From a virus, in the IMG/VR virus record IMGVR_UViG_3300009515_000004, positions 1 through 41,529 of that record: a DNA stretch of 41,529 nucleotides; one strand, 5' to 3'. Positions within the stretch are counted from its first letter, which is position 1. Each line of letters starts with the position of its first letter. The translations under genes were made by a program, and so were the position numbers. A model generated the notes under the pieces. The model saw only the letters and a program-made list of their open reading frames with translations, did not search any database and was not told the DNA's origin. Of the stretch, positions 1 through 41,529 are shown one piece after another.

Positions 1-7765: not shown

Positions 7766-7838
7766 GATCCAAAGCGAGCCCGTCTCGGATTGCCCGACCG
7801 GACTCCTCTGGAGAAAGCGGTCCTGAAAGGATCTTTCC

Positions 7839-8747
7839 ATGAATGAAGCGTTTGTCGTCGTCTGTGACTCAAGAGATCGGGAGAAGTGGCTGGCTGCCAG
7901 GCAGGAGGGGGTCGGTGCCAGCGAAGCTGCAGCCGTCCTCGGCATCAGCCCGTGGGATTCGCGGCTGTCGCTGGCCGCTCGGAAGGCCGGAGCGATGGAG
8001 CCCATCGAGGACAACGAGTTCATGGCTGCCGGCCGCAGGCTCGAGCCCTTCATCGCTGAGTGGGCGTTGGAAGAGAACGAGATCAACCGGCGCGGGATGC
8101 CGTGCGGTCTGATGCTTCGCAGCATCGCGATGCCGTGGCTGTTCTGCACGCCGGACTGGTGGGTGGAGGAAGAGTACGAAGGCGAGAAGATCCGTGTCCC
8201 GCTACAGGTCAAGAACACCATGCGCGCTTCCGACTGGGATGATGGAGTGCCGGACCCGATCATGATCCAGTGCCAGACGGAGCAGATCGTCACGGGATCT
8301 CCTTGGAGCTACGCCGCTGCGTTGCTGACAGGCAACCGACTGCGATGGGTACGAGTCGATCCGAACCCTGATCTCCATGAGTCGATCATCACGAACACGA
8401 AGAAGTTCTGGGATGACCTTTCTGCTGGGAAGATCATTGATCCGGACGCCAGCAAGGCGAGCACCGATGCACTTCGTGCACTCTACCCGCAGGACAACGG
8501 CGAGACGATCGCACTCGACGGCGAGTACCTCGAGATCGCCCTGGAGATGGACGGACTCAAGCGCGAGCGGAAGGAGATCGACGAAATCATCAACCTCGGA
8601 GAGAACCGCATCAAGGCGGCGATGGGGGATGCGACGTTCGCCACGTTCCCGGACGGGAGCGGCTACACGAACAAGACACAGACGCGGAAGGAGTACGTCG
8701 TGAAGGAAACTTCATTCCGCGTGCTCCGACGAAAGGATGCGAAATGA
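7839..8747 (+). CDS. YqaJ-type viral recombinase exonuclease (lambda-Exo-like)
   Basis: N-terminal REKWLAARQEGVGASEAAAVLGISPWDS is the typical YqaJ signature. Immediately upstream of RecT with an ATGA overlap. Confidence 0.85.
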   Translation: MNEAFVVVCDSRDREKWLAARQEGVGASEAAAVLGISPWDSRLSLAARKAGAMEPIEDNEFMAAGRRLEPFIAEWALEENEINRRGMPCGLMLRSIAMPWLFCTPDWWVEEEYEGEKIRVPLQVKNTMRASDWDDGVPDPIMIQCQTEQIVTGSPWSYAAALLTGNRLRWVRVDPNPDLHESIITNTKKFWDDLSAGKIIDPDASKASTDALRALYPQDNGETIALDGEYLEIALEMDGLKRERKEIDEIINLGENRIKAAMGDATFATFPDGSGYTNKTQTRKEYVVKETSFRVLRRKDAK

Positions 8748-9568
8748 GCGAGCTGACCACGACGAAGCAGAAGGAGTACTCGATCCAGGATTACCTGATG
8801 TCTCCGACGTTCCACCGGCAGCTCGCCCTGGCCGCGCCTCGTGACGTCCAAGCGGAGCGGATGGCGAGGGCTGTACTCACCCTGGTTCGCGGCGATCCGA
8901 AGCTTGCGAGCTGCACGCCGAAGTCCCTCATGTCGGCGGCGATGTGCTGTGCGCAGACCGGGCTCGAGCCTGGGGCGCTGGGGCACGCCGCAGTGGTTCC
9001 GTACAACGGGATCGCGCAGTGGCAGGCGATGTACAAGGGGCTGCTGCACCTGATCTACAGGTCTGACAAGATCAGCGCGGTGCAGGCCGGCGTCGTGCAC
9101 GAGCTTGACGAGTTCGACTACGACGAAGGGTCGTCACCGTTCGTCCACTGGAAGCGCGGGCTTCGATCGGAGGATGAACGAGGCGATCGGATCGCAGTGT
9201 TCGCCGCGATCGTTCCAAAAGAAGGGCCGTCGATCGTTCGAATCGAGCACATTTCAGAAATCGAACGAATCCGCAAGCAGTACAGCAAGGGCAAGCGGGA
9301 TGACCGACCGTGGGTGACGGAGTACGACGAGATGGCGCGCAAGACCGTGGTCAAGCGCGCAGCCAAGCTCGCGCCGATCAGCGTCGAGATGGGGTTCGCG
9401 ATCGGCTACGACGACCTGGCCGAGGTGGGGAAACCGCAGCTTGCGTACACGGACGAGCCGAAGGTGGAGGAGTACTGCAACCTGACCGTGGGAGACACGG
9501 ACATCGCATGCTCACTCGCACCGGGGCACGAGGGAGAGTGCTCGCCTACTCCTCTTTCGGAGGAATGA
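8744..9568 (+). CDS. recT: RecT-family single-strand annealing protein
   Basis: RecT-like blocks: SLMSAAMCCAQTGLEPG, AAVVPYNG, YKGLLHLIY, MARKTVVKRAAKLAP. Paired with the exonuclease. Confidence 0.9.
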   Translation: MSELTTTKQKEYSIQDYLMSPTFHRQLALAAPRDVQAERMARAVLTLVRGDPKLASCTPKSLMSAAMCCAQTGLEPGALGHAAVVPYNGIAQWQAMYKGLLHLIYRSDKISAVQAGVVHELDEFDYDEGSSPFVHWKRGLRSEDERGDRIAVFAAIVPKEGPSIVRIEHISEIERIRKQYSKGKRDDRPWVTEYDEMARKTVVKRAAKLAPISVEMGFAIGYDDLAEVGKPQLAYTDEPKVEEYCNLTVGDTDIACSLAPGHEGECSPTPLSEE

Positions 9569-9749
9569 CCTCCTTCTTCCCCAGCCTGATGCCACACTGT
9601 CCGAACACCGGGCCGGCTTCGCACGGCACGCTGAAGTAGGGCGTCACGCTGACCAAGTTCCACTGGCAAGCTTTCAGCCCGTCGGGCGTCGGCTGCGTCA
9701 GCGGAATGAACAGCAGGCACATGCGGATGGCGTCGAAGATCGGAATCAT
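9546..9749 (-). CDS. Small Cys-containing protein with a hydrophobic N-terminus (67 aa), last gene of the late operon
   Basis: AGAGG SD 6 nt upstream. Four Cys. The 3' end overlaps the recT 3' end by 23 nt (convergent). No canonical lipobox. Confidence 0.45.
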   Translation of the reverse strand: MIPIFDAIRMCLLFIPLTQPTPDGLKACQWNLVSVTPYFSVPCEAGPVFGQCGIRLGKKEVIPPKEE

Positions 9750-9752
9750 GCT

Positions 9753-10001
9753 CTACCTCTTGGCCGACAGCGGCTCGGTGGTGCGGATGCGATTGATGAC
9801 CGTCACGATGGCGTTCAGGATTGTCGCCACCGGCACGGCGTACTCTGGCGGCAGCATCTCGGCCATATGCGCCGCGCCAATGGCGGCGTTGACGATCAGG
9901 CCCCAGCGGATCGTGCGGCTCTTCAGCCATTGCTTCAGGATGACCAACGGTAGTTCCCCCTTCGGTGCGCGCGCGCGGCGCTCTTTGGCGGTCTGCTTCA
10001 T
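9753..10001 (-). CDS. Two-TM small membrane protein (82 aa), holin candidate
   Basis: ATGA overlap with the upstream gene. Basic N-terminus, then two hydrophobic segments: WGLIVNAAIGAAHMAEML and VPVATILNAIVTVI. Confidence 0.55.
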   Translation of the reverse strand: MKQTAKERRARAPKGELPLVILKQWLKSRTIRWGLIVNAAIGAAHMAEMLPPEYAVPVATILNAIVTVINRIRTTEPLSAKR

Positions 10002-10621
10002 TCGGGCACCAACCTTTCGATCTCGTCAATGCGGCTCGCCGGCCCGAAGGCTTCGCGGGTCAGGCTGTTCATTTCAGCCTGCAATGCGCTGAGCTTCGTG
10101 GCTGTGCTCGCCTCCAGGTTCTGGAGCCGGTTGCGGGACTCGATGCGCTCGCTCCGGTTGCGCTCCAGCGACGCGTGGATGTTGCTCAGCTCGCTGCCCG
10201 CGTTCGGGTGCCACGGCTCCAGGTTGTGGCGGCGGGTTACTTCAGCGAGTGTAATAATGCTCTTCTCGTTCCTTGCGATGTCCTTGTTCGCAACGGCGAA
10301 CAGGAAATAGACCAGTGTCGCCGCCATGCCGACAAGTGGCACGGCCACACCGATCGCGGACAAGATGACCGGCCAGCTCGTCTCTCCACTTCGCGAGATG
10401 CGCTCGGACAAGTCGAGATGTGACTCGGCAATCCGCGCGCTGAGGTCGGTCGTGGTCTGCGCCATCCGGTCGGATACCAGCCGGATGTTGTCGCGCGTTT
10501 CAGTCGCCAATGCGCCCAGCGACTTGGCAACGTCGCGTACCTCCTGCTGCGTCTGCTCGAGCCCAACGGTAAGCTCTTCGATCGTGATGCGGTGATTTCC
10601 ATCCGGCTTCGCCTGCGGCAA
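9998..10621 (-). CDS. Membrane-anchored coiled-coil protein (207 aa, TTG start)
   Basis: GGTGGAG SD 7 nt before the TTG. A central TM (WPVILSAIGVAVPLVGMAATLVYFLFAVA) is flanked by heptad-like segments. Confidence 0.6.
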   Translation of the reverse strand: MPQAKPDGNHRITIEELTVGLEQTQQEVRDVAKSLGALATETRDNIRLVSDRMAQTTTDLSARIAESHLDLSERISRSGETSWPVILSAIGVAVPLVGMAATLVYFLFAVANKDIARNEKSIITLAEVTRRHNLEPWHPNAGSELSNIHASLERNRSERIESRNRLQNLEASTATKLSALQAEMNSLTREAFGPASRIDEIERLVPE

Positions 10622-10636
10622 TTTACCACTCCACCA

Positions 10637-12289
10637 TCAATCAAACCTTCCCCGGTCGTCGTGCCAGCCGAGAGTCACGACCGTTATCTGAGTAGATGCG
10701 TCGTTCAATGAGCGGCACCTGATTTCCCTGTCAGCGTCTGTTCTGATGGAGATCTCTGCTCCGACGTCGATGCTCGTAGCGGAGAAGAAAGAAAGATGCG
10801 CCAACGGGGCTGCTGTCTGGGAAGGGGAAGCGCTTGTCGTCGCAGTCTCCGTGAATACCACAAGACCCGGTGCTCCGCTCAACGTACCGTTCTCGTTCAC
10901 CATTAGCTGAGTTCGAAGAGACGGAGGGCTGTATGTGAGGGCGATGTCTACCCCGGCTGTGTAATCGGCTGTGTTGGTGAACGACACGATTGGAACGACC
11001 CATCTGAAGTCATCACCATCCTGAAGGAAGTCGAGCATCGACGCTGAGTCGTGCACCCATCCGATTCTTCGGAAGTACGTCCAGTCGGTAAGCTCTGCCG
11101 CGGCCTGGCCGTTCGTGAAGTCAGCGTCATCGTCGAATGCAATTTCGGTTGTCCCGTCTGCCTTCGCAATCAGGAATACACCGTACCATCCGAGGTTCGC
11201 AGCGACGCCGGATACGCGGCCACCTAGCCCATCTCCTTCGACCCACGGATTGCCTGCGCTGATGTCCTTCGTCAGTGCGCTATTCAGTCTCGCATTGATC
11301 AGCGACGGATCCGATGCGTCTCCGATACGAGCTTCACCAGTACCGACTGTCAATATTGAAGCCGAAGTCCGAGTGAGCTGGAGCCCGCCGATGGATCCTC
11401 GAGCCCATGGCGCTTCGATCGGAACGAGGTTCGCCACAGGGTGTGCATCTCTGAGCAGCACGTTCTGGTCGGTGTCGAGATAGATCCTTCCTGCCGTAGC
11501 TGCGGCGGCAGCGGGCAGTGATGCCGTGGCGAACTGAGCGATGTTCTGTTCTGTCCATGTGGTTCCGTTCGAGTACCACAGCCGACCTTCATCGTTTGAG
11601 AAGAACAGTCCGATCCCAAACGCGGCCGCAGCCGGTCGGTTTACATCAATCGCCACGCGGATCTCATCCACGTTGCCGGCGTTGTGCGGGGCTTCCAGCC
11701 TGGACGGCCCTCGCATTTGCGCAAACGTGTCTGCCACGAGCAACGCGCCGTCGCCCGAAACCGTCGTCGCTCCGCTGATTGCCGTCGTTGCGATGGACAC
11801 GGAACCATCCGCTGCAAACGTCAGATACCCGCTTGCTCGCGTCACCTTGTCAGGCAGCTCGAGACTCGGGTAGCCGTCGTCCGTGTCGCGGTCGGTAGAA
11901 GGCTGGCGGATGTACCGCTCTTCCTTGCCGTTGTACTCCTGGGTGAGCATGACCAGTCGATCGAGAGCGTTCTCGACGGAAGCTGCCGGGAACTCCTGGC
12001 TCGGCGTGAGATCGACCTGCTGCGTCTGATCCGTGACGCGGTCGATGTGGACCTCTTCTCCGCTCGCCGGGATGGAAGCCGCCACGAACGTGACTCGCCC
12101 GGTGCTCCCGTTTCCGCCCGTCACCGTGTAGTCAGTCGTTTCAACCTGGACAACATCGACACCCGTAGCAACCGTGCGGATCGTGACGACGATCTCGTCC
12201 GAATCGAAGAACTCGAACGACGTATCGAAGTCCGTCGTGGATCCGTTCCCGTCGAACGTGTCACGAATCGTCGTGGTAGTGACTGTCAT
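10637..12289 (-). CDS. Tail fibre / receptor-binding protein
   Basis: N-terminus FDGNGSTTDFDTSFEFFDSDEIVVT...TDYTVTG...IDRVTDQTQQVDL...ALDRLVMLTQE is the common phage tail-fibre N-terminal module. It occupies the position after the internal-core genes, as T7 gp17 does. ATGA-coupled. Confidence 0.75.
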   Translation of the reverse strand: MTVTTTTIRDTFDGNGSTTDFDTSFEFFDSDEIVVTIRTVATGVDVVQVETTDYTVTGGNGSTGRVTFVAASIPASGEEVHIDRVTDQTQQVDLTPSQEFPAASVENALDRLVMLTQEYNGKEERYIRQPSTDRDTDDGYPSLELPDKVTRASGYLTFAADGSVSIATTAISGATTVSGDGALLVADTFAQMRGPSRLEAPHNAGNVDEIRVAIDVNRPAAAAFGIGLFFSNDEGRLWYSNGTTWTEQNIAQFATASLPAAAAATAGRIYLDTDQNVLLRDAHPVANLVPIEAPWARGSIGGLQLTRTSASILTVGTGEARIGDASDPSLINARLNSALTKDISAGNPWVEGDGLGGRVSGVAANLGWYGVFLIAKADGTTEIAFDDDADFTNGQAAAELTDWTYFRRIGWVHDSASMLDFLQDGDDFRWVVPIVSFTNTADYTAGVDIALTYSPPSLRTQLMVNENGTLSGAPGLVVFTETATTSASPSQTAAPLAHLSFFSATSIDVGAEISIRTDADREIRCRSLNDASTQITVVTLGWHDDRGRFD

Positions 12290-15200
12290 CTCGGCCCCAC
12301 TTTCAGTGTCTTGATCCGTTCGCGCTCATCGGCAACGAACTGCCGAAATGCGTCGAGCCCATCCACGTCGGGAATCTCACCCCTCTCCAGCTCAACGCGA
12401 GCAGCCTGACGGTAGACCGAGACGGCTGCCTTGATCATATCGGCCCGGTTACCCTCCGGCCCATCCGTCATCCTCTCGGAGAGGTATCGCCTACCGGCGC
12501 GGCCCTTCCCCTGCACCATATCGTTCAGATTCTCGATCAGTGTCTTCCCCTTGATCGGCAAACGATTCCCAGCGAGCTCGGCGTACAGCTCATAGACACG
12601 CGGGAACGAGCGAAGGTTCACGCTGACGCCGCCAGGGAACTCGACGATCTTCGGAACGCGCGGGATTCCAAGCTTCAATCGGACCATCTCGTGGTCGATT
12701 GGGAAGCCCTGCTCCTCCGTGACTCGCACCGGAGAGAGCACATCGAAGAGGGTTCCGTGGACGGCATCGTCCTGGATCGGGAATCCCCAGAGATCCAGCC
12801 GCCTGGGCAGCGACTTCTCCAGCTCTGGGATCATTGCCAGAACGCCCTCGTAGATCGAGAGAACCTCTGGCCTTGTCACGTCCGTTGCCTGGACACCGGT
12901 ACGCAGCAACGTAGACATCGGAAGTGCGCTCTGAAGTGTCTTCTGGACGAACGCTGCGCCGTACCGATCGCTGTCCTGCATCGCCATTACGAAGTTCGAG
13001 AGCCCTGTCAGGTAGGTCTTGTCGAGCCCCGTCTCGGCTGCGGCCAGGACGAAGGCTGCCAAAACTTCTGACGCCTGCTCCATCGAATCCGGATCGTCAA
13101 TATCTCGCGTCTTGAATACTTCTCCCATCTTTGCAGCGATACCAAGCTGCATCCCCATCGGATCGAGACGGTTGTAGCTGTACCACCTGTTTCCGATCTT
13201 CACGCTGTTGGGCTGCCAGCCAGTTCGACGCAACGCTTCGCGCCTGTCCATGTCACTCGGACCATCTCCGGTGATCGTTCCGGACCATGCAAGATCCATG
13301 AACAGCATCGCCGCTGCGGTTCCGGCTCCGAGACGAGCGAGTGCGATGTCCTTCTCCGCACCCGTTCCTCGGAACACCGCGTCACGCCAGGCCGGAACGA
13401 TCGGAGCGAGTGGGCTGTTCTCCAGCGAGTAGCGAACGATGTTGTCCACGACACGCATGAAAGGAACCAATAGAAATGACGGATTGTACGTCCCCCAATC
13501 CCTGAAACGGATCAGATGTGACGTTCCTTCTGACGGTGCCCTCGTCAGTGTCTGGTAGAGCGCAGCGTCGGCGGCCTCGAGGCGGATCGACTGCGGAGGA
13601 TTATCCAGGATCTCCTTGAACGCCGTCATGATCTCGTCTGGCGTCCCACCACGCTTCGACGCCATGCGCCATGCCTGCGCGTATAGCTCACCGCTGTATC
13701 CGACGATCTTGAAGAGTGAGTCGCCTGCCTGAAGCAACGATCCAGGAGTCCTGGTGAGGTGCCCCATGAAGTTCAAGAATGCAGCGCCTGGAGAATTCTG
13801 GATGTTGAAGTTGTCGGTTGAGATCGCTTGGCGTGGTGCCTGTCCACGCATCCTGCTTGACGAATCGACGTTGAACTTTCCAGAAGTTCCTCCTGGGATA
13901 AGACCCAGAATCTCCTGCCTCGCGTTCTTGTGCTGCCCCGTCACGCTCAGAGACGTGCGGATCCCGGCGAGATCACCCATCAGCATCGCCCACGCCTCGC
14001 CAGGCATCACGTTATCGCCAGTGACGCTGCCCATCGCCTGACGCGTCTTCACGGCGAGCTGCCTGATCATAAGCGCGTGCGTGGAAAGGATCGCGTTGCT
14101 CGCGAAGTTGACGAGATGTGTCTTCGGACTCCATAGCAATCCGTTGACGAACGCCTCCTTGACCGCAGCCATCGTCCGCGCGCCGAATCCGAGTCGGGCC
14201 ACCTGATTGATGGCACCCGGTGACATGTCGGAAGCGAGAAGATCTCGCATTCGAATCGCCAGGGCTTGCGACACCTCAGCTTCTCCGAACTGCTGCATCA
14301 TCGTCATGGCAATACGGGTGCGCTCGATGTCTCCGGCAGATGCGGGAATGTTGAACGATTGAAGAGCGCGTCCGGCCTCCGCCCTCATGCCGAGGACTTG
14401 GTTGTTGATGGCGGAGAACACGGCGAGCGCTTTCCTGAACTTGAACTGATCCAGAATACCTGCATTCGGTGCCGCGGCTTTCTCCGCGAAGCCCATGAGT
14501 GATTCGGCCGAAGCCACCCAGATTCTGCGCGCCGCTACGGCCTGCTCGGCATTGAGCGCGGTTCCTGTCCGCCTGGAAAGCAGGGCTTCCGGCGTAACCC
14601 CGAGTCGCTCGGCCTCCGCCAGCGTCTTCCTGTTCGATCGCGTGCCTCGGCGAGCTCGATTCACCGCCGACAGCGTGATGTCCGTTACCTCCTGCATCAG
14701 CTCGGCGATGTCTTCTTCGGTGTCGATACGGGCGAGGTTGATGTCTACGACCGTCGCCTCGGCAGCCGCTCGCATCTGGAGTTCCTGCGGATCCATGTCC
14801 GGGAAATCACGCTCCAGCCTGCGCATCGCCTTGTCGATCGCATTGAACGACTTCTCTTCAACCGTGAGGCGCGGTGCGCCAGGATCTCCGAGGGCAAGCT
14901 CCTGCTCTGTGAAAAGTCGCTTCTTCAAAAGAAGCTCTGCATTCGACATCGGAAGGTCTTTGATGCGCTGCGGTTCTCCTCGCCTCGATGCGAGTCTGGC
15001 ATTGCGAAACGCCTTGAGCATGATGAATCCGCCATCGACGGCCATGCCGAACACGGCCTCGCTGAGCGCGCTCTTCAGCCTCGCCTCCATCCGCGCATCC
15101 GGCGCAGGGCTGTTGAGGTAATCCATCACTGGATCCTTCAGCTTCGGATGGGTCTTGAGGAAAGCGTTCAGATCCTCCTCGGTCTGATCGACGGTGACAA

Positions 15201-15873
15201 AGCCTGCAATCGCCCCGGCGATGTTCGGCTGAACGATGTGCTCTGCAATCTGCCCGCTAATCCCAAGCCCCTGACGCAGCTTTGATAGCTGCCCCATCAC
15301 GGGCAACATGGCCGACATGAATTCCGTCGTCGATCGGGCCATCTCGCCGCCAAGCGTGCGGGCGGGTTCCGGTGTCTTCGACTCGATCCAGTCAGCGATG
15401 CTGCCGGCCAGCGTCGGCTCTGTGGACGGAGCCTCCGAAACGGCACCAAGCCTTCTCGCGAAATCGGTCTGCTGGAACTGGTCCGCCCAGACGTTGAAGT
15501 CATCGACCATCTGGAAGGCAGATGACGCGAACTCCATCGGACCCGCAACGGCACCCTGCATCATATAGTCGCCAGTCAGAAGTCCGCTCTTCGCATCGCG
15601 CGCAACCACGCCGGCGACACTACCCACCGCTTCGTTCTCGGAACGCACGTTCTCGAGAACATCGCGCAGCGTTCCGTCGAACCCGCCGATTTCAATCGTC
15701 TTCCTGGCTGGAGCTTGCGGCAACACCTCGCCGCCGGCCGGAGGCAGTGGCTGCTGATCCGGATTCGCCGCGCGACGCTCAGCGTTGCGCTCAAAGAAAT
15801 CACGGAGATACTTCTCGTTCTCCGTCTCCTCCTGGAGAGCACCGTACTCGTCGCCGAAATCGAGATCGCTCAT
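12286..15873 (-). CDS. Large internal virion / ejection protein (T7 gp16 position, 1195 aa)
   Basis: Assigned by size and synteny only. No transglycosylase motif seen. ATGA-coupled on both sides. Confidence 0.7.
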   Translation of the reverse strand: MSDLDFGDEYGALQEETENEKYLRDFFERNAERRAANPDQQPLPPAGGEVLPQAPARKTIEIGGFDGTLRDVLENVRSENEAVGSVAGVVARDAKSGLLTGDYMMQGAVAGPMEFASSAFQMVDDFNVWADQFQQTDFARRLGAVSEAPSTEPTLAGSIADWIESKTPEPARTLGGEMARSTTEFMSAMLPVMGQLSKLRQGLGISGQIAEHIVQPNIAGAIAGFVTVDQTEEDLNAFLKTHPKLKDPVMDYLNSPAPDARMEARLKSALSEAVFGMAVDGGFIMLKAFRNARLASRRGEPQRIKDLPMSNAELLLKKRLFTEQELALGDPGAPRLTVEEKSFNAIDKAMRRLERDFPDMDPQELQMRAAAEATVVDINLARIDTEEDIAELMQEVTDITLSAVNRARRGTRSNRKTLAEAERLGVTPEALLSRRTGTALNAEQAVAARRIWVASAESLMGFAEKAAAPNAGILDQFKFRKALAVFSAINNQVLGMRAEAGRALQSFNIPASAGDIERTRIAMTMMQQFGEAEVSQALAIRMRDLLASDMSPGAINQVARLGFGARTMAAVKEAFVNGLLWSPKTHLVNFASNAILSTHALMIRQLAVKTRQAMGSVTGDNVMPGEAWAMLMGDLAGIRTSLSVTGQHKNARQEILGLIPGGTSGKFNVDSSSRMRGQAPRQAISTDNFNIQNSPGAAFLNFMGHLTRTPGSLLQAGDSLFKIVGYSGELYAQAWRMASKRGGTPDEIMTAFKEILDNPPQSIRLEAADAALYQTLTRAPSEGTSHLIRFRDWGTYNPSFLLVPFMRVVDNIVRYSLENSPLAPIVPAWRDAVFRGTGAEKDIALARLGAGTAAAMLFMDLAWSGTITGDGPSDMDRREALRRTGWQPNSVKIGNRWYSYNRLDPMGMQLGIAAKMGEVFKTRDIDDPDSMEQASEVLAAFVLAAAETGLDKTYLTGLSNFVMAMQDSDRYGAAFVQKTLQSALPMSTLLRTGVQATDVTRPEVLSIYEGVLAMIPELEKSLPRRLDLWGFPIQDDAVHGTLFDVLSPVRVTEEQGFPIDHEMVRLKLGIPRVPKIVEFPGGVSVNLRSFPRVYELYAELAGNRLPIKGKTLIENLNDMVQGKGRAGRRYLSERMTDGPEGNRADMIKAAVSVYRQAARVELERGEIPDVDGLDAFRQFVADERERIKTLKVGPR

Positions 15874-17498
15874 TGATTCACATTCGCCTTCGGTCGGATC
15901 GCGGAGGCAGCCGAAGCCTTTTCAATCGCCAGACGGTACACGTCAAGAAGCCTCGCCTCTTCGGCTGCAGCCTGAAAAGTGATGATCCCTGCTCTCGCGT
16001 CGCGCTCGAGATAGTCGGCGATCGTGTTGATAGTGGTCAGTGTCAGATCAGAACGTGATCCACGATACCCGTAGGGAAGCCGCAAGGAATTGAGGTCGTT
16101 CAGAATTTCCTGGTTCCCGTACTCCTCTATCAACCGATCTCCCATTGACTTGATGGTTTGGTAGTCAGCGTCTTGGTTGTTCGCGAACCACTCGTCGAAT
16201 TGGGAGACTGCGTTCGTGGAACGAATGAAAGATGACTGGGCCATTTCCGCTGTCAGGTACGAGATGTACTCAGGCGGGAATGCTTTCACGTTGTTGTAGA
16301 CACGCTTCCGTTGTGAGGCGTACGGAGAAGGACCCCTGTTGTACCCGTCCAGAGATCTCGCAATGGCTGCCTGTCGATTCGATTCTGCTGTGATTTGCCC
16401 TTCGAACCCTGAAAAAGCGCCGTCTTTGATCCTTTGATCAGCGTACGCCTTTGCATTGACTCGGCGCGCTTCATCGAGACGACCTTCGTTGATCAGGCCC
16501 TGGATGAAAATCATCGTCTCTCGATCGTTGGGCGTCGCTCCCTCTTTCAGCTTCCCGAAGATGGTGTTCACACCGGATGCGGAAAGCCTGGGGGCATCGG
16601 CCTGTAGCTCGTTGAAGCCATACGCATCGTTGGGATCTGCGATTCTGACAAGCGCGTTCTTCAGCGTTTCACTTTGGATAGCGGTCTGTTGCGCTGCGGC
16701 CCTTCTCTCTGATTCGTTTTCCAGTGCAATCACACGCCGGTTCGCGACATCAACGAATTGAGCCGCCATGATCGGATCGAGGCTGGAGAACTCCGGGTCG
16801 TTCTCATCAATGCGGGCCAGGAAATCGAATGGGTCTTCGGTGATCGCCGTCCGCGCGGCAGCGTTGGCGACGTTGTCCCGCCACTTGGCGAAACGGGCTT
16901 CTCCTTGTTCTGGCGTCAGGTGTCCCTGATCCACTGAGAACTGAATCCGCCTGATCGCATCGGCTTCGACGTTCGACTTCTGCTCCGCATCGAGGCCGAG
17001 TGCATACGCGCGCGCGTCTTCGAACAGTGCGCCGTCGAGATCGGCAACAACGTCCTTGGCGCGCATCGAGGATGCCGCCATTCCAATCGTTCGGCGTGCC
17101 TGTTCGTATCGGTTCTGAGCGTTCGCCGTGACGACGTCGCGGACATCGCCGTTCGAGATCGTGTCGAGAACGCCCTGGATGTGCTCGGCGGCTCGCAGGT
17201 TGAACTCGCCAGGGAACTGCTGGTAGTCATTCCGGCCGCGCATCTCGACTTCGAGATCGTTCAGGCCGGCATTGATCGCCGCGTCCGCCCGGTTCATCTC
17301 CTGCGTCTGCTCGCGCTTGATCTCCTGGAGCGAGAACTGCGCTGCGGCATCGGCTAGCGCAGCGACGCCCTGCTGAACCGAGGCACCCGCTGCAGCCTGC
17401 GCGCGGGCAGCCGCGAAGCCGCCAGAGCCGGCCAGGGCTGCCGAGGGCTGCGTGGGAACGGGTGTGAGAGCCGTGTCTCGTGTGGGTACTTGCGGCAT
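15870..17498 (-). CDS. Internal virion protein (T7 gp15 position, 542 aa)
   Basis: Assigned by synteny and a helical, Ala/Gln-rich composition. The start overlaps the upstream stop by 1 nt. Confidence 0.65.
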   Translation of the reverse strand: MPQVPTRDTALTPVPTQPSAALAGSGGFAAARAQAAAGASVQQGVAALADAAAQFSLQEIKREQTQEMNRADAAINAGLNDLEVEMRGRNDYQQFPGEFNLRAAEHIQGVLDTISNGDVRDVVTANAQNRYEQARRTIGMAASSMRAKDVVADLDGALFEDARAYALGLDAEQKSNVEADAIRRIQFSVDQGHLTPEQGEARFAKWRDNVANAAARTAITEDPFDFLARIDENDPEFSSLDPIMAAQFVDVANRRVIALENESERRAAAQQTAIQSETLKNALVRIADPNDAYGFNELQADAPRLSASGVNTIFGKLKEGATPNDRETMIFIQGLINEGRLDEARRVNAKAYADQRIKDGAFSGFEGQITAESNRQAAIARSLDGYNRGPSPYASQRKRVYNNVKAFPPEYISYLTAEMAQSSFIRSTNAVSQFDEWFANNQDADYQTIKSMGDRLIEEYGNQEILNDLNSLRLPYGYRGSRSDLTLTTINTIADYLERDARAGIITFQAAAEEARLLDVYRLAIEKASAASAIRPKANVNQ

Positions 17499-18064
17499 CA
17501 GCCCACGACCCCCGAACCGAAGCTACCCAGTGGCCCCTGGTTCGGGTTCTGGAGCGGACCCGGCGAGGGGATGAAGACGCTCCTGCCGCCGCCAGACGCA
17601 AAACCTGCCTGCGTGGTGAACTGCGCCGCGCCCGCGGCACCCGTCAGGATCGACTGGATGCCCTGCGCCGTGAACGCCTGCGCCTGCGCGTCTCCCGTGA
17701 TCTCCGCCTGGACCCCGGCCAGCCGCTCCTGGAACGCCTGGGAATCGAGGCCGAACTTCTGGTGGAGGGCGTCGAGCTCGTTCTGGATCTCCGTGTCGAG
17801 GATCAGATCGAGCGCGGAGCCGGTGCCAGGCAGCACCCCACTCTTCGCAAACGCCACGCGCTGCCGCGCGACGAGCCTCCGGCCGGAGGTTCTCGTCTCG
17901 TCCGCCCGGATGCGCCCGATGGCCTCGAGGGTGTCTGCGTTGAGCTGGGCCTGGGCATTGGCGGCCCGGCCGGCCTTCTCGGCCGTGCTGGCCGCAGAAA
18001 GGCTCCCGAACAGACCAGACGCTGCTGATCCGGCCATCAGACCGTACACACCCGCAGGCGGCAT
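17498..18064 (-). CDS. Internal virion protein (T7 gp14 position, 188 aa)
   Basis: The ATG at 18064 is preceded by GGAGGAGG with a 6-nt spacer (the track ORF starts 6 nt earlier at GTG). Gly/Ala-rich termini. Size close to T7 gp14. Confidence 0.6.
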   Translation of the reverse strand: MPPAGVYGLMAGSAASGLFGSLSAASTAEKAGRAANAQAQLNADTLEAIGRIRADETRTSGRRLVARQRVAFAKSGVLPGTGSALDLILDTEIQNELDALHQKFGLDSQAFQERLAGVQAEITGDAQAQAFTAQGIQSILTGAAGAAQFTTQAGFASGGGRSVFIPSPGPLQNPNQGPLGSFGSGVVG

Positions 18065-18092
18065 CCTCACCCTCCTCCGCGCAGAAAGTAGG

Positions 18093-21000
18093 TCATCTGG
18101 CCCGGTTTCCCCTCGCTCCCTTCTGCAGCTTCGGGAGGAGTGCGACGAGTGTCATGGGCAGCGGGTCGGCCTGCCGAACGTAGACCTCTCCGTAGGTATC
18201 CCACCCCGCATCGAAATCGACTTCGATGTCGCCTGTGAACAGCCCGGTCAGAGTGCCCATCTCGAGGTCGTGGGGCACGAGGTCAAGCTCAGTCAGATCC
18301 GAGGAGTTCGGCCCGTACGTCCCGCCCATCGTGTTGTCGAGGCGGAGAACGAGGTGATCGATCCGGCCCAGCTTGCCCTGCGCAGACCCCTCCTGATCGG
18401 TGAGCGCGAGCCGCAGCGACTGGAAATCCGATTCGTAGCGGAACCCGATGTGGACCTTCGACGCTGCCTCGTCGAGTGTCAGGACCCCGCCAGCCGACAC
18501 CGTCTGATCGCGCAGCACGTTGCCATCGGCCAGCACATCGACCGTCTCGTTCGCCAGATGCGTGAGGCCATCGATGGAGGTCTTCGCGACGCCGTTGTAG
18601 GTGATGCCGCCGTCCACAAAGAATGCGTCATCAAGCGAATCGTCCGTGGCAAAGATGTCCTCGATGAACTCGATCCAGCGCACGGTCGATCCGTTCACCG
18701 TCCGCCTGACCGAGAGCCAGACCTGATCGTGCTTTCGATTCTCTCGCCCGACACTGGAGGCGTCCCCTGCCGGCGACGGGATCACAGCGACGGATTCAAT
18801 GACGACGTCAGTACCGCCAGCCTCGATTCTCCCCCATCCACTCACGTTCTGATCTCGCATGATTGCGATCGACAATGCCTCGCCATCGACCTTCGTCATG
18901 TACGCGGTGGAGAACGGAGCCGGCGCGTACTCCACCTGTGTGATTCCCGATTCGGTAATTTCTTCGGCCAGGAGCGTCAGATCTTCCGCCAGGTACGAAT
19001 CGGATTCGAATGAATAGCCAAGAGAGAACGCCTTGAGCGCAGTGTCCGAGATGTAGACGACGCGATCGTCCACGACGATTGGACGGATGCGCAGGGATCC
19101 CTTGGCGGTTCTTCCCAGGATCTGGACGTTCGAAGGCGTGATTGCAGACGTGATCGTGGAAGCCTGTACGCTGAACGTGTTCGATGCGGTTCCAACGATC
19201 AGCGTTCTGATCGCTGACATCCACTGGATGTTGTTCACCTCATTCGAGCTGATCACGAACGTCAGCGCGTTGTCGTCGTTGACCGTACTGTCGAGATCTC
19301 CAGCGGATCCCGTCGGCCTGAAATTGAGAAAGTCTGCCGTCACGCTCGCGTACAGCGTGAGTGGGGCTCCTGCGTTCCCACCGAACCAGAGCCTCTGCTC
19401 GTGGAACGACACCGCCGCCGGGAATCCCCTCTCCGCACGAGACGACCAGGCCGGGACTCGCCACAGGGTGGAAGCAGTCGTTCCCCCAAAATTCGATTTT
19501 ACGTTGGCGCGCGCGACAGGGAGCATCCCATCGCCAGAAATCGAGACGACAGCTCCAGTAGCAATCTCAGTGAATGTCGTGGGACGCCCGTTCTTCGTTT
19601 CCGTCAAGTAGAACGAATCCACATCGACGAATCCGATGTAGTAGTCCGTGTTCTCATCGAATCCACCGGGCAGGACATTCGGTGTATCTGGCTTCAATCG
19701 GAACGGACCTTCACCTCCAGTGAAACCATGAGCGACGACGTCGATCACACTCGAGATGATGACTGGAGTCGCAGAGAATGATCCAGTTTCGATGTCAACC
19801 CTGTCCACATCCTCGATTGCATCCTGCTTCGATGTGTAAAACGCAAGCGTGTTCGCATCGACAGCTCGGATCCAGTATTCACTCGTTGTCGTAAGACCAT
19901 CCGGGAGTACTCCGCCACCGTCCACGTTGAGCCGAACGAGCTCTCCGGTATCCATCAAGTGGCCGGTTGCAGTCACCTGCTCCAGGGATACGTTGATCGC
20001 GGACATGTTCGCCGTCTGCACGTCACCAGAGCCGACATCGAAAGTGACTGGATCGATCGAGACGATTCTCGCCCATCCCCAGTTGCCAGTCGATTCCGTG
20101 TCGATTCGGACAGGAGTCCCGACGTCGGCTGGCGTCCAGTATGCCTTTGAACTCGTAATCGTGATGTTGTTCCCGGTGTTCGCAGACGGCTGCATCGTGT
20201 GATCGGCATCCGCATTGATGTCCAGATACGGGCCGTCATCGAACTCAATGACTTCCAGGCTGAACCCTTGGGCAGAGAATCTCGACAGCGTTCGTGGCGC
20301 GTGATTCCTATGCACGAGATACATGACGTCGGCGGAACGATCGAACTGAATCTCGAACAGCTCACTTTCTAGATACGGCGTGTCGATCTCTACGATCGTT
20401 GCCGTGTTCAGGGTGAGGGTGTGGGTTCCGATAGGGCTTGGATCATCGAAGGTGGTGACAGGACCTGTTCTTCCTTCGGCGAGCCGGAAGACATTCCTCG
20501 CATACTCGTCCGTTGGGCGGAGCACCATATCACCATCGCCAGCGCTCGTGATGTTGACGGAGGTGCCGCCTCGTGTTTCAGAGAGTTGAAAGGTGTCGTC
20601 CGATACGACGTTGATCCAGTAGTCCTTCTCAAGCTCGAGTCCGCCTGGGATCGTGCTGCTCGTCTCCAGACGGAACGGACCCATTCTCGATGTGAGGTTG
20701 TGAGAGACTTTTGAAATCGTCTCTGCGGTGGTGGAGACGTCTCCGTCTGAGAATTCAATTGGCTGCGGCTTGCGTAGGAAATACTGTGTTGACGTGTCGA
20801 AGGTTCCGGTCGTCGTAGCTGTGAAAGGACCTGCGTTGTGTGCGTACCCGTGTCCTACAGATAGGAACTCGGACGAGTCCGCATATGCCTGTGTTTCGGC
20901 AATGATGACCAGTGGAGAATGGAGAAGCTTCCCCTCGTTCCTGAAGAACCTCATCTTCAGATGCGAAAGCTCGATGACATACGACTCGTCGTCGGATACG

Positions 21001-21215
21001 ACAAACGGGATCAGCCTGGATACGACTGTAGAATCGGATGCTTCTGAGACGAACCGGGTTCCGGATCGGCGTACCAGCGGACCCTGCGGAGTCACCTGGA
21101 AGTTCTTCAAGAACGCGGCGGCTCGCGCGTAGAGAGCCAGGTCCGTTCTGCCGTAGAGCCTCGGAGAGAACTCCCCGGCGTTGAATGCATTTTGGATCGG
21201 GGAGAATCTAGGCAT
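18093..21215 (-). CDS. Tail tubular protein B / nozzle (T7 gp12-like), with inserted repeat domains
   Basis: N-terminus FSPIQNAFNAGEFSPRLYGRTDLALYARAAAFLKNFQVTPQGPLVRRSGTRFV, and later QFDRSADVMYLVHRNHAPRTLSR, are typical of this family. The ATG at 21215 overlaps the upstream stop by 1 nt. Confidence 0.8.
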   Translation of the reverse strand: MPRFSPIQNAFNAGEFSPRLYGRTDLALYARAAAFLKNFQVTPQGPLVRRSGTRFVSEASDSTVVSRLIPFVVSDDESYVIELSHLKMRFFRNEGKLLHSPLVIIAETQAYADSSEFLSVGHGYAHNAGPFTATTTGTFDTSTQYFLRKPQPIEFSDGDVSTTAETISKVSHNLTSRMGPFRLETSSTIPGGLELEKDYWINVVSDDTFQLSETRGGTSVNITSAGDGDMVLRPTDEYARNVFRLAEGRTGPVTTFDDPSPIGTHTLTLNTATIVEIDTPYLESELFEIQFDRSADVMYLVHRNHAPRTLSRFSAQGFSLEVIEFDDGPYLDINADADHTMQPSANTGNNITITSSKAYWTPADVGTPVRIDTESTGNWGWARIVSIDPVTFDVGSGDVQTANMSAINVSLEQVTATGHLMDTGELVRLNVDGGGVLPDGLTTTSEYWIRAVDANTLAFYTSKQDAIEDVDRVDIETGSFSATPVIISSVIDVVAHGFTGGEGPFRLKPDTPNVLPGGFDENTDYYIGFVDVDSFYLTETKNGRPTTFTEIATGAVVSISGDGMLPVARANVKSNFGGTTASTLWRVPAWSSRAERGFPAAVSFHEQRLWFGGNAGAPLTLYASVTADFLNFRPTGSAGDLDSTVNDDNALTFVISSNEVNNIQWMSAIRTLIVGTASNTFSVQASTITSAITPSNVQILGRTAKGSLRIRPIVVDDRVVYISDTALKAFSLGYSFESDSYLAEDLTLLAEEITESGITQVEYAPAPFSTAYMTKVDGEALSIAIMRDQNVSGWGRIEAGGTDVVIESVAVIPSPAGDASSVGRENRKHDQVWLSVRRTVNGSTVRWIEFIEDIFATDDSLDDAFFVDGGITYNGVAKTSIDGLTHLANETVDVLADGNVLRDQTVSAGGVLTLDEAASKVHIGFRYESDFQSLRLALTDQEGSAQGKLGRIDHLVLRLDNTMGGTYGPNSSDLTELDLVPHDLEMGTLTGLFTGDIEVDFDAGWDTYGEVYVRQADPLPMTLVALLPKLQKGARGNRAR

Positions 21216-23014
21216 CAGTCCCTCTCTCTCGCCCTTCCCCGGGTAGACAACCAAGCACTGAAAGGACGAACCTCTCTTGGCTGCTGTTCTTGACCGTTCG
21301 CTGTAGCAGCCGCTTCAGAACGACTTCTGAGTATTCCGAATACTTCACGGAGCTTCTCGCTCGATCCTGTCACAGCCTCCGCGAGATCCACGGCAATCAG
21401 CGCCGACAGGGTCTGGCGGAAATCGACAGTCATATCCATGGGACTTTCAACGCGCCGAATATACTCGATCTTCAGCGGAGGGAAGATGTTGGTGATAATG
21501 GCCCTCCCCTCGATGATCCAGGAGAGAGCGTACTCATTCTCGACATCCACGACGCGAAGGCAGTCTTTCGGAAGCGGATACATGTATCCGTATTGCCAAG
21601 CCGGTTTTGTCGCAGACGAGGAAATCTCTGCCCTTGTCACCGCGAAAGACCACGGAATCACGCGAAGGAGCTCGTCCCGAAGATCGCAAAAACGATCAGC
21701 GATTAGCCTGGCAGTCTTCTTTGAGTCATTGAGGGAGTCTATTCTTTGCTCCCCGAGAAGGACGAGGGCACCGTTGGCAATCGAAGTCTCGGATGCGGAA
21801 AACTCGTCAGCCGCTGTTGTTGGAACCGTCGCTGGAGGAGGAGCGATTGGTTTCGTGTACGTTATTTCGAGAGAAGCTCCGAGAGCCTCGATCTCTTCAA
21901 TCGTGTTGTCCACCTTCGTAGGGTCGAACGCAATCGCGAACCGACGATCTGTTCCATCGCCGATGATGTCGTAGTTCGGGAGGTTTACGCCGCCGTCATT
22001 GATGATGGCGTCTATCACCTGACCGAGATTGGCAGCAGTGTAGTCAGGCGAAGTTGACGCATCGCCGAAGCTGACCGTGTCGTCCACCAGTCGGAGCACA
22101 GGCATTGTGTACGGGCCGTACAAAAGCGCGGCCAGATGATTCGGTGCGCTGAATGTCGCGTTGGTGTCGTTGACCGTGGGCTGCGGAAGCGAGTAGTCGC
22201 TGAAGATTGCGTGCCTTCCGAATCCGTTCGTCGATCCTTTCATCCCGAATGAAGATCCGCCCTGGGCTTGAACCATTTGCAATTCTATGGTGTTCGTAGC
22301 GTCAGGCCACGTCGCGTCACTTAGTTGATAGATGATGACTTCGTTCGCACTATTGCGGATGTTCCTGGAGAAATTGAAAACGACAGGAACGTCCTGTGCA
22401 GTCGGCAAATCGTTGAATAGAACAGCGTCGGAAGTCTGAATCAGATCTCCGCGTCTCCAGTAGTACGGACCACCCGTCGTGCGATAGGCGTCGATCGTCA
22501 GGCTTGGGTTGGAAGCAAGCGAGCCGATTCGTCGCATCCTGGCCTGAAAGCGGTTGACGTCTTCGACTCCGTTGTGCGCCAATCCGAACATCGGAGCGAC
22601 GTCGCCTTCCGCAGGGTCCATCGTGTAGTAGTAAAGAGTCGGAGCGGGCGGCTCGATCCAGCTCGTCGCGACAGCCGCCGTGGCCCCCCAGGCAGAGGAC
22701 CTGCTCTGAGTTCCGGATGAAACCTGATCCCAGTCGGTGGTCCGACCCCAACCGCTGGCGTCGTTCAGCAGAGCCATCCGGAGGACGAAATTCGCGAATG
22801 CGAGCTTCTTCCAGGTAAGCGTAATCTTGGCACTGTGAATCGTACTGCCGCGTGGAACGTCATCGAGGTTCCAGGCGATGTATGCGGTGGCCTTCCGGCT
22901 GAAGGCGTCGTCGCCGAACTTGAGCGTGGACTCGGTGGAGTTGTCGCCCTGCGGGAGCTTGTCTCGATACCCATACGTGTCGCTGACGGGGTAGTAGACG
23001 CTGGTTGTACTCAC
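21215..23014 (-). CDS. Fusion protein: unknown ~400-aa N-terminal domain plus a C-terminal adaptor (T7 gp11-like) domain
   Basis: GTG start. The C-terminal ~195 aa (SETSIANGALVLLGEQRIDSLNDSKKTARLIADRF...) parallels the whole of ORF 23033..23653. Confidence 0.75.
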   Translation of the reverse strand: MSTTSVYYPVSDTYGYRDKLPQGDNSTESTLKFGDDAFSRKATAYIAWNLDDVPRGSTIHSAKITLTWKKLAFANFVLRMALLNDASGWGRTTDWDQVSSGTQSRSSAWGATAAVATSWIEPPAPTLYYYTMDPAEGDVAPMFGLAHNGVEDVNRFQARMRRIGSLASNPSLTIDAYRTTGGPYYWRRGDLIQTSDAVLFNDLPTAQDVPVVFNFSRNIRNSANEVIIYQLSDATWPDATNTIELQMVQAQGGSSFGMKGSTNGFGRHAIFSDYSLPQPTVNDTNATFSAPNHLAALLYGPYTMPVLRLVDDTVSFGDASTSPDYTAANLGQVIDAIINDGGVNLPNYDIIGDGTDRRFAIAFDPTKVDNTIEEIEALGASLEITYTKPIAPPPATVPTTAADEFSASETSIANGALVLLGEQRIDSLNDSKKTARLIADRFCDLRDELLRVIPWSFAVTRAEISSSATKPAWQYGYMYPLPKDCLRVVDVENEYALSWIIEGRAIITNIFPPLKIEYIRRVESPMDMTVDFRQTLSALIAVDLAEAVTGSSEKLREVFGILRSRSEAAATANGQEQQPREVRPFSAWLSTRGRARERD

Positions 23015-23032
23015 GGTCTTGGCGACTCGTGA

Positions 23033-23653
23033 CTATAGAGGCGTGCCTTGCCCACTAGGGATTCTCCTGGAGAATCCGACCGCGTCTCTTGAGTCGAGCC
23101 ATTCACCGGCTTCGACGAAGGCCGGGCTTGGTTCTTGCCCGTCTGGCGTGCGGGCGGACTGAAGCTTCGACTGATAGATGTTCTGGAGCTCCTGGACCTT
23201 GGTATTCGTTCCGGTGATCGCCTCAGCCAGATCCCACGCGAGGTGGGCGGCGAGGGCCTGGCGGAACAGAACGTCCATCTCCGTGGGATCCGTTACCTGC
23301 TTGGTGTAGACGATCTCGAGGGGCTCCCCGAGGTCCGTCACGATCGCGCGCCCCTCGACGCGCCAGGGCTCGCCGCCGGGGTTGTTGACGTTCAGGAGGC
23401 GAAGCAGGTCTTCGGGGAACGGGTAGAGGTTGTTGAATCCCCATACCGGCTCCTCCGTGTCCTTCGCGATCTGCGCCCTGGCCTGCGCGAAGTTCCACGG
23501 ATGCACGCGCAGCGTGTCGTCGCGCACTTCGTCGAACCGCTCCTTGATCAGCTTGGCGGTCTTCGACGTGCCATCGATCGAGTCAATGCGACGCTCGCCC
23601 AGAAGGACGAGCGCCGCATTGGCAATCGAAGTCTCCGAGGGAGACGAGGCCAT
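23033..23653 (-). CDS. Adaptor / tail tubular protein A (T7 gp11-like)
   Basis: SIANAALVLLGERRIDSIDGTSKTAKLIKERFDEVRDDTLRVHPWNFA...YPFPEDLLRLLNV is the pattern I associate with gp11-type proteins. It lies just upstream of the nozzle gene. Confidence 0.75.
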   Translation of the reverse strand: MASSPSETSIANAALVLLGERRIDSIDGTSKTAKLIKERFDEVRDDTLRVHPWNFAQARAQIAKDTEEPVWGFNNLYPFPEDLLRLLNVNNPGGEPWRVEGRAIVTDLGEPLEIVYTKQVTDPTEMDVLFRQALAAHLAWDLAEAITGTNTKVQELQNIYQSKLQSARTPDGQEPSPAFVEAGEWLDSRDAVGFSRRIPSGQGTPL

Positions 23654-23656
23654 GGA

Positions 23657-24205
23657 TCAGTTTCCACCCGCGGTGTAGACGGCCTCCAGGACGAACTCGG
23701 CACCAACCGTCACCGCAGTTTCCGTGTTCATCGTCAGCACCAGATCCCACAGCTCGACGGGGTCTGCGGAGTAGGATCCTCCACCCTCGTCGGCGAGCTG
23801 CCAGAGGTGCTTTCCGCGGTCCTCGTCTTCGAGTACCGCCAGCGCGAAAAGATCGACACGCGCGATGGCAACGGTGAGGTCGTCGCAGGGTGACGTCGCA
23901 GCGGCGCAGAACAGGTCCAGGTCGATGACCGCCCCTCCGTCCGTGGCGTAAAGACCCATGTCGGAAGTCATTGTCGTTCCGGTCAGAGACGGAGTGCTCA
24001 GGTACAGGTGGATCAGCCGATCGGAACTCTTCATCTGCATGAAGCGAACCTGCTCGTCGTCCGTCACGCCTGCCGCCACTGTCGCCGTGGCGCGCTTGTA
24101 GCGGAGCGTAGCGTGGTCGAGCCCCGGTCCGGCCTTGATGCGAGGATCGTCCTGTGAAGTTCCGCCGACGGTCGTCGTGAAGTGGTCTGAGTAATAATCG
24201 GCCAT
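23657..24205 (-). CDS. Paralogue D of the four-member family (182 aa), unknown virion-module protein
   Basis: MADYYSDHF..., LRYKRATATV, DDEQVRFMQMKSSDRLIHLYLST, GKHLWQLA, DPVELWDL. AAGAGAG SD upstream. Confidence 0.75.
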   Translation of the reverse strand: MADYYSDHFTTTVGGTSQDDPRIKAGPGLDHATLRYKRATATVAAGVTDDEQVRFMQMKSSDRLIHLYLSTPSLTGTTMTSDMGLYATDGGAVIDLDLFCAAATSPCDDLTVAIARVDLFALAVLEDEDRGKHLWQLADEGGGSYSADPVELWDLVLTMNTETAVTVGAEFVLEAVYTAGGN

Positions 24206-24272
24206 TTGATTTCTCTCTTTCTTTCACCCGCGCCTCAGAGCCCCGGACATTCCGCTGACTCGTTGCGCAGAA

Positions 24273-24878
24273 TCAATAATCGTAGTTCGTCCCGCCTTCG
24301 GCCTGGATGTAGTAGAACTCAATGACGAACTCGCCAGTGGCGTTGTTGGTCGGAGTGAACGATACGTCCGTGATGATGTCCACGGCAACCTTCGGGTCTT
24401 CCGAGTACGTCGTCAGTCCGTGCTGGTTCATGTGATCCCAGAGAGGCTTCCCGCGATCATCAGCTCCGAGGGTTCCTCCCTGGAAGAATAGAGACGTCTT
24501 GCGGGACTCTGATGTCATTCCGGCGTTCGTAAAGTAGAACGAACCCAGCCGGGTGCTCGTGCCTCCACTGATGAAATCGTTTTGCAGCTGTGCCGACATG
24601 GTCAAGTTGCCATTGGCCTGCCCTTGGGTCGACAGGAACACGTCGATGATCCGGTCGGAGCTGTGGAACGATACGGTTCGGATGAACTCGCTCTGGTTGT
24701 AGCCAGTCGGGGCTGGTTCGCCTCCTGCCGGCCTGTCTTCCGTGACGAGGTTGATGTATGCGCGCTTGTAGCGAATGATGCCGCCGGACTCACCCATCTC
24801 CCGCTTGAAATCAGGATCCCACGCGAGTAGCGGCTCGCCTGTTTCTGGGCCGAACAGCGATGAGTAGTAGGTCGTCAT
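24273..24878 (-). CDS. Paralogue C (201 aa)
   Basis: Internal ATG of ORF 24273..24971 overlapping the stop of paralogue B (ATGA). MTTYYSSLF, IRYKRAYINL, FIRTVSFHSSDRIIDVFLST, GKPLWDHM. Confidence 0.75.
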   Translation of the reverse strand: MTTYYSSLFGPETGEPLLAWDPDFKREMGESGGIIRYKRAYINLVTEDRPAGGEPAPTGYNQSEFIRTVSFHSSDRIIDVFLSTQGQANGNLTMSAQLQNDFISGGTSTRLGSFYFTNAGMTSESRKTSLFFQGGTLGADDRGKPLWDHMNQHGLTTYSEDPKVAVDIITDVSFTPTNNATGEFVIEFYYIQAEGGTNYDY

Positions 24879-25462
24879 GACACCGCCTTCGTGTACCAGA
24901 GCTGGACGTCGATGTTGCCGTTGATGATACCGGCACCGCCCACATCGGTGATCGTTCCGATGAGATCCCACTCCTGGTGAGGGTTCGTCGAGTAGGACAA
25001 ACCCGTCACGCGATCGTTGGCAATCTCCCAGAGACTCTTTCCAAGATCGTCGAAAGGATCCATGAGTGCCCCGGGATTGGCGAGAACCGACTCTTCCTCG
25101 AGTGTCGATCCGATGTCCACGACGCCGGCCAACATGTCAACAGCATTCGCATGAACGAGGGGGCCGTCGTGAGCGATTCCCTTGAGCGCGATTCCGATGT
25201 CCATGTCAGTGGCTGCCGTCCATGGAGCTTTCGTGCTCACGAGAATCCGTAGCGGAACATCGCCGGATTTCATCGGGAACAACCGCAGAACGTCTCCATC
25301 CTGCACTGGGTCAGTGGCTGGAAGATTGCGCACGACGCACTTCATGTAGCGGACTGGAGCGTACTGCCGCGTCGCTGAAATCTTCAGCGTCGTTCCGTCT
25401 TGCGCGAGCTGCGACGAAGCCGTCGCGCTTCCGAGATACTGGTCCGAGAAGTACGTGGTCAT
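24875..25462 (-). CDS. Paralogue B (195 aa)
   Basis: Internal ATG of ORF 24875..25597 overlapping the stop of paralogue A (ATGA). MTTYFSDQY, VRYMKCVVRNL, DGDVLRLFPMKSGDVPLRILVST, GKSLWEIA, NPHQEWDL. Confidence 0.75.
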   Translation of the reverse strand: MTTYFSDQYLGSATASSQLAQDGTTLKISATRQYAPVRYMKCVVRNLPATDPVQDGDVLRLFPMKSGDVPLRILVSTKAPWTAATDMDIGIALKGIAHDGPLVHANAVDMLAGVVDIGSTLEEESVLANPGALMDPFDDLGKSLWEIANDRVTGLSYSTNPHQEWDLIGTITDVGGAGIINGNIDVQLWYTKAVS

Positions 25463-26031
25463 GTGTAGAACATCGCGACGACGAGTTTTCCACTCGTCGT
25501 GTTCCCAGCAATGTCGGTCGGCGAGACGGTCAGATCCCACTCCTCCTTGGGATCTTGCGTCAGCGCAACACCCGCATCGGCAGCGTGCTCCCAGCACCGC
25601 TTGCCAGCGAGCTCGATCGATCCTCCCGCCACATCATCGGTCGTGACGTTGAAGTCCTGGTACGCGCCGTTCGTTGGATCGATCGTGATGTCTCCGCCAG
25701 ATCCAGAGAATATCTCCGCATCAACGATCGCACCGTCGTGATTCGCGCCCTTCTTGTGAAAACCGATGTACGCGAGCGGACTCGTTCCACCATCGAACTG
25801 ACCATCGGTGCTGAACCGAAGCTCAACGACCCGGTTTCTCGACCGGATTCGAGCCATCCTCACGACGTCGCCATCGCTGAGAGATGCCCCTACGGCGGTG
25901 AGATCGCACTTGCCAATCGCGACACGAAGCGGCGCTCCATTGATGTCATCCGCACCGTGCGATCCTTCATCAATGGTCCGCATGTCACCGTCGCGAGAGT
26001 AGTGATCGCTGTAGTAGGTGATGACTGTCAT
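25459..26031 (-). CDS. Paralogue A (190 aa)
   Basis: MTVITYYSDHY, LRVAIGKCDL, DGDVVRMARIRSRNRVVELRFST, GKRCWEHA, DPKEEWDL. First gene after the capsid-gene hairpin. Confidence 0.75.
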   Translation of the reverse strand: MTVITYYSDHYSRDGDMRTIDEGSHGADDINGAPLRVAIGKCDLTAVGASLSDGDVVRMARIRSRNRVVELRFSTDGQFDGGTSPLAYIGFHKKGANHDGAIVDAEIFSGSGGDITIDPTNGAYQDFNVTTDDVAGGSIELAGKRCWEHAADAGVALTQDPKEEWDLTVSPTDIAGNTTSGKLVVAMFYT

Positions 26032-26043
26032 GGCGGTAGGTTA

Positions 26044-26070
26044 GGGCGGGCGCTTTGCGAGCGCCCGCCC
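26044..26070 (-). terminator. Perfect 11-bp GC stem-loop immediately downstream of the major capsid gene
   Basis: GGGCGGGCGCT ttgcg AGCGCCCGCCC, 9 nt after the capsid stop. No U-tract. Same position as T-phi after T7 gene 10. Confidence 0.5.
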
Positions 26071-26078
26071 CGACTCCA

Positions 26079-26972
26079 TTACGCGAGCAGTTCCAGAATG
26101 ACGACGCCCTTCTCGTCCATCCGGGTGGCTCCGAGATCGATCTCGTAGCGGACCTGGGTGGCGTGGCGCTTCATCGGAAGGATGTCCATGAAGGCCCGCG
26201 CCTCCTGGCCCATCGCGATCTGCATCGACTTCTTCACCCAGAACGGCAGCTTGATTGCAGCACTCACCAGGCCGAGTCGCTGGCTCTTGTGGAAGTTGAA
26301 GCCGACGAACGTGTCGATCTGACCGTTCACGAGAGCCTTGATCGTGTTGTAGTCGGAACTCGTGACTGTCGAGTTGTCCAGCAGATCCTGGCGCGCCTTG
26401 GCGGTGAGTGCAGCGTGCCAGCTGTTCTCTCCGTCGTCCTCTTCGTTCTCGGCCGCCTCCAGCACCTCGCGTGCTTTCGTCAGGCCACCGATGTCGAGCG
26501 CGGTGCCCGTTCCAGTGGATGCCGTTCCGTCTGCCTCCCACTGGTAGTTGGTCGTGTCGAACGCCGCTGTCCCAGAGCCGTCCACCTCCGTCGCCGCCGT
26601 GGCATCGAATGCGGCGATCAGCGTGTCATCGACACGACGACCCGCCGCTGCAGCCATCGACCGCGTGTACGGGTTGATCGGGTCGTTGAGCAGCCGACGC
26701 TGATCTGCGGGGTCCACGAGGTCGGCGACTTCGTAGGTACGCAGAGTCACCATCCTGCGCCGATGGGGCGTATCGGTGTACTCGGTGTCACCGTGCCTGT
26801 TGGTGACTTCGGACATCGCCGTCGCATCGACCTGATCGTAGAACGCCCGATCTCCGGTGATTTCACCATCGACCATTGCTCCAGTGCGAAGGTTGGAGCC
26901 CATCTGCTGCTGCAGCATGCGTACGCCGGCAGCGAATTTCTTGACAAATGCAGTGGTGATTTCTGTTGACAC
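26079..26972 (-). CDS. Major capsid protein (HK97-fold, T7 gp10-like organisation)
   Basis: GTG start with GGAGG 8 nt upstream. N-terminal FVKKFAAGVRMLQQQMGSNLR...GDRAFYDQVD...DTPHRRRMVTL...DLVDPADQRRLLNDPINPYTRSMAAAAGRRVDDTLIAAF matches the capsid family pattern. It follows the scaffold gene. Confidence 0.85.
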   Translation of the reverse strand: MSTEITTAFVKKFAAGVRMLQQQMGSNLRTGAMVDGEITGDRAFYDQVDATAMSEVTNRHGDTEYTDTPHRRRMVTLRTYEVADLVDPADQRRLLNDPINPYTRSMAAAAGRRVDDTLIAAFDATAATEVDGSGTAAFDTTNYQWEADGTASTGTGTALDIGGLTKAREVLEAAENEEDDGENSWHAALTAKARQDLLDNSTVTSSDYNTIKALVNGQIDTFVGFNFHKSQRLGLVSAAIKLPFWVKKSMQIAMGQEARAFMDILPMKRHATQVRYEIDLGATRMDEKGVVILELLA

Positions 26973-27152
26973 AGTGGTGCCCTCCGTAGAAATCGTTGTT
27001 GACGATTGCTTCGAAGGGCTGCCCGGTTTCTACCCCGGACCCTGTCTCACCGTGTCGTGGAGTGGCCGGCGCTGCTTTCGCGCGTGCAGTCAGACCCGTG
27101 AATACGAGCTACCTGACGCCAAAAGGGTTTCTGAGGCCGCCGGATTTGTCAA

Positions 27153-28034
27153 CTACCCCGGATTCGCGATGTCCATCAGGGTGTTCCAGCGGATGAACCG
27201 CGGGTCGTTGTGGCGGCTCTTGTCGGTGAAGATCGCCTGGAACTCCGGGTCGGACTCGAGCGCCTTGATCTCCTGCGCCGCCTGTGCCGGGCTGACGGCC
27301 GGATCGCCGGGTGTCCTGTCACCGATCATCTGGTGCTCTCCCATGCTGGCCCCGATCTTCTGGAACGCGCGAATGAAGACCGGGTTGTCGCCGAGCAGGG
27401 ATCCATCGGTCAGAACGGTCTGGGCAACATCGTCGGCGAGCTCGCCGAATGCGTACCGCATCCCCTTGATCGACTCCTGGATACGACCATCGTATGCGTT
27501 TCCCCACTCGGTCTTCAGCTCGCGATCGGCCTTATCGTGGGCCTCCTGGATCGACGTCTGGACGTTCTTGAATCCCTCGTGCTGACGCGCCGCGAATGAC
27601 CGAACGACCTTGTTCACCTGCTCGTTGGTCAGCCCGGCGACGTGGAGATCCTGGAGCATCCCGGACTGGAGATCTCCGTCCCACGGCAGACCTTCGGGTG
27701 GCTGGAAGTCTCCGAGGTCGTACTTGTCCGGCGCATCGGGTCGGCCGAGTGTGTTGTAGAAGCGATCCCAGTCTTCCTGCGGCGCATCCTCCTTCGGGCG
27801 CGCAATCTTCTCTCCGCCGATCAGGTGCTGAACATTGGCGTGCTGCTGCACCAGGGACTCGAACGAGTCGATGCCTTTGAGCGACGGACTGTCGCGCAGC
27901 TCCGGCGGAAGACCTTCGCGCATCTTCTCGAACGGCAACGCCACGAACTGGGGCTCAGACGCGGCCTGCTCCGTCGTAGTTGTCTCGACTGCCTCAGCGG
28001 CCGGGGCTTCCGGAACGGGGATGGCTTCTGACAT
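27153..28034 (-). CDS. Scaffolding protein
   Basis: Lies between portal and capsid. Acidic and helical. GGAGAG SD. Size similar to T7 gp9. Confidence 0.7.
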   Translation of the reverse strand: MSEAIPVPEAPAAEAVETTTTEQAASEPQFVALPFEKMREGLPPELRDSPSLKGIDSFESLVQQHANVQHLIGGEKIARPKEDAPQEDWDRFYNTLGRPDAPDKYDLGDFQPPEGLPWDGDLQSGMLQDLHVAGLTNEQVNKVVRSFAARQHEGFKNVQTSIQEAHDKADRELKTEWGNAYDGRIQESIKGMRYAFGELADDVAQTVLTDGSLLGDNPVFIRAFQKIGASMGEHQMIGDRTPGDPAVSPAQAAQEIKALESDPEFQAIFTDKSRHNDPRFIRWNTLMDIANPG

Positions 28035-28037
28035 CTT

Positions 28038-28367
28038 TCACTCTCCTTGTCTCGCCAGCGCGAATCCGCGAGCCCGCCTGAACAGGTCCTCGTGCTCCAG
28101 CTCGATGAATCCCATGATCTGGAGCATCACGCGGCGTTTGCCTTCGTTGAAGGCGGTTTGGTGAGAATCTCCCGACTCGTAGGTCGGAAGGCCAATTCTG
28201 CAGAAATCGTACAGGTACGCGAGAACCATCTCGCCCTGTGGCGTTGCGAACGTCGTGGCGAATGCGCTGCGAAGCGACTCCTCGTCGATCAGACTCCGCT
28301 GTTGAATCGCGAGCCAATCGTCCTCTTCCTGGTCGTACCCGTGGCTGACCGGGATCTCGGTGCTCAC
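28038..28367 (-). CDS. Small conserved phage protein, Bbp19-like (109 aa)
   Basis: GTGA overlap with the portal stop. FATPQGEMVLAYLYDFCR...AFNEGKRRVMLQIMGFI resembles, from memory, the Bbp19-type motif (G..VL.dL..fc ... eGrR.V.L.I). Confidence 0.6.
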   Translation of the reverse strand: MSTEIPVSHGYDQEEDDWLAIQQRSLIDEESLRSAFATTFATPQGEMVLAYLYDFCRIGLPTYESGDSHQTAFNEGKRRVMLQIMGFIELEHEDLFRRARGFALARQGE

Positions 28368-29980
28368 TGGTTCCCGCCGACACCGTCAAGCGCCGGGATC
28401 AGCTTCGAAGCGCCCTCGGCGACGGCCAAGCCCTCGGCGAGTTGCTGCTGCTGCGCTTGCGCCTCGGCCTGCGCGCGGCGGATCTCGATGACCTCTGCCT
28501 TCGGGCGCATGATCTTCGCAGGAACACCGTTGCCTTCGAAGATCGCGCGCGCGGCGGAGTCCATGTTCACGTTGTCCACGACGCCAGGATCGACGGTTGC
28601 CATGGCGGCAATCGCCTGGAACGAATCCAGGATCGCCTGGGATTCACTCGCCTTCTGCGCGCGCGCGACGGGGGAGACGTACTCGATCTTGATCTCCTGG
28701 CCCTGCAAGAAATCGGGAGCCTGTGGGAAGTTCGGGCTCCGCGACAGGATCCCGTAGACCCGCTCGATCATCGGCTCGAGGAGTTCGGTCTGCATCCGGC
28801 CGAGCACCGGAGAGAGGATCCGCTGCGAGAGCCTCGCGAGCTCGATCACCTGGGTGGCCGTCATGCGCGGATCCTGGAATGCCTGAATGATCTCCGAGTG
28901 GTACGCCTTGCGGATCAGCTGCGTCTTCGTCTCGATCACGAGGTCGGAGATGTCGAACCGGCCGCGATGCTCCAGGTAGCGGACGGGATCGAGGCGCGAT
29001 CCGGTGGGCCGAACGGTGATCCGCGCGGAGGGCGTGATGCGAAGCTGGCTGCCCGGCATGACGCCATCGTCTTCGACGAGCAGCGGCGGGTCGGCTGCCT
29101 TCTCGGCATTGCGGATGTAGGTACGCCAGATGGCGTTCAGCATCTTCGCGTCGGCCAGGGAGTCGATGCCAGGCCCGCGCCCGTACAGCTCGCCGGAGTC
29201 TTTGTTCCAGCGAGACACCATGTACGGGTTCTCGAAGTAGCCGCCCTCGCTGACGACCTTCTTGTCGTCGAGCGAGATGTAGATGCTCGCCCAGGGCATT
29301 CCCTTCGCATCGATCCGGCCGGGAAGCGGCTGTGGATTGCGGCGCACGAGGTGCAGGAACTCGTGCTCATTGTTGACGTGGTTCGCCTCGACGTCCTTGG
29401 CGGATCGCGGGACGGCCTCCTTCCCGAACTGCTTGACTGCCTGCCACGCCAGAAGTTTGAACTTCCGGTAGACCACGGTGATCCGCCCGCTGTGGTCCTC
29501 GTCGATGAACAGCTCCGACAGCGGCCTCGAGGAGAATCGCGCACCGAATCCCGGCTCGTCCTCGACGAAGATTCCGCTGGTTCCGAAGGCGACGAGGTCC
29601 GTGTAGACCTCGTGCATGTTGGTGTTGAAGGCAGACTCCGGCCGCCTGAAGCTGTTCAGCATCTCCTGCTCGACTTCATCGAGCCAGAGAACAGCCTCAT
29701 CGACCTCGTTGAGCTGGGAACGCTGGAACCGTAGGTCGAACCAGTCGGTGGCTGGATTCGTCAGCAAGCTGTGGAGCGCGGCAGCCAGCAGGTTCGTGGC
29801 GTCACGCGCGGTCGTGTCGTAGATCTTGATCTGCCGCTGGGTACCCGGCTGGCGCTTCGTGTTGAAGTCACGGCGTCCGAGCGTGTGATCGGCCACCTCC
29901 TGCCAGTGGTTCTCCCACTCGGTGCGGCCGTCACGCAGCTTCTCCCAGTGGGATGAAATCTCTTCGATCAGGTCCGGCAT
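28364..29980 (-). CDS. Portal (head-to-tail connector, T7 gp8-type)
   Basis: N-terminus RTEWENHWQEVADHTLGRRDF...IYDTTARDATNLLAAALHSLLTNPATDWFDLRF is characteristic of podovirus connector proteins. 538 aa, following the terminase genes. Confidence 0.85.
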   Translation of the reverse strand: MPDLIEEISSHWEKLRDGRTEWENHWQEVADHTLGRRDFNTKRQPGTQRQIKIYDTTARDATNLLAAALHSLLTNPATDWFDLRFQRSQLNEVDEAVLWLDEVEQEMLNSFRRPESAFNTNMHEVYTDLVAFGTSGIFVEDEPGFGARFSSRPLSELFIDEDHSGRITVVYRKFKLLAWQAVKQFGKEAVPRSAKDVEANHVNNEHEFLHLVRRNPQPLPGRIDAKGMPWASIYISLDDKKVVSEGGYFENPYMVSRWNKDSGELYGRGPGIDSLADAKMLNAIWRTYIRNAEKAADPPLLVEDDGVMPGSQLRITPSARITVRPTGSRLDPVRYLEHRGRFDISDLVIETKTQLIRKAYHSEIIQAFQDPRMTATQVIELARLSQRILSPVLGRMQTELLEPMIERVYGILSRSPNFPQAPDFLQGQEIKIEYVSPVARAQKASESQAILDSFQAIAAMATVDPGVVDNVNMDSAARAIFEGNGVPAKIMRPKAEVIEIRRAQAEAQAQQQQLAEGLAVAEGASKLIPALDGVGGNQ

Positions 29981-29983
29981 GGA

Positions 29984-30229
29984 TTACCCCAGCAGGGTCT
30001 GTGTCTGGACGGTGGCATCGTCTCCGACCTTGGACCCGAGGATGGTGGAGGCCCTTCCGCGACGCCTTGCATTGGCGGCAACGGATTCGCGGATGACCCC
30101 AGCGGCATCGGCCCTGGTCGGCACGTCGGGTCCGGGAGTGGGAGACGGCACGTCGGGTCCTCGGCTGGCGAGCAAGGACACGCCAACGGATCCGATCAGA
30201 GCAGCAGCGCCGAGGGCTGCCGGAGGCAT
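29984..30229 (-). CDS. Small protein (81 aa): hydrophobic N-terminus, C-terminal RRGRASTILGSKVGDDATVQTQTLLG
   Basis: The ATG overlaps the GNAT stop by 1 nt. Shares the MPP start and the ...QTLLG end with ORF 30669..30842. Confidence 0.55.
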   Translation of the reverse strand: MPPAALGAAALIGSVGVSLLASRGPDVPSPTPGPDVPTRADAAGVIRESVAANARRRGRASTILGSKVGDDATVQTQTLLG

Positions 30230-30666
30230 CAGGAAACCCTCGCGGCAATCACGTAGTCGCCCACGCCGTTGTAGCCGGCGTTTCGAAGGATGCCCTCACG
30301 CTGAAACCCCATCATTCTCGCGAGCTTGCCGCAGGGACAGTCCACACGCCACTGCCCTTGCAGCCGGCGATAGCCGGCATCCTCGAAAGTCTCGAGCATC
30401 GTCCGGCCCAACCGCATGGCTTGGAAGAAGTTTCCACTGCGCACGAGCTTCTTGTCGATCACGATGAAGACCTCTCCCACGCCGTTCCAGAGCTGGAGCA
30501 ATCCGATCACCAGCATCGGCGTGTCGTCTTCGAACGCGGCCACGAAGCAGGAGCCAGGGGCGCTGAGTTCGATGTCGGCTACCTGACGCACGTAGCGCAT
30601 GCCTTCCGGGAAGACGGGGTCCATGCGGTCGAGAAACTCGTGGCCGAACGGAACCTCTACGAGCAT
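30229..30666 (-). CDS. GNAT-family N-acetyltransferase (145 aa)
   Basis: GNAT-like C-terminal half: VFIVIDKKLVRSGNFFQAMRLGRTMLETFEDAGYRRLQGQW...KLARMMGFQREGILRNAGYNGVGDYVIAARV. Confidence 0.65.
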   Translation of the reverse strand: MLVEVPFGHEFLDRMDPVFPEGMRYVRQVADIELSAPGSCFVAAFEDDTPMLVIGLLQLWNGVGEVFIVIDKKLVRSGNFFQAMRLGRTMLETFEDAGYRRLQGQWRVDCPCGKLARMMGFQREGILRNAGYNGVGDYVIAARVS

Positions 30667-30668
30667 GG

Positions 30669-30842
30669 CTACCCCCCGAGAAGCGTCTGGTTCTTGACCG
30701 ATTCCCCGCGTCGGCCGTCCACCATTCCGGTTCCGCCCTGGGTGCGCATCAGGCTTCCGCTCTGCATCGGGCGCTTCGTAAGCTTGTTCGCGAGCAGGCG
30801 ACTGGCTTCGACCTGGATCGGTGTCAACTTCGGAGGGGGCAT
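30669..30842 (-). CDS. Small protein (57 aa) ending ...GESVKNQTLLGG
   Basis: Internal ATG of ORF 30669..30953, 2 nt after the terL stop, with GGAG upstream. Paralogous termini with 29984..30229. Confidence 0.5.
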   Translation of the reverse strand: MPPPKLTPIQVEASRLLANKLTKRPMQSGSLMRTQGGTGMVDGRRGESVKNQTLLGG

Positions 30843-30844
30843 GA

Positions 30845-32242
30845 TCACTCCGTGTGCGACGTGAAATCGAACTCGTCCCAGTCGCTCACCACCGTCTCCT
30901 GGGCTCCGAGCGGCCGGTCGATCGTTCGGGCGAAACGTAGCATCATCACGCACTTGAAGAGCGCGGAGAGCACATCGTCGCGTTCCTGGACGAGCTTCCC
31001 ATCCTTCCGGTGATAGGTGCTGACCTCCTGCCAGAACTGCTCCAGGTGGCTGAACGCCTTGAATCTTCCGGTCTGCATACGCGACATGAGGGCCTGAACG
31101 GCAGCCTCCGGGCTGTACCCGCCCTCTTTGAACGTCGCGTGCTCGTGCCAGATCTTCAGCCCTTCGCGCCGGTAGACCTCGGCCACGGGTCCTGAGTCCC
31201 CCCAGTTCCGCTGGGCGTCGTGGGGTGGGAAGAACTGCAACTCGTCACCCCACTGCTTGAGGGACGAGACGTGCACGGCGGGGATTGGCTGCTTCTCCTT
31301 GTAGACGTGCGTGAGGTACATCGTGTCCGAATCCCGATCGTAGGCGACGCGGCACGCGGCGAACGGATGATCGCCGTAGCCGAAGTCGAGCCCGCCGAGC
31401 TGCGCCCAGAATCCGGGAATCTGAAACGGCTCGCACTCGATCGAGCTCCTCGGCACGGCGAACACGAGCCCCTCGCCGAGCAGCGGGACGCCTCTGGAGC
31501 GTGCTTCGCGTTCGTGCTCCGGATACGAGGCGATGACCGCGTCCTTCTCTTCATCGGTGAGATGCTGGACCTCTTCGATCTCGAGCATCACGAGGGCGCG
31601 GTATTCGTTGCTGGGCTCCGGGTAGAAGTACGAGACGACCTCGGAGATGCCGAGCAGCGGGGTCATGGTCAGGAAGATCATCCCGCTCGTCGCGGCGATG
31701 CGCGCCTGGGCCTCGCTGTAGATGTCCGCGGGCGGCTCTTCGTCAAGCCAGAGCCCCCCAGTGAGCGTCGCGCCCTGCCACCGCTTCCGGCCCTGGTCGT
31801 ACGCCTTGAACTGGATCGAGCTGATGCCGCCGCTCTTGTGCTTGATCAGCACCGTGTCGATCAGGTCTGGAAAGCCGCGCGACATGGTCGGTGTCTTGGC
31901 GATAGCCGAACGAGGGATCGTGCCGGTGCCCCAGTCGCCAGGCTCGCCCATCAACAGCCGCTGCGGGTTGTCGCGCACCGTCTCGTTGTTCGTGCAGGCC
32001 ACCCACCACTTCGTCGGGCCGGGAAACTTCCGGCCGGGCCACCATTCCGGGTAGTCGCCTGTGACGTGGAAGGCCATCTCGTAGCCGGCACTCATGGTCT
32101 TGCCGAGCTGATTGCCGGCCATCATCGCCCGCTCGCGCTTCGTCTTCCCCAGCTCGTGGAAGAGCATCTGCTTGGGGTAGGGGCGATACGCCGCCATCTT
32201 CCGCATCTTCAGCGCGGCCATCACCATGGCTGCACGCTTCAA
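30845..32242 (-). CDS. terL: Terminase large subunit
   Basis: Walker A-like MMAGNQLGKT, Walker B LWLDEEP, and a C-terminal nuclease region with acidic residues. The exact start is uncertain (TTG at 32242 or downstream ATGs). Confidence 0.9.
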   Translation of the reverse strand: MKRAAMVMAALKMRKMAAYRPYPKQMLFHELGKTKRERAMMAGNQLGKTMSAGYEMAFHVTGDYPEWWPGRKFPGPTKWWVACTNNETVRDNPQRLLMGEPGDWGTGTIPRSAIAKTPTMSRGFPDLIDTVLIKHKSGGISSIQFKAYDQGRKRWQGATLTGGLWLDEEPPADIYSEAQARIAATSGMIFLTMTPLLGISEVVSYFYPEPSNEYRALVMLEIEEVQHLTDEEKDAVIASYPEHEREARSRGVPLLGEGLVFAVPRSSIECEPFQIPGFWAQLGGLDFGYGDHPFAACRVAYDRDSDTMYLTHVYKEKQPIPAVHVSSLKQWGDELQFFPPHDAQRNWGDSGPVAEVYRREGLKIWHEHATFKEGGYSPEAAVQALMSRMQTGRFKAFSHLEQFWQEVSTYHRKDGKLVQERDDVLSALFKCVMMLRFARTIDRPLGAQETVVSDWDEFDFTSHTE

Positions 32243-32264
32243 TCCCTGCGTGGCGACGGCTCCA

Positions 32265-32900
32265 TCAGTGGACAGGGGGCTTCTCCCCGGTGATCTCTCG
32301 CTGCTCGCGTTCCGTGATCTCGACGCACTTCAGCCCGACCTTCGCCGCGTTCTGGAGGATGAAGTCGCGCAGCTCGTCTGGGTTCATGTCCACCATGCGG
32401 AGCCCGACCTCAGTGGCCGCGCCGCGGATGAACTGGCGGATCTGGTTGCCGTCCATGCCGTCGAGCTCCTTGTCGAGCCCTTCGAAGATGTGCCGGTCGG
32501 CGAACATCCCCAGCTCCTTGCCGAGAAGCTCGAGCGAACGGTTGACCACGGTTCCCTGGTAGACGTAGTCCCCGATGGGCTCGCCGGAGCGATTCAGGAC
32601 AGGCTCCGCTTGGGACGCGCGCGCGTGGTTCTCCACGAGCTTGGTGAGCACCATCTCACGCGTCACCTCGGAGTTCACGATCGCCAGCTCGCGATCCTCG
32701 TTGACGATCTCCTCGACGCGCGCCTGGATCTCCGGGTGCCTCGCGTAGAGGTTCGATCCGCGGTTCGCCGCCGTCTCCTTGTCAGGCACGCCGTGCTTCT
32801 TGGCTGTGAAGCCCGCAGCCAGGAAAGCCTCGCCGCGCTTCATTCCCTTGGCGGTGAAGCGCGCAAACGCTTCCCAGCGACTATTCTTCAGGGCAGGCAT
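32265..32900 (-). CDS. terS: Terminase small subunit
   Basis: MPALKNSRWEAFARFTAKGMKRGEAFLAAGFTAKKHG...ANRGSNLYARHPEIQARVEEI fits the HTH-type small-terminase N-terminus. The ATG at 32900 was chosen over the GTG at 32936. No SD for either. Confidence 0.7.
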   Translation of the reverse strand: MPALKNSRWEAFARFTAKGMKRGEAFLAAGFTAKKHGVPDKETAANRGSNLYARHPEIQARVEEIVNEDRELAIVNSEVTREMVLTKLVENHARASQAEPVLNRSGEPIGDYVYQGTVVNRSLELLGKELGMFADRHIFEGLDKELDGMDGNQIRQFIRGAATEVGLRMVDMNPDELRDFILQNAAKVGLKCVEITEREQREITGEKPPVH

Positions 32901-32923
32901 TTCGAGAACATAGAGGAGATCCC

Positions 32924-33373
32924 ATGGCCGAAGCACTCCTGAGATCGGTTCGGGCCAGAATCGGCGGTGACGCCGGAGAGGCGCGCGTCCTGGAAAACCT
33001 GGATACCAGCCTGAAGCAGCCGCAGCCGGTGGCCGGCGTTGACTTCTTCGCGGGCAAGGGTGTCAGCCAGCAGCCGGCCGGCTTCGAGAACGCGCTCGCG
33101 CTGCTTCGCGGCCTGCGTCGATCGGCGCGGTTCGAAGGGTTCTTCTTCGACCCGAAGGATGCCGATCAGCTCGCGATCGAGTTCGGAGACAGGCCGAGGA
33201 GCGGCACACTCCTGACGGGAGGCTTTCGGCGCAGCAAGCTGTCGCCCACCGGGACGCGGCTTGGAGAGCCGGTCGTTCTCGCGCCGGGCGGGCCGCAGCC
33301 TGGCATCCCGCAGAATCCCGAGTTCAACCGCCCCGACCCGCGGCTGAATCGAACGGACCCGCGACTGGGGTAG
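32924..33373 (+). CDS. Hypothetical protein (149 aa), divergent from terS
   Basis: GGAG 5 nt before the ATG. Third codon positions are overwhelmingly G/C by eye. A hairpin follows the stop. The C-terminal half is low-complexity (Pro/Arg/Gly), so it is uncertain. Confidence 0.45.
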   Translation: MAEALLRSVRARIGGDAGEARVLENLDTSLKQPQPVAGVDFFAGKGVSQQPAGFENALALLRGLRRSARFEGFFFDPKDADQLAIEFGDRPRSGTLLTGGFRRSKLSPTGTRLGEPVVLAPGGPQPGIPQNPEFNRPDPRLNRTDPRLG

Positions 33374-33380
33374 GAACGAA

Positions 33381-33414
33381 GAAGCCCCACGGCGCAGGGA
33401 GTCCGCGGGGCTTC
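33381..33414 (+). terminator. Stem-loop 8 nt after the stop of ORF 32924..33373
   Basis: GAAGCCCC ... GGGGCTTC (8-bp stem, 18-nt loop region with further pairing). Confidence 0.4.
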
Positions 33415-33492
33415 CGTCGTCGTCCTGGTGAGTTGACTCTGGGGGAGATTTCCCACTCGGACACCAGAATCGTACAATCTCGATTCGATGCC

Positions 33493-33590
33493 GTCAAACG
33501 CTCGTTGACCGCTGGAACACATTGCTGTATCTCCTGGAACAGTCGTTCGCTGGGGGATAGAAGTCCCATGTTCCCCGTGGAACACACTGC
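33493..33590. promoter_or_regulatory. Cluster of candidate protein-binding sites in a 370-bp non-coding region
   Basis: Near-palindrome GTCAAACG-ct-CGTTGAC (33493..33509). Direct 13-mers TGGAACACATTGC (33513..33525) and TGGAACACACTGC (33578..33590). A third CTGGAACA at 33534. Confidence 0.3.
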
Positions 33591-33784
33591 CGGATTGCCA
33601 CCCGGTGGAAAGTTCTGGAGGGCGACGAGCCTCACCCGGTCGGTGGTCTTTCGTGATGATCGCACCGCACGCCGGGCCGAGGTGGGCTGGCCCGCGGTCG
33701 AGCAGTACACCACTGGTCTTGCACATGTCGGGTTTGGCAACCCGGCGCAAGGATAACGGCGCGGGCTGCCTGCCTGGAGGCGGC

Positions 33785-34105
33785 GTGAGGGTTTCGGAAC
33801 TCCCGGTTGAGGACGTCAAGAACTACCTGTGGTTCATCCACAAGATGTGCCTGTTCTACGACGCGAGCCTGACCGGCGGGCCGCGCACGGTGGAGCGCAA
33901 CCGCTTGGTGAACGGAAGTCCCGGCTCCAAGCACACCTTCGCCGGAGGCTACGGCTGTGCATCGGATCTCGTGCTTGAGGATCCGAGCCGGCTGACCGCG
34001 CTCGAGGCCGAGGTGGTGCGCGAGGGCTACCACTTCTACCGGGGGCCGGGGTACTCGGACGGCCAGTGCCACATCCAGATGCTCAAGGTGGGGCACAAGA
34101 TATGA
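33785..34105 (+). CDS. Peptidase M15-type cell-wall peptidase (endolysin candidate, 106 aa)
   Basis: Zn-ligand pattern SKHTFAGGYGCASDL (H-x(6)-D region) and a C-terminal CHIQM, as in M15/YcbK-type peptidases. The GTG at 33785 follows GGAGG. Confidence 0.75.
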   Translation: MRVSELPVEDVKNYLWFIHKMCLFYDASLTGGPRTVERNRLVNGSPGSKHTFAGGYGCASDLVLEDPSRLTALEAEVVREGYHFYRGPGYSDGQCHIQMLKVGHKI

Positions 34106-34653
34106 GCGTCGGAGTCTACGGCGATTCGCTCTCGATTGGCTGGCCGGATCTGATGGAGCCGATGGTGCTGTTCGCCTCGTCGGTGGGCGGTTCGAAGTTG
34201 CTCTCGGACCCGGCACATCCACAGCTTGGCTGGAGTCCGACGGCCAAGCGGCCGAACCTGTGGGACACGGTGGTAATGCAGGAGCCGATCCCGGACATCG
34301 CCATCGTGAGTCTGGGCCGCAACGATCTCCACCTTGGCGTCTCACCGGGCGGGCCGACAGGGATCCCTCCCTACGCCTTCCGCTCGCACATGATGTCGTT
34401 CCGAAATGGTCTTCTTGGGCTTGGCGTGCAGACCGTCCACTGGCTTCAGCTCGATCGCGGACCCAGCAACCAGACGCGCGCGGCCTGCGCTGCGGTCTAC
34501 CGCGACGCGATCTACGGCGTGAACGGAGAGGACTTCACGGTGCCGCTCGATCGGATGCTGAGCGATCAGCACATCGGCGGCGATGGGGTTCATCACTCGC
34601 AGTCCGGCTACGAGTTCATCGCAACAATACTCAGCTCGTGGGTGAAACCGTGA
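34102..34653 (+). CDS. SGNH/GDSL-family hydrolase (esterase)
   Basis: Block I VYGDSLS, block III SLGRNDL, block V GDGVHHS (D-x-x-H). ATGA overlap with the peptidase gene. Confidence 0.8.
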   Translation: MSVGVYGDSLSIGWPDLMEPMVLFASSVGGSKLLSDPAHPQLGWSPTAKRPNLWDTVVMQEPIPDIAIVSLGRNDLHLGVSPGGPTGIPPYAFRSHMMSFRNGLLGLGVQTVHWLQLDRGPSNQTRAACAAVYRDAIYGVNGEDFTVPLDRMLSDQHIGGDGVHHSQSGYEFIATILSSWVKP

Positions 34654-34937
34654 GCGGACTGACACATTCACATCCACGCTCTGACATTTGTCCGTACTGT
34701 GAACGCGACACCCTGCGCGTCGAGATCGAGCGGCTCCAATCTCAATCCGAAGAGCGCCTGCGGCTGCACCAGAAGGCTGTACGCCACGCGGCTGATAGTG
34801 ACGCAGATCGGGCAACGCTGCGCACCGAGGTCGAACGGCTGCGCGCGCTCGCAATCGATGCGTGCCTACGCTTCGACGCGGCTGGCATGATTGTAAGTGC
34901 ACAACGAATCCGAGAAGCCCTGGAGGAGAAGCCGTGA
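34650..34937 (+). CDS. CxxC + coiled-coil small protein (95 aa), ends ALEEKP
   Basis: GTGA overlap. CPYCERDTLRVEIERLQ. Paralogous to the next gene. Confidence 0.65.
   Translation: MSGLTHSHPRSDICPYCERDTLRVEIERLQSQSEERLRLHQKAVRHAADSDADRATLRTEVERLRALAIDACLRFDAAGMIVSAQRIREALEEKP
34915..34937 (+). repeat. Junction cassette copy 1: AAGCCCTGGAGGAGAAGCCGTGA
   Basis: 23-nt string identical to 35184..35206. Contains the SD (GGAGG), the GTG start of the next gene and the TGA stop of the previous gene. Confidence 0.9.
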
Positions 34938-35206
34938 ACCTCGTTCAGAGTTGCTCGCAGCATCAGCCGCGAATGGGCGAACCGTGCCCGAGTTGCGAGT
35001 GCGACAACCTGCGCACCGAGAACGAGCGGCTGAGTAAAGGATTGTTAGAAGTTGCCAAACAAAATGGTAGGTTGGAATTTCAGTGTGCATACTTCGAGGG
35101 TGAGAAAGCTCGTCTTGAAACAGCAATACGTGCTGTTTTGAAAGGCCCCTGGACAAAGAGCGCCATGCTGCATCATTTGCACAAAGCCCTGGAGGAGAAG
35201 CCGTGA
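34934..35206 (+). CDS. CxxC + coiled-coil small protein (90 aa), ends ALEEKP
   Basis: GTG start inside the junction cassette. CPSCECDNLRTENERLSKG. Confidence 0.65.
   Translation: MNLVQSCSQHQPRMGEPCPSCECDNLRTENERLSKGLLEVAKQNGRLEFQCAYFEGEKARLETAIRAVLKGPWTKSAMLHHLHKALEEKP
35184..35206 (+). repeat. Junction cassette copy 2: AAGCCCTGGAGGAGAAGCCGTGA
   Basis: Identical to copy 1. Confidence 0.9.
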
Positions 35207-35406
35207 GCGACGAGACTCACAACGAAGGTGTGTTGGTAACTGCCATCGGCCTTCGCGTCTTCGAAGGCAAATACATCGTCGAAGCAGAGATCGGCGGAAA
35301 GTGGATCGTGGTGATTCAAGAATCGGGAACGATTGTTGGACACATCGTCGAATCCAGCTTTATGAAGAGGGCGCGAGAATCTCACGACGGGGAGGATAAG
35401 CCGTGA
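35203..35406 (+). CDS. Hypothetical small protein (67 aa), ends GEDKP
   Basis: GTG start inside the junction cassette. Beta-rich sequence. Confidence 0.6.
   Translation: MSDETHNEGVLVTAIGLRVFEGKYIVEAEIGGKWIVVIQESGTIVGHIVESSFMKRARESHDGEDKP
35389..35406 (+). repeat. Junction cassette copy 3: GGGGAGGATAAGCCGTGA
   Basis: Variant of the cassette. It also shares the downstream GCGAC with copy 2. Confidence 0.85.
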
Positions 35407-35813
35407 GCGACAAGTACAACATCGCCGTCGTAGACCGAAAGACTTACGCAGAATTGCAAGAGCGCCTGAAAAATGTCGAAGCAGAGAACGAGCGGCTGCG
35501 GCACGAGCTGCGCAGTGTTCGTGATGTTCGCAATGAGGAGAGTAATCATCGGTGGAAAGACATCGAGAGGGTGATTGCCGAACGAGATGCGCTGCGTGAC
35601 GAGGTCGAGCGGCTGCGGCACGAATGGGATGTAACTCGCAATAGCCTGAAGGATTCTCGCGAACGGTTGAAACGTGAGCGCGCCGAGAACGAGCGGCTGC
35701 GCGACGTGATTCGCTCGACGCACTCAGACGACCGCTGCAAGGTATGGGAAGGCTACGGCAGGCACCATCCAGATTGTTTGATCGAGGAACTGGAACCGGA
35801 GGAGAAGCCGTGA
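35403..35813 (+). CDS. Coiled-coil protein with three ENERLR/VERLRHE repeats (136 aa), ends PEEKP
   Basis: GTG start inside the junction cassette. AENERLRHEL, DEVERLRHEW, AENERLRDVI. Confidence 0.7.
   Translation: MSDKYNIAVVDRKTYAELQERLKNVEAENERLRHELRSVRDVRNEESNHRWKDIERVIAERDALRDEVERLRHEWDVTRNSLKDSRERLKRERAENERLRDVIRSTHSDDRCKVWEGYGRHHPDCLIEELEPEEKP
35797..35813 (+). repeat. Junction cassette copy 4: CGGAGGAGAAGCCGTGA
   Basis: GGAGGAGAAGCCGTGA is identical to copies 1 and 2. Confidence 0.9.
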
Positions 35814-36229
35814 TCACGCTTCTCGGGTCGATGTACCTCGCGGCCTGCGTGAACGGCGTCGCAACCGGCGTTCTCGGACTGACACTCGGCCTCGTGCAAT
35901 GGTGCGCGCCAGGCCCGCTGCAAGGGAGCACCGTAGTGGCGCTGATCTACGAGCCGGGCGCTGTCGATCGCGTGCAGCCGGTGGGCACCCTGCCGGCGGG
36001 GCACAATCTCTTTCTGGTGCAGAGCCCACCCGGAATGCTCTACACGCTGGGATGGGAAGGATCCGACGTTTCCCCCGACGTCGCTCAGACGTGCCTCGGC
36101 CAGGTCGTCGGCGGGGCCGACTTCGCGACGTTCCGCGCCGCCATGGCAGAGGGGTTCGTGGGCGGGAACCACTTCGCGGGCTTCCGCGCTGCGCTGGGGA
36201 CGCCGTGCCTCAACCGAAGCCTCCCTTGA
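35810..36229 (+). CDS. N-terminally membrane-anchored protein (139 aa)
   Basis: GTG start inside the junction cassette. TM: ITLLGSMYLAACVNGVATGVLGLTLGLV. Confidence 0.6.
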   Translation: MITLLGSMYLAACVNGVATGVLGLTLGLVQWCAPGPLQGSTVVALIYEPGAVDRVQPVGTLPAGHNLFLVQSPPGMLYTLGWEGSDVSPDVAQTCLGQVVGGADFATFRAAMAEGFVGGNHFAGFRAALGTPCLNRSLP

Positions 36230-36429
36230 AAGCCTCGAATTTCCATGAGGAGTTCGTCGTAAGTGCCGACAGATACGAGTGTTTCTGGTGGCACGACGAC
36301 CACTACCGGCTGGCCCCGAAGCCGCATGTGTTTGACGAGATCGATTTGTCGGCGTACATTTCCCGGCGTGCGCAAGGTGGGGCTTTGAATGACACAGCAA
36401 GAATCAAAACCGCCGCTGACTCGCCCTGA
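36226..36429 (+). CDS. Possible small protein (67 aa, TTG start)
   Basis: TTGA overlap with the upstream stop, in frame with track ORF 35899..36429. It overlaps the next ORF by 41 nt. Weak. Confidence 0.3.
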   Translation: MKASNFHEEFVVSADRYECFWWHDDHYRLAPKPHVFDEIDLSAYISRRAQGGALNDTARIKTAADSP

Positions 36430-36610
36430 CTTCGCGCACACGAAAGCTGGAGAGTCGAGAAGCCCTGGCAGCAATGCCGGGGCTTCTTCATTTCCGATCA
36501 CGAACGGTGAGATCATCACCTTCTGCGGCATCTGCGGCGCGTTCGACGAGGCGGAGTCGTACGATTTGGGTGGCGTTCGTGTGCTCGCGTGCGAAGCTTG
36601 TCGGTCGTGA
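36389..36610 (+). CDS. Small zinc-ribbon-like protein (73 aa)
   Basis: GGTGGGG 7 nt upstream. FCGICG...LACEAC. Confidence 0.45.
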   Translation: MTQQESKPPLTRPDFAHTKAGESRSPGSNAGASSFPITNGEIITFCGICGAFDEAESYDLGGVRVLACEACRS

Positions 36611-36768
36611 CGATCGACGAGGCGCTCCAGAAGGTCGGTGACGTGATGCGCGTGCATGGCGACGACGCCATTCCGATGTTCGTGATCCACGAAGAGTTGA
36701 AGCGGCTCCGCACCGAGCTGGAGCAGGAGCGGCAGAATCATTATCTGCTGGCGAAGGCGACGCGGTGA
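36607..36768 (+). CDS. Small hypothetical protein (53 aa, GTG start)
   Basis: Hand-translated VTIDEALQKVGDVMRVHGDDAIPMFVIHEELKRLRTELEQERQNHYLLAKATR. GTGA overlaps at both ends. Confidence 0.45.
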   Translation: MTIDEALQKVGDVMRVHGDDAIPMFVIHEELKRLRTELEQERQNHYLLAKATR

Positions 36769-37028
36769 GAGACGAATGGGTCGATCGCTGCGAGCTTCGT
36801 GGATTCCTGTACGGACGCGATGACGAGAGGATCCAGGAAGTCGGCCTGCGATCTCCGCACCCGTACATCTACTTCCGAGGCAAACTCGGATCGACCAACA
36901 TCCTGGACATGTTCGAGAAGGAGTTCAAGACTTCTGACGAAGATCTCCGGCCGGGAAGTCGCATCTTCCGTCTGACCACGCTGTTGGGTGGAACGGTTGC
37001 GAAGTACGAGGAGCTTCTTCGAAATTGA
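36765..37028 (+). CDS. Hypothetical protein (87 aa, GTG start)
   Basis: GTGA overlap. ORF in the track. Confidence 0.55.
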   Translation: MRDEWVDRCELRGFLYGRDDERIQEVGLRSPHPYIYFRGKLGSTNILDMFEKEFKTSDEDLRPGSRIFRLTTLLGGTVAKYEELLRN

Positions 37029-37042
37029 GGAGAATCGACATC

Positions 37043-37519
37043 ATGGCGCGGATCGAGTTGAGTGAAGAGGAGCACCTGATGGCTGCGGTAGCTGGGGTGT
37101 TCCGGCGCGTGCGGTCGGTAGCTCTCGGCAAGAAGGACAACGCCGGCCATGACGGCAAGGATGTGTGGACGAACGAGATCGAGGGGTGTTGCGCCGAGAT
37201 GGCAGCTGCCAAGTGCCTCGGCGTCTACTGGTCCGGGCAGATGGGCGAGAAGGCGCGCGACATTCTGGGGTTCGAGGTGCGCAGCACGACGCACGAGAAC
37301 GGCCGGCTGATCGTCCGTCGCAACGACCCGGACGATGTTCCGTTTCTGCTGGTCGTCGGCCAGCTTGGAAAGTACGACGCGATCGGCTGGATCTACAGCA
37401 AGGACGCGAAGCGCGACGAGTGGCTCGCCGACCCGAACAACCGCTTCAACGGGGATCGGTCGAAGATGAGCTACTTCGTCCCGCAGGCTGCACTCAACAA
37501 GACGCGGCCTCCGAAGTGA
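37043..37519 (+). CDS. Putative PD-(D/E)xK-fold nuclease (158 aa)
   Basis: The ATG is preceded by GAGGAG. Pattern EIEGCCAEMAAAK ... ARDILGFEVRS ... FLLVVG gives an E ... D ... E-V-R arrangement typical of restriction-endonuclease-like folds. Family not identified. Confidence 0.6.
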   Translation: MARIELSEEEHLMAAVAGVFRRVRSVALGKKDNAGHDGKDVWTNEIEGCCAEMAAAKCLGVYWSGQMGEKARDILGFEVRSTTHENGRLIVRRNDPDDVPFLLVVGQLGKYDAIGWIYSKDAKRDEWLADPNNRFNGDRSKMSYFVPQAALNKTRPPK

Positions 37520-37621
37520 GAACGAAAACTTCCCGCACGAGCCAGGGTGGATCCCTCGAATCGTGCCCAACCCGGCCTTTGCGCCGGACCACCGAGCCGA
37601 ACGAGCTTGATGCGGCCGAAG

Positions 37622-37661
37622 CTCTCGGAGTGCACGGGGTCAGAACCCCCGTCGCCGAGAG
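37622..37661 (+). other. Two-tier stem-loop in a 340-bp non-coding gap
   Basis: CTCTCGG-agtgc-ACGGGG-tcagaac-CCCCGT-cg-CCGAGAG. About 100 nt after the stop at 37519. Could be a terminator or RNA element. Confidence 0.35.
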
Positions 37662-37861
37662 TCCCCAAGGCATCATCGGTTCCCCACAATGCGGGGTCGA
37701 ATCAGCAGACGGATAAGTCGGTGTTGCCACGGCGAAGCGCAGGGCTGGTTCGGCCTCACCCTGCAGGAGCCGCGGATCGCGTGCGGGAAGCACATATCGA
37801 GGAAATCGAATGACCACTCTATTGACTTGGGGACACTTGCGTCCTCAGAAAGGAGACGTTG

Positions 37862-38257
37862 ATGACACACCGAAAGGTGCTGGGGATCCTGGTAACAATC
37901 GCTCTCACCCATTCCCTGGCTTCGACTTCGTCTGCGCAGGATCAGGACGCGGACTCCATCCTCGACGCCGATGACAACTGCGTGCTCGTACCCAACCGAA
38001 ATCAGATCGACAGCGACAACCCGCAGGACGGCTTCGGCAATGCCTGCGATGCCGACCTGACCAACGACGGTGTCATGGGCGGAGACGACTTCTCCATCCA
38101 CCGGGGATGCGCTCTCCTCGGTGCCCTTCAACAACCGTTCGACAGCCGATGCGATACCAACGCCAACGGGATCTTCGACAACATCGACCGGGTCCGCTTC
38201 CGACGCTCCTGGCGACGTGAAGCGCCCGGACCCTCCGGCATCGTGGGTGAGCGATGA
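37862..38257 (+). CDS. Secreted Ca-binding protein: signal peptide, thrombospondin type-3 repeat and dockerin-like loops
   Basis: AAAGGAG SD. Signal peptide MTHRKVLGILVTIALTHSLASTSSA. TSP3 motif DADDNCVLVPNRNQIDSDNPQDGFGNACDAD. Loops DLTNDGVMGGDD and DTNANGIFDNID. Confidence 0.75.
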   Translation: MTHRKVLGILVTIALTHSLASTSSAQDQDADSILDADDNCVLVPNRNQIDSDNPQDGFGNACDADLTNDGVMGGDDFSIHRGCALLGALQQPFDSRCDTNANGIFDNIDRVRFRRSWRREAPGPSGIVGER

Positions 38258-38469
38258 CGGATGTCGGCACACCGGTGGATCGGTGGATCTCCGCGCGGAT
38301 CGCGGCGCTGAAAGAGAGAATCGCAGTCCTCGAAGCGAGGTCCGCAATGACCGATGCCGTGCTCGAGCAGTTCCTGATCCACTTCAACCAGACCCGAGGC
38401 AACGAAGCCGAGAAGTTCTCTCCCGGTAGCTCGAGGCTCCAGCCCCCCGTGAACCCCGTGAAGGACTGA
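38254..38469 (+). CDS. Hypothetical coiled-coil protein (71 aa)
   Basis: ATGA overlap with the upstream gene. Confidence 0.55.
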   Translation: MTDVGTPVDRWISARIAALKERIAVLEARSAMTDAVLEQFLIHFNQTRGNEAEKFSPGSSRLQPPVNPVKD

Positions 38470-38774
38470 AGCCCGCCAAGACCGATCGAGCTCGTAAGCG
38501 GCCAGGACCGGGTACCCGGAAGACCGAGCCGGCCGGGAACCTACGCCGCCTCGGCCCCAGCGCACTGGGGGACTGGCGCAATGCTGCTGCACAACGCCGG
38601 TCAGCACAGGCGGGTAGCCAATCCCGCAGGCGGCTCCCTCACCGATCCCCTCTCCGCAGAGACAGGGATGCGCACCAGGCACGCCCTCAAGGCAGAACAG
38701 GCGCTGGGCTCAGAACACGTTTCAGAGGGGAGGCCGTCCCCGAAAATTATGCGGAGAAGGGCCACATCGTTCAG

Positions 38775-39164
38775 CTAACGGCCTGGCTTTGGGGGTAGGG
38801 GGGGGTCGGTATCGGCGTCGCTGTACAGCGGGGCGTCCCGATAGCGGGATTCGTCCCGTAGACCAACGCTTCCATGCGAAAAGCGTGGGTGCCTCCCGCT
38901 GATAGCGTGGCCGATGCCCTCGCCGATAGCGTTGCTGGTAGCGTCCGAGGAGCTCTCCGAGGCTAATACCGTCCCCTCGCTGTCAGCTTGCCAGTAGCGG
39001 GAAACAGAACCAACTTTCTGATCTTTTTTTTCCTCAACGATTCCGCGCACTTGGAACCTCGAGTTGCCGGTCGTCACCCATTTGGGGTATGAAATCGGTT
39101 CCAGGATCTGCGACAATGCCCCTCGATCGCCGCGAATGACCGCGGTGACGACCACGGGACGCAA
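38775..39164 (-). CDS. Orphan low-GC hypothetical protein (up to 129 aa; TTG or GTG start)
   Basis: ORF in the track. It contains no internal ATG codon. Protein-like composition. Visibly AT-richer DNA (T8 run at about 39022). Weak SD. Confidence 0.4.
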   Translation of the reverse strand: MRPVVVTAVIRGDRGALSQILEPISYPKWVTTGNSRFQVRGIVEEKKDQKVGSVSRYWQADSEGTVLASESSSDATSNAIGEGIGHAISGRHPRFSHGSVGLRDESRYRDAPLYSDADTDPPLPPKPGR

Positions 39165-39179
39165 CGTCCCCCGGAGAAC

Positions 39180-39494
39180 ATGACCATGGCCAAGAGCAAG
39201 ACCAACGCTGCACCGAAATCCTTCGACGATGCCATCGACGCCAACGAACGCGAGGCGATGCTGAGGGAACTCAACGCACTACGGGCCGAGAACGAGAAGC
39301 TGACCAAGGCGAAGCGAGGCCCCCGGGAGCTGACCCTGAAGGTTTCCGCCAAGGGCGGCGTATCGCTCTACGGCATCCGTCGCTTCCCCGTGACGTTCTA
39401 CGCCGACGAGTGGCCGATGATCCTCGGCATGGCCGAGCGGATCGTCGAGTTCATCGCCGAGAACAGCGACGATCTGAAACGCAAGGGCGAGTAG
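39180..39494 (+). CDS. Conserved-looking hypothetical protein (104 aa)
   Basis: GGAG upstream (the start could be ATG 39180 or 39186). LTLKVSAKGGVSLYGIRRFPVTFYADEW resembles a recurrent phage motif of unknown function (from memory). Confidence 0.7.
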   Translation: MTMAKSKTNAAPKSFDDAIDANEREAMLRELNALRAENEKLTKAKRGPRELTLKVSAKGGVSLYGIRRFPVTFYADEWPMILGMAERIVEFIAENSDDLKRKGE

Positions 39495-39502
39495 CAAGCC
39501 GT

Positions 39503-39520
39503 GGGGGGCGAAAGCCCCCC
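39503..39520 (+). terminator. GGGGGGC-GAAA-GCCCCCC hairpin 9 nt after the stop at 39494
   Basis: Perfect 7-bp GC stem with a GNRA loop. No U-tract. Confidence 0.45.
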
Positions 39521-39610
39521 CGGTAGCTCGGCTCGGCACGCTGTGTCGGTCCGATCTACCGCGGGAATCATCCCCCGGTACAGCGAGGCGGAACGCCTCA
39601 AGGAGCACCG

Positions 39611-39760
39611 ATGGACGACGAGACTACCGACATCACGGCGAGCTACTGCGAGTGCATCGACCCTATGCCGATGCCGGCGTCAGACCGCGTAGGCGAGGCT
39701 CTCACGGCGATCTGTGGCCGATGCCTGTGCGGGATCGACCCGTGGCAGATCGGCTCCTGA
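39611..39760 (+). CDS. Small Cys-rich protein (49 aa)
   Basis: Hand-translated MDDETTDITASYCECIDPMPMPASDRVGEALTAICGRCLCGIDPWQIGS. Strong AAGGAG 5 nt upstream. Below the ORF-track cutoff. Confidence 0.45.
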   Translation: MDDETTDITASYCECIDPMPMPASDRVGEALTAICGRCLCGIDPWQIGS

Positions 39761-39845
39761 CGGGCCCTGAGGCCGCTCTCATGGCCCTTCTGGCGCTGAC
39801 CGCGGCCCTCGCCGTACGGGATGCCAGAGAGCGCCGCTGAGGGCA

Positions 39846-39880
39846 CCCCCCGGACGTTCTGCCATGGGGCGTCCGGGGGG
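39846..39880 (+). terminator. Perfect 11-bp stem-loop CCCCCCGGACG ... CGTCCGGGGGG
   Basis: Seen directly, with a 13-nt loop. It separates the 39180..39760 unit from the early-operon control region. Confidence 0.5.
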
Positions 39881-39951
39881 AACAGCGGGAGCCTACGGTA
39901 CGGGGACGCGCGCGCCGCGCCGCCAGGCCGCGCCCGCCGCCGCGCCCCCTG

Positions 39952-39989
39952 CTACCCGCGTCATCTACCCGCGTCGGGATCTACCCGCG
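39952..39989 (+). repeat. Three direct copies of CTACCCGCG (starts 39952, 39965, 39981), operator or iteron candidates
   Basis: Seen directly, with 13- and 16-nt spacing, 40-70 nt upstream of the first early gene. Confidence 0.6.
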
Positions 39990-39996
39990 CGAAACC

Positions 39997-40011
39997 GGGG
40001 CAATTTGCCCC
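39997..40011. promoter_or_regulatory. Inverted repeat GGGGCAA-t-TTGCCCC just upstream of the SD of gene 40026
   Basis: Seen directly. A related hairpin precedes gene 40471. Confidence 0.4.
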
Positions 40012-40025
40012 ACTGAGGAGAGAGC

Positions 40026-40439
40026 ATGAGCAACAAGGTCTACAACGAGCGGCTGCGCAAGCTGGCAGCCTTCCTGGAGTCCGACCCCCACGGGTTCGAC
40101 ATCATGAGCTTCACCAACACCCTCCACCCCGATCAGCTGTTCGACGACCCTCGCGAGGACTGCGGCACGTCGGCCTGTGCCATCGGCTTCCTGCCGGCCG
40201 TCTTCCCGCTCGACTTCGACTGGGATCAGTACGGAAGGCTCCGGCATCCGGTGTCGCGTCGTTCGGTCGGCTTCTGGGAAGCCGGGACGTCGTACTTCAA
40301 TCTCGACAACGAGGACTTTTCGAGGCTGTTCGAGCCGGACTCCTACGACGCCGAGGAGCTCGAGGCCAATGGCGAGCGCGTGACGGCAGCCATGGTGGCG
40401 GAGCGCATCCGGGCCTTCATTGCCAACCGACAGGACTGA
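40026..40439 (+). CDS. Hypothetical protein (137 aa), first gene of the early operon
   Basis: GAGGAGAGAGC-ATG. The CGTSACAIGF motif recalls a widespread uncharacterised family. Confidence 0.75.
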   Translation: MSNKVYNERLRKLAAFLESDPHGFDIMSFTNTLHPDQLFDDPREDCGTSACAIGFLPAVFPLDFDWDQYGRLRHPVSRRSVGFWEAGTSYFNLDNEDFSRLFEPDSYDAEELEANGERVTAAMVAERIRAFIANRQD

Positions 40440-40470
40440 CAACCGGGGCATTCCGCCCCAAGGAGAGAGC

Positions 40471-40917
40471 ATGGCGAGAGCACACAAGGTGCAGGAGGTT
40501 GCGGTGGTGTACCGCGGCCGAGCGAAGGCGTGCCCGGAGTTTCCGGTACGCGATTCGGCGGGAGCCGCCCGCTACATCTGGGGCGTGATCGGGGATCAGC
40601 CGGTCGAGAAGTTCGGCGTGCTGCTGCTGGACGGCAGACACCGGGCCATCGGGCTGCAGGTGGTGTCCGTGGGGACGCTCACCGCGTCGCTCGTGCATCC
40701 GCGGGAGGTCTTCCGCGGGGCCATCATGAAGGGCTGTGCGGCCATGATCCTGGCCCACAACCACCCGTCCGGGGAGCCGTCGCCGTCGGCCGAGGACCGC
40801 ACGATCACCAAGCGATTGCGGGAGGCCGGCGAGATTCTCGGCATCGCCGTGATCGACCACATCATCGTCGCATCGCCGACGGTGTACTGCAGCGCGAAAG
40901 AGGAGGGCTGGATCTGA
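40471..40917 (+). CDS. radC: RadC-like JAB/MPN domain protein
   Basis: ILAHNHPSGEPSPSAEDRTITKRL...GIAVIDHIIV is the RadC JAB signature (H-N-H-P-S-G ... S-x-x-D ... D-H). The ATG at 40471 is preceded by AAGGAGAGAGC. Confidence 0.85.
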   Translation: MARAHKVQEVAVVYRGRAKACPEFPVRDSAGAARYIWGVIGDQPVEKFGVLLLDGRHRAIGLQVVSVGTLTASLVHPREVFRGAIMKGCAAMILAHNHPSGEPSPSAEDRTITKRLREAGEILGIAVIDHIIVASPTVYCSAKEEGWI

Positions 40918-41189
40918 TGGCGAGGACATACACCGTGCACCGCATCTCGATGCTGGACCAGAAGCTCTACACGATGGAGCTGCCCGTGAGTCAGGACGAG
41001 GTGGACTCGTTCCTGATGGCACGCAGCAACGGCAGAGCGCCGCTCGTGCAGGATGCCTTCCCCGACCTGCCCGCTGCCGAACGCGAGTTCATCATCAGCG
41101 GCATCCTGCCGGACATCTGGGACGAGCAGTTCAAGCCGATGGACGACGACGAGATCGCGGCGCTGGAAGCCGAGGAGGAGCAGGGATGA
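40917..41189 (+). CDS. Hypothetical protein (90 aa) with an acidic C-terminus
   Basis: The ATG overlaps the radC-like stop by 1 nt (TGATG). Confidence 0.65.
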   Translation: MARTYTVHRISMLDQKLYTMELPVSQDEVDSFLMARSNGRAPLVQDAFPDLPAAEREFIISGILPDIWDEQFKPMDDDEIAALEAEEEQG

Positions 41190-41434
41190 AGAAACCCAGA
41201 CTGTCGGAAACGCTGTTGACCGCATCGAAGCTGCAAGCGGGAGAGTCCCGCTGCAGTCCCGAGGAGCTGGCGGAGTTGTCGCTGGAGGCGCTCCGCATGG
41301 AGCAGGCACTCGAGATGCTGCGCAGCTTCGTCGAGAGCGTGAGCCTGAACGCCGAGAGCGGACTCGGACGCACGCAAGCGGCGTTGCTGCTGGGTGTCGT
41401 CGAGAACGCGATGCACGGGAGGAGCGTGAAATGA
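41186..41434 (+). CDS. Hypothetical protein (82 aa)
   Basis: ATGA overlaps at both ends. Confidence 0.65.
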   Translation: MKKPRLSETLLTASKLQAGESRCSPEELAELSLEALRMEQALEMLRSFVESVSLNAESGLGRTQAALLLGVVENAMHGRSVK

Positions 41435-41529
41435 AGGACGTCTTCTACGAGGGCGAGGTGTTCGTGACGTACCACGCGGTGAGCGGCGTGATCCGCTGGT
41501 TCACCACCGATCGGCGCATCGGGTTCGAA
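41431..41529. repeat. Right copy of the 99-bp terminal direct repeat (duplicate of the 5' part of CDS 1..198)
   Basis: Identical to 1..99. The ATG at 41431 overlaps the stop of ORF 41186..41434 (ATGA). Confidence 0.95.

What the first reader, a model, noticed from the sequence alone, without database searches (positions are those of the whole stretch)
21215..23653. Tandem duplication of the gp11-like adaptor gene, with a ~400-aa N-terminal domain on the second copy
ORF 23033..23653 (206 aa) and the C-terminal ~195 aa of ORF 21215..23014 are clearly homologous. Compare SETSIANAALVLLGERRIDSIDGTSKTAKLIKERFDEVRDDTLRVHPWNFA with SETSIANGALVLLGEQRIDSLNDSKKTARLIADRFCDLRDELLRVIPWSFA.

Patches are even conserved at the DNA level: AGAAGGACGAG...TTGGCAATCGAAGTCTC occurs at 23601..23635 and at 21756..21790.

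The second copy carries an unrecognised N-terminal domain (about 21800..23014, visibly lower GC). Its stop overlaps the nozzle start by 1 nt.

T7-like tails use a single gp11 dodecamer. Two paralogues suggest either a hetero-oligomeric or stacked adaptor, or an adaptor-anchored appendage such as a side fibre or enzyme displayed from the neck.
Basis: partly seen in the sequence, partly recalled or inferred. Interest (0 to 1): 0.7.

Follow-up and report, generated by a model that had tools for sequence, protein, structure and literature searches.

The report
Duplicated phage tail adaptor, one lectin-tipped
An uncultured T7-like phage, and every close relative checked, carries two neighbouring copies of the ring protein that joins head to tail; the second copy usually has a fast-changing domain that may bind sugars, an unusual though not unprecedented tail design.

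Summary
A1 (23033..23653, 206 aa) and the last ~190 aa of A2 (21215..23014, 599 aa) are 48% identical (E 1e-57). Both match tail-adaptor profiles. The A2 domain models at pLDDT 93-98 and matches solved gp11-type adaptors (Carin-1, LME-1, T7).

The fusion is not a frameshift artefact. Five independent metagenomic proteins have the same N-extension, proline-rich linker and adaptor layout.

The duplication marks a clade. All 11 distinct contigs whose first adaptor is at least 51% identical to A1, with enough downstream DNA, carry a second copy. More than 100 loci at 45% or less carry one, as does pelagiphage HTVC010P. A1 and A2 form sister clades, so there was one old duplication.

The N-extension is almost an orphan and evolves fast (39% identity where A1 is 80%). 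It varies from 0 to about 525 aa and gives sub-threshold DNRLRE/CBM96 matches.

My best reading is that A1 and A2 both build the neck, probably as stacked rings (portal, A1, A2, nozzle), and that A2 displays a glycan-binding module. An alternating 6+6 ring is not excluded.

Dual adaptor genes are published for PhiGT1 and Bcep22-like phages, but those arose by recombination. This is a new variant of a known kind.

The parts
23033..23653 (-). A1: adaptor paralogue 1 (206 aa), a plain gp11-type tail adaptor with a conserved C-terminal tail ...GFSRRIPSGQGTPL
   Evidence: phrog_394 tail protein, E 5.4e-46. PDB sequence hits: 8ck1_E connector E 5e-6 and 9efk_T E 0.015. About 50 metagenomic orthologue clusters at 53-80% identity, all about 203-208 aa. 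The C-terminal tail is conserved to the last residue in these orthologues.
23015..23032 (-). 18-nt A1-A2 spacer. The A1 TAG stop (23033..23035) is in frame with A2. The A2 start is GTG with no clear Shine-Dalgarno sequence.
   Evidence: Sequence read directly.
21215..23014 (-). A2: adaptor paralogue 2 (599 aa) = N-extension + Pro-rich linker + adaptor domain
   Evidence: Single uninterrupted ORF. Homologues with the same architecture: P0065, P0066, P0067, P0069, P0072.
21851..23014 (-). A2 N-extension (aa 1-388), a predicted mostly-beta module. Its first ~120 aa resemble the DNRLRE/CBM96 beta-sandwich; it ends in the conserved strand LGASLEITYTK.
   Evidence: NF033679 DNRLRE_dom E 5e-4 to 1.5e-3 over aa 25-121. 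Relatives: P0065 E 4.6e-8 (33.3 bits, cut-off 34) and P0072 aa 35-209 against profile 21-161. Pfam CBM96 E 0.15. In the AF2 model the beta strands at 44-83, 155-235 and 358-387 fall in 10-residue blocks averaging pLDDT about 52-87, and the rest is below 50. Only one distant homologue among 1.84 billion representatives.
22652..22942 (-). Segment of A2 (aa 25-121) that matches the DNRLRE domain profile (positions 14-114 of 164)
   Evidence: All matches are below the curated cut-off.
21800..21850 (-). Pro-rich linker (aa 389-405, PIAPPPATVPTTAADEF) between the extension and the adaptor domain
   Evidence: Sequence. Pro-rich linkers occupy the same position in all N-extended relatives.
21215..21799 (-). 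A2 adaptor domain (aa 406-599), with the A2-type short charged C-terminus ...WLSTRGRARERD
   Evidence: 48% identical to A1. phrog_394 E 2.6e-38. AF2 pLDDT 93-98 over aa 410-570. Foldseek against solved adaptors, E 1e-10 to 1e-5, TM (target) 0.56-0.80, including T7 gp11 7box/7ey7/6r21.
18093..21215 (-). Nozzle (gp12-like tail tubular protein B, 1040 aa). Its ATG overlaps the A2 stop by 1 nt.
   Evidence: phrog_376 tail protein, E 8e-182. Junction sequence.
23601..23635 (.). DNA patch conserved between A1 and A2 (partner at 21756..21790); encodes SETSIAN..ALVLL
   Evidence: 31/35 identical, with a 17-nt exact run.
21756..21790 (.). Partner of the conserved DNA patch, at the start of the A2 adaptor domain
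10637..12289 (-). Context: separate tail fibre with a T7 gp17-like N-terminal anchor (aa 1-131)
   Evidence: phrog_1640, phrog_13893, phrog_6518 and others, E 7e-24 to 1e-9, all limited to the first ~130 aa.
28364..29980 (-). Context: portal (head-tail connector)
   Evidence: phrog_332 E 3.9e-139. 38-39% identical to HTVC010P-type pelagiphage portals.

Best explanation
A1 and A2 descend from one old tandem duplication of the gp11-type tail adaptor gene, and both are structural parts of the neck.

Preferred geometry: two coaxial rings in gene order, portal, A1, A2, nozzle. A1 keeps the ancestral portal-facing surface. A2 has changed that surface so that it docks under A1, and it keeps the ancestral nozzle-facing surface.

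Role of the extension: through a proline-rich linker at its N-terminus, each A2 subunit holds a mostly-beta, DNRLRE/CBM96-like module outside the tail. This fast-evolving, swappable module most likely binds a host surface polysaccharide. It would act as an accessory adhesin alongside the separate T7-type tail fibre.

Shown: homology, adaptor fold, a single fused ORF, conservation across the clade, a single origin of the duplication, and rapid change and exchange of the extension.

Inferred: incorporation into the virion, ring geometry, copy number and glycan binding.
For: Real paralogues with an adaptor fold:
- 48% identity, E 1e-57.
- phrog_394 matches for both genes.
- AF2 pLDDT 93-98 for the A2 adaptor domain, and Foldseek hits to in-situ adaptor structures including T7 gp11.

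Conserved in a clade, so under selection:
- An adaptor HMM census finds two copies in the window, L001/L002, L003, L004/L005, L006, L007 and L009.
- It also finds two copies in L087, L088, L091 and L093.
- It finds one copy in every locus at 45% identity or less: 38 metagenome loci with more than 3 kb downstream and L010-L085.
- All 109 matching phage GenBank records show a single place each. HTVC010P has one adaptor directly before its nozzle.

One duplication: in the NJ tree the A1 and A2 clades are sisters nested among single-copy adaptors.

The second adaptor domain is needed by itself: L001 keeps a bare 192-aa A2, and that copy is nested among the N-extended A2s.

Geometry:
- In a comparison of 44 A1, 9 A2 and 115 single-copy adaptor sequences, the differences between the two paralogues are concentrated at the end of helix alpha4 and the C-terminus. 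A1 D171 equals the ancestral D, while A2 has N574.
- The A1 C-terminus reads R-E plus a long tail; the A2 C-terminus reads R-G plus a short charged end.
- The N-terminal helix and loop SETSIANxALxLLGERRI is the same in both.
- In solved tails the alpha4 ends and C-terminal tails contact the portal clip (bioRxiv 10.64898/2026.02.16.706137), and residues around 19-24 contact the nozzle (PMC10575957).
- Pa223 shows two coaxial dodecameric rings of one adaptor, differing only in the last 14 residues (bioRxiv 10.1101/2025.06.11.659172).
- Gene order is A1, A2, nozzle, and the A2 stop overlaps the nozzle start.

The extension as a binding module:
- DNRLRE_dom hits in 5 of 7 family members at E up to 1, best 1.5e-8. 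P0065 scores 33.3 bits against a cut-off of 34.
- The DNRLRE domain is related to CBM96, an alginate-binding beta-sandwich (PMC9971899).
- No catalytic family is detected.
- Between the window and L003 the extension is 39% identical while A1 is 80% identical.
- Extension length ranges from 0 to about 525 aa. L087 and L093 carry extensions that the family HMM does not recognise. L009 adds a He_PIG Ig domain.
- A separate gp17-type fibre exists, so the extension is an addition, not the only receptor-binding protein.
Against: - No virion data exist; everything about assembly is inferred.
- The long A1 C-terminal tail is not universal. L093 (= P0051) has an A1-type copy ending ...DAREEGSW and still carries a second, extended copy.
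- Both paralogues keep the same nozzle-side motif. This also fits a mixed ring in which both touch the nozzle.
- Mapping of contact residues from other phages rests on the order of secondary-structure elements, not on a superposition.
- Every DNRLRE match is below the curated cut-off. The L004/L006/L007 subfamily, L088, L091 and L095 give no match.
- A profile of the extensions finds nothing in PDB sequences.
- The AF2 model of the extension is mostly low confidence, so its weak Foldseek hits to beta-sandwich CBMs and adhesins (E above 0.1) carry little weight.
Confidence: 0.45

Rival explanations
1. Alternating hetero-dodecamer. A1 and A2 occupy alternate positions in one 12-subunit ring. This hard-wires into two genes the two non-equivalent adaptor positions that T7-like tails already have where the 12-fold adaptor meets the 6-fold nozzle and fibres. 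Six A2 extensions would then alternate with six fibres.
For: - In P-SCSP1u, each fibre trimer and each nozzle subunit contacts two adjacent, non-equivalent adaptor subunits (PMC10575957).
- Solved T7, E1004, Kp7 and SU10 tails list two adaptor chains each, of slightly different modelled length; I read these as two conformers of one protein (inference).
- Paralogues of a homo-oligomer commonly stay able to co-assemble (general knowledge).
- Both copies keep identical clade-specific core residues and the same N-terminal nozzle-side motif.
- This path needs no ancestor with a double ring.
- The weak GTG start of A2 could mean fewer copies.
Against: - The systematic differences between A1 and A2 lie on the portal-facing side (alpha4 end, C-terminus). 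In a single ring that environment is 12-fold equivalent. The differences do not lie on the 6-fold nozzle and fibre side, where divergence would be expected.
- No hetero-dodecameric adaptor was found in the literature search.
Confidence: 0.28
2. A2 is in the neck, in either geometry, but its N-extension is structural rather than an adhesin. It would form a collar that braces the neck against the capsid or serves as a docking platform for the fibre or another tail protein.
For: - Adaptor upper domains and C-terminal hooks contact the capsid in solved podophages (bioRxiv 10.64898/2026.02.16.706137; PMC10575957).
- The DNRLRE assignment is sub-threshold.
- Relatives often carry an extra 170-230 aa gene between A1 and A2 that could be a partner protein.
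Against: - A structural brace should be conserved. Instead the extension is the fastest-changing part of the locus (39% against 80%).
- It is replaced by unrelated sequence in L087 and L093 and is absent in L001.
- This pattern is typical of host-recognition modules.
Confidence: 0.15
3. The extension is an enzyme, for example a depolymerase, lyase or esterase, displayed from the neck.
For: DNRLRE/CBM96 modules are usually attached to polysaccharide lyases (PMC9971899). About 230 aa (122-355) of the extension match nothing and could hide a catalytic domain.
Against: - No catalytic family appears in Pfam, NCBIfam, PHROGs or PDB sequence searches.
- L009 lacks most of the central segment yet keeps the DNRLRE-like frame.
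- The predicted structure shows short beta strands, not a beta-helix.
Confidence: 0.07
4. The second copy is a redundant or decaying duplicate, or the long ORF is an assembly or frameshift artefact.
For: In one relative (L091) the A2 gene is split into two ORFs. In L088 the extension lies in a separate ORF.
Against: - A2 is intact and keeps all invariant adaptor residues.
- It is conserved in at least 11 independent contigs. Both paralogue clades are old.
- The fused layout recurs in five independently assembled proteins.
Confidence: 0.03

Closest known systems
T7 gp11 / 'tail tubular protein A' adaptors (T7, P-SCSP1u gp22, KP32 TTPA, Carin-1 connector, LME-1 orf17, HTVC010P gp12)
   Same: Same fold (Foldseek E 1e-10 to 1e-5, TM 0.56-0.80). 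Same size of the adaptor domain, about 190 aa. Same gene position between capsid genes and the gp12-like nozzle.
   Different: Those phages have one adaptor gene; here there are two paralogues. One of them carries a 405-aa N-terminal extension. Pfam's models do not detect either copy.
Dual tubeA podoviruses: Sulfitobacter phage PhiGT1 family and Bcep22-like phages (PMC10386132)
   Same: Two adjacent adaptor (tubeA) homologues upstream of tubeB (the nozzle). The authors argue that recurrence implies selective value.
   Different: There the two copies are 'extremely divergent' and were joined by recombination between ancient lineages, explicitly not by duplication. Here the copies are 48% identical sister paralogues from a tandem duplication inside one lineage. 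The passages of that paper read here do not mention an N-terminal extension.
Pseudomonas phage Pa223 (Bruynoghevirus) double head-to-tail adaptor ring (bioRxiv 10.1101/2025.06.11.659172)
   Same: Two coaxial dodecameric adaptor rings between portal and tail hub. The two rings differ only in the last 14 residues: a portal-binding coil in one, and a helix at the ring-ring interface in the other. This parallels the C-terminal divergence of A1 and A2.
   Different: Pa223 uses one gene for both rings and has an SU10-type adaptor. Here there are two genes. The ring geometry is inferred, not observed. One copy bears a large extension.
Adaptor fusions with extra domains (Vibrio phage VP2 Q6RCF4, 741 aa, Ig-like, phrog_9239; metagenomic A0A6J5LNM8 with ChiA1_BD)
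   Same: A gp11-type adaptor domain covalently joined to putative binding modules.
   Different: In phrog_9239 the adaptor is at the N-terminus and the extra domains follow it (profile positions 2-192 of 741). It is also the only adaptor in those genomes (one place per record). Here the extension precedes the adaptor domain and a plain paralogue is kept alongside.
DNRLRE domain / CBM96 (NF033679, PF24517; PMC9971899)
   Same: Sub-threshold profile matches over the first ~100-175 aa of several extensions. The predicted character is all-beta. CBM96 is a beta-sandwich that binds alginate.
   Different: Scores are below the curated cut-offs. Most members have a ~200-aa insertion or addition. No binding data exist.

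Membership tests
gp11-type tail adaptor (tail tubular protein A) | Significant match to adaptor sequence profiles | tested here: met
   phrog_394: A1 E 5.4e-46, A2 E 2.6e-38. tblastn hits annotated 'tail tubular protein A' or 'gp11' in pelagiphages, YeP4-6 and BcepC6B. No Pfam family matched.
gp11-type tail adaptor (tail tubular protein A) | Helix-bundle plus beta-sandwich fold of solved adaptors | tested here: met
   A2 aa 410-570 has pLDDT 93-98. Foldseek: 8ck1_E E 1.3e-10, 9efk E 1.5e-10, T7 gp11 7box_M E 5.7e-6, TM (target) 0.56-0.80. A1 was not modelled; its membership is inferred from 48% identity and from PDB sequence hits.
gp11-type tail adaptor (tail tubular protein A) | Gene lies between the capsid genes and the gp12-like nozzle | tested here: met
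   Order on the minus strand: MCP 26079..26972, four small paralogues, A1, A2, nozzle 18093..21215 (phrog_376, E 8e-182).
gp11-type tail adaptor (tail tubular protein A) | Forms a dodecameric ring between portal and nozzle in the virion | not testable with these tools
   No multimer prediction and no virion data are available.
Dual-tubeA podoviruses (PhiGT1-like, Bcep22-like) | Two adjacent adaptor homologues upstream of the nozzle | tested here: met
Dual-tubeA podoviruses (PhiGT1-like, Bcep22-like) | The two copies come from anciently diverged lineages joined by recombination | tested here: not met
   A1 and A2 are 48% identical and form sister clades nested among single-copy adaptors. The origin here is a tandem duplication. 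The lower GC3 of A2 (0.595 against 0.81) leaves room for later exchange with a relative.
Dual-tubeA podoviruses (PhiGT1-like, Bcep22-like) | Both copies present in the virion proteome | not testable with these tools
   The phage is uncultured and known only from a metagenome.
Pa223-type double adaptor ring | Two coaxial dodecameric rings | not testable with these tools
   Inferred only.
Pa223-type double adaptor ring | Ring-specific difference confined to the C-terminal ~14 residues | tested here: inconclusive
   Differences between the paralogues cluster at the alpha4 end and the C-terminus. However, L093/P0051 is an A1-type copy without the long tail.
DNRLRE domain / CBM96 | Profile score above the curated cut-off | tested here: not met
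   Window 18.6-20.1 bits, P0065 33.3 bits, P0072 19.6 bits and L003 16 bits, against a cut-off of 34. Pfam CBM96 12.4 bits against 26. The matches are consistent in position, so a distant relationship is likely but not established.
DNRLRE domain / CBM96 | Beta-sandwich fold | tested here: inconclusive
   The AF2 model shows beta strands at moderate confidence in parts of aa 44-235 and 358-387, and is below 50 elsewhere. The extension profile finds nothing in PDB sequences.
DNRLRE domain / CBM96 | Binds a polysaccharide | not testable with these tools
   Needs a binding experiment.
Adaptor-plus-extension fusions of VP2 type (phrog_9239) | Adaptor domain at the N-terminus, extension C-terminal, and the sole adaptor in the genome | tested here: not met
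   Here the extension is N-terminal and a plain paralogue coexists. The phrog_9239 match covers only profile positions 2-192.

The most novel reading that the evidence does not exclude
A1 and A2 form an obligate two-gene adaptor. This could be a stacked double ring or an alternating 6+6 ring that encodes the 12-to-6 symmetry step in the genome. The A2 N-terminus would be a general, exchangeable socket from which this phage clade displays receptor-binding modules directly from the neck. That would be a class of receptor-binding protein distinct from fibres and spikes, with cargo swapped or lost between relatives.
Probability: 0.3. Interest if true: 0.65.

Novelty: new variant of a known kind. 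Interest (0 to 1): 0.5.

Why it matters
The adaptor ring of T7-like phages is usually treated as an invariant single-gene part that joins the portal to the nozzle and docks the fibres. A whole uncultured clade keeps two diverged copies, so the neck can be rebuilt by gene duplication as well as by the lineage fusions described for PhiGT1 and Bcep22. The clade comprises about 50 orthologue clusters, and marine metagenomes are among its sources.

The second copy is a natural fusion scaffold. Its N-terminus tolerates cargo from 0 to about 525 aa of unrelated sequence. If the cargo is a glycan-binding module, host range in these phages would be set partly at the neck. Annotation pipelines that look only at fibres and spikes would miss that determinant.

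It also suggests a position for engineering display on podovirus tails.

Tried and rejected
- Single-sequence AF2 of A2 failed (mean pLDDT 30.7).
- A word-indexed search with the N-extension returned only the query itself.
- A search with a 7-sequence profile returned only two proteins.
- The exhaustive HMMER search found one real distant homologue, P0065. It also found a spurious repeat-driven hit, P0064, a Gram-positive-type surface repeat protein with 8 short stretches.
- The search for related loci with A1 alone found nothing in viral contigs; an alignment was needed.
The proteins were then registered through the listing of cluster members.
- A profile of the extensions against PDB sequences gave no hit.
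- By eye, the L087 and L093 extensions looked like LamG/ConA-type lectins. Pfam and NCBIfam gave no support, so this is not claimed.
- The short similarity between A1 108-123 (LGEPLEIVYTKQVTDP) and A2 378-393 (LGASLEITYTKPIAPP) has E 0.1. It is treated as chance, not as a relic of a third adaptor domain.
- The N-terminus of A2 (MSTTSVYYPVSDTYGY) superficially resembles the starts of the four upstream paralogues, but BLAST shows no relation.
- The genome-contig scan found no prophage relative, so no host can be named.
- A look-up of the window's own contig record failed.
- A literature search for hetero-dodecameric adaptors found nothing.

Full report
**1. Observation**

On the minus strand, ORF 23033..23653 (A1, 206 aa) is followed after 18 nt by ORF 21215..23014 (A2, 599 aa, GTG start). 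BLASTP aligns A1 residues 4-189 with A2 residues 406-592 at 48% identity, 70% positives and one gap, E 1e-57.

The A2 stop and the start of the next gene overlap as TGATG. No stop codon or internal start codon separates the two halves of A2.

GC content is 63.3% in A1 (GC3 0.81) and 57.3% in the A2 N-terminal part (GC3 0.68). It is 54.7% in the A2 adaptor domain (GC3 0.595) and 57.7% in the nozzle. The lower GC is therefore real but is not specific to the extra domain.

**2. What the two genes are**

Both proteins match PHROG 394 'tail protein' over their whole adaptor length (E 5e-46 and 3e-38). The next gene matches PHROG 376 (E 8e-182), the gp12-like nozzle. Pfam and NCBIfam have no model that detects the adaptor domains.

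Against PDB sequences, both copies hit the 'connector protein' of phage Carin-1 (8ck1_E, E about 5e-6). A1 also hits LME-1 orf17. In phage GenBank records the A2 adaptor domain hits genes annotated tail tubular protein A or gp11, in HTVC010P-type pelagiphages, Yersinia phages YeP4-6 and Burkholderia phage BcepC6B. There is always one place per record: 109 records, 109 places.

An AF2 model built from a 37-sequence alignment gives pLDDT 93-98 for A2 residues 410-570. Foldseek places it among solved in-situ adaptors: Carin-1, LME-1, PhiM1, KP32 TTPA, P-SCSP1u, HRP29 and T7 gp11 (E 1e-10 to 1e-5, target TM 0.56-0.80).

The rest of the module is a standard T7-like layout:
- terminase;
- portal (phrog_332);
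- scaffold;
- major capsid protein (PF19821);
- A1, A2 and the nozzle;
- internal virion proteins;
- a fibre whose first 130 aa match gp17-type anchors.

The nearest cultured phages are HTVC010P-type pelagiphages, with only 38-39% portal identity.

**3. The duplication defines a clade**

A1 has about 50 metagenomic orthologue clusters at 53-80% identity, all 203-208 aa. I fetched their contigs, 80 IMG/VR loci and 80 metagenome loci. I scanned all six frames of these with an HMM of the adaptor domain.

Every locus whose first adaptor is at least 51% identical to A1, and that has enough downstream DNA, contains a second adaptor domain. These loci are the window, L001/L002, L003, L004/L005, L006, L007, L009, L087, L088, L091 and L093. 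Every locus at 45% identity or less has one adaptor. That group includes 38 metagenome loci with more than 3 kb of downstream sequence. HTVC010P has one adaptor immediately before its nozzle.

In a neighbour-joining tree the A1 copies and the A2 copies form two sister clades nested among single-copy adaptors, and the A2 branches are longer. This indicates one old duplication followed by divergence. No prophage relative exists among GTDB species representatives, so the host is unknown.

**4. The N-terminal extension**

The fused layout recurs in independently assembled proteins: P0065 (638 aa), P0066 (614), P0067 (606), P0069 (631) and P0072 (505). It is therefore not a frameshift artefact.

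Extension length varies widely:
- 0 aa in L001/L002, where the second copy is a bare 192-aa adaptor;
- about 295 aa in L093;
- about 323 aa in L087;
- 353 aa in L009;
- 405 aa in the window;
- 416-445 aa in L004, L006, L003 and P0065;
- 519-526 aa in L007 and L095.

The bare copy of L001 is nested among extended A2s in the tree. Loss of the extension is therefore more likely than repeated gain. It also follows that the second adaptor domain is retained for its own sake.

The window's extension is almost an orphan. The word-indexed search found only the query itself. An exhaustive HMMER scan of 1.84 billion representatives found one true homologue, P0065 at 30% identity.

Between the window and its closest relative L003, A1 is 80% identical but the extension only 39%.

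A 7-member alignment shows a shared frame:
- an N-terminal strand motif (..IPxGxxIxxAKL..);
- a variable middle, absent in L009;
- a C-terminal block ending LGxxLxITY;
- a Pro-rich linker;
- then SETSIAN, the first residues of the adaptor domain.

NCBIfam's DNRLRE_dom (NF033679) matches 5 of 7 members at E up to 1, best E 1.5e-8. The positions are consistent: window aa 25-121 against profile 14-114, P0065 at 33.3 bits against a cut-off of 34, and P0072 aa 35-209 against profile 21-161. Pfam CBM96 matches only at E 0.15.

The DNRLRE domain is related to CBM96, an alginate-binding beta-sandwich found on polysaccharide lyases, S-layer proteins and similar proteins (PMC9971899).

Evidence against a firm assignment:
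- All scores are below the curated cut-offs.
- Several subfamilies give no match.
- The extension profile finds nothing in PDB sequences.
- The AF2 model of this part is only patchily confident, although it is all-beta where it is confident.

L087 and L093 carry extensions that the family HMM does not recognise. L009 adds a He_PIG Ig domain. No catalytic family was detected anywhere.

**5. How it most likely works**

It is shown that there are two diverged, conserved adaptor paralogues and that one carries a rapidly changing, exchangeable, probably lectin-like N-terminal module on a Pro-rich linker. The rest is inferred.

I compared 44 A1, 9 A2 and 115 single-copy adaptors column by column. 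Both paralogues share the same clade-specific core and an identical N-terminal helix and loop (SETSIANxALxLLGERRI).

The positions that are conserved but different between A1 and A2 are few:
- Y97 in A1 against W in A2, in the beta-sandwich;
- V153 against L;
- D171 against N574 at the end of helix alpha4, where A1 keeps the ancestral D;
- R-E190 against R-G594;
- the C-terminal tail. Most A1s end ...GFxRRxPxGxGTPL, conserved to the last residue. A2s end in a short charged R-G-(R/E)....

In the PhiXacm4-11 tail, the portal clip contacts the ends of the alpha4 helices and the C-terminal tails (bioRxiv 10.64898/2026.02.16.706137). In P-SCSP1u the nozzle contacts adaptor residues 19-24 (PMC10575957). 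By this mapping, which rests on the order of secondary-structure elements and is an inference, A2 has changed its portal-facing side and kept its nozzle-facing side.

That is the pattern expected for stacked rings in the order portal, A1, A2, nozzle. It parallels Pa223, where one adaptor protein forms two coaxial dodecamers that differ only in their last 14 residues (bioRxiv 10.1101/2025.06.11.659172). Gene order and the A2/nozzle start-stop overlap agree with this.

The main rival is an alternating 6+6 ring. It would fix in two genes the two non-equivalent adaptor positions that already exist under each fibre and nozzle subunit (PMC10575957). It is evolutionarily easy, and it fits the shared nozzle-side motif. 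It does not explain why divergence sits on the 12-fold portal side.

One caveat applies to the stacking argument. L093 (= P0051) has an A1-type copy without the long tail and still has a second copy.

For the extension, several observations fit an accessory host-glycan adhesin better than a structural collar or an enzyme:
- its rate of change;
- its exchange and loss between relatives;
- the lectin-like hints;
- the absence of catalytic signatures;
- the presence of a separate gp17-type fibre.

**6. Comparison with what is known**

Single-gene gp11 adaptors are the rule. Two adjacent adaptor (tubeA) genes are, however, already described in Sulfitobacter phage PhiGT1 and its Rhizobiales relatives, and independently in Bcep22-like phages (PMC10386132). 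In those cases the copies are 'extremely divergent' and were brought together by recombination of ancient lineages. The authors state that the arrangement did not arise by duplication and specialization.

The present clade is therefore a further, independent origin, this time by tandem duplication. It has the added feature of N-terminal cargo on the second copy.

Adaptors fused to Ig-like or chitin-binding domains also exist, for example Vibrio phage VP2 (741 aa, phrog_9239) and metagenomic entries in BFVD. In the phrog_9239 family the extension is C-terminal, and VP2-type genomes show a single adaptor match.

**7. Verdict**

The finding is a new variant of a known kind. It is of moderate interest to phage structural biology, and it is testable by multimer prediction, co-expression and binding assays.

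Noticed in passing
window 23657..26031 (-): 25459..26031, about 24875..25462, about 24273..24878, 23657..24205: Four tandem paralogous genes of about 180-200 aa lie between the major capsid gene and A1. All start M..(T)YYSDH/YFSDQ and are 22-28% identical to one another (E 1e-4 to 1e-11). They are homologous to the single gene after the capsid gene in HTVC010P (gp10, 26% identity). Relatives L001 and L004 have one copy and L003 has at least three. No Pfam, PHROG or PDB sequence match was found. They evolve fast (35-52% identity to L003, against 80% for A1). A capsid decoration or cement protein array is possible.
   Followed up: partly
window 23015..23035; L001 4650..4664: The A1 stop codon is TAG and is in frame with A2: six sense codons then GTG in the window, three codons then ATG in L001. 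Read-through would therefore give an A1-A2 fusion. Both loci without an intervening gene show this, but the chance expectation is 1 in 9 and there is no other support.
   Followed up: partly
window 21215..21799 versus 23033..23653: Third-position GC of the A2 adaptor domain (0.595) is far below that of A1 (0.81), the portal (0.86) and the capsid gene (0.78). The nozzle (0.70) and the fibre (0.68) are intermediate. This could reflect exchange of the tail-distal module with a lower-GC relative, or different expression.
   Followed up: partly
L003 2617..3309; L004 8615..9127; L006 about 3150..3741; L007 about 8340..9012; L009 about 520..1171: Most relatives have an extra 170-230 aa gene between A1 and A2. 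It belongs to a weakly related family (L006 against L007 39% identical; others E about 1e-3). The window and L001 have no homologue. L007 has a further 155-aa ORF there. Function unknown; it may be a neck or assembly partner of A2.
   Followed up: partly
L091 4729..6608; L088 3114..5356: In L091 the A2 gene is split into two overlapping ORFs: the extension HMM matches positions 1-270 in one ORF and 275-401 plus the adaptor domain in the other. This is either a frameshift or a sequencing error. In L088 the extension lies in a separate ORF about 400 nt upstream of the adaptor-domain ORF.
   Followed up: no
window A2 aa 378-393 (21836..21883) and A1 aa 108-123: The last strand of the extension (LGASLEITYTKPIAPP) resembles a strand of the adaptor beta-sandwich in A1 (LGEPLEIVYTKQVTDP): 9/16 identical, E 0.1. 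This is probably chance.
   Followed up: partly
L093 2360..2938 (= P0051); P0052: A sub-branch of A1-type adaptors lacks the long GTPL tail (ending ...DAREEGSW or ...DAREDGNQ). L093 nevertheless carries a second, N-extended copy with an unrelated extension.
   Followed up: partly
window 10637..12289 (-): In the tail fibre gene, only the first ~130 aa match known families (the gp17-type anchor). The remaining ~420 aa match nothing in PHROGs.
   Followed up: no

Follow-up and report, generated by a model that had tools for sequence, protein, structure and literature searches.

Genes and hairpins between the capsid and adaptor genes

The window (i.e., the whole stretch of 41,529 nucleotides analysed here) is a complete HTVC010P-type podophage genome of roughly 41.4 kb, with a head module of the BPP-1/HTVC010P type that includes a Bbp19-like protein and a phrog_394 adaptor. 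The minus strand carries, in this order, the major capsid gene, an array of four genes designated A, B, C, and D, and the tail adaptor gene, along with two spacer hairpins:

26079..26972, minus strand: major capsid protein, 297 aa (Pfam PF19821, E = 3e-62)
26043..26071, minus strand: 12-bp GC-rich hairpin (GGGGCGGGCGCT-CGCAA-AGCGCCCGCCCT) from capsid stop to A start, without a U-tract
25459-26031, minus strand: paralogue A, 190 aa, ATG start, first gene after the major capsid gene
24875-25462, minus strand: paralogue B, 195 aa, ATG start overlapping the A stop (ATGA)
24273-24878, minus strand: paralogue C, 201 aa, ATG start overlapping the B stop (ATGA)
24227..24271, minus strand: C-D spacer hairpin containing GCGGAATGTCCGGGGCTCTGA (24235-24255), then a purine-rich ribosome-binding region
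23657-24205, minus strand: paralogue D, 182 aa, ATG start, directly preceding the adaptor gene
23033..23653, minus strand: tail adaptor, 206 aa (phrog_394, E = 5e-46), directly after the array

The coordinates and lengths assigned to the four genes in the original prediction proved correct in an ORF check, and the ATGA overlaps it described at the A/B and B/C junctions are seen in the sequence, as are the 3 nt separating the D stop from the adaptor ATG. The C/D junction is a 67-nt gap that includes the purine-rich ribosome-binding region. The array is supported as a translationally coupled unit within the late structural operon.

The capsid protein, presumably the binding partner of the array proteins, is 40-41% identical to the capsid proteins of the Pelagibacter phages HTVC034P and HTVC010P. 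The adaptor belongs to the same PHROG as BPP-1 Bbp14 and weakly matches the solved connector protein 8ck1_E, and this phage group also encodes an unusual second adaptor-domain protein. Searches against isolated phages returned no matches for the surrounding 9-kb region at the nucleotide level, and no useful match for A and D with tblastn.

The 47-nt capsid-A spacer has a fold energy of -29.8 kcal/mol, and similar hairpins are found 3' of the capsid gene in all related loci that were inspected. Within the C-D spacer, the motif GCGGAATGTCCGGGGCTCTGA is a single occurrence in the window (0 matches expected by chance), and it is kept in the corresponding spacer of a second phage with a four-gene array (L032), although the flanking proteins are just 35-38% identical. 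The tip of the C-D hairpin (CGGA-N3-TCCG) resembles those of the post-capsid hairpins in single-copy loci (L004, L006, and L008). A scan of the 21-30.5 kb region for sigma-70 promoters and intrinsic terminators yielded nothing beyond shuffled expectation.

Four divergent paralogues from a large unannotated family

The proposed paralogy of the four genes was borne out by two approaches. All pairs of proteins align significantly with one another by BLASTP (A/B, E = 2e-13; A/D and C/D, 2e-12; B/D, 1e-9; A/C, 2e-6; B/C, 2e-4), at mutual identities of 22-31%. In addition, a hidden Markov model trained solely on 21 homologues of D from elsewhere retrieved A, B, and C (E = 9e-21, 3.5e-19, and 7e-21, respectively), with a best score of 6.9 bits across 800 shuffled controls and no match among the remaining ORFs in the window. 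By these sequence comparisons, A-D are true paralogues, with similarities far above chance. The five collinear blocks originally described across the array are all present, but the pattern given for the second block, which required K or I at its fifth position, is wrong for C and D, where this block reads I/L-R-Y-K-R. Individual copies also show their own features: A has two extra residues at its N-terminus (MTVITYYS), and C has a B-C loop enlarged by 12 residues as well as a degenerate DP...WD block.

Reference databases offered no annotation for these proteins. None of the four matched a Pfam family at E <= 1, including PF21190, the family that Bbp16 itself matches at 3e-52. No PHROG was matched either, save for a sub-threshold hit of D to phrog_33599 (unknown function, E = 0.052), and phrog_8455 and phrog_486 were not matched by A-D at E <= 0.1. 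An exhaustive search nevertheless recovered 1,720 cluster representatives at E <= 1e-3 (50% identity clusters), for which there was likewise no Pfam or PHROG home. This large family of uncultured phages is not confined to one contig, and multi-copy arrays are common (9 of 22 related loci).

Predicted fold and gene position point to capsid cement proteins

AlphaFold models were obtained for D (pLDDT 83.3, pTM 0.76; eight strands and one helix) and for B (pLDDT 81.7, pTM 0.74; an eight-stranded jellyroll), with one to two helices per model. Both models are jellyrolls, and for both, the best PDB matches by target-normalised TM-score were phage cement proteins, namely those of GP4 (8h89_J; 0.62 for D and 0.60 for B), Pam1 (7eel_H; 0.61 and 0.50), and KHP40 (7dou_4; 0.44 and 0.54), the GP4 protein being the top PDB match of B (E = 3e-5). 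Non-cement jellyrolls among the top 50 of either search all had a TM-score below 0.5, the highest being a plant satellite-virus coat at 0.49, and the RNA-virus and birnavirus coats listed there were mostly near 0.15-0.4. In a library of viral models, matches included a "Structural protein" of KPP25 and a "Virion associated protein" of BcepMigl. The top 50 matches of either model did not include the BPP-1 cement protein, nor representatives of the other decoration folds compared, i.e., tulip (lambda gpD), beta-tadpole (T4 Soc), Ig (T4 Hoc), and OB (phage L Dec). Jellyrolls occur in lectins and tail proteins as well, and TM-scores of 0.5-0.6 establish a shared fold but leave room for a different function.

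The position of the array is informative in itself. The slot between capsid and adaptor genes had been described as empty, which is true of T7 but false for the relatives BPP-1, Pam1, and HTVC010P, each of which has a small gene there. The order in BPP-1 is portal, bbp20, bbp19, bbp18, capsid bbp17, bbp16, bbp15, and adaptor bbp14, where the bbp16 product is a solved cementing protein (3j4u_H), while that in Pam1 is portal, scaffold, capsid, cement gp6, and adaptor. In HTVC010P, the single gene after the capsid gene, gp10, matches both the family profile (5.7e-14) and D (E = 1.5e-7).

Remote sequence similarities lead in the same direction. The PHROGs 8455 and 486, annotated as "virion structural protein", are matched by 17 and 5 of 150 family members, respectively (best 3.8e-6), by HTVC010P gp10 (4.5e-6 and 1.3e-4), and, for one or both PHROGs, by the post-capsid protein p008 of DU_RP_II and the solved Pam1 cement, with matches ranging from 1e-3 to 4e-6. 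The family profile also aligns over its full length to the p008-type family (97% hhalign probability, E = 5e-11), and p008 in turn matches the Pam1 cement at E = 0.01. Direct hhalign comparisons were not significant for the family profile against the single sequences of Bbp16 (probability <1%) and Pam1 gp6, nor for the p008-type profile against Pam1 gp6, and two family profiles and the p008-type profile gave chance-level matches only against PDB sequences. At the sequence level, the connection to solved cement proteins is therefore weak and transitive only.

Based on the jellyroll fold matching solved cement proteins and on the gene slot shared with BPP-1 and Pam1, capsid cement or decoration is favoured among the three functions suggested in the original prediction, even if sequence links to solved cement proteins are weak. 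We thus propose, with a probability of about 0.7, that A-D are tandem-expanded paralogous jellyroll capsid cement/decoration proteins of the kind found in Pam1, GP4, KHP30/40, and BPP-1. A second suggestion, head fibres, was rejected: unlike the phi29 gp8.5 kind, which are elongated trimeric fibres with a capsid-binding base, the D and B models are compact single-domain jellyrolls with no extended fibre or coiled-coil part, and no fibre protein was found among their fold matches.

Two other placements of these proteins were considered. They could instead be neck or tail components of the virion, for instance a collar or small appendages attached to the adaptor, given that D ends just ahead of the adaptor gene, that a baseplate-tail chain of siphophage R4C (8gtc_T, TMq 0.40) is among the fold matches of the D model, and that the second adaptor-domain protein of this phage group may denote an elaborate neck. 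We consider this very unlikely: the tail match is weaker than those to capsid cement proteins, which are the best fold matches, the same slot encodes a solved capsid cement protein in BPP-1 and Pam1, and the family is also present in phages lacking the second adaptor-domain protein (HTVC010P, L022, L024, and L026-L028). Even less probable is a role outside the virion, either in assembly or as decoys or inhibitors of capsid-sensing host defences. The lack of functional annotation for the family in any database searched leaves room for such a role, but fold and gene position both agree with solved virion proteins, the remote PHROG links lead to virion structural families, and KPP25 and BcepMigl have structural homologues with virion-associated annotations.

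Copy number and divergence of the array

A survey of copy number across 22 related loci identified a family gene after the capsid gene in all of them, with one copy in 13 loci, two in 6, and four in 3. Copy number is not tied to genome length, as a 43-kb relative (L033) has one copy, nor to changes in the capsid protein, whose length is constant whatever the copy number. The additional copies are also not decaying duplicates: all four ORFs are intact, every family motif is kept, and the array is mirrored in L032, where A'-B'-C'-D' are found in identical order with identical start/stop overlaps. The adaptors of the window and L032 are 80% identical, the array proteins only 35-52% (e.g., 43% for A and A', 35% for C and C'), a divergence corresponding to the rate typical of exposed, interaction-prone proteins.

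The four copies differ in how they relate to the rest of the family. By BLASTP, D shares 62-68% identity with the L006 and L008 copies, 51-54% with those in L004 and L012, and up to 77% with P0002, and these identities run parallel to capsid-protein divergence (63-68%). A-C are only 19-33% identical to almost everything else: the nearest relatives of A elsewhere are at 31-33%, while orthologues of B were identified at 42-63% identity (P0039, P0040, P0041, and P0133), and a scan of IMG/VR and JGI metagenomes for close relatives of B found none. D is the canonical, ancestral, and vertically inherited copy, orthologous to the single copy of relatives, and A-C are extra, fast-diverging copies located between the capsid gene and D, for which tandem duplication, recombination with related phages, or both are the probable origin. 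Bootstrap support for the deep branches of the family tree is below 60%, and the four-copy arrays in the window and in L021 may have arisen either together or separately. The GC3 of A-C (0.67-0.74, with A at 0.67) is lower than that of core head genes (0.78-0.86), and could mark them as cargo of recent acquisition instead of integrated components of the virion.

This asymmetry between copies raises the alternative that D alone is a structural cement, and that A-C share its anchor and compete for capsid sites while showing different outward surfaces. A-C would then be adhesin-like or antigenic-variation modules (Hoc-like), yielding mosaic or variable capsid surfaces instead of cementing specific sites. 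That D alone follows capsid divergence, that the array proteins diverge much faster than the adaptor between the window and L032, and that one copy suffices in most related phages (13 of 22 loci) would all fit this scenario, as would the concentration of variation at one pole of the jellyroll and the resemblance of the B model to a lectin domain (6zzw_B, TMt 0.44). However, this lectin match ranks below those to cement proteins, Pfam and PHROG scans of A-D detected no carbohydrate-binding or Ig-like family, and the tight ATGA coupling, together with the preservation of the complete array in L032, points to fixed co-production and not to optional extras. On balance, we regard a cement role restricted to D as unlikely.

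A possible role for four putative cement paralogues on one capsid

Conservation across the family is found in the N-arm, the C-D turn, the E-F loop, and the G-H helix, whereas the B-C, D-E, F-G, and H-I loops vary in both sequence and length, and in the relative P0180 the D-E loop carries about 160 inserted residues. The array proteins are expressed as part of the late structural operon, following the major capsid protein. If all four are cement proteins, they would attach to the outside of the HK97-type shell, putatively at inter-capsomer positions. Binding may involve the conserved N-terminal arm (M-x-x-Y-Y-S-D-H) and the conserved jellyroll pole, which comprises the KS-x-DR motif of the C-D turn, the E-F loop, and the G-H helix, where DRGK-x-LW and DP-x-x-x-WD are located, while the opposite pole, including the four variable loops, would point outward and be free to vary. 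The hairpin between the capsid gene and A may serve as an attenuator, a processing site, or an mRNA stabiliser; if it is a transcription attenuator, it would sit badly with a 1:1 cement-to-capsid ratio.

Because all four genes are kept intact and translationally linked, we infer that their products act jointly on the virion, whether in mixed oligomers or at different classes of lattice sites. A more specific version of this model, offered here only tentatively, would have each paralogue at its own quasi-equivalent position of a T=7 lattice (e.g., penton-adjacent vs. hexon-only), or the four forming obligate, triplex-like hetero-oligomers. In that case, the decoration layer would deal with quasi-equivalence through separate genes, without one protein having to switch conformation, and relatives with one, two, and four copies would form a natural series for the evolution of this specialisation.

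The stability and surface properties of phage capsids depend on their cement proteins, which also serve as display scaffolds. In the solved cases found, a phage uses either one cement protein or two unrelated ones, and the literature searched contained no description of cement paralogues encoded in tandem. A conserved array of four homologues poses the question of how several versions of one brick would be used on a single icosahedral lattice, for which the one-, two-, and four-copy relatives represent a ready comparative set. The cement reading would also provide a probable function for this unannotated family, which spans about 1,700 clusters (50% identity) and includes gp10 of HTVC010P, a phage that is among the most abundant ocean phage types.

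Comparison with known cement proteins

The closest parallels are the trimeric jellyroll/Ig-like cements of Pam1 (gp6), GP4 (gp1), KHP30, and KHP40, located at threefold and quasi-threefold axes (7eel_H, 8h89_J, 7dou, and 7dn2). The cements of Pam1, GP4, and KHP40 are the closest structures to the D and B models, and are similarly small, acidic beta-sandwich proteins. Pam1 further shares the location of its cement gene between the capsid and adaptor genes, and its gp6 matches PHROGs 486 and 8455, as do relatives of the array family. Pam1 gp6 reaches the E-loop of the capsid with a long N-terminal arm/loop (PMC9698820), a parallel to the conserved N-arm of the array family. In contrast, the array proteins are 25-75 residues longer (182-201 aa vs. 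chains of 124-155 residues), with a helix and the G-H segment containing DRGK-x-LW / DP-x-x-x-WD among the additional residues, and the Pam1, GP4, and KHP phages have one cement gene each instead of four paralogues.

BPP-1 shares the overall head-tail gene order, the Bbp19-like protein, and the phrog_394 adaptor with the array phage. Its cement protein Bbp16 (PF21190, 3j4u_H) is a dimeric jellyroll at twofold axes, and touches the capsid via an N-terminal loop and the C-D loop (PMC3863775), regions which correspond to those most conserved in the array family. BPP-1 differs in its capsid protein family (PF20911, vs. PF19821 here) and in having a single copy of the cement gene. HTVC010P gp10 and the p008-type proteins of DU_RP_II are true homologues whose genes likewise lie immediately 3' of the capsid gene, yet they are single-copy, shorter than A-D (165 and 143 aa), and annotated as hypothetical proteins only.

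Multiple accessory species on one HK97-type lattice are known from the herpesvirus triplex, a Tri1/Tri2 heterotrimer. Among phages, cyanophage A4 carries two cements (gp37 and gp25), of which the major one is dimeric and the auxiliary one trimeric (PMC12002296), and thus provides a precedent for more than one accessory protein species on such a lattice. However, the two A4 cements are unrelated in fold and encoded apart, whereas the array proteins are homologous and encoded in tandem.

Four tandem paralogues in the late structural operon

The window begins and ends with an exact 99-bp direct repeat (1-99 and 41431-41529), which identifies it as a complete genome of ~41.43 kb, with the repeat reflecting either circular assembly or terminal redundancy. 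Based on predicted ORFs and Pfam/PHROG matches, a late structural operon could be delineated on its minus strand.

Late structural operon of the window, from portal to nozzle
28364-29980, minus: portal (PF12236)
28038-28367, minus: Bbp19-like protein (PF25181)
27153-28034, minus: scaffold
26079-26972, minus: major capsid protein (PF19821, E = 3e-62)
25459-26031, minus: paralogue A, 190 aa
24875-25462, minus: paralogue B, 195 aa
24273-24878, minus: paralogue C, 201 aa
23657-24205, minus: paralogue D, 182 aa
23033-23653, minus: tail adaptor, 206 aa (phrog_394, E = 5e-46)
21215-23014, minus: 599-aa protein, next gene after the adaptor
minus, after the 599-aa gene: nozzle-like protein, 1,053 aa

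Elsewhere, the window encodes a C-5 cytosine DNA methylase (PF00145; 1867-3363, plus), a YqaJ exonuclease and RecT recombination pair (7839-8747 and 8744-9568, both plus), and a 550-aa protein (10637-12289, minus) whose match to the T7 tail-fibre N-terminal domain is borderline (24.7 bits; cut-off 25.2).

As originally predicted, the A/B and B/C junctions are ATGA overlaps and only 3 nt separate the D stop from the adaptor ATG, while 67 nt separate C from D, with a purine-rich ribosome-binding region at the end of this spacer. In a scan of 21-30.5 kb, neither a sigma-70-like promoter nor an intrinsic terminator stood out. Given the common strand and tight packing, the simplest interpretation is that A-D are expressed along with the virion genes.

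The four genes are true paralogues. Pairwise BLASTP alignments are nearly full length, at 22-31% identity (E = 2e-13 to 2e-4), and an independent profile built from 21 outside homologues of D only recovered A (9e-21), B (3.5e-19), and C (7e-21); the best of 800 shuffled controls scored 6.9 bits, and no other window ORF matched. All five sequence blocks described as shared are present in A-D, with two small corrections to that description.

The capsid-adaptor slot

T7 has no gene between capsid and adaptor, and the original prediction, which followed a T7-type order, took the slot to be normally empty. This was the wrong comparator. The window capsid protein shares 40-41% identity with its counterparts in Pelagibacter phages HTVC034P and HTVC010P, and Ralstonia phages DU_RP_II and RpY1 as well as uncultured podophages gave weaker matches; a nucleotide search found no DNA-level match among isolated phages. 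HTVC010P has gp10 (165 aa) and then gp11 (74 aa) between capsid and adaptor. Cyanophage Pam1 has the order portal, scaffold, capsid, cement gp6, adaptor, and BPP-1 the order portal, bbp20, bbp19, bbp18, bbp17 (capsid), bbp16, bbp15, bbp14 (adaptor; phrog_394), bbp13, where bbp16 is the solved "cementing protein" (3j4u_H; PMC3863775). Since BPP-1 bbp16 and Pam1 gp6 both sit in this slot, which is also filled in HTVC010P, it is the cement-protein slot of a broad podophage head module.

Predicted fold

AlphaFold models of D and B, generated from 35-sequence alignments, share one architecture of eight strands and one helix (D: mean pLDDT 83.3, pTM 0.76, low confidence for residues 1-33; B: mean pLDDT 81.7, pTM 0.74). 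Both best matched solved cement proteins in Foldseek searches of the PDB.

Foldseek matches of models D and B to cement proteins (TMt, TM-score normalised to target)
Pam1, 7eel_H: model D, lowest E-value, TMt 0.61; model B, TMt 0.50
GP4, 8h89_J: model D, TMq 0.54, TMt 0.62; model B, top match, E = 3e-5, TMt 0.60
KHP40, 7dou_4: model D, TMt 0.44; model B, TMt 0.54
KHP30, 7dn2_1: model D, outside the top 50; model B, TMt 0.49

Within the top 50 of each search, other jellyroll matches remained below 0.5: RNA-virus and birnavirus coats mostly scored ~0.15-0.4, the best non-cement match was a satellite plant-virus coat (0.49), and BPP-1 Bbp16 was absent for both models. Among predicted viral structures, matches were mainly uncharacterised proteins of uncultured phages, and included the "Structural protein" of Pseudomonas phage KPP25 and the "Virion associated protein" of Burkholderia phage BcepMigl.

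A large family with probable links to known cements

Searches with D alone (word-indexed) and with the alignment as query returned 22 and 42 proteins, respectively, all unnamed and metagenomic. An exhaustive profile search extended the family to 1,720 cluster representatives (50% identity) at E <= 1e-3, including 890 at E <= 1e-10, nearly all of 165-205 aa. Neither Pfam nor PHROG has a model for this large family, and A-D matched no Pfam entry, Bbp16 (PF21190) included. HTVC010P gp10 is a member (E = 1.5e-7 against D, 5.7e-14 against the family profile), annotated merely as hypothetical and with BLAST-level relatives in only four other Pelagibacter phage records. Two longer proteins also emerged from the exhaustive search: P0180 (338 aa), a member with an extra domain of ~160 residues inside the D-E loop, and P0043 (646 aa), in which an N-terminal family domain and an unrelated middle of ~300 aa precede a complete second copy at the C-terminus (MTTWYSPQF start); P0043 represents either a real fusion or a missed stop that joined two or three genes.

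Family profiles retrieved nothing significant among PDB sequences, and hhalign comparison with single Bbp16 and Pam1 gp6 sequences gave probabilities below 1%. The family profile did give a full-length alignment with the family of p008, the 143-aa post-capsid protein of DU_RP_II (97.1% probability, E = 5e-11), and p008 in turn matched Pam1 gp6 at E = 0.01 (phmmer). PHROGs 8455 and 486, both "virion structural protein", were matched by HTVC010P gp10 (4.5e-6 and 1.3e-4), p008 (7e-4 and 4e-3), Pam1 gp6 (0.014 and 1.2e-3), and 17/150 and 5/150 family members, respectively (best 3.8e-6). We regard homology with Pam1-type cement proteins as probable rather than proven.

Conservation across the fold

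A standard jellyroll has its B-C, D-E, F-G, and H-I loops at one end and its C-D, E-F, and G-H loops at the other. We placed conservation among 150 members, and mean identity among A-D, on the strands of model D.

Conservation by region (150 members; A-D mean identity)
N-terminal arm: 0.58; 0.39
C-D turn, KS-x-DR: 0.74; 0.56
E-F loop: 0.64; 0.37
DRGK-x-LW helix, G-H connection: 0.56; 0.44
B-C, D-E, F-G, and H-I loops: 0.31-0.39; 0.09-0.17

The last group also varies in length, with 12 additional residues in the B-C loop of C. With ends assigned from the standard jellyroll, the model predicts one conserved pole, a conserved and intrinsically unstructured N-arm, and one variable pole. Such a pattern would be expected if the conserved pole and N-arm bound one shared partner, be it the capsid protein, each other, or both, with the variable pole turned towards solvent.

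Copy number and history of the array

Every fetched locus was scanned with the family profile and the window capsid, adaptor, and nozzle proteins, yielding 22 distinct related loci, window included. A single copy was found in 13 (HTVC010P, L004, L008, L011, L012, L015, L022, L023, L024, L028, L033, L037, and L039), two copies in six (L006, L020, L026, L027, L034, and L038), and four in three (the window, L021, and L032). Each L032 member is the best match of its positional counterpart in the window (A' 43%, cut by the contig end; B' 52%; C' 35%; D' 38%), with ATGA and GTGA overlaps at corresponding junctions and a 63-nt C'-D' spacer, while its adaptor is 80% identical to that of the window. 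The arrangement has therefore been retained, with members that evolve far more rapidly than the adjoining adaptor.

D is 62-68% identical to the L008 and L006 copies, 51-54% to those of L004 and L012, and up to 77% to another family protein, P0002 (BLASTP), in line with a capsid divergence figure of 63-68%; these identities mark D as the canonical copy. Identity to almost all other members is 19-33% for A, B, and C, the exception being a small B-type group (P0039, P0040, P0041, and P0133; 42-63%). GC3 climbs from A (0.67) through B (0.70) and C (0.74) to D (0.76), towards the 0.78-0.86 of the capsid, adaptor, scaffold, and portal genes, a gradient that fits the A-C block having come in later from a lower-GC phage. 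Both this block (24273-26031) and the 599-aa gene (21215-23014) have GC and GC3 (0.655-0.74) clearly below portal, scaffold, capsid, and adaptor, which suggests mosaic, exchanged segments. In two-copy arrays, the copies sometimes belong to different sub-lineages of a neighbour-joining tree (L020_1 with L004, L020_2 with L023), so that arrays were probably built by recombination between related phages and not by duplication in place alone. Deep nodes of this tree are poorly supported, and a common origin of the window and L021 arrays is not resolvable from it.

A 12-bp GC hairpin without a U-tract lies directly 3' of the capsid gene (26043-26071, minus; spacer -29.8 kcal/mol), and a strong GC-rich hairpin occupies the same place in each relative examined (L004, L006, L008, L012, L020, L021, L023, L033, and L034). 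Several share the tip CGGA-N3-TCCG, which recurs between the two family copies of L034. The C-D spacer hairpin (24227-24271, minus) also has a CGGA-N3-TCCG tip, resembling the post-capsid hairpins of single-copy relatives. The core motif of this spacer, GCGGAATGTCCGGG(G)CTCTGA, is unique in the window and conserved in L032, where the flanking proteins are just 35-38% identical. Together, tip and motif suggest the original capsid-D spacer as the ancestor of the C-D spacer, A-C having been inserted upstream of it. The hairpins and motif may act in RNA processing, RNA stability, or attenuation, or may mark a recombination joint. If the hairpins attenuate transcription, each paralogue would be made below the capsid-protein amount, compatible with four proteins sharing sites that one cement protein fills elsewhere.

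A variable neck

At the C-terminus of the 599-aa protein lies a second adaptor domain (residues ~406-592; 48% identical to the 206-aa adaptor; phrog_394, E = 2.6e-38), while the N-terminal ~400 aa matched no family; the gene has a low GC3 of 0.655. The same design is seen in proteins of 476-689 aa in L004, L006, L008, L012, L020, L023, and L032, and is absent from HTVC010P, L022, L024, and L026-L028. Such a protein may be part of a mixed adaptor ring with projecting domains. Among more distant relatives, L033 has an enlarged, 348-aa adaptor (6822-7868) with an insertion matching PF16190. In L037, a single 837-aa gene (4620-7133) comes right after the family gene, and gene calling gave no separate one of adaptor size. 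Across this phage group, the neck appears to vary in structure.

Comparison with known cement proteins

Of the roles first proposed, decoration or cement is the best supported: we consider A-D to be a set of jellyroll cement/decoration proteins of the capsid that expanded in tandem, with a probability of about 0.7. This assignment draws mainly on fold, which matches the Pam1, GP4, and KHP40 cements, and on gene position, which matches BPP-1 and Pam1. Within such a set, the four proteins may be specialised for distinct lattice sites, assemble as mixed oligomers, or just add diversity to the capsid surface. The BPP-1 cement is a twofold-axis dimer whose N-terminal and C-D loops contact the capsid (PMC3863775). 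The GP4 study describes those of GP4, Pam1, and KHP30 as trimers at threefold and quasi-threefold axes, with a long N-terminal loop of the Pam1 protein touching the capsid E-loop (PMC9698820). The conserved regions of the A-D family agree with the capsid-contact regions reported for the BPP-1 and Pam1 cements. A literature search found no description of arrays of tandem cement paralogues. A jellyroll cement protein encoded directly after the capsid gene is an already known kind; new here are a large uncharacterised family, including HTVC010P gp10, assignable to that kind, and, within it, conserved arrays of up to four diverged paralogues.

What the first reader, a model, noticed from the sequence alone, without database searches (positions are those of the whole stretch)
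29984..30842. GNAT acetyltransferase between terL and portal, bracketed by two small MPP...QTLLG paralogues
The terL-to-portal junction, normally tight, holds three extra coupled genes:
- A 57-aa protein: MPPPKL...GESVKNQTLLGG.
- A 145-aa GNAT-fold acetyltransferase.
- An 81-aa protein: MPPAAL...RRGRASTILGSKVGDDATVQTQTLLG.

The two small proteins share their start and a Gly-rich C-terminus ending QTLLG(G). The second also has a hydrophobic N-terminus.

An acetyltransferase co-translated with the packaging and portal proteins could modify a virion or ejected protein, or a host target on entry. The flanking paralogues could be its substrates or partners, or could mark a duplication that captured the GNAT gene.
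Basis: partly seen in the sequence, partly recalled or inferred. Interest (0 to 1): 0.62.

Follow-up and report, generated by a model that had tools for sequence, protein, structure and literature searches.

The report
Relocated gp13-like assembly gene beside portal
The "extra" acetyltransferase-fold gene next to the portal gene of this short-tailed phage is its only copy of the standard T7 gene-13-type assembly helper, moved once in evolution from its usual place to between two small conserved proteins, so it is a gene-order variant and not a new weapon.

Summary
The three ORFs exist exactly as described, on the minus strand and tightly coupled between terL and the portal gene.

**The 145-aa protein.** It has a confident GNAT fold (AF2 pLDDT 96.6; Foldseek E about 5e-8). 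It gets no direct Pfam or NCBIfam hit. Its whole family lacks the canonical acetyl-CoA loop motif.

It is not an added gene. Its family is homologous to T7 gp13, "internal virion protein A" (profile-profile probability 92.7%, E 4e-7). The genome is complete and carries one copy, with none in the usual slot after the nozzle gene. Relatives without a GNAT at the terL-portal junction (HTVC010P, BcepC6B and two of the three uncultured contigs searched) carry the homologue after the nozzle. The junction-located genes form one clade nested among them, which indicates a single relocation.

**The two small proteins.** They are true paralogues (family-level hhalign 92.6%; phrog_831). Related phages have them next to each other without the GNAT, so the duplication did not capture it. 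They occupy the T7 gp6.7/gp7.3 position but show no detectable homology to either.

**Precedent and verdict.** Earlier notes of this scan already identified gp13-slot GNATs on other DNA. Vibrio phage Vp670 has a different GNAT (phrog_1249) beside its portal gene. Verdict: a gene-order variant of a known kind, of modest interest.

The parts
30845..32242 (-). Large terminase (terL), 465 aa. First gene of the coupled block.
   Evidence: PF03237 1.3e-21 and PF17289 2.7e-9.
30669..30842 (-). Small protein A, 57 aa, pI 11.5, ends QTLLGG. First of two paralogous small genes conserved between terL and portal.
   Evidence: Orthologues lie after terL in L002-L009, L013, L029 and HTVC010P. Purifying selection against L029: 20 synonymous vs 8 non-synonymous changes. 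A-family vs B-family hhalign 92.6%. No direct PHROG or Pfam hit.
30229..30666 (-). 145-aa GNAT-fold protein. It is the genome's only homologue of T7 gp13 / internal virion protein A (phrog_4177 family), relocated here.
   Evidence: phrog_4177 7e-9. AF2 pLDDT 96.6. Foldseek against PDB GNATs E 5e-8, TM 0.67-0.72. BFVD hits include 'Internal virion protein A'. hhalign against the gp13 family 92.7%, E 4.3e-7. Single copy in a complete genome.
29984..30229 (-). Small protein B, 81 aa, pI 10.5. Hydrophobic N-terminal helix, Pro-rich linker, basic helix, then RRGRASTILG...QTQTLLG at the C-terminus.
   Evidence: phrog_831 2.7e-6. Orthologues lie directly upstream of the portal gene in all relatives examined. 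AF2 pLDDT 55.7 with helices 5-20 and 39-60. Kyte-Doolittle 1.86.
28364..29980 (-). Portal (T7-type head-tail connector), 538 aa.
   Evidence: PF12236 1.2e-128; phrog_332.
18093..21254 (-). Tail nozzle (tail tubular protein B-like), 1053 aa. In other lineages the gp13-like gene follows this gene.
   Evidence: phrog_376 8e-182.
17498..18070 (-). gp14-like internal virion protein, 190 aa. It starts 22 nt after the nozzle stop, so the usual gene-13 slot (18071-18092) is empty.
   Evidence: phrog_418 3.8e-11. ORF coordinates.

Best explanation
The window is a complete 41.5-kb genome of an uncultured podovirus of the HTVC010P/BcepC6B type.

The 145-aa protein is the phage's one homologue of T7 gp13 (internal virion protein A). 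This is a GNAT-fold morphogenesis helper that normally sits between the nozzle gene and the gp14-like ejection-protein gene. In one lineage (the window, L003, and the contigs carrying P0002, P0006, P0007, P0008 and P0011) the gene moved once. It landed precisely between two older, translationally coupled paralogous small genes (phrog_831 type) that lie between terL and portal throughout this phage group.

The following is inferred, not shown. The small, basic, largely unstructured proteins A and B are internal virion proteins of the portal/tail channel and are functional counterparts of T7 gp6.7 and gp7.3. The conserved C-terminal (K/R)GRxSTxL...QTLLG stretch is their anchoring segment. B's hydrophobic N-terminal helix packs on the core or enters the host envelope at ejection. 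The gp13-like protein helps load such proteins into the particle and does not itself stay in it. Placing its gene between theirs fixes co-expression.

Whether it transfers an acyl group is open. The canonical acetyl-CoA loop motif is absent from the whole family, so I lean towards a non-canonical or non-catalytic role.
For: **GNAT fold**
- AF2 pLDDT 96.6.
- Foldseek against PDB: SpeG, RimI and RimJ-type GNATs, E about 5e-8.
- The family profile matches PDB GNAT sequences at 1.5e-6.
- 10 of 71 family members hit PF00583.

**Homology to gp13**
- hhalign of the family against 22 PF11090 proteins: probability 92.7%, E 4.3e-7, 109 columns.
- Four of the six family members scanned hit phrog_308, which is T7 gp13's PHROG, at 1e-3 to 1e-6. 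One of the four is junction-located P0007.
- BFVD structural matches are named 'Internal virion protein A' and 'Protein inside capsid A'.

**Relocation**
- HTVC010P, BcepC6B, G001, G002 and the contigs of P0009, P0012 and P0024 carry the homologue directly after the nozzle gene. On P0010's short contig it lies directly ahead of the gp14-like gene, and the nozzle end is cut off.
- The window has none there and only one copy overall. The genome has direct terminal repeats and is 100% complete by CheckV.
- In the tree the six junction-located genes form one clade nested among nozzle-located ones. Support is 89/90, and 98% of bootstrap trees need a single change.
- The portal tree does not contradict one origin.

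**Small proteins**
- Both are present without the GNAT: adjacent to each other in L002 and L004-L009, and 200 bp apart in HTVC010P. BcepC6B has one copy, gp04.
- The A and B families are paralogous.
- They are basic and poorly structured.

**Literature**
- gp13 is absent from the phiPsa17 virion proteome, while gp6.7 and gp7.3 are present (PMC4517105).
- gp6.7 and gp7.3 are small proteins of the portal-core and adaptor-nozzle channel, resolved only as loops (PMC11784390).
Against: - The window protein itself hits only phrog_4177. It does not hit phrog_308 or PF11090 directly, so the gp13 link rests on family-level comparison, structure and synteny.
- No homology of A or B to T7 gp6.7 or gp7.3 is detectable (hhalign E 0.4-0.9). 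That part is analogy by position, size, charge and disorder only.
- There is no proteomic or structural evidence that A or B are in virions.
- There is no evidence of any physical or enzymatic link between the GNAT-fold protein and A or B.
- Gene adjacency in a tightly packed late operon is weak evidence of partnership.
- The statement about T7 gp13's role comes from one sentence in a paper on another topic.
Confidence: 0.75

Rival explanations
1. The GNAT is an accessory (moron-type) acetyltransferase captured between duplicated small genes. It acetylates a host target or a virion protein as an extra function of this phage.
For: The fold is GNAT. Public records annotate family members as 'putative acetyltransferase'. 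At this exact site the gene is present in only part of the phage group.
Against: It is the only gp13-type gene in a complete genome, and the usual slot is empty. Relatives that lack it at the junction have it after the nozzle gene, so the gene is core, not accessory. The small-gene duplication predates its arrival. The canonical acetyl-CoA loop motif is missing.
Confidence: 0.07
2. Same identity (gp13 homologue), but it is a true acyl/acetyl-transferase. Its substrates are the flanking small proteins or other ejection proteins, modified at the N-terminus or at lysines before packaging.
For: - The GNAT fold is fully preserved at high confidence.
- Strongly conserved polar residues (E65, R101, Q103, E124, D137) could form an active site.
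- Some family members pass PF00583 at 2e-9.
- The gene is wedged between two lysine/arginine-rich small proteins.
- An earlier scan note (e1-3275639) proposed N-terminal capping of Gly2 ejection proteins by such enzymes.
Against: None of the 71 family members has Q/R-x-x-G-x-G/A at the beta4-alpha3 loop. The N-termini of A and B are not conserved (MPP, MG, MMG, MAP, ME), so a common N-terminal acceptor is unlikely. No biochemical data exist for any gp13-type protein in the papers I could read.
Confidence: 0.2
3. The small ORFs A and B are not functional virion proteins. They are short linker ORFs kept only for translational coupling between terL and portal.
For: They are very short, of low complexity and poorly structured. 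A has no direct family hit.
Against: The C-terminal motif is conserved from this clade out to pelagiphages and BcepC6B, with phrog_831 E as low as 2e-21. There is codon-level purifying selection. The hydrophobic N-terminus of B is conserved in nine relatives.
Confidence: 0.05

Closest known systems
T7 gp13, 'internal virion protein A' (Pfam PF11090 Phage_T7_Gp13; phrog_308)
   Same: Same size class (138 vs 145 aa). Family-level homology (hhalign 92.7%, E 4.3e-7). Structural matches to proteins named 'Internal virion protein A' and 'Protein inside capsid A'. One copy per genome. In sister lineages it occupies the same slot between the nozzle and gp14-like genes.
   Different: In the window the gene is not in that slot: it lies between terL and portal. 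The window protein does not hit PF11090 or phrog_308 directly. Sequence identity is about 10-14%.
phrog_4177 proteins: 'putative acetyltransferase' of HTVC010P-type pelagiphages, BcepC6B gp13, Burkholderia phage KL4 'GNAT family acetyltransferase'
   Same: Direct family membership (phrog_4177 7e-9). Same signature: WxGVGExW, RRxQ, LGFxxEGxxRxYG.
   Different: Where I looked at the context (HTVC010P, BcepC6B, HTVC028P), these cultured-phage genes follow the nozzle gene. The junction location was seen only in uncultured contigs.
phrog_831 small proteins: HTVC010P AGE60273 and AGE60274; BcepC6B gp04 has the same motif but no phrog hit
   Same: Same position directly upstream of the portal gene. 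Same C-terminal (K/R)GRxSTILxG...(K/Q)TLLG motif. Two paralogous copies in HTVC010P, as here.
   Different: All are annotated only as hypothetical proteins, so no function is known. In HTVC010P the two genes are separated by 200 bp of non-coding DNA, not by a gene. BcepC6B has one copy.
T7 gp6.7 and gp7.3 (small core and tail-channel proteins, ejected at infection)
   Same: Two small genes just upstream of the portal gene. Basic, mostly unstructured, with a conserved C-terminal segment. In T7 the C-terminal loop of gp7.3 anchors in the nozzle-adaptor junction and its lysines touch the DNA end (PMC11784390).
   Different: No detectable sequence or profile similarity (E 0.4-0.9). T7 gp6.7 and gp7.3 are not paralogues of each other as far as is known. 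Virion location of A and B is untested.
phrog_1249 acetyltransferase upstream of the portal gene in Vibrio phage Vp670 (Autographiviridae, Colwellvirinae)
   Same: A 154-aa GNAT gene flanked by small ORFs (90 aa and 58 aa) immediately upstream of the portal gene. No gene lies between the nozzle gene and the gp14-like gene (PMC6180450).
   Different: A different GNAT family (hhalign to this family 8% probability). The flanking small ORFs belong to other PHROGs and lack the TLLG motif. terL is not adjacent.

Membership tests
GNAT superfamily | GNAT alpha/beta fold (beta1-alpha1-alpha2-beta2-4-alpha3-beta5-alpha4-beta6-7) | tested here: met
   AF2 pLDDT 96.6, pTM 0.88. Foldseek against PDB returns 431 hits at E<=1e-3. 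The top hits are SpeG, RimI and RimJ-like GNATs with TM 0.67-0.72.
GNAT superfamily | Sequence match to curated GNAT models | tested here: inconclusive
   The window protein has no Pfam or NCBIfam hit, even at E<=10. Of 71 family members, 10 hit PF00583 (best 2.4e-9). The family profile hits PDB GNATs at 1.5e-6.
GNAT superfamily | Acetyl-CoA pyrophosphate-binding loop Q/R-x-x-G-x-G/A between beta4 and alpha3 | tested here: not met
   None of the 71 aligned members has the motif at those columns. The window reads DKKLVRSGNFFQ.
GNAT superfamily | Acyl-CoA-dependent transferase activity | not testable with these tools
   Needs biochemistry.
T7 gp13 / internal virion protein A (PF11090, phrog_308) | Homology to the gp13 family | tested here: met
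   hhalign of A1 against A2 (22 PF11090 proteins): probability 92.7%, E 4.3e-7, 109 columns. Four of the six members scanned hit phrog_308 at 1e-3 to 1e-6. The window protein alone gives no direct hit.
T7 gp13 / internal virion protein A (PF11090, phrog_308) | Gene lies between the nozzle (gp12-like) and gp14-like genes | tested here: not met
   In the window the nozzle stop and the gp14-like start are 22 nt apart with no gene between them. The feature is met in HTVC010P, G001, G002, BcepC6B and the contigs of P0009, P0012 and P0024.
T7 gp13 / internal virion protein A (PF11090, phrog_308) | Single core copy per genome | tested here: met
   One match in the complete genome (direct terminal repeats, CheckV 100%).
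T7 gp13 / internal virion protein A (PF11090, phrog_308) | Needed for incorporation of other virion proteins; not itself a stable virion component | not testable with these tools
   Literature only: PMC5592923 and PMC4517105.
phrog_831 small proteins | Profile match | tested here: met
   B hits at 2.7e-6. A has no direct hit, but the A family matches the B family by hhalign at 92.6%, E 4.4e-7. The HTVC010P copies hit at 2e-21 and 3e-19.
phrog_831 small proteins | Position immediately upstream of a T7-type portal gene | tested here: met
T7 gp6.7 / gp7.3 | Sequence or profile homology | tested here: not met
   hhalign of the A and B alignments against each T7 protein gives E 0.37-0.87 and probability below 1%. 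They also fall in different PHROGs (1391 and 1320 vs 831).
T7 gp6.7 / gp7.3 | Small, basic, largely unstructured, encoded just upstream of the portal gene | tested here: met
   pI 11.5 and 10.5. AF2 pLDDT 55.7 with two helices and an extended tail. Position.
T7 gp6.7 / gp7.3 | Present in virions and ejected at infection | not testable with these tools
   Needs virion proteomics or cryo-EM of a cultured relative.

The most novel reading that the evidence does not exclude
The relocation is functionally meaningful. The gp13-type GNAT-fold protein acts directly on the two phrog_831 small proteins, either by acylating them or by chaperoning them into the portal/tail channel. These small proteins would then be the unrecognised gp6.7/gp7.3 equivalents of a large group of BPP-1/BcepC6B/HTVC010P-type podoviruses. 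That would name the clients of the long-unexplained gene-13 function.
Probability: 0.25. Interest if true: 0.55.

Novelty: new variant of a known kind. Interest (0 to 1): 0.3.

Why it matters
T7 gene 13 has been known for decades as necessary for infectious particles, without a mechanism. A lineage in which its homologue has been moved into the middle of two small portal-adjacent genes is a natural guilt-by-association hint about what it acts on. It also draws attention to a widespread small-protein family (phrog_831) that is uniformly annotated as hypothetical. That family sits where T7 keeps gp6.7 and gp7.3.

For annotation, the result prevents this gene from being read as an auxiliary acetyltransferase or host-modifying effector. 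The finding is otherwise ordinary. All parts belong to known kinds, and a GNAT gene beside the portal gene already occurs in annotated cultured phages.

Tried and rejected
- **Direct Pfam and NCBIfam scans** of all three proteins at E<=10 gave nothing.
- **tblastn against the phage collection** with the 145-aa and 81-aa proteins gave no match.
- **Word-indexed homologue searches** returned only the window's own proteins plus one 69%-identical relative of the 145-aa protein.
- **The search for related loci** with the GNAT protein found nothing.
- **Pairwise BLASTP of A against B** gave no alignment. Paralogy only shows at family level.
- **Homology of A or B to T7 gp6.7/gp7.3** was tested and rejected.
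- **Duplication captured the GNAT** was rejected because both small genes occur without it.
- **Conserved Gly2 N-terminus as an acylation site** (lead from e1-3275639) does not hold here.
- **Vp670's portal-adjacent acetyltransferase** is not a member of this family (hhalign 8%; phrog_1249).
- **AF2 of small protein B** gave low confidence (55.7) and is useful only for secondary-structure tendency.
- **Literature searches on gp13** yielded one sentence about its role. I recall that Kemp, Garcia and Molineux (Virology 2005) links gp13 to small-protein incorporation, but I could not read it here and do not rely on it.

Full report
**What is there.** All late genes in this region lie on the minus strand. 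The order is terS-like (32265-32936), terL (30845-32242), a 57-aa ORF "A" (30669-30842), a 145-aa ORF (30229-30666), an 81-aa ORF "B" (29984-30229) and the T7-type portal (28364-29980). After these come a Bbp19-like gene, a scaffold-like gene and a Phage_capsid_2 major capsid gene.
- The intergenic distances within terL-A-145-B-portal are 2, 2, -1 and 3 nt. Each start has a purine-rich SD-like run just upstream.
- The window is a whole virus record with direct terminal repeats, judged 100% complete.

**Is the 145-aa protein a GNAT?** Direct scans say nothing: there is no Pfam or NCBIfam hit even at E<=10, only phrog_4177 'unknown function' at 7e-9, and a weak PDB sequence hit at E 0.37.
- A full HMMER scan of 1.8 billion representatives found 100 relatives. 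I aligned 71 of them as A1.
- With this alignment AF2 gives pLDDT 96.6. Foldseek places the model among SpeG, RimI and RimJ-type GNATs (E about 5e-8, TM 0.67-0.72).
- The family profile hits PDB GNAT sequences at 1.5e-6, and 10 of 71 members pass PF00583. The fold call holds.
- However, none of the 71 members has the canonical Q/R-x-x-G-x-G/A acetyl-CoA loop between beta4 and alpha3.
- The family signature is instead WxGV(G/A)ExW, R101-x-Q103 and LGFxxEGxxRxYGxxGxD. Catalytic competence is therefore open.

**Where do its relatives sit?** Genomic contexts fall into two classes.
- *Junction class.* The closest relatives repeat the junction arrangement, with small A, then the GNAT, then small B, then portal. 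These are P0002 (69% identity), P0006 (51%), P0008, P0011, P0007 (38%) and L003. Where the contig reaches far enough, terL precedes A.
- *Nozzle class.* The next-closest relatives (P0009, P0012, P0024) sit directly after the roughly 780-aa nozzle gene and before a gp14-like gene of about 175 aa and large internal virion proteins. That is the position of T7 gene 13. On P0010's short contig the gene lies directly ahead of the gp14-like gene, but the upstream end is cut off.
- Relatives found through the portal protein that lack a GNAT at the junction were searched whole where the records were held. G001 and G002 have a family member straight after the nozzle gene, as does pelagiphage HTVC010P. 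The 11.9-kb fragment G003 gave no match.
- Burkholderia phage BcepC6B has the same nozzle-adjacent arrangement, and its homologue happens to be named gp13.
- In the window the nozzle gene (18093-21254) is followed after 22 nt by the gp14-like gene (17498-18070). The junction copy is the only copy in the genome.

**Is it gp13?** Four lines of evidence agree.
- T7 gp13 is phrog_308 and PF11090.
- Four of the six family members scanned, including junction-located P0007, hit phrog_308 at 1e-3 to 1e-6.
- hhalign of A1 against T7 gp13 alone gives 69% probability. Against an alignment of 22 PF11090 proteins it gives 92.7%, E 4.3e-7 over 109 columns.
- BFVD structural neighbours include proteins named 'Internal virion protein A' and 'Protein inside capsid A'.
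- With the synteny, I take the family to be the gp13 / internal-virion-protein-A homologue of this phage group. Several earlier notes of this scan reached the same conclusion for gp13-slot GNATs on other DNA. I tested it independently here.

**One relocation.** In a maximum-likelihood tree of 46 family members, the six genes known to be junction-located form one clade. It is nested inside lineages whose known members are nozzle-located. Support is 89/90, and 98% of bootstrap trees need a single change. A portal tree leaves the junction-type phages unresolved beside a clade of GNAT-less-junction phages and does not contradict a single origin. The simplest history is one move from the ancestral nozzle slot, shared with T7, to the junction.

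**The small proteins.** They are not extras either.
- Every close relative has both, next to each other and often overlapping by 1-4 nt. HTVC010P has both, 200 bp apart. BcepC6B has one.
- B-type proteins share four features: a hydrophobic N-terminal helix, a Pro-rich linker, a basic helix, and (K/R)GRxSTxLxG...Q/R-x-TLLG at the C-terminus.
- A-type proteins share the basic helix and KRGGKSPLL...QTxLGG.
- The HTVC010P pair both hit phrog_831 (2e-21 and 3e-19), and the window's B hits it at 2.7e-6.
- The A family matches the B family by hhalign at 92.6%, E 4.4e-7, so they are paralogues.
- A is under purifying selection: 20 synonymous against 8 non-synonymous changes, with differences of 9/1/23 by codon position.
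- Both are very basic. AF2 predicts only two helices and an extended tail for B, at low confidence.
- All public copies are annotated as 'hypothetical protein'.

**How it probably works (inference).**
- In T7 the two small genes just upstream of the portal gene encode gp6.7 and gp7.3.
- Twelve gp6.7 copies bridge the portal barrel to the gp14/gp15 core and later line the outer-membrane channel.
- Six gp7.3 C-terminal loops anchor at the adaptor-nozzle junction, and their lysines hold the DNA end. Both proteins are otherwise unresolved (PMC11784390).
- gp13 is described as needed for incorporation of other essential virion proteins (PMC5592923). It was not found in phiPsa17 virions, although gp6.7 and gp7.3 were (PMC4517105).
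- By position, size, charge and disorder, A and B look like functional counterparts. Profile comparison finds no homology, so I do not file them as family members.
- I propose that the gp13-like protein helps load such small proteins, and that the relocation simply put the helper between its likely clients under one translational chain. None of this is shown.

**Comparison with what is known.**
- The GNAT-fold gene is a member of a known but unexplained kind (IVP-A).
- The small proteins belong to an uncharacterised PHROG.
- What is new is the gene order.
- Even that has a loose precedent. Vibrio phage Vp670 has a 154-aa acetyltransferase (phrog_1249, a different GNAT family) among small ORFs just upstream of its portal gene, and nothing between its nozzle and gp14-like genes (PMC6180450).

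**Verdict.** This is a gene-order variant of a known module with modest interest (0.3). It carries a testable hint about the clients of gene 13.

Noticed in passing
window 21215-23653 (- strand): Two adjacent genes both match the adaptor family phrog_394. The second (599 aa) carries an N-terminal extension of about 400 aa.
   Followed up: no
L001 (HTVC010P) 2437-2640: A 200-bp stretch with no plus-strand ORF separates the two phrog_831 paralogues. This is the same site where the gp13-like gene sits in the window's clade. It could be a recombination-prone or regulatory spot.
   Followed up: no
L021 7235-8459; BFVD A0A6J5LU57: In a nozzle-slot relative, the large protein downstream of the internal virion proteins has a weak ART-PolyVal (PF18760) hit. 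An 877-aa 'ART-PolyVal-like' protein of an uncultured phage contains a domain that matches this GNAT model structurally. This suggests GNAT/ART fusions among ejection proteins.
   Followed up: no
L032 (Vibrio phage Vp670) 457-1529 and 8603-8613: This cultured Autographiviridae phage has a phrog_1249 acetyltransferase flanked by small ORFs just upstream of its portal gene, and no gene in the gp13 slot. It may be an independent case of a GNAT helper placed beside the portal gene.
   Followed up: partly
L031 (BcepC6B) 2262-2351: BcepC6B has only one TLLG-type small gene (gp04, ending KAMLGQ). An 88-nt gap after terL holds no credible ORF. Copy number of the small gene therefore varies between one and two across the group.
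   Followed up: partly
L002 1624-1887: The A-type ORF of the closest GNAT-less relative is longer (87 aa) and ends SQTILGSFV, not QTLLGG. Its start may be miscalled.
   Followed up: no

What the first reader, a model, noticed from the sequence alone, without database searches (positions are those of the whole stretch)
34640..35813. Conserved 16-23-nt gene-junction cassette repeated four times (five with a degenerate copy)
Four successive gene boundaries use almost the same string, which supplies the C-terminus ...EEKP, the stop, the Shine-Dalgarno sequence and the GTG start of the next gene:
- AAGCCCTGGAGGAGAAGCCGTGA at 34915..34937, and identically at 35184..35206.
- GGGGAGGATAAGCCGTGA at 35389..35406.
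- CGGAGGAGAAGCCGTGA at 35797..35813.
- A degenerate GAAACCGTGAGCG at the SGNH/first-gene boundary (about 34643..34655).

The genes between the cassettes are unrelated in part (coiled-coil, beta-rich, membrane-anchored). The conservation therefore belongs to the boundary, not to the genes.

This looks like a built-in recombination and translational-coupling linker that would allow cassette shuffling of small accessory genes.
Basis: seen in the sequence. Interest (0 to 1): 0.66.

Follow-up and report, generated by a model that had tools for sequence, protein, structure and literature searches.

The report
Repeated ribosome-binding stop-start gene junction
Four small phage genes in a row end in almost the same 16-23 bases, which combine a ribosome-binding site, the stop codon and the next gene's start codon; this is an ordinary translational-coupling signal, but its short identity also marks the places where related phages gain, lose and recombine small genes.

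Summary
GGAGGAGAAGCCGTGA occurs exactly at 34922, 35191 and 35798. Shuffles predict 0.64 matches.

Each copy is the last four codons (EEKP, EDKP or EVKP) plus TGA of one gene. It contains a strong Shine-Dalgarno sequence upstream of a GTG start that overlaps the stop (GTGA). This is a standard termination-reinitiation junction.

The string is not special to this phage. It sits at gene junctions in over 100 unrelated viral contigs and in cellular genomes of many phyla, and it needs a start codon (ATGA/GTGA far outnumber CTGA).

Convergence alone does not explain five copies here. A, B and D are old paralogues: gene bodies 43% identical, last 19-23 nt identical. A-D have GC3 0.58-0.66 against 0.79-0.82 in the flanks. 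The closest relative has one unrelated gene in the same slot. More distant relatives carry the same 20-24 nt junction on mosaic genes of the same family. Another phage family swaps small genes exactly at such junctions.

Verdict: a known kind of coupling signal that also supplies microhomology for cassette turnover. It is not a dedicated linker.

The parts
33605..34105 (+). M15-peptidase-like gene (probable endolysin). It is the first gene of the overlapping chain. A promoter-like site lies at 33450-33478.
   Evidence: Weak match to Pfam Peptidase_M15_3. Homologues in L001 (67% identity) and L545 (42%). Promoter scan.
34102..34653 (+). SGNH/GDSL hydrolase gene, the conserved left flank of the array. 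It ends ...SSWVKP*.
   Evidence: Weak match to Pfam Lipase_GDSL_2. 59% identical homologue P0002 on L001, which ends ...SGWIA*. GC3 0.79.
34641..34656 (+). Degenerate junction SGNH|A: GGTGAAACCGTGAGCG.
   Evidence: Repeat family D4. Junction listing.
34650..34937 (+). Gene A, 95 aa: a Cys pair (CPYC) followed by a coiled coil. It ends ...REALEEKP*.
   Evidence: ORF list. 30% identical to B over 92 aa. GC3 0.61. No homologue outside its own contig.
34915..34937 (+). Junction cassette A|B: AAGCCCTGGAGGAGAAGCCGTGA.
34934..35206 (+). Gene B, 90 aa: a paralogue of A (CPSC...ENERL). It ends ...HKALEEKP*.
   Evidence: The GTG start has a Shine-Dalgarno pairing energy of -10.0; the alternative ATG start called by JGI has -1.2. 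GC3 0.58.
35184..35206 (+). Junction cassette B|C, identical to A|B over 23 nt.
35203..35406 (+). Gene C, 67 aa: unrelated to A, B and D, and an ORFan. It ends ...HDGEDKP*.
   Evidence: Only a self hit among 5.8 billion proteins.
35389..35406 (+). Junction cassette C|D: GGGGAGGATAAGCCGTGA. It shares AAGCCGTGAGCGAC with B|C.
35403..35813 (+). Gene D, 136 aa: a coiled coil with three ERLR units. It ends ...LEPEEKP*.
   Evidence: The ENERL 15-mer occurs at 35484 and 35685.
35797..35813 (+). Junction cassette D|E: CGGAGGAGAAGCCGTGA.
35810..36229 (+). Gene E, 139 aa: a membrane-anchored protein, the conserved right flank of the array.
   Evidence: 46% identical homologue on L001, aligned from residue 1 (MITLLGS against MITFVGS). 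This supports the overlapping GTG start. GC3 0.82.
6197..6212 (+). Fifth copy of the cassette, GGAGGTGAAGCCGTGA. It lies between gene 5790-6212 (ends ...KEVKP*) and gene 6209-6472.
   Evidence: Shine-Dalgarno pairing energy -17.7 kcal/mol.
35018..35032 (+). Second conserved DNA island, GAGAACGAGCGGCTG (ENERL). It is exact in B here and in D at 35484-35498 and 35685-35699. Copies with 2 mismatches lie at 34722 (A) and 35601 (D).
   Evidence: 9 matches in the window against 0.38 expected. The same 15-mer is the recombination breakpoint in relatives L536 and L545.
7839..9568 (+). RecE-like exonuclease (7839-8747) and RecT-like annealing protein (8744-9568) encoded by the phage. These are candidate catalysts of short-homology recombination.
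   Evidence: phrog_434, E = 1.9e-66; phrog_148, E = 7.8e-64.

Best explanation
The cassette is the 3' end of each small gene written so that it also serves the next gene.

**Anatomy and coupling**
- The codons GAG-GAG-AAG-CCG (EEKP) contain a strong Shine-Dalgarno sequence, GGAGGAG.
- Five spacer bases (AAGCC) follow.
- The stop TGA overlaps the next start as GTGA.
- A ribosome that terminates on gene n is held by the Shine-Dalgarno sequence and restarts on gene n+1. This is termination-reinitiation coupling.
- The run M15, SGNH, A, B, C, D, E and the next gene is therefore translated as one chain from one transcript.

**The string is a common convergent solution**
This exact string is a favoured solution in GC-rich genomes. 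That explains why it is found in unrelated viruses and bacteria.

**Why four near-identical copies sit in a row here**
1. A, B and D belong to one fast-diverging family of small proteins with a Cys pair and a coiled coil. The 3' junction and an internal ENERL island are the only stretches of this family kept at the DNA level.
2. The A-D block is a compositionally foreign insert in a variable slot between conserved lysis-region genes.
3. The 13-24 nt identities act as microhomology for unequal crossing-over or gene conversion, possibly by the phage's own RecE/RecT. This keeps the junctions alike and lets whole genes be gained, lost or recombined while coupling is preserved.

**What is shown and what is inferred**
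- Shown: the anatomy, the statistics, the paralogy, the variable slot, the conserved junction in relatives, and cassette swaps at such junctions in other phages.
- Inferred: coupling in vivo, and recombination at these particular sites in this phage.
For: **Anatomy**
- Five copies against 0.64 expected. All five sit at GTGA stop/start overlaps.
- Shine-Dalgarno pairing energy is -10 to -11.3 kcal/mol, and -17.7 at 6209. The alternative ATG starts have no Shine-Dalgarno sequence.
- There is no promoter or terminator inside the array.
- There is no significant RNA structure: z-scores range from -1.0 to +1.1.
- Coupling through an intragenic Shine-Dalgarno sequence at overlapping gene pairs has been shown experimentally (PMC6728339).

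**Tied to a start codon, not to a peptide**
- In IMG/VR, GGAGGAGAAGCC is followed by ATGA 109 times, CTGA 8 times and TTGA 4 times. The GTGA form occurs in 107 stretches.

**Convergence**
- 70 of 96 single-copy viral hits are junction-like.
- 77 of 120 hits in cellular genomes of many phyla are junction-like, against 16% of random GTGA.
- AAGCC is the commonest variant, but only about one third, among the spacer variants scanned two positions at a time.
- The residues before EEKP are diverse.

**Local history**
- A and B are 30% identical over 92 aa. Their bodies are 43% identical at the nucleotide level and their last 7 codons 95-100%.
- The ENERL 15-mer occurs three times exactly, in B and D.
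- GC3 is 0.58-0.66 for A-D against 0.79 and 0.82 for the flanks.
- L001 has the order M15, SGNH, one unrelated 56-aa gene, E.

**Relatives**
- L537, L545 and L547 have M15 (42% identity) and SGNH (33%) homologues followed by family members with GAAGCCCTGGAGGAGAAGCCGTGA.
- L536 and L545 genes are mosaics: N = Q(1-33) + P(44-97). The breakpoints are at the junction and at the ENERL island.

**Shuffling elsewhere**
- L123, L170, L116 and L214 carry the small genes A, Q-A, Q-T and T behind one conserved gene. Every swap is at an AAGCC-ATGA junction flanked by 10-13 nt direct repeats.
- About half of 16 gene-sized indels between close contigs end in microhomology made of a Shine-Dalgarno sequence plus a start or stop.

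**Enzymes**
- The phage encodes RecE-like and RecT-like proteins and a Holliday-junction resolvase.
Against: - No expression or ribosome data exist, so coupling is inferred from sequence alone.
- The closest relative (L001) has neither the motif nor any A-D homologue, so gain and loss at the motif itself has not been observed for this phage.
- JGI's gene caller chose downstream ATG starts for B and E.
- Gene-boundary breakpoints are also what random illegitimate recombination followed by selection for intact genes would leave.
- Enrichment of homology breakpoints at motif junctions was weak in my rough test: 6 of 31 against 77 of 932, and the control set contains many false junctions.
- Ten of the 14 metagenome hits to the 20-mer are in unrelated contigs. 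Identity of 20 nt can therefore arise by convergence.
- The collection scans were capped at 120 rows, so the variant frequencies are samples.
Confidence: 0.7

Rival explanations
1. The cassette is a dedicated, selected recombination linker, a phage 'mini-att' or attC-like site. Its primary function would be to let a phage recombinase move small accessory genes in and out. The translational role would be secondary.
For: - Arrays of 2-7 small genes with the same junction occur in several unrelated phages: L004, L005, L007, L012, L034, L045, L086 and L099.
- Swaps fall exactly at the junction in the L116 family.
- Genes in L536 and L545 are mosaic.
- The window encodes RecE/RecT.
Against: - The same 16-mer lies at junctions of ordinary chromosomal genes in many bacterial phyla.
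- It depends on an overlapping start codon.
- It is only the commonest of many spacer variants.
- It has no inverted repeat or structure that a site-specific recombinase could recognise.
- L001 has no motif at this slot.
Confidence: 0.12
2. The similarity is pure convergence. Each junction evolved independently to the same optimal combination of Shine-Dalgarno sequence, spacer and GTGA. Recombination plays no part in their similarity.
For: - The exact 16-mer, and even the 20-mer, recurs in unrelated genomes.
- AAGCC is the commonest 5-mer before overlapping starts, even at junctions that were not selected for it.
Against: - AAGCC makes up only about one third of each two-position variant set, and about 7% of unselected GTGA junctions.
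- About 16 other coupled junctions in the same window use other strings.
- Identity extends to 19-24 nt, covering silent sites of Ala and Leu codons. The probability of these codons given the peptide ALEEKP is 0.035.
- Mosaic breakpoints sit at the junction in relatives.
Confidence: 0.12
3. The similarity is a passive remnant of recent tandem duplication. The four genes would be recent copies of one another, and the junction simply has not yet diverged.
For: - A, B and D share a Cys pair, coiled-coil units and the ENERL 15-mer.
- L045 and L034 show tandem paralogues with the same tail.
Against: - A and B bodies are 43% identical at the nucleotide level, with third positions at 33%, which is random.
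- C, E and the genes at the 6209 junction are unrelated.
- The junction is also kept in relatives whose flanking proteins are only 33-42% identical.
Confidence: 0.04
4. The conserved unit is a peptide: a C-terminal EEKP tag recognised by a protease, chaperone or partner protein. The nucleotide identity would be a by-product of codon bias.
For: All five proteins end in [ED][EDV]KP. The preferred codons GAG, AAG and CCG give a probability of 0.28 for the EEKP codons under amino-acid conservation alone.
Against: - The CCC-TGA form (same peptide, no start codon) is about 13 times rarer than CCA-TGA, and rarer still than CCG-TGA.
- The tail is found on hundreds of unrelated proteins, always immediately before an overlapping start.
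Confidence: 0.02

Closest known systems
Translational coupling by termination-reinitiation at overlapping gene pairs (ATGA/GTGA) with an intragenic Shine-Dalgarno motif (Huber et al. 2019, PMC6728339)
   Same: The stop and start overlap by 4 nt. A strong Shine-Dalgarno sequence lies inside the 3' end of the upstream gene, within 12 nt of the start. The genes are co-directional in one operon. The signal forces particular C-terminal residues on the upstream protein.
   Different: Here one exact spelling is reused at five junctions of one phage. Its short identity coincides with the boundaries of variable genes. No experiment has been done on this phage.
PeSLs: conserved promoter plus stem-loop cassettes at gene boundaries that mediate modular shuffling in the hyperplastic regions of T4-type phages (PMC2839356, PMC4122927)
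   Same: Both are short conserved sequences repeated at the boundaries of small, variable, mostly ORFan genes. In close relatives, insertions, deletions and replacements are bounded by them. The element also has an expression function.
   Different: A PeSL is an intergenic early promoter plus a terminator-like stem-loop. The cassette here is coding sequence plus a Shine-Dalgarno sequence and a stop/start overlap. It has no promoter, no stem-loop and is only 16-24 nt long.
[quoted passage not shown]
   Same: There is short identity at gene boundaries, mosaic genes, and phage-encoded single-strand annealing recombinases in the same genome.
   Different: The identity here is explained first by a translational signal that recurs by convergence. 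The alternative model, illegitimate recombination followed by selection, is not excluded.
Integron gene cassettes with attC sites
   Same: Both are arrays of small promoterless genes separated by a repeated boundary element, with variable cassette content.
   Different: attC sites are imperfect inverted repeats of 57-141 bp recombined by an IntI integrase next to attI and Pc. None of this is present. The window's integrase is an ordinary phage tyrosine integrase 28 kb away.

Membership tests
Termination-reinitiation coupled overlapping gene pair | Co-directional genes whose stop and start codons overlap (ATGA, GTGA or TGATG) | tested here: met
   GTGA overlaps at 34650, 34934, 35203, 35403, 35810 and 6209. 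The start of E at the overlap is supported by N-terminal conservation with the L001 homologue.
Termination-reinitiation coupled overlapping gene pair | A Shine-Dalgarno motif inside the upstream gene, within about 12 nt of the downstream start | tested here: met
   GGAGGAG, GGAGGAT or GGAGGTG lies 5 nt before the GTG. Duplex energy with a generic 16S 3' tail is -10.0 to -17.7 kcal/mol. The host's 16S rRNA sequence is unknown.
Termination-reinitiation coupled overlapping gene pair | Both genes on one transcript | tested here: inconclusive
   No promoter-like or terminator-like site lies between 33479 and 36300 on the + strand. This rests on consensus scans only; there are no RNA data.
Termination-reinitiation coupled overlapping gene pair | Translation of the downstream gene depends on translation of the upstream gene | not testable with these tools
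   This needs reporter fusions with premature stop codons, or ribosome profiling.
PeSL-type mobile regulatory cassette (T4-type phages) | A conserved early promoter plus a stem-loop in an intergenic position | tested here: not met
   There is no intergenic space, no promoter or terminator match, and no significant fold (z-scores -1.0 to +1.1).
PeSL-type mobile regulatory cassette (T4-type phages) | In relatives, insertions, deletions and replacements of small genes are bounded by the repeated element | tested here: inconclusive
   This is met in the unrelated L116, L123, L170 and L214 family and in the L536/L545 mosaics. For the window itself, the slot differs from L001 but L001 has no motif.
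Integron attC cassette array | An attC imperfect inverted repeat (about 57-141 bp) at each cassette end, with an adjacent IntI integrase, attI and Pc | tested here: not met
   The conserved stretch is 16-24 nt and has no inverted-repeat structure. The only integrase is a phage-type tyrosine integrase at 5161-5790.
Family of small proteins with a Cys pair, a coiled coil and an ...ALEEKP tail (defined here: A, B, D, L545-N, L536-P and L536-Q) | Detectable pairwise similarity, plus the shared ENERL DNA island, plus the junction tail, at the locus downstream of M15 and SGNH | tested here: met
   A-B 30% over 92 aa; N-A 31% over 85 aa; P-D 38% over 55 aa. The 15-mer GAGAACGAGCGGCTG is present in B, twice in D, and in L536, L537, L545 and L547. 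C does not belong to the family.

The most novel reading that the evidence does not exclude
The small-gene array may be a diversity-generating locus. In this reading, a family of small proteins with a Cys pair and a coiled coil is kept recombinable on purpose. Two islands conserved at the DNA level would do this: the internal ENERL 15-17-mer and the junction made of the Shine-Dalgarno sequence, stop and start. The phage's RecE/RecT system would then continually reassort gene halves and whole cassettes while translational coupling is preserved. The junction would be under selection both as a coupling signal and as a recombination site.
Probability: 0.15. Interest if true: 0.6.

Novelty: new member of a known kind. 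Interest (0 to 1): 0.3.

Why it matters
**Practical value**
- The finding shows how a translational signal can mimic a 'mobile element'.
- It shows that in GC-rich phages the true starts of small genes are often the GTG inside GTGA. The source's gene caller missed this for B and E.
- C-terminal tails such as EEKP, EVKP and the KP on the SGNH enzyme are imposed by the next gene's ribosome-binding site. They should not be read as functional peptide motifs.

**Evolutionary value**
- It adds concrete cases to the old debate on how phage mosaics arise.
- Whole small genes are gained, lost and recombined at 10-24 nt identities that exist because of translation.
- If this is general, ribosome-binding stop/start overlaps would be a built-in source of microhomology. 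That would bias recombination towards gene boundaries without any dedicated linker.

Tried and rejected
**Searches for relatives and homologues**
- blastn of 33600-37600 against 50,697 phage records found nothing.
- SGNH as query in IMG/VR, and an SGNH alignment as query in metagenome and genome contigs, found no relative. The relatives were found only through exact DNA motifs and the protein database.
- Searches for homologues of SGNH, E, C and an A+B profile returned only self hits plus one 1.4-kb contig, together with spurious long coiled coils. A-D are ORFans at the protein level.
- Pfam and PHROGs gave nothing significant for A-E or for the related small proteins.
- tblastn of all window proteins against the first 107 motif-bearing viral loci showed that those contigs are not relatives of this phage. 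The idea that the motif marks one phage lineage was rejected.

**Hypotheses tested and dropped**
- RNA structure around the junctions is not significant. The idea that the Shine-Dalgarno sequence is sequestered, or that the junction is a structured element, was rejected.
- A statistical test for homology breakpoints at motif junctions gave only weak enrichment, and its control set was poor. I rely on the individual cases instead.
- I looked for a conserved '...ARAAL' helix before the tail. Enrichment was mild (9.6% against 4.9%), and the residues before EEKP are otherwise diverse. This was not pursued. One search had an indexing error that one search corrected.
A rough estimate from amino-acid and codon frequencies suggests this may be only a few-fold above expectation, so I do not claim it as a special element.
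- The exact string was not found in any phage-related paper in the library.
Full report
**1. The observation**

The window is a complete 41.5-kb contig of a temperate, podovirus-like phage. It carries:
- an integrase at 5161-5790 and a DNA methyltransferase;
- RecE-like and RecT-like genes and a Holliday-junction resolvase;
- a minus-strand structural block. Its large terminase is about 47% identical to those of Microcystis phage MJing1, Rhizobium phages and Xylella phage Xfas53.

With up to three mismatches allowed, the 16-mer GGAGGAGAAGCCGTGA has five matches in the window. Shuffles give 0.64, and none of 100 shuffles reaches five.

Three copies are exact (34922, 35191, 35798). One has a single mismatch (35391).

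Every copy closes one ORF (...EEKP*...EDKP*...EVKP*) and contains the GTG of the next ORF in a GTGA overlap. Similarity between junctions is limited to 12-19 nt upstream and at most 6 nt downstream. About sixteen other overlapping junctions in the window are spelled differently and mostly use ATGA.

**2. What the string is**

Read in the upstream frame it is GAG GAG AAG CCG TGA. Read as a signal it has three parts:
- a strong Shine-Dalgarno sequence, GGAGGAG;
- a five-base spacer, AAGCC;
- a GTG start that overlaps the stop.

Predicted pairing with a generic 16S 3' tail is -10.0 to -11.3 kcal/mol for the starts of B, C, D and E, and -17.7 for the copy at 6209. The downstream ATG starts that the source annotation used for B and E have essentially no Shine-Dalgarno sequence. 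The overlapping start of E is also supported by residue-by-residue conservation from position 1 with its homologue on L001.

There is no promoter-like or terminator-like site inside the array. There is no significant RNA fold around any junction.

The anatomy is that of termination-reinitiation coupling at overlapping gene pairs with an intragenic Shine-Dalgarno sequence, which has been demonstrated experimentally in bacteria and archaea (PMC6728339). The chain of 4-nt overlaps runs from the M15-like gene (33605) through SGNH, A, B, C, D and E into the next gene at 36226.

**3. How special is the string?**

It is not special to this phage.

*In viral contigs*
- The exact 16-mer occurs in 107 stretches of IMG/VR.
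- In 70 of 96 single-copy loci it lies where a long ORF ends and another begins.
- The contigs are not relatives of the window, and A-D have no homologues in them.

*In cellular genomes*
- 77 of the 120 hits were junction-like, against 16% of random GTGA in the same DNA.

*Dependence on a start codon*
- After GGAGGAGAAGCC, ATGA was seen 109 times, CTGA 8 times and TTGA 4 times.
- CCC-TGA would encode the same peptide, so the selection is on the nucleotides and not on an EEKP peptide.

*Spacer variants*
- Holding the rest of the string fixed, CC was the commonest of the 16 possibilities for the last sense codon: 33 of 126, ahead of AA (27) and CT (16).
- AA was the commonest for the codon before it: 33 of 128.

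So the exact 16-mer is the favoured spelling of a broad family. The amino acids preceding EEKP are highly diverse. The tail is an add-on forced by the next gene's ribosome-binding site.

**4. Why five copies in one phage?**

Convergence alone is not enough, for two reasons. AAGCC precedes only about 7% of GTGA junctions that were not selected for it, even in phages chosen for having the motif. Most coupled junctions in this window are spelled otherwise. Three local factors emerge.

*(a) Paralogy.*
- A and B are 30% identical over 92 residues (CPxCExDxLRxExERL ... ALEEKP).
- A and D share coiled-coil units.
- The 15-mer GAGAACGAGCGGCTG (ENERL) is exact once in B and twice in D.
- The duplication is old. 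Aligned codons of A and B are 43% identical, with third positions at 33%. The last seven codons are 95-100% identical.
- Given only the peptide ALEEKP, the window's codon usage would reproduce these codons with probability 0.035.
- The junction is therefore actively maintained or converted, not a leftover.
- C, E and the two genes at 6209 are unrelated to the family.

*(b) A foreign block in a variable slot.*
- GC3 is 0.79 (SGNH), then 0.61, 0.58, 0.63 and 0.66 (A-D), then 0.82 (E).
- The only close relative found is a 1.4-kb Logan contig, L001 (SGNH 59% identical, E 46%).
- It has the order M15, SGNH, one unrelated 56-aa gene, E, next gene. Homology stops at the last codons of SGNH and resumes at the first codon of E.
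- L001 has no cassette at either boundary. Its SGNH ends ...GWIA*, whereas the window's ends ...WVKP* with AAACCGTGAGCG.

*(c) Recombination at the conserved islands in relatives.*
- A metagenome scan for the 20-mer CCCTGGAGGAGAAGCCGTGA gave 14 loci. Ten are unrelated, which is convergence again.
- L537, L545 and L547 are one phage (GC 0.53). They encode M15 (42% identical) and SGNH (33%) homologues. Small genes of the A/B/D family follow, with the junctions GAAGCCCTGGAGGAGAAGCCGTGA and GCCCTGGAGGAGCAGCCGTGA.
- L536 carries two further family members.
- The 81-aa gene N of L545 equals the first 33 residues of L536-Q (94% identity) joined to residues 44-97 of L536-P (89%). The two breakpoints lie at the junction and at the ENERL 15-mer.
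- N aligns with A (31% over 85 aa), and P aligns with D (38% over 55 aa).

The junction is thus the best-conserved DNA of a family that sits at the same locus in phages whose flanking enzymes are only 33-42% identical. It coincides with mosaic breakpoints.

**5. Cassette turnover at such junctions elsewhere**

Four related IMG/VR contigs share a 63-aa zinc-ribbon gene that is 93-96% identical and ends ...NVKEEKP* with GAAGGAGGAGAAGCCATGA. Behind it they carry small genes named here A, Q and T (not the window's A):

| Contig | Small genes behind the shared gene |
|---|---|
| L123 | A |
| L170 | Q then A |
| L116 | Q then T |
| L214 | T |

- Identity of the same gene between contigs is 97.5% for Q, 96.5% for A and 81% for T.
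- Every exchange point is an (G)GAG(G)AAGCC-ATGA junction.
- Q is flanked by direct repeats of 10-13 nt, AAGCCATGA(GCGG).
- Among 16 gene-sized indels between contigs at least 85% identical, about half end in microhomology made of a Shine-Dalgarno sequence plus a start or stop, with 10-34 nt of overlap.
- Arrays of two to seven small genes with EEKP, EVKP or EEEKP junctions, often containing paralogues or swapped C-termini, occur in L004, L005, L007, L012, L034, L045, L086 and L099.

A cruder statistic gave only weak enrichment of homology breakpoints at motif junctions: 6 of 31 against 77 of 932, with a poor control set.

**6. Mechanism proposed**

*Shown*
- The signal anatomy.
- Its dependence on a start codon across collections.
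- Its convergent recurrence.
- The paralogy of A, B and D.
- The compositional break at the edges of the A-D block.
- The variable slot.
- The conserved junction and mosaic breakpoints in relatives.
- Cassette swaps at equivalent junctions in other phages.

*Inferred*
- Ribosomes that terminate at UGA reinitiate at the overlapping GUG with the help of the Shine-Dalgarno sequence. The small genes are therefore expressed in a fixed chain from the promoter upstream of the M15-like gene.
- The 13-24 nt identities serve as substrates for unequal crossing-over or gene conversion. This both homogenises the junctions and allows cassette gain and loss. The phage's RecE-like and RecT-like pair are plausible catalysts; phage annealing recombinases are known to use short or diverged homology (PMC3945230).

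Because any product of such an exchange keeps an intact junction, recombinants remain coupled. This favours their survival.

**7. Comparison with known systems**

- **As a translational signal** it is a member of the known class of termination-reinitiation junctions. Three sequence criteria were tested: two are met (overlap, Shine-Dalgarno position) and co-transcription is only suggested by consensus scans. The functional criterion cannot be tested here.
- **As a boundary element** it works like the PeSL cassettes of T4-type phages (PMC2839356, PMC4122927) and like the classical 'conserved sequences at gene boundaries' model (PMC3974807). It is not a PeSL: it has no promoter, no stem-loop and no intergenic space.
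- **It is not an integron attC site.**
- The exact string is not discussed in any phage paper in the library.

**8. Verdict**

The coupling role and the link to cassette turnover hold as the best reading. The element is a generic, convergently favoured translational junction and partly the tail of a gene family. It is not a purpose-built linker.

Novelty is low to moderate: a new member of a known kind. Interest is 0.3.

The most novel reading still open is that the two islands keep a small-protein family deliberately recombinable. I put its probability at about 0.15.

Noticed in passing
window 6197-6212: A fifth copy of the cassette, GGAGGTGAAGCCGTGA, lies 28 kb from the array. It sits between an ORFan that follows the integrase (5790-6212, ends ...KEVKP*) and gene 6209-6472. 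AAGGAGGTGA is a perfect extended Shine-Dalgarno sequence (-17.7 kcal/mol).
   Followed up: yes
window 35018-35032, 35484-35498, 35685-35699 (near copies at 34722 and 35601): A second conserved DNA island, GAGAACGAGCGGCTG (ENERL), is shared by B and D. It is also present in relatives L536, L537, L545 and L547, where it is a mosaic breakpoint. Most of these are small ORFs (median 110 aa), and 97 of 130 end in a stop/start overlap. Several loci carry two copies in adjacent genes.
   Followed up: partly
window 34934-35206 and 35810-36229: The source (JGI) gene calls start B at an internal ATG (77 aa) and E at an internal ATG (132 aa). The overlapping GTG starts have strong Shine-Dalgarno sequences. 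For E, the overlapping start is also conserved with the L001 homologue. These are probable start-codon miscalls.
   Followed up: yes
window 6451-6822, 7839-8747, 8744-9568: The phage carries its own recombination module: a Holliday-junction-resolvase-like gene, a RecE-like exonuclease and a RecT-like annealing protein. The last two are joined by an ATGA overlap.
   Followed up: partly
window 34644-34653 compared with L001 760-770: The SGNH enzyme ends ...SSWVKP* in the window and ...SGWIA* in the relative. The extra KP and the AAACCGTGAGCG junction look as if they came in with the A-D block or were selected for coupling.
   Followed up: partly
L545 3352-3530 (minus strand); the same in L537 and L547: The gene after SGNH starts at an ATGA overlap and runs in one frame. 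The ...EIVEALEEKP* tail and junction are in another frame that has no start codon. The frames meet near a CCGCCGCCG run. This could be a frameshifted pseudogene, a sequencing error or a programmed shift.
   Followed up: no
window 36105-36146 and 36156-36197: There is an internal 42-nt direct repeat (76% identity) inside gene E. It encodes a repeated GG(A/N)xFAxFRAA(M/L) unit.
   Followed up: no
IMG/VR and genome-contig scans (loci L002-L534): Pro (CCG or CCA) is over-represented as the last sense codon at overlapping stop/start junctions. After GGAGGAGAAG, CCG was seen 33 times and GCG 9 times, although Ala codons are more common in GC-rich genomes. This could reflect slow termination after Pro or a preference in start-codon context.
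   Followed up: partly
L034 10337-12645: An array of at least 8 small overlapping genes has EEEKP, EVKP, EEEKP, DEEKS and EEVKP junctions and two pairs of internal paralogues. This is a duplicated two-gene unit that includes a truncated copy.
   Followed up: partly
window 37859-38257: A 132-aa ORF has an N-terminal hydrophobic segment and Asp-rich repeats (DxDxDNC...NxxQxDxD) that resemble calcium-binding thrombospondin type 3 or dockerin-like repeats. This was seen in the translation only.
   Followed up: no
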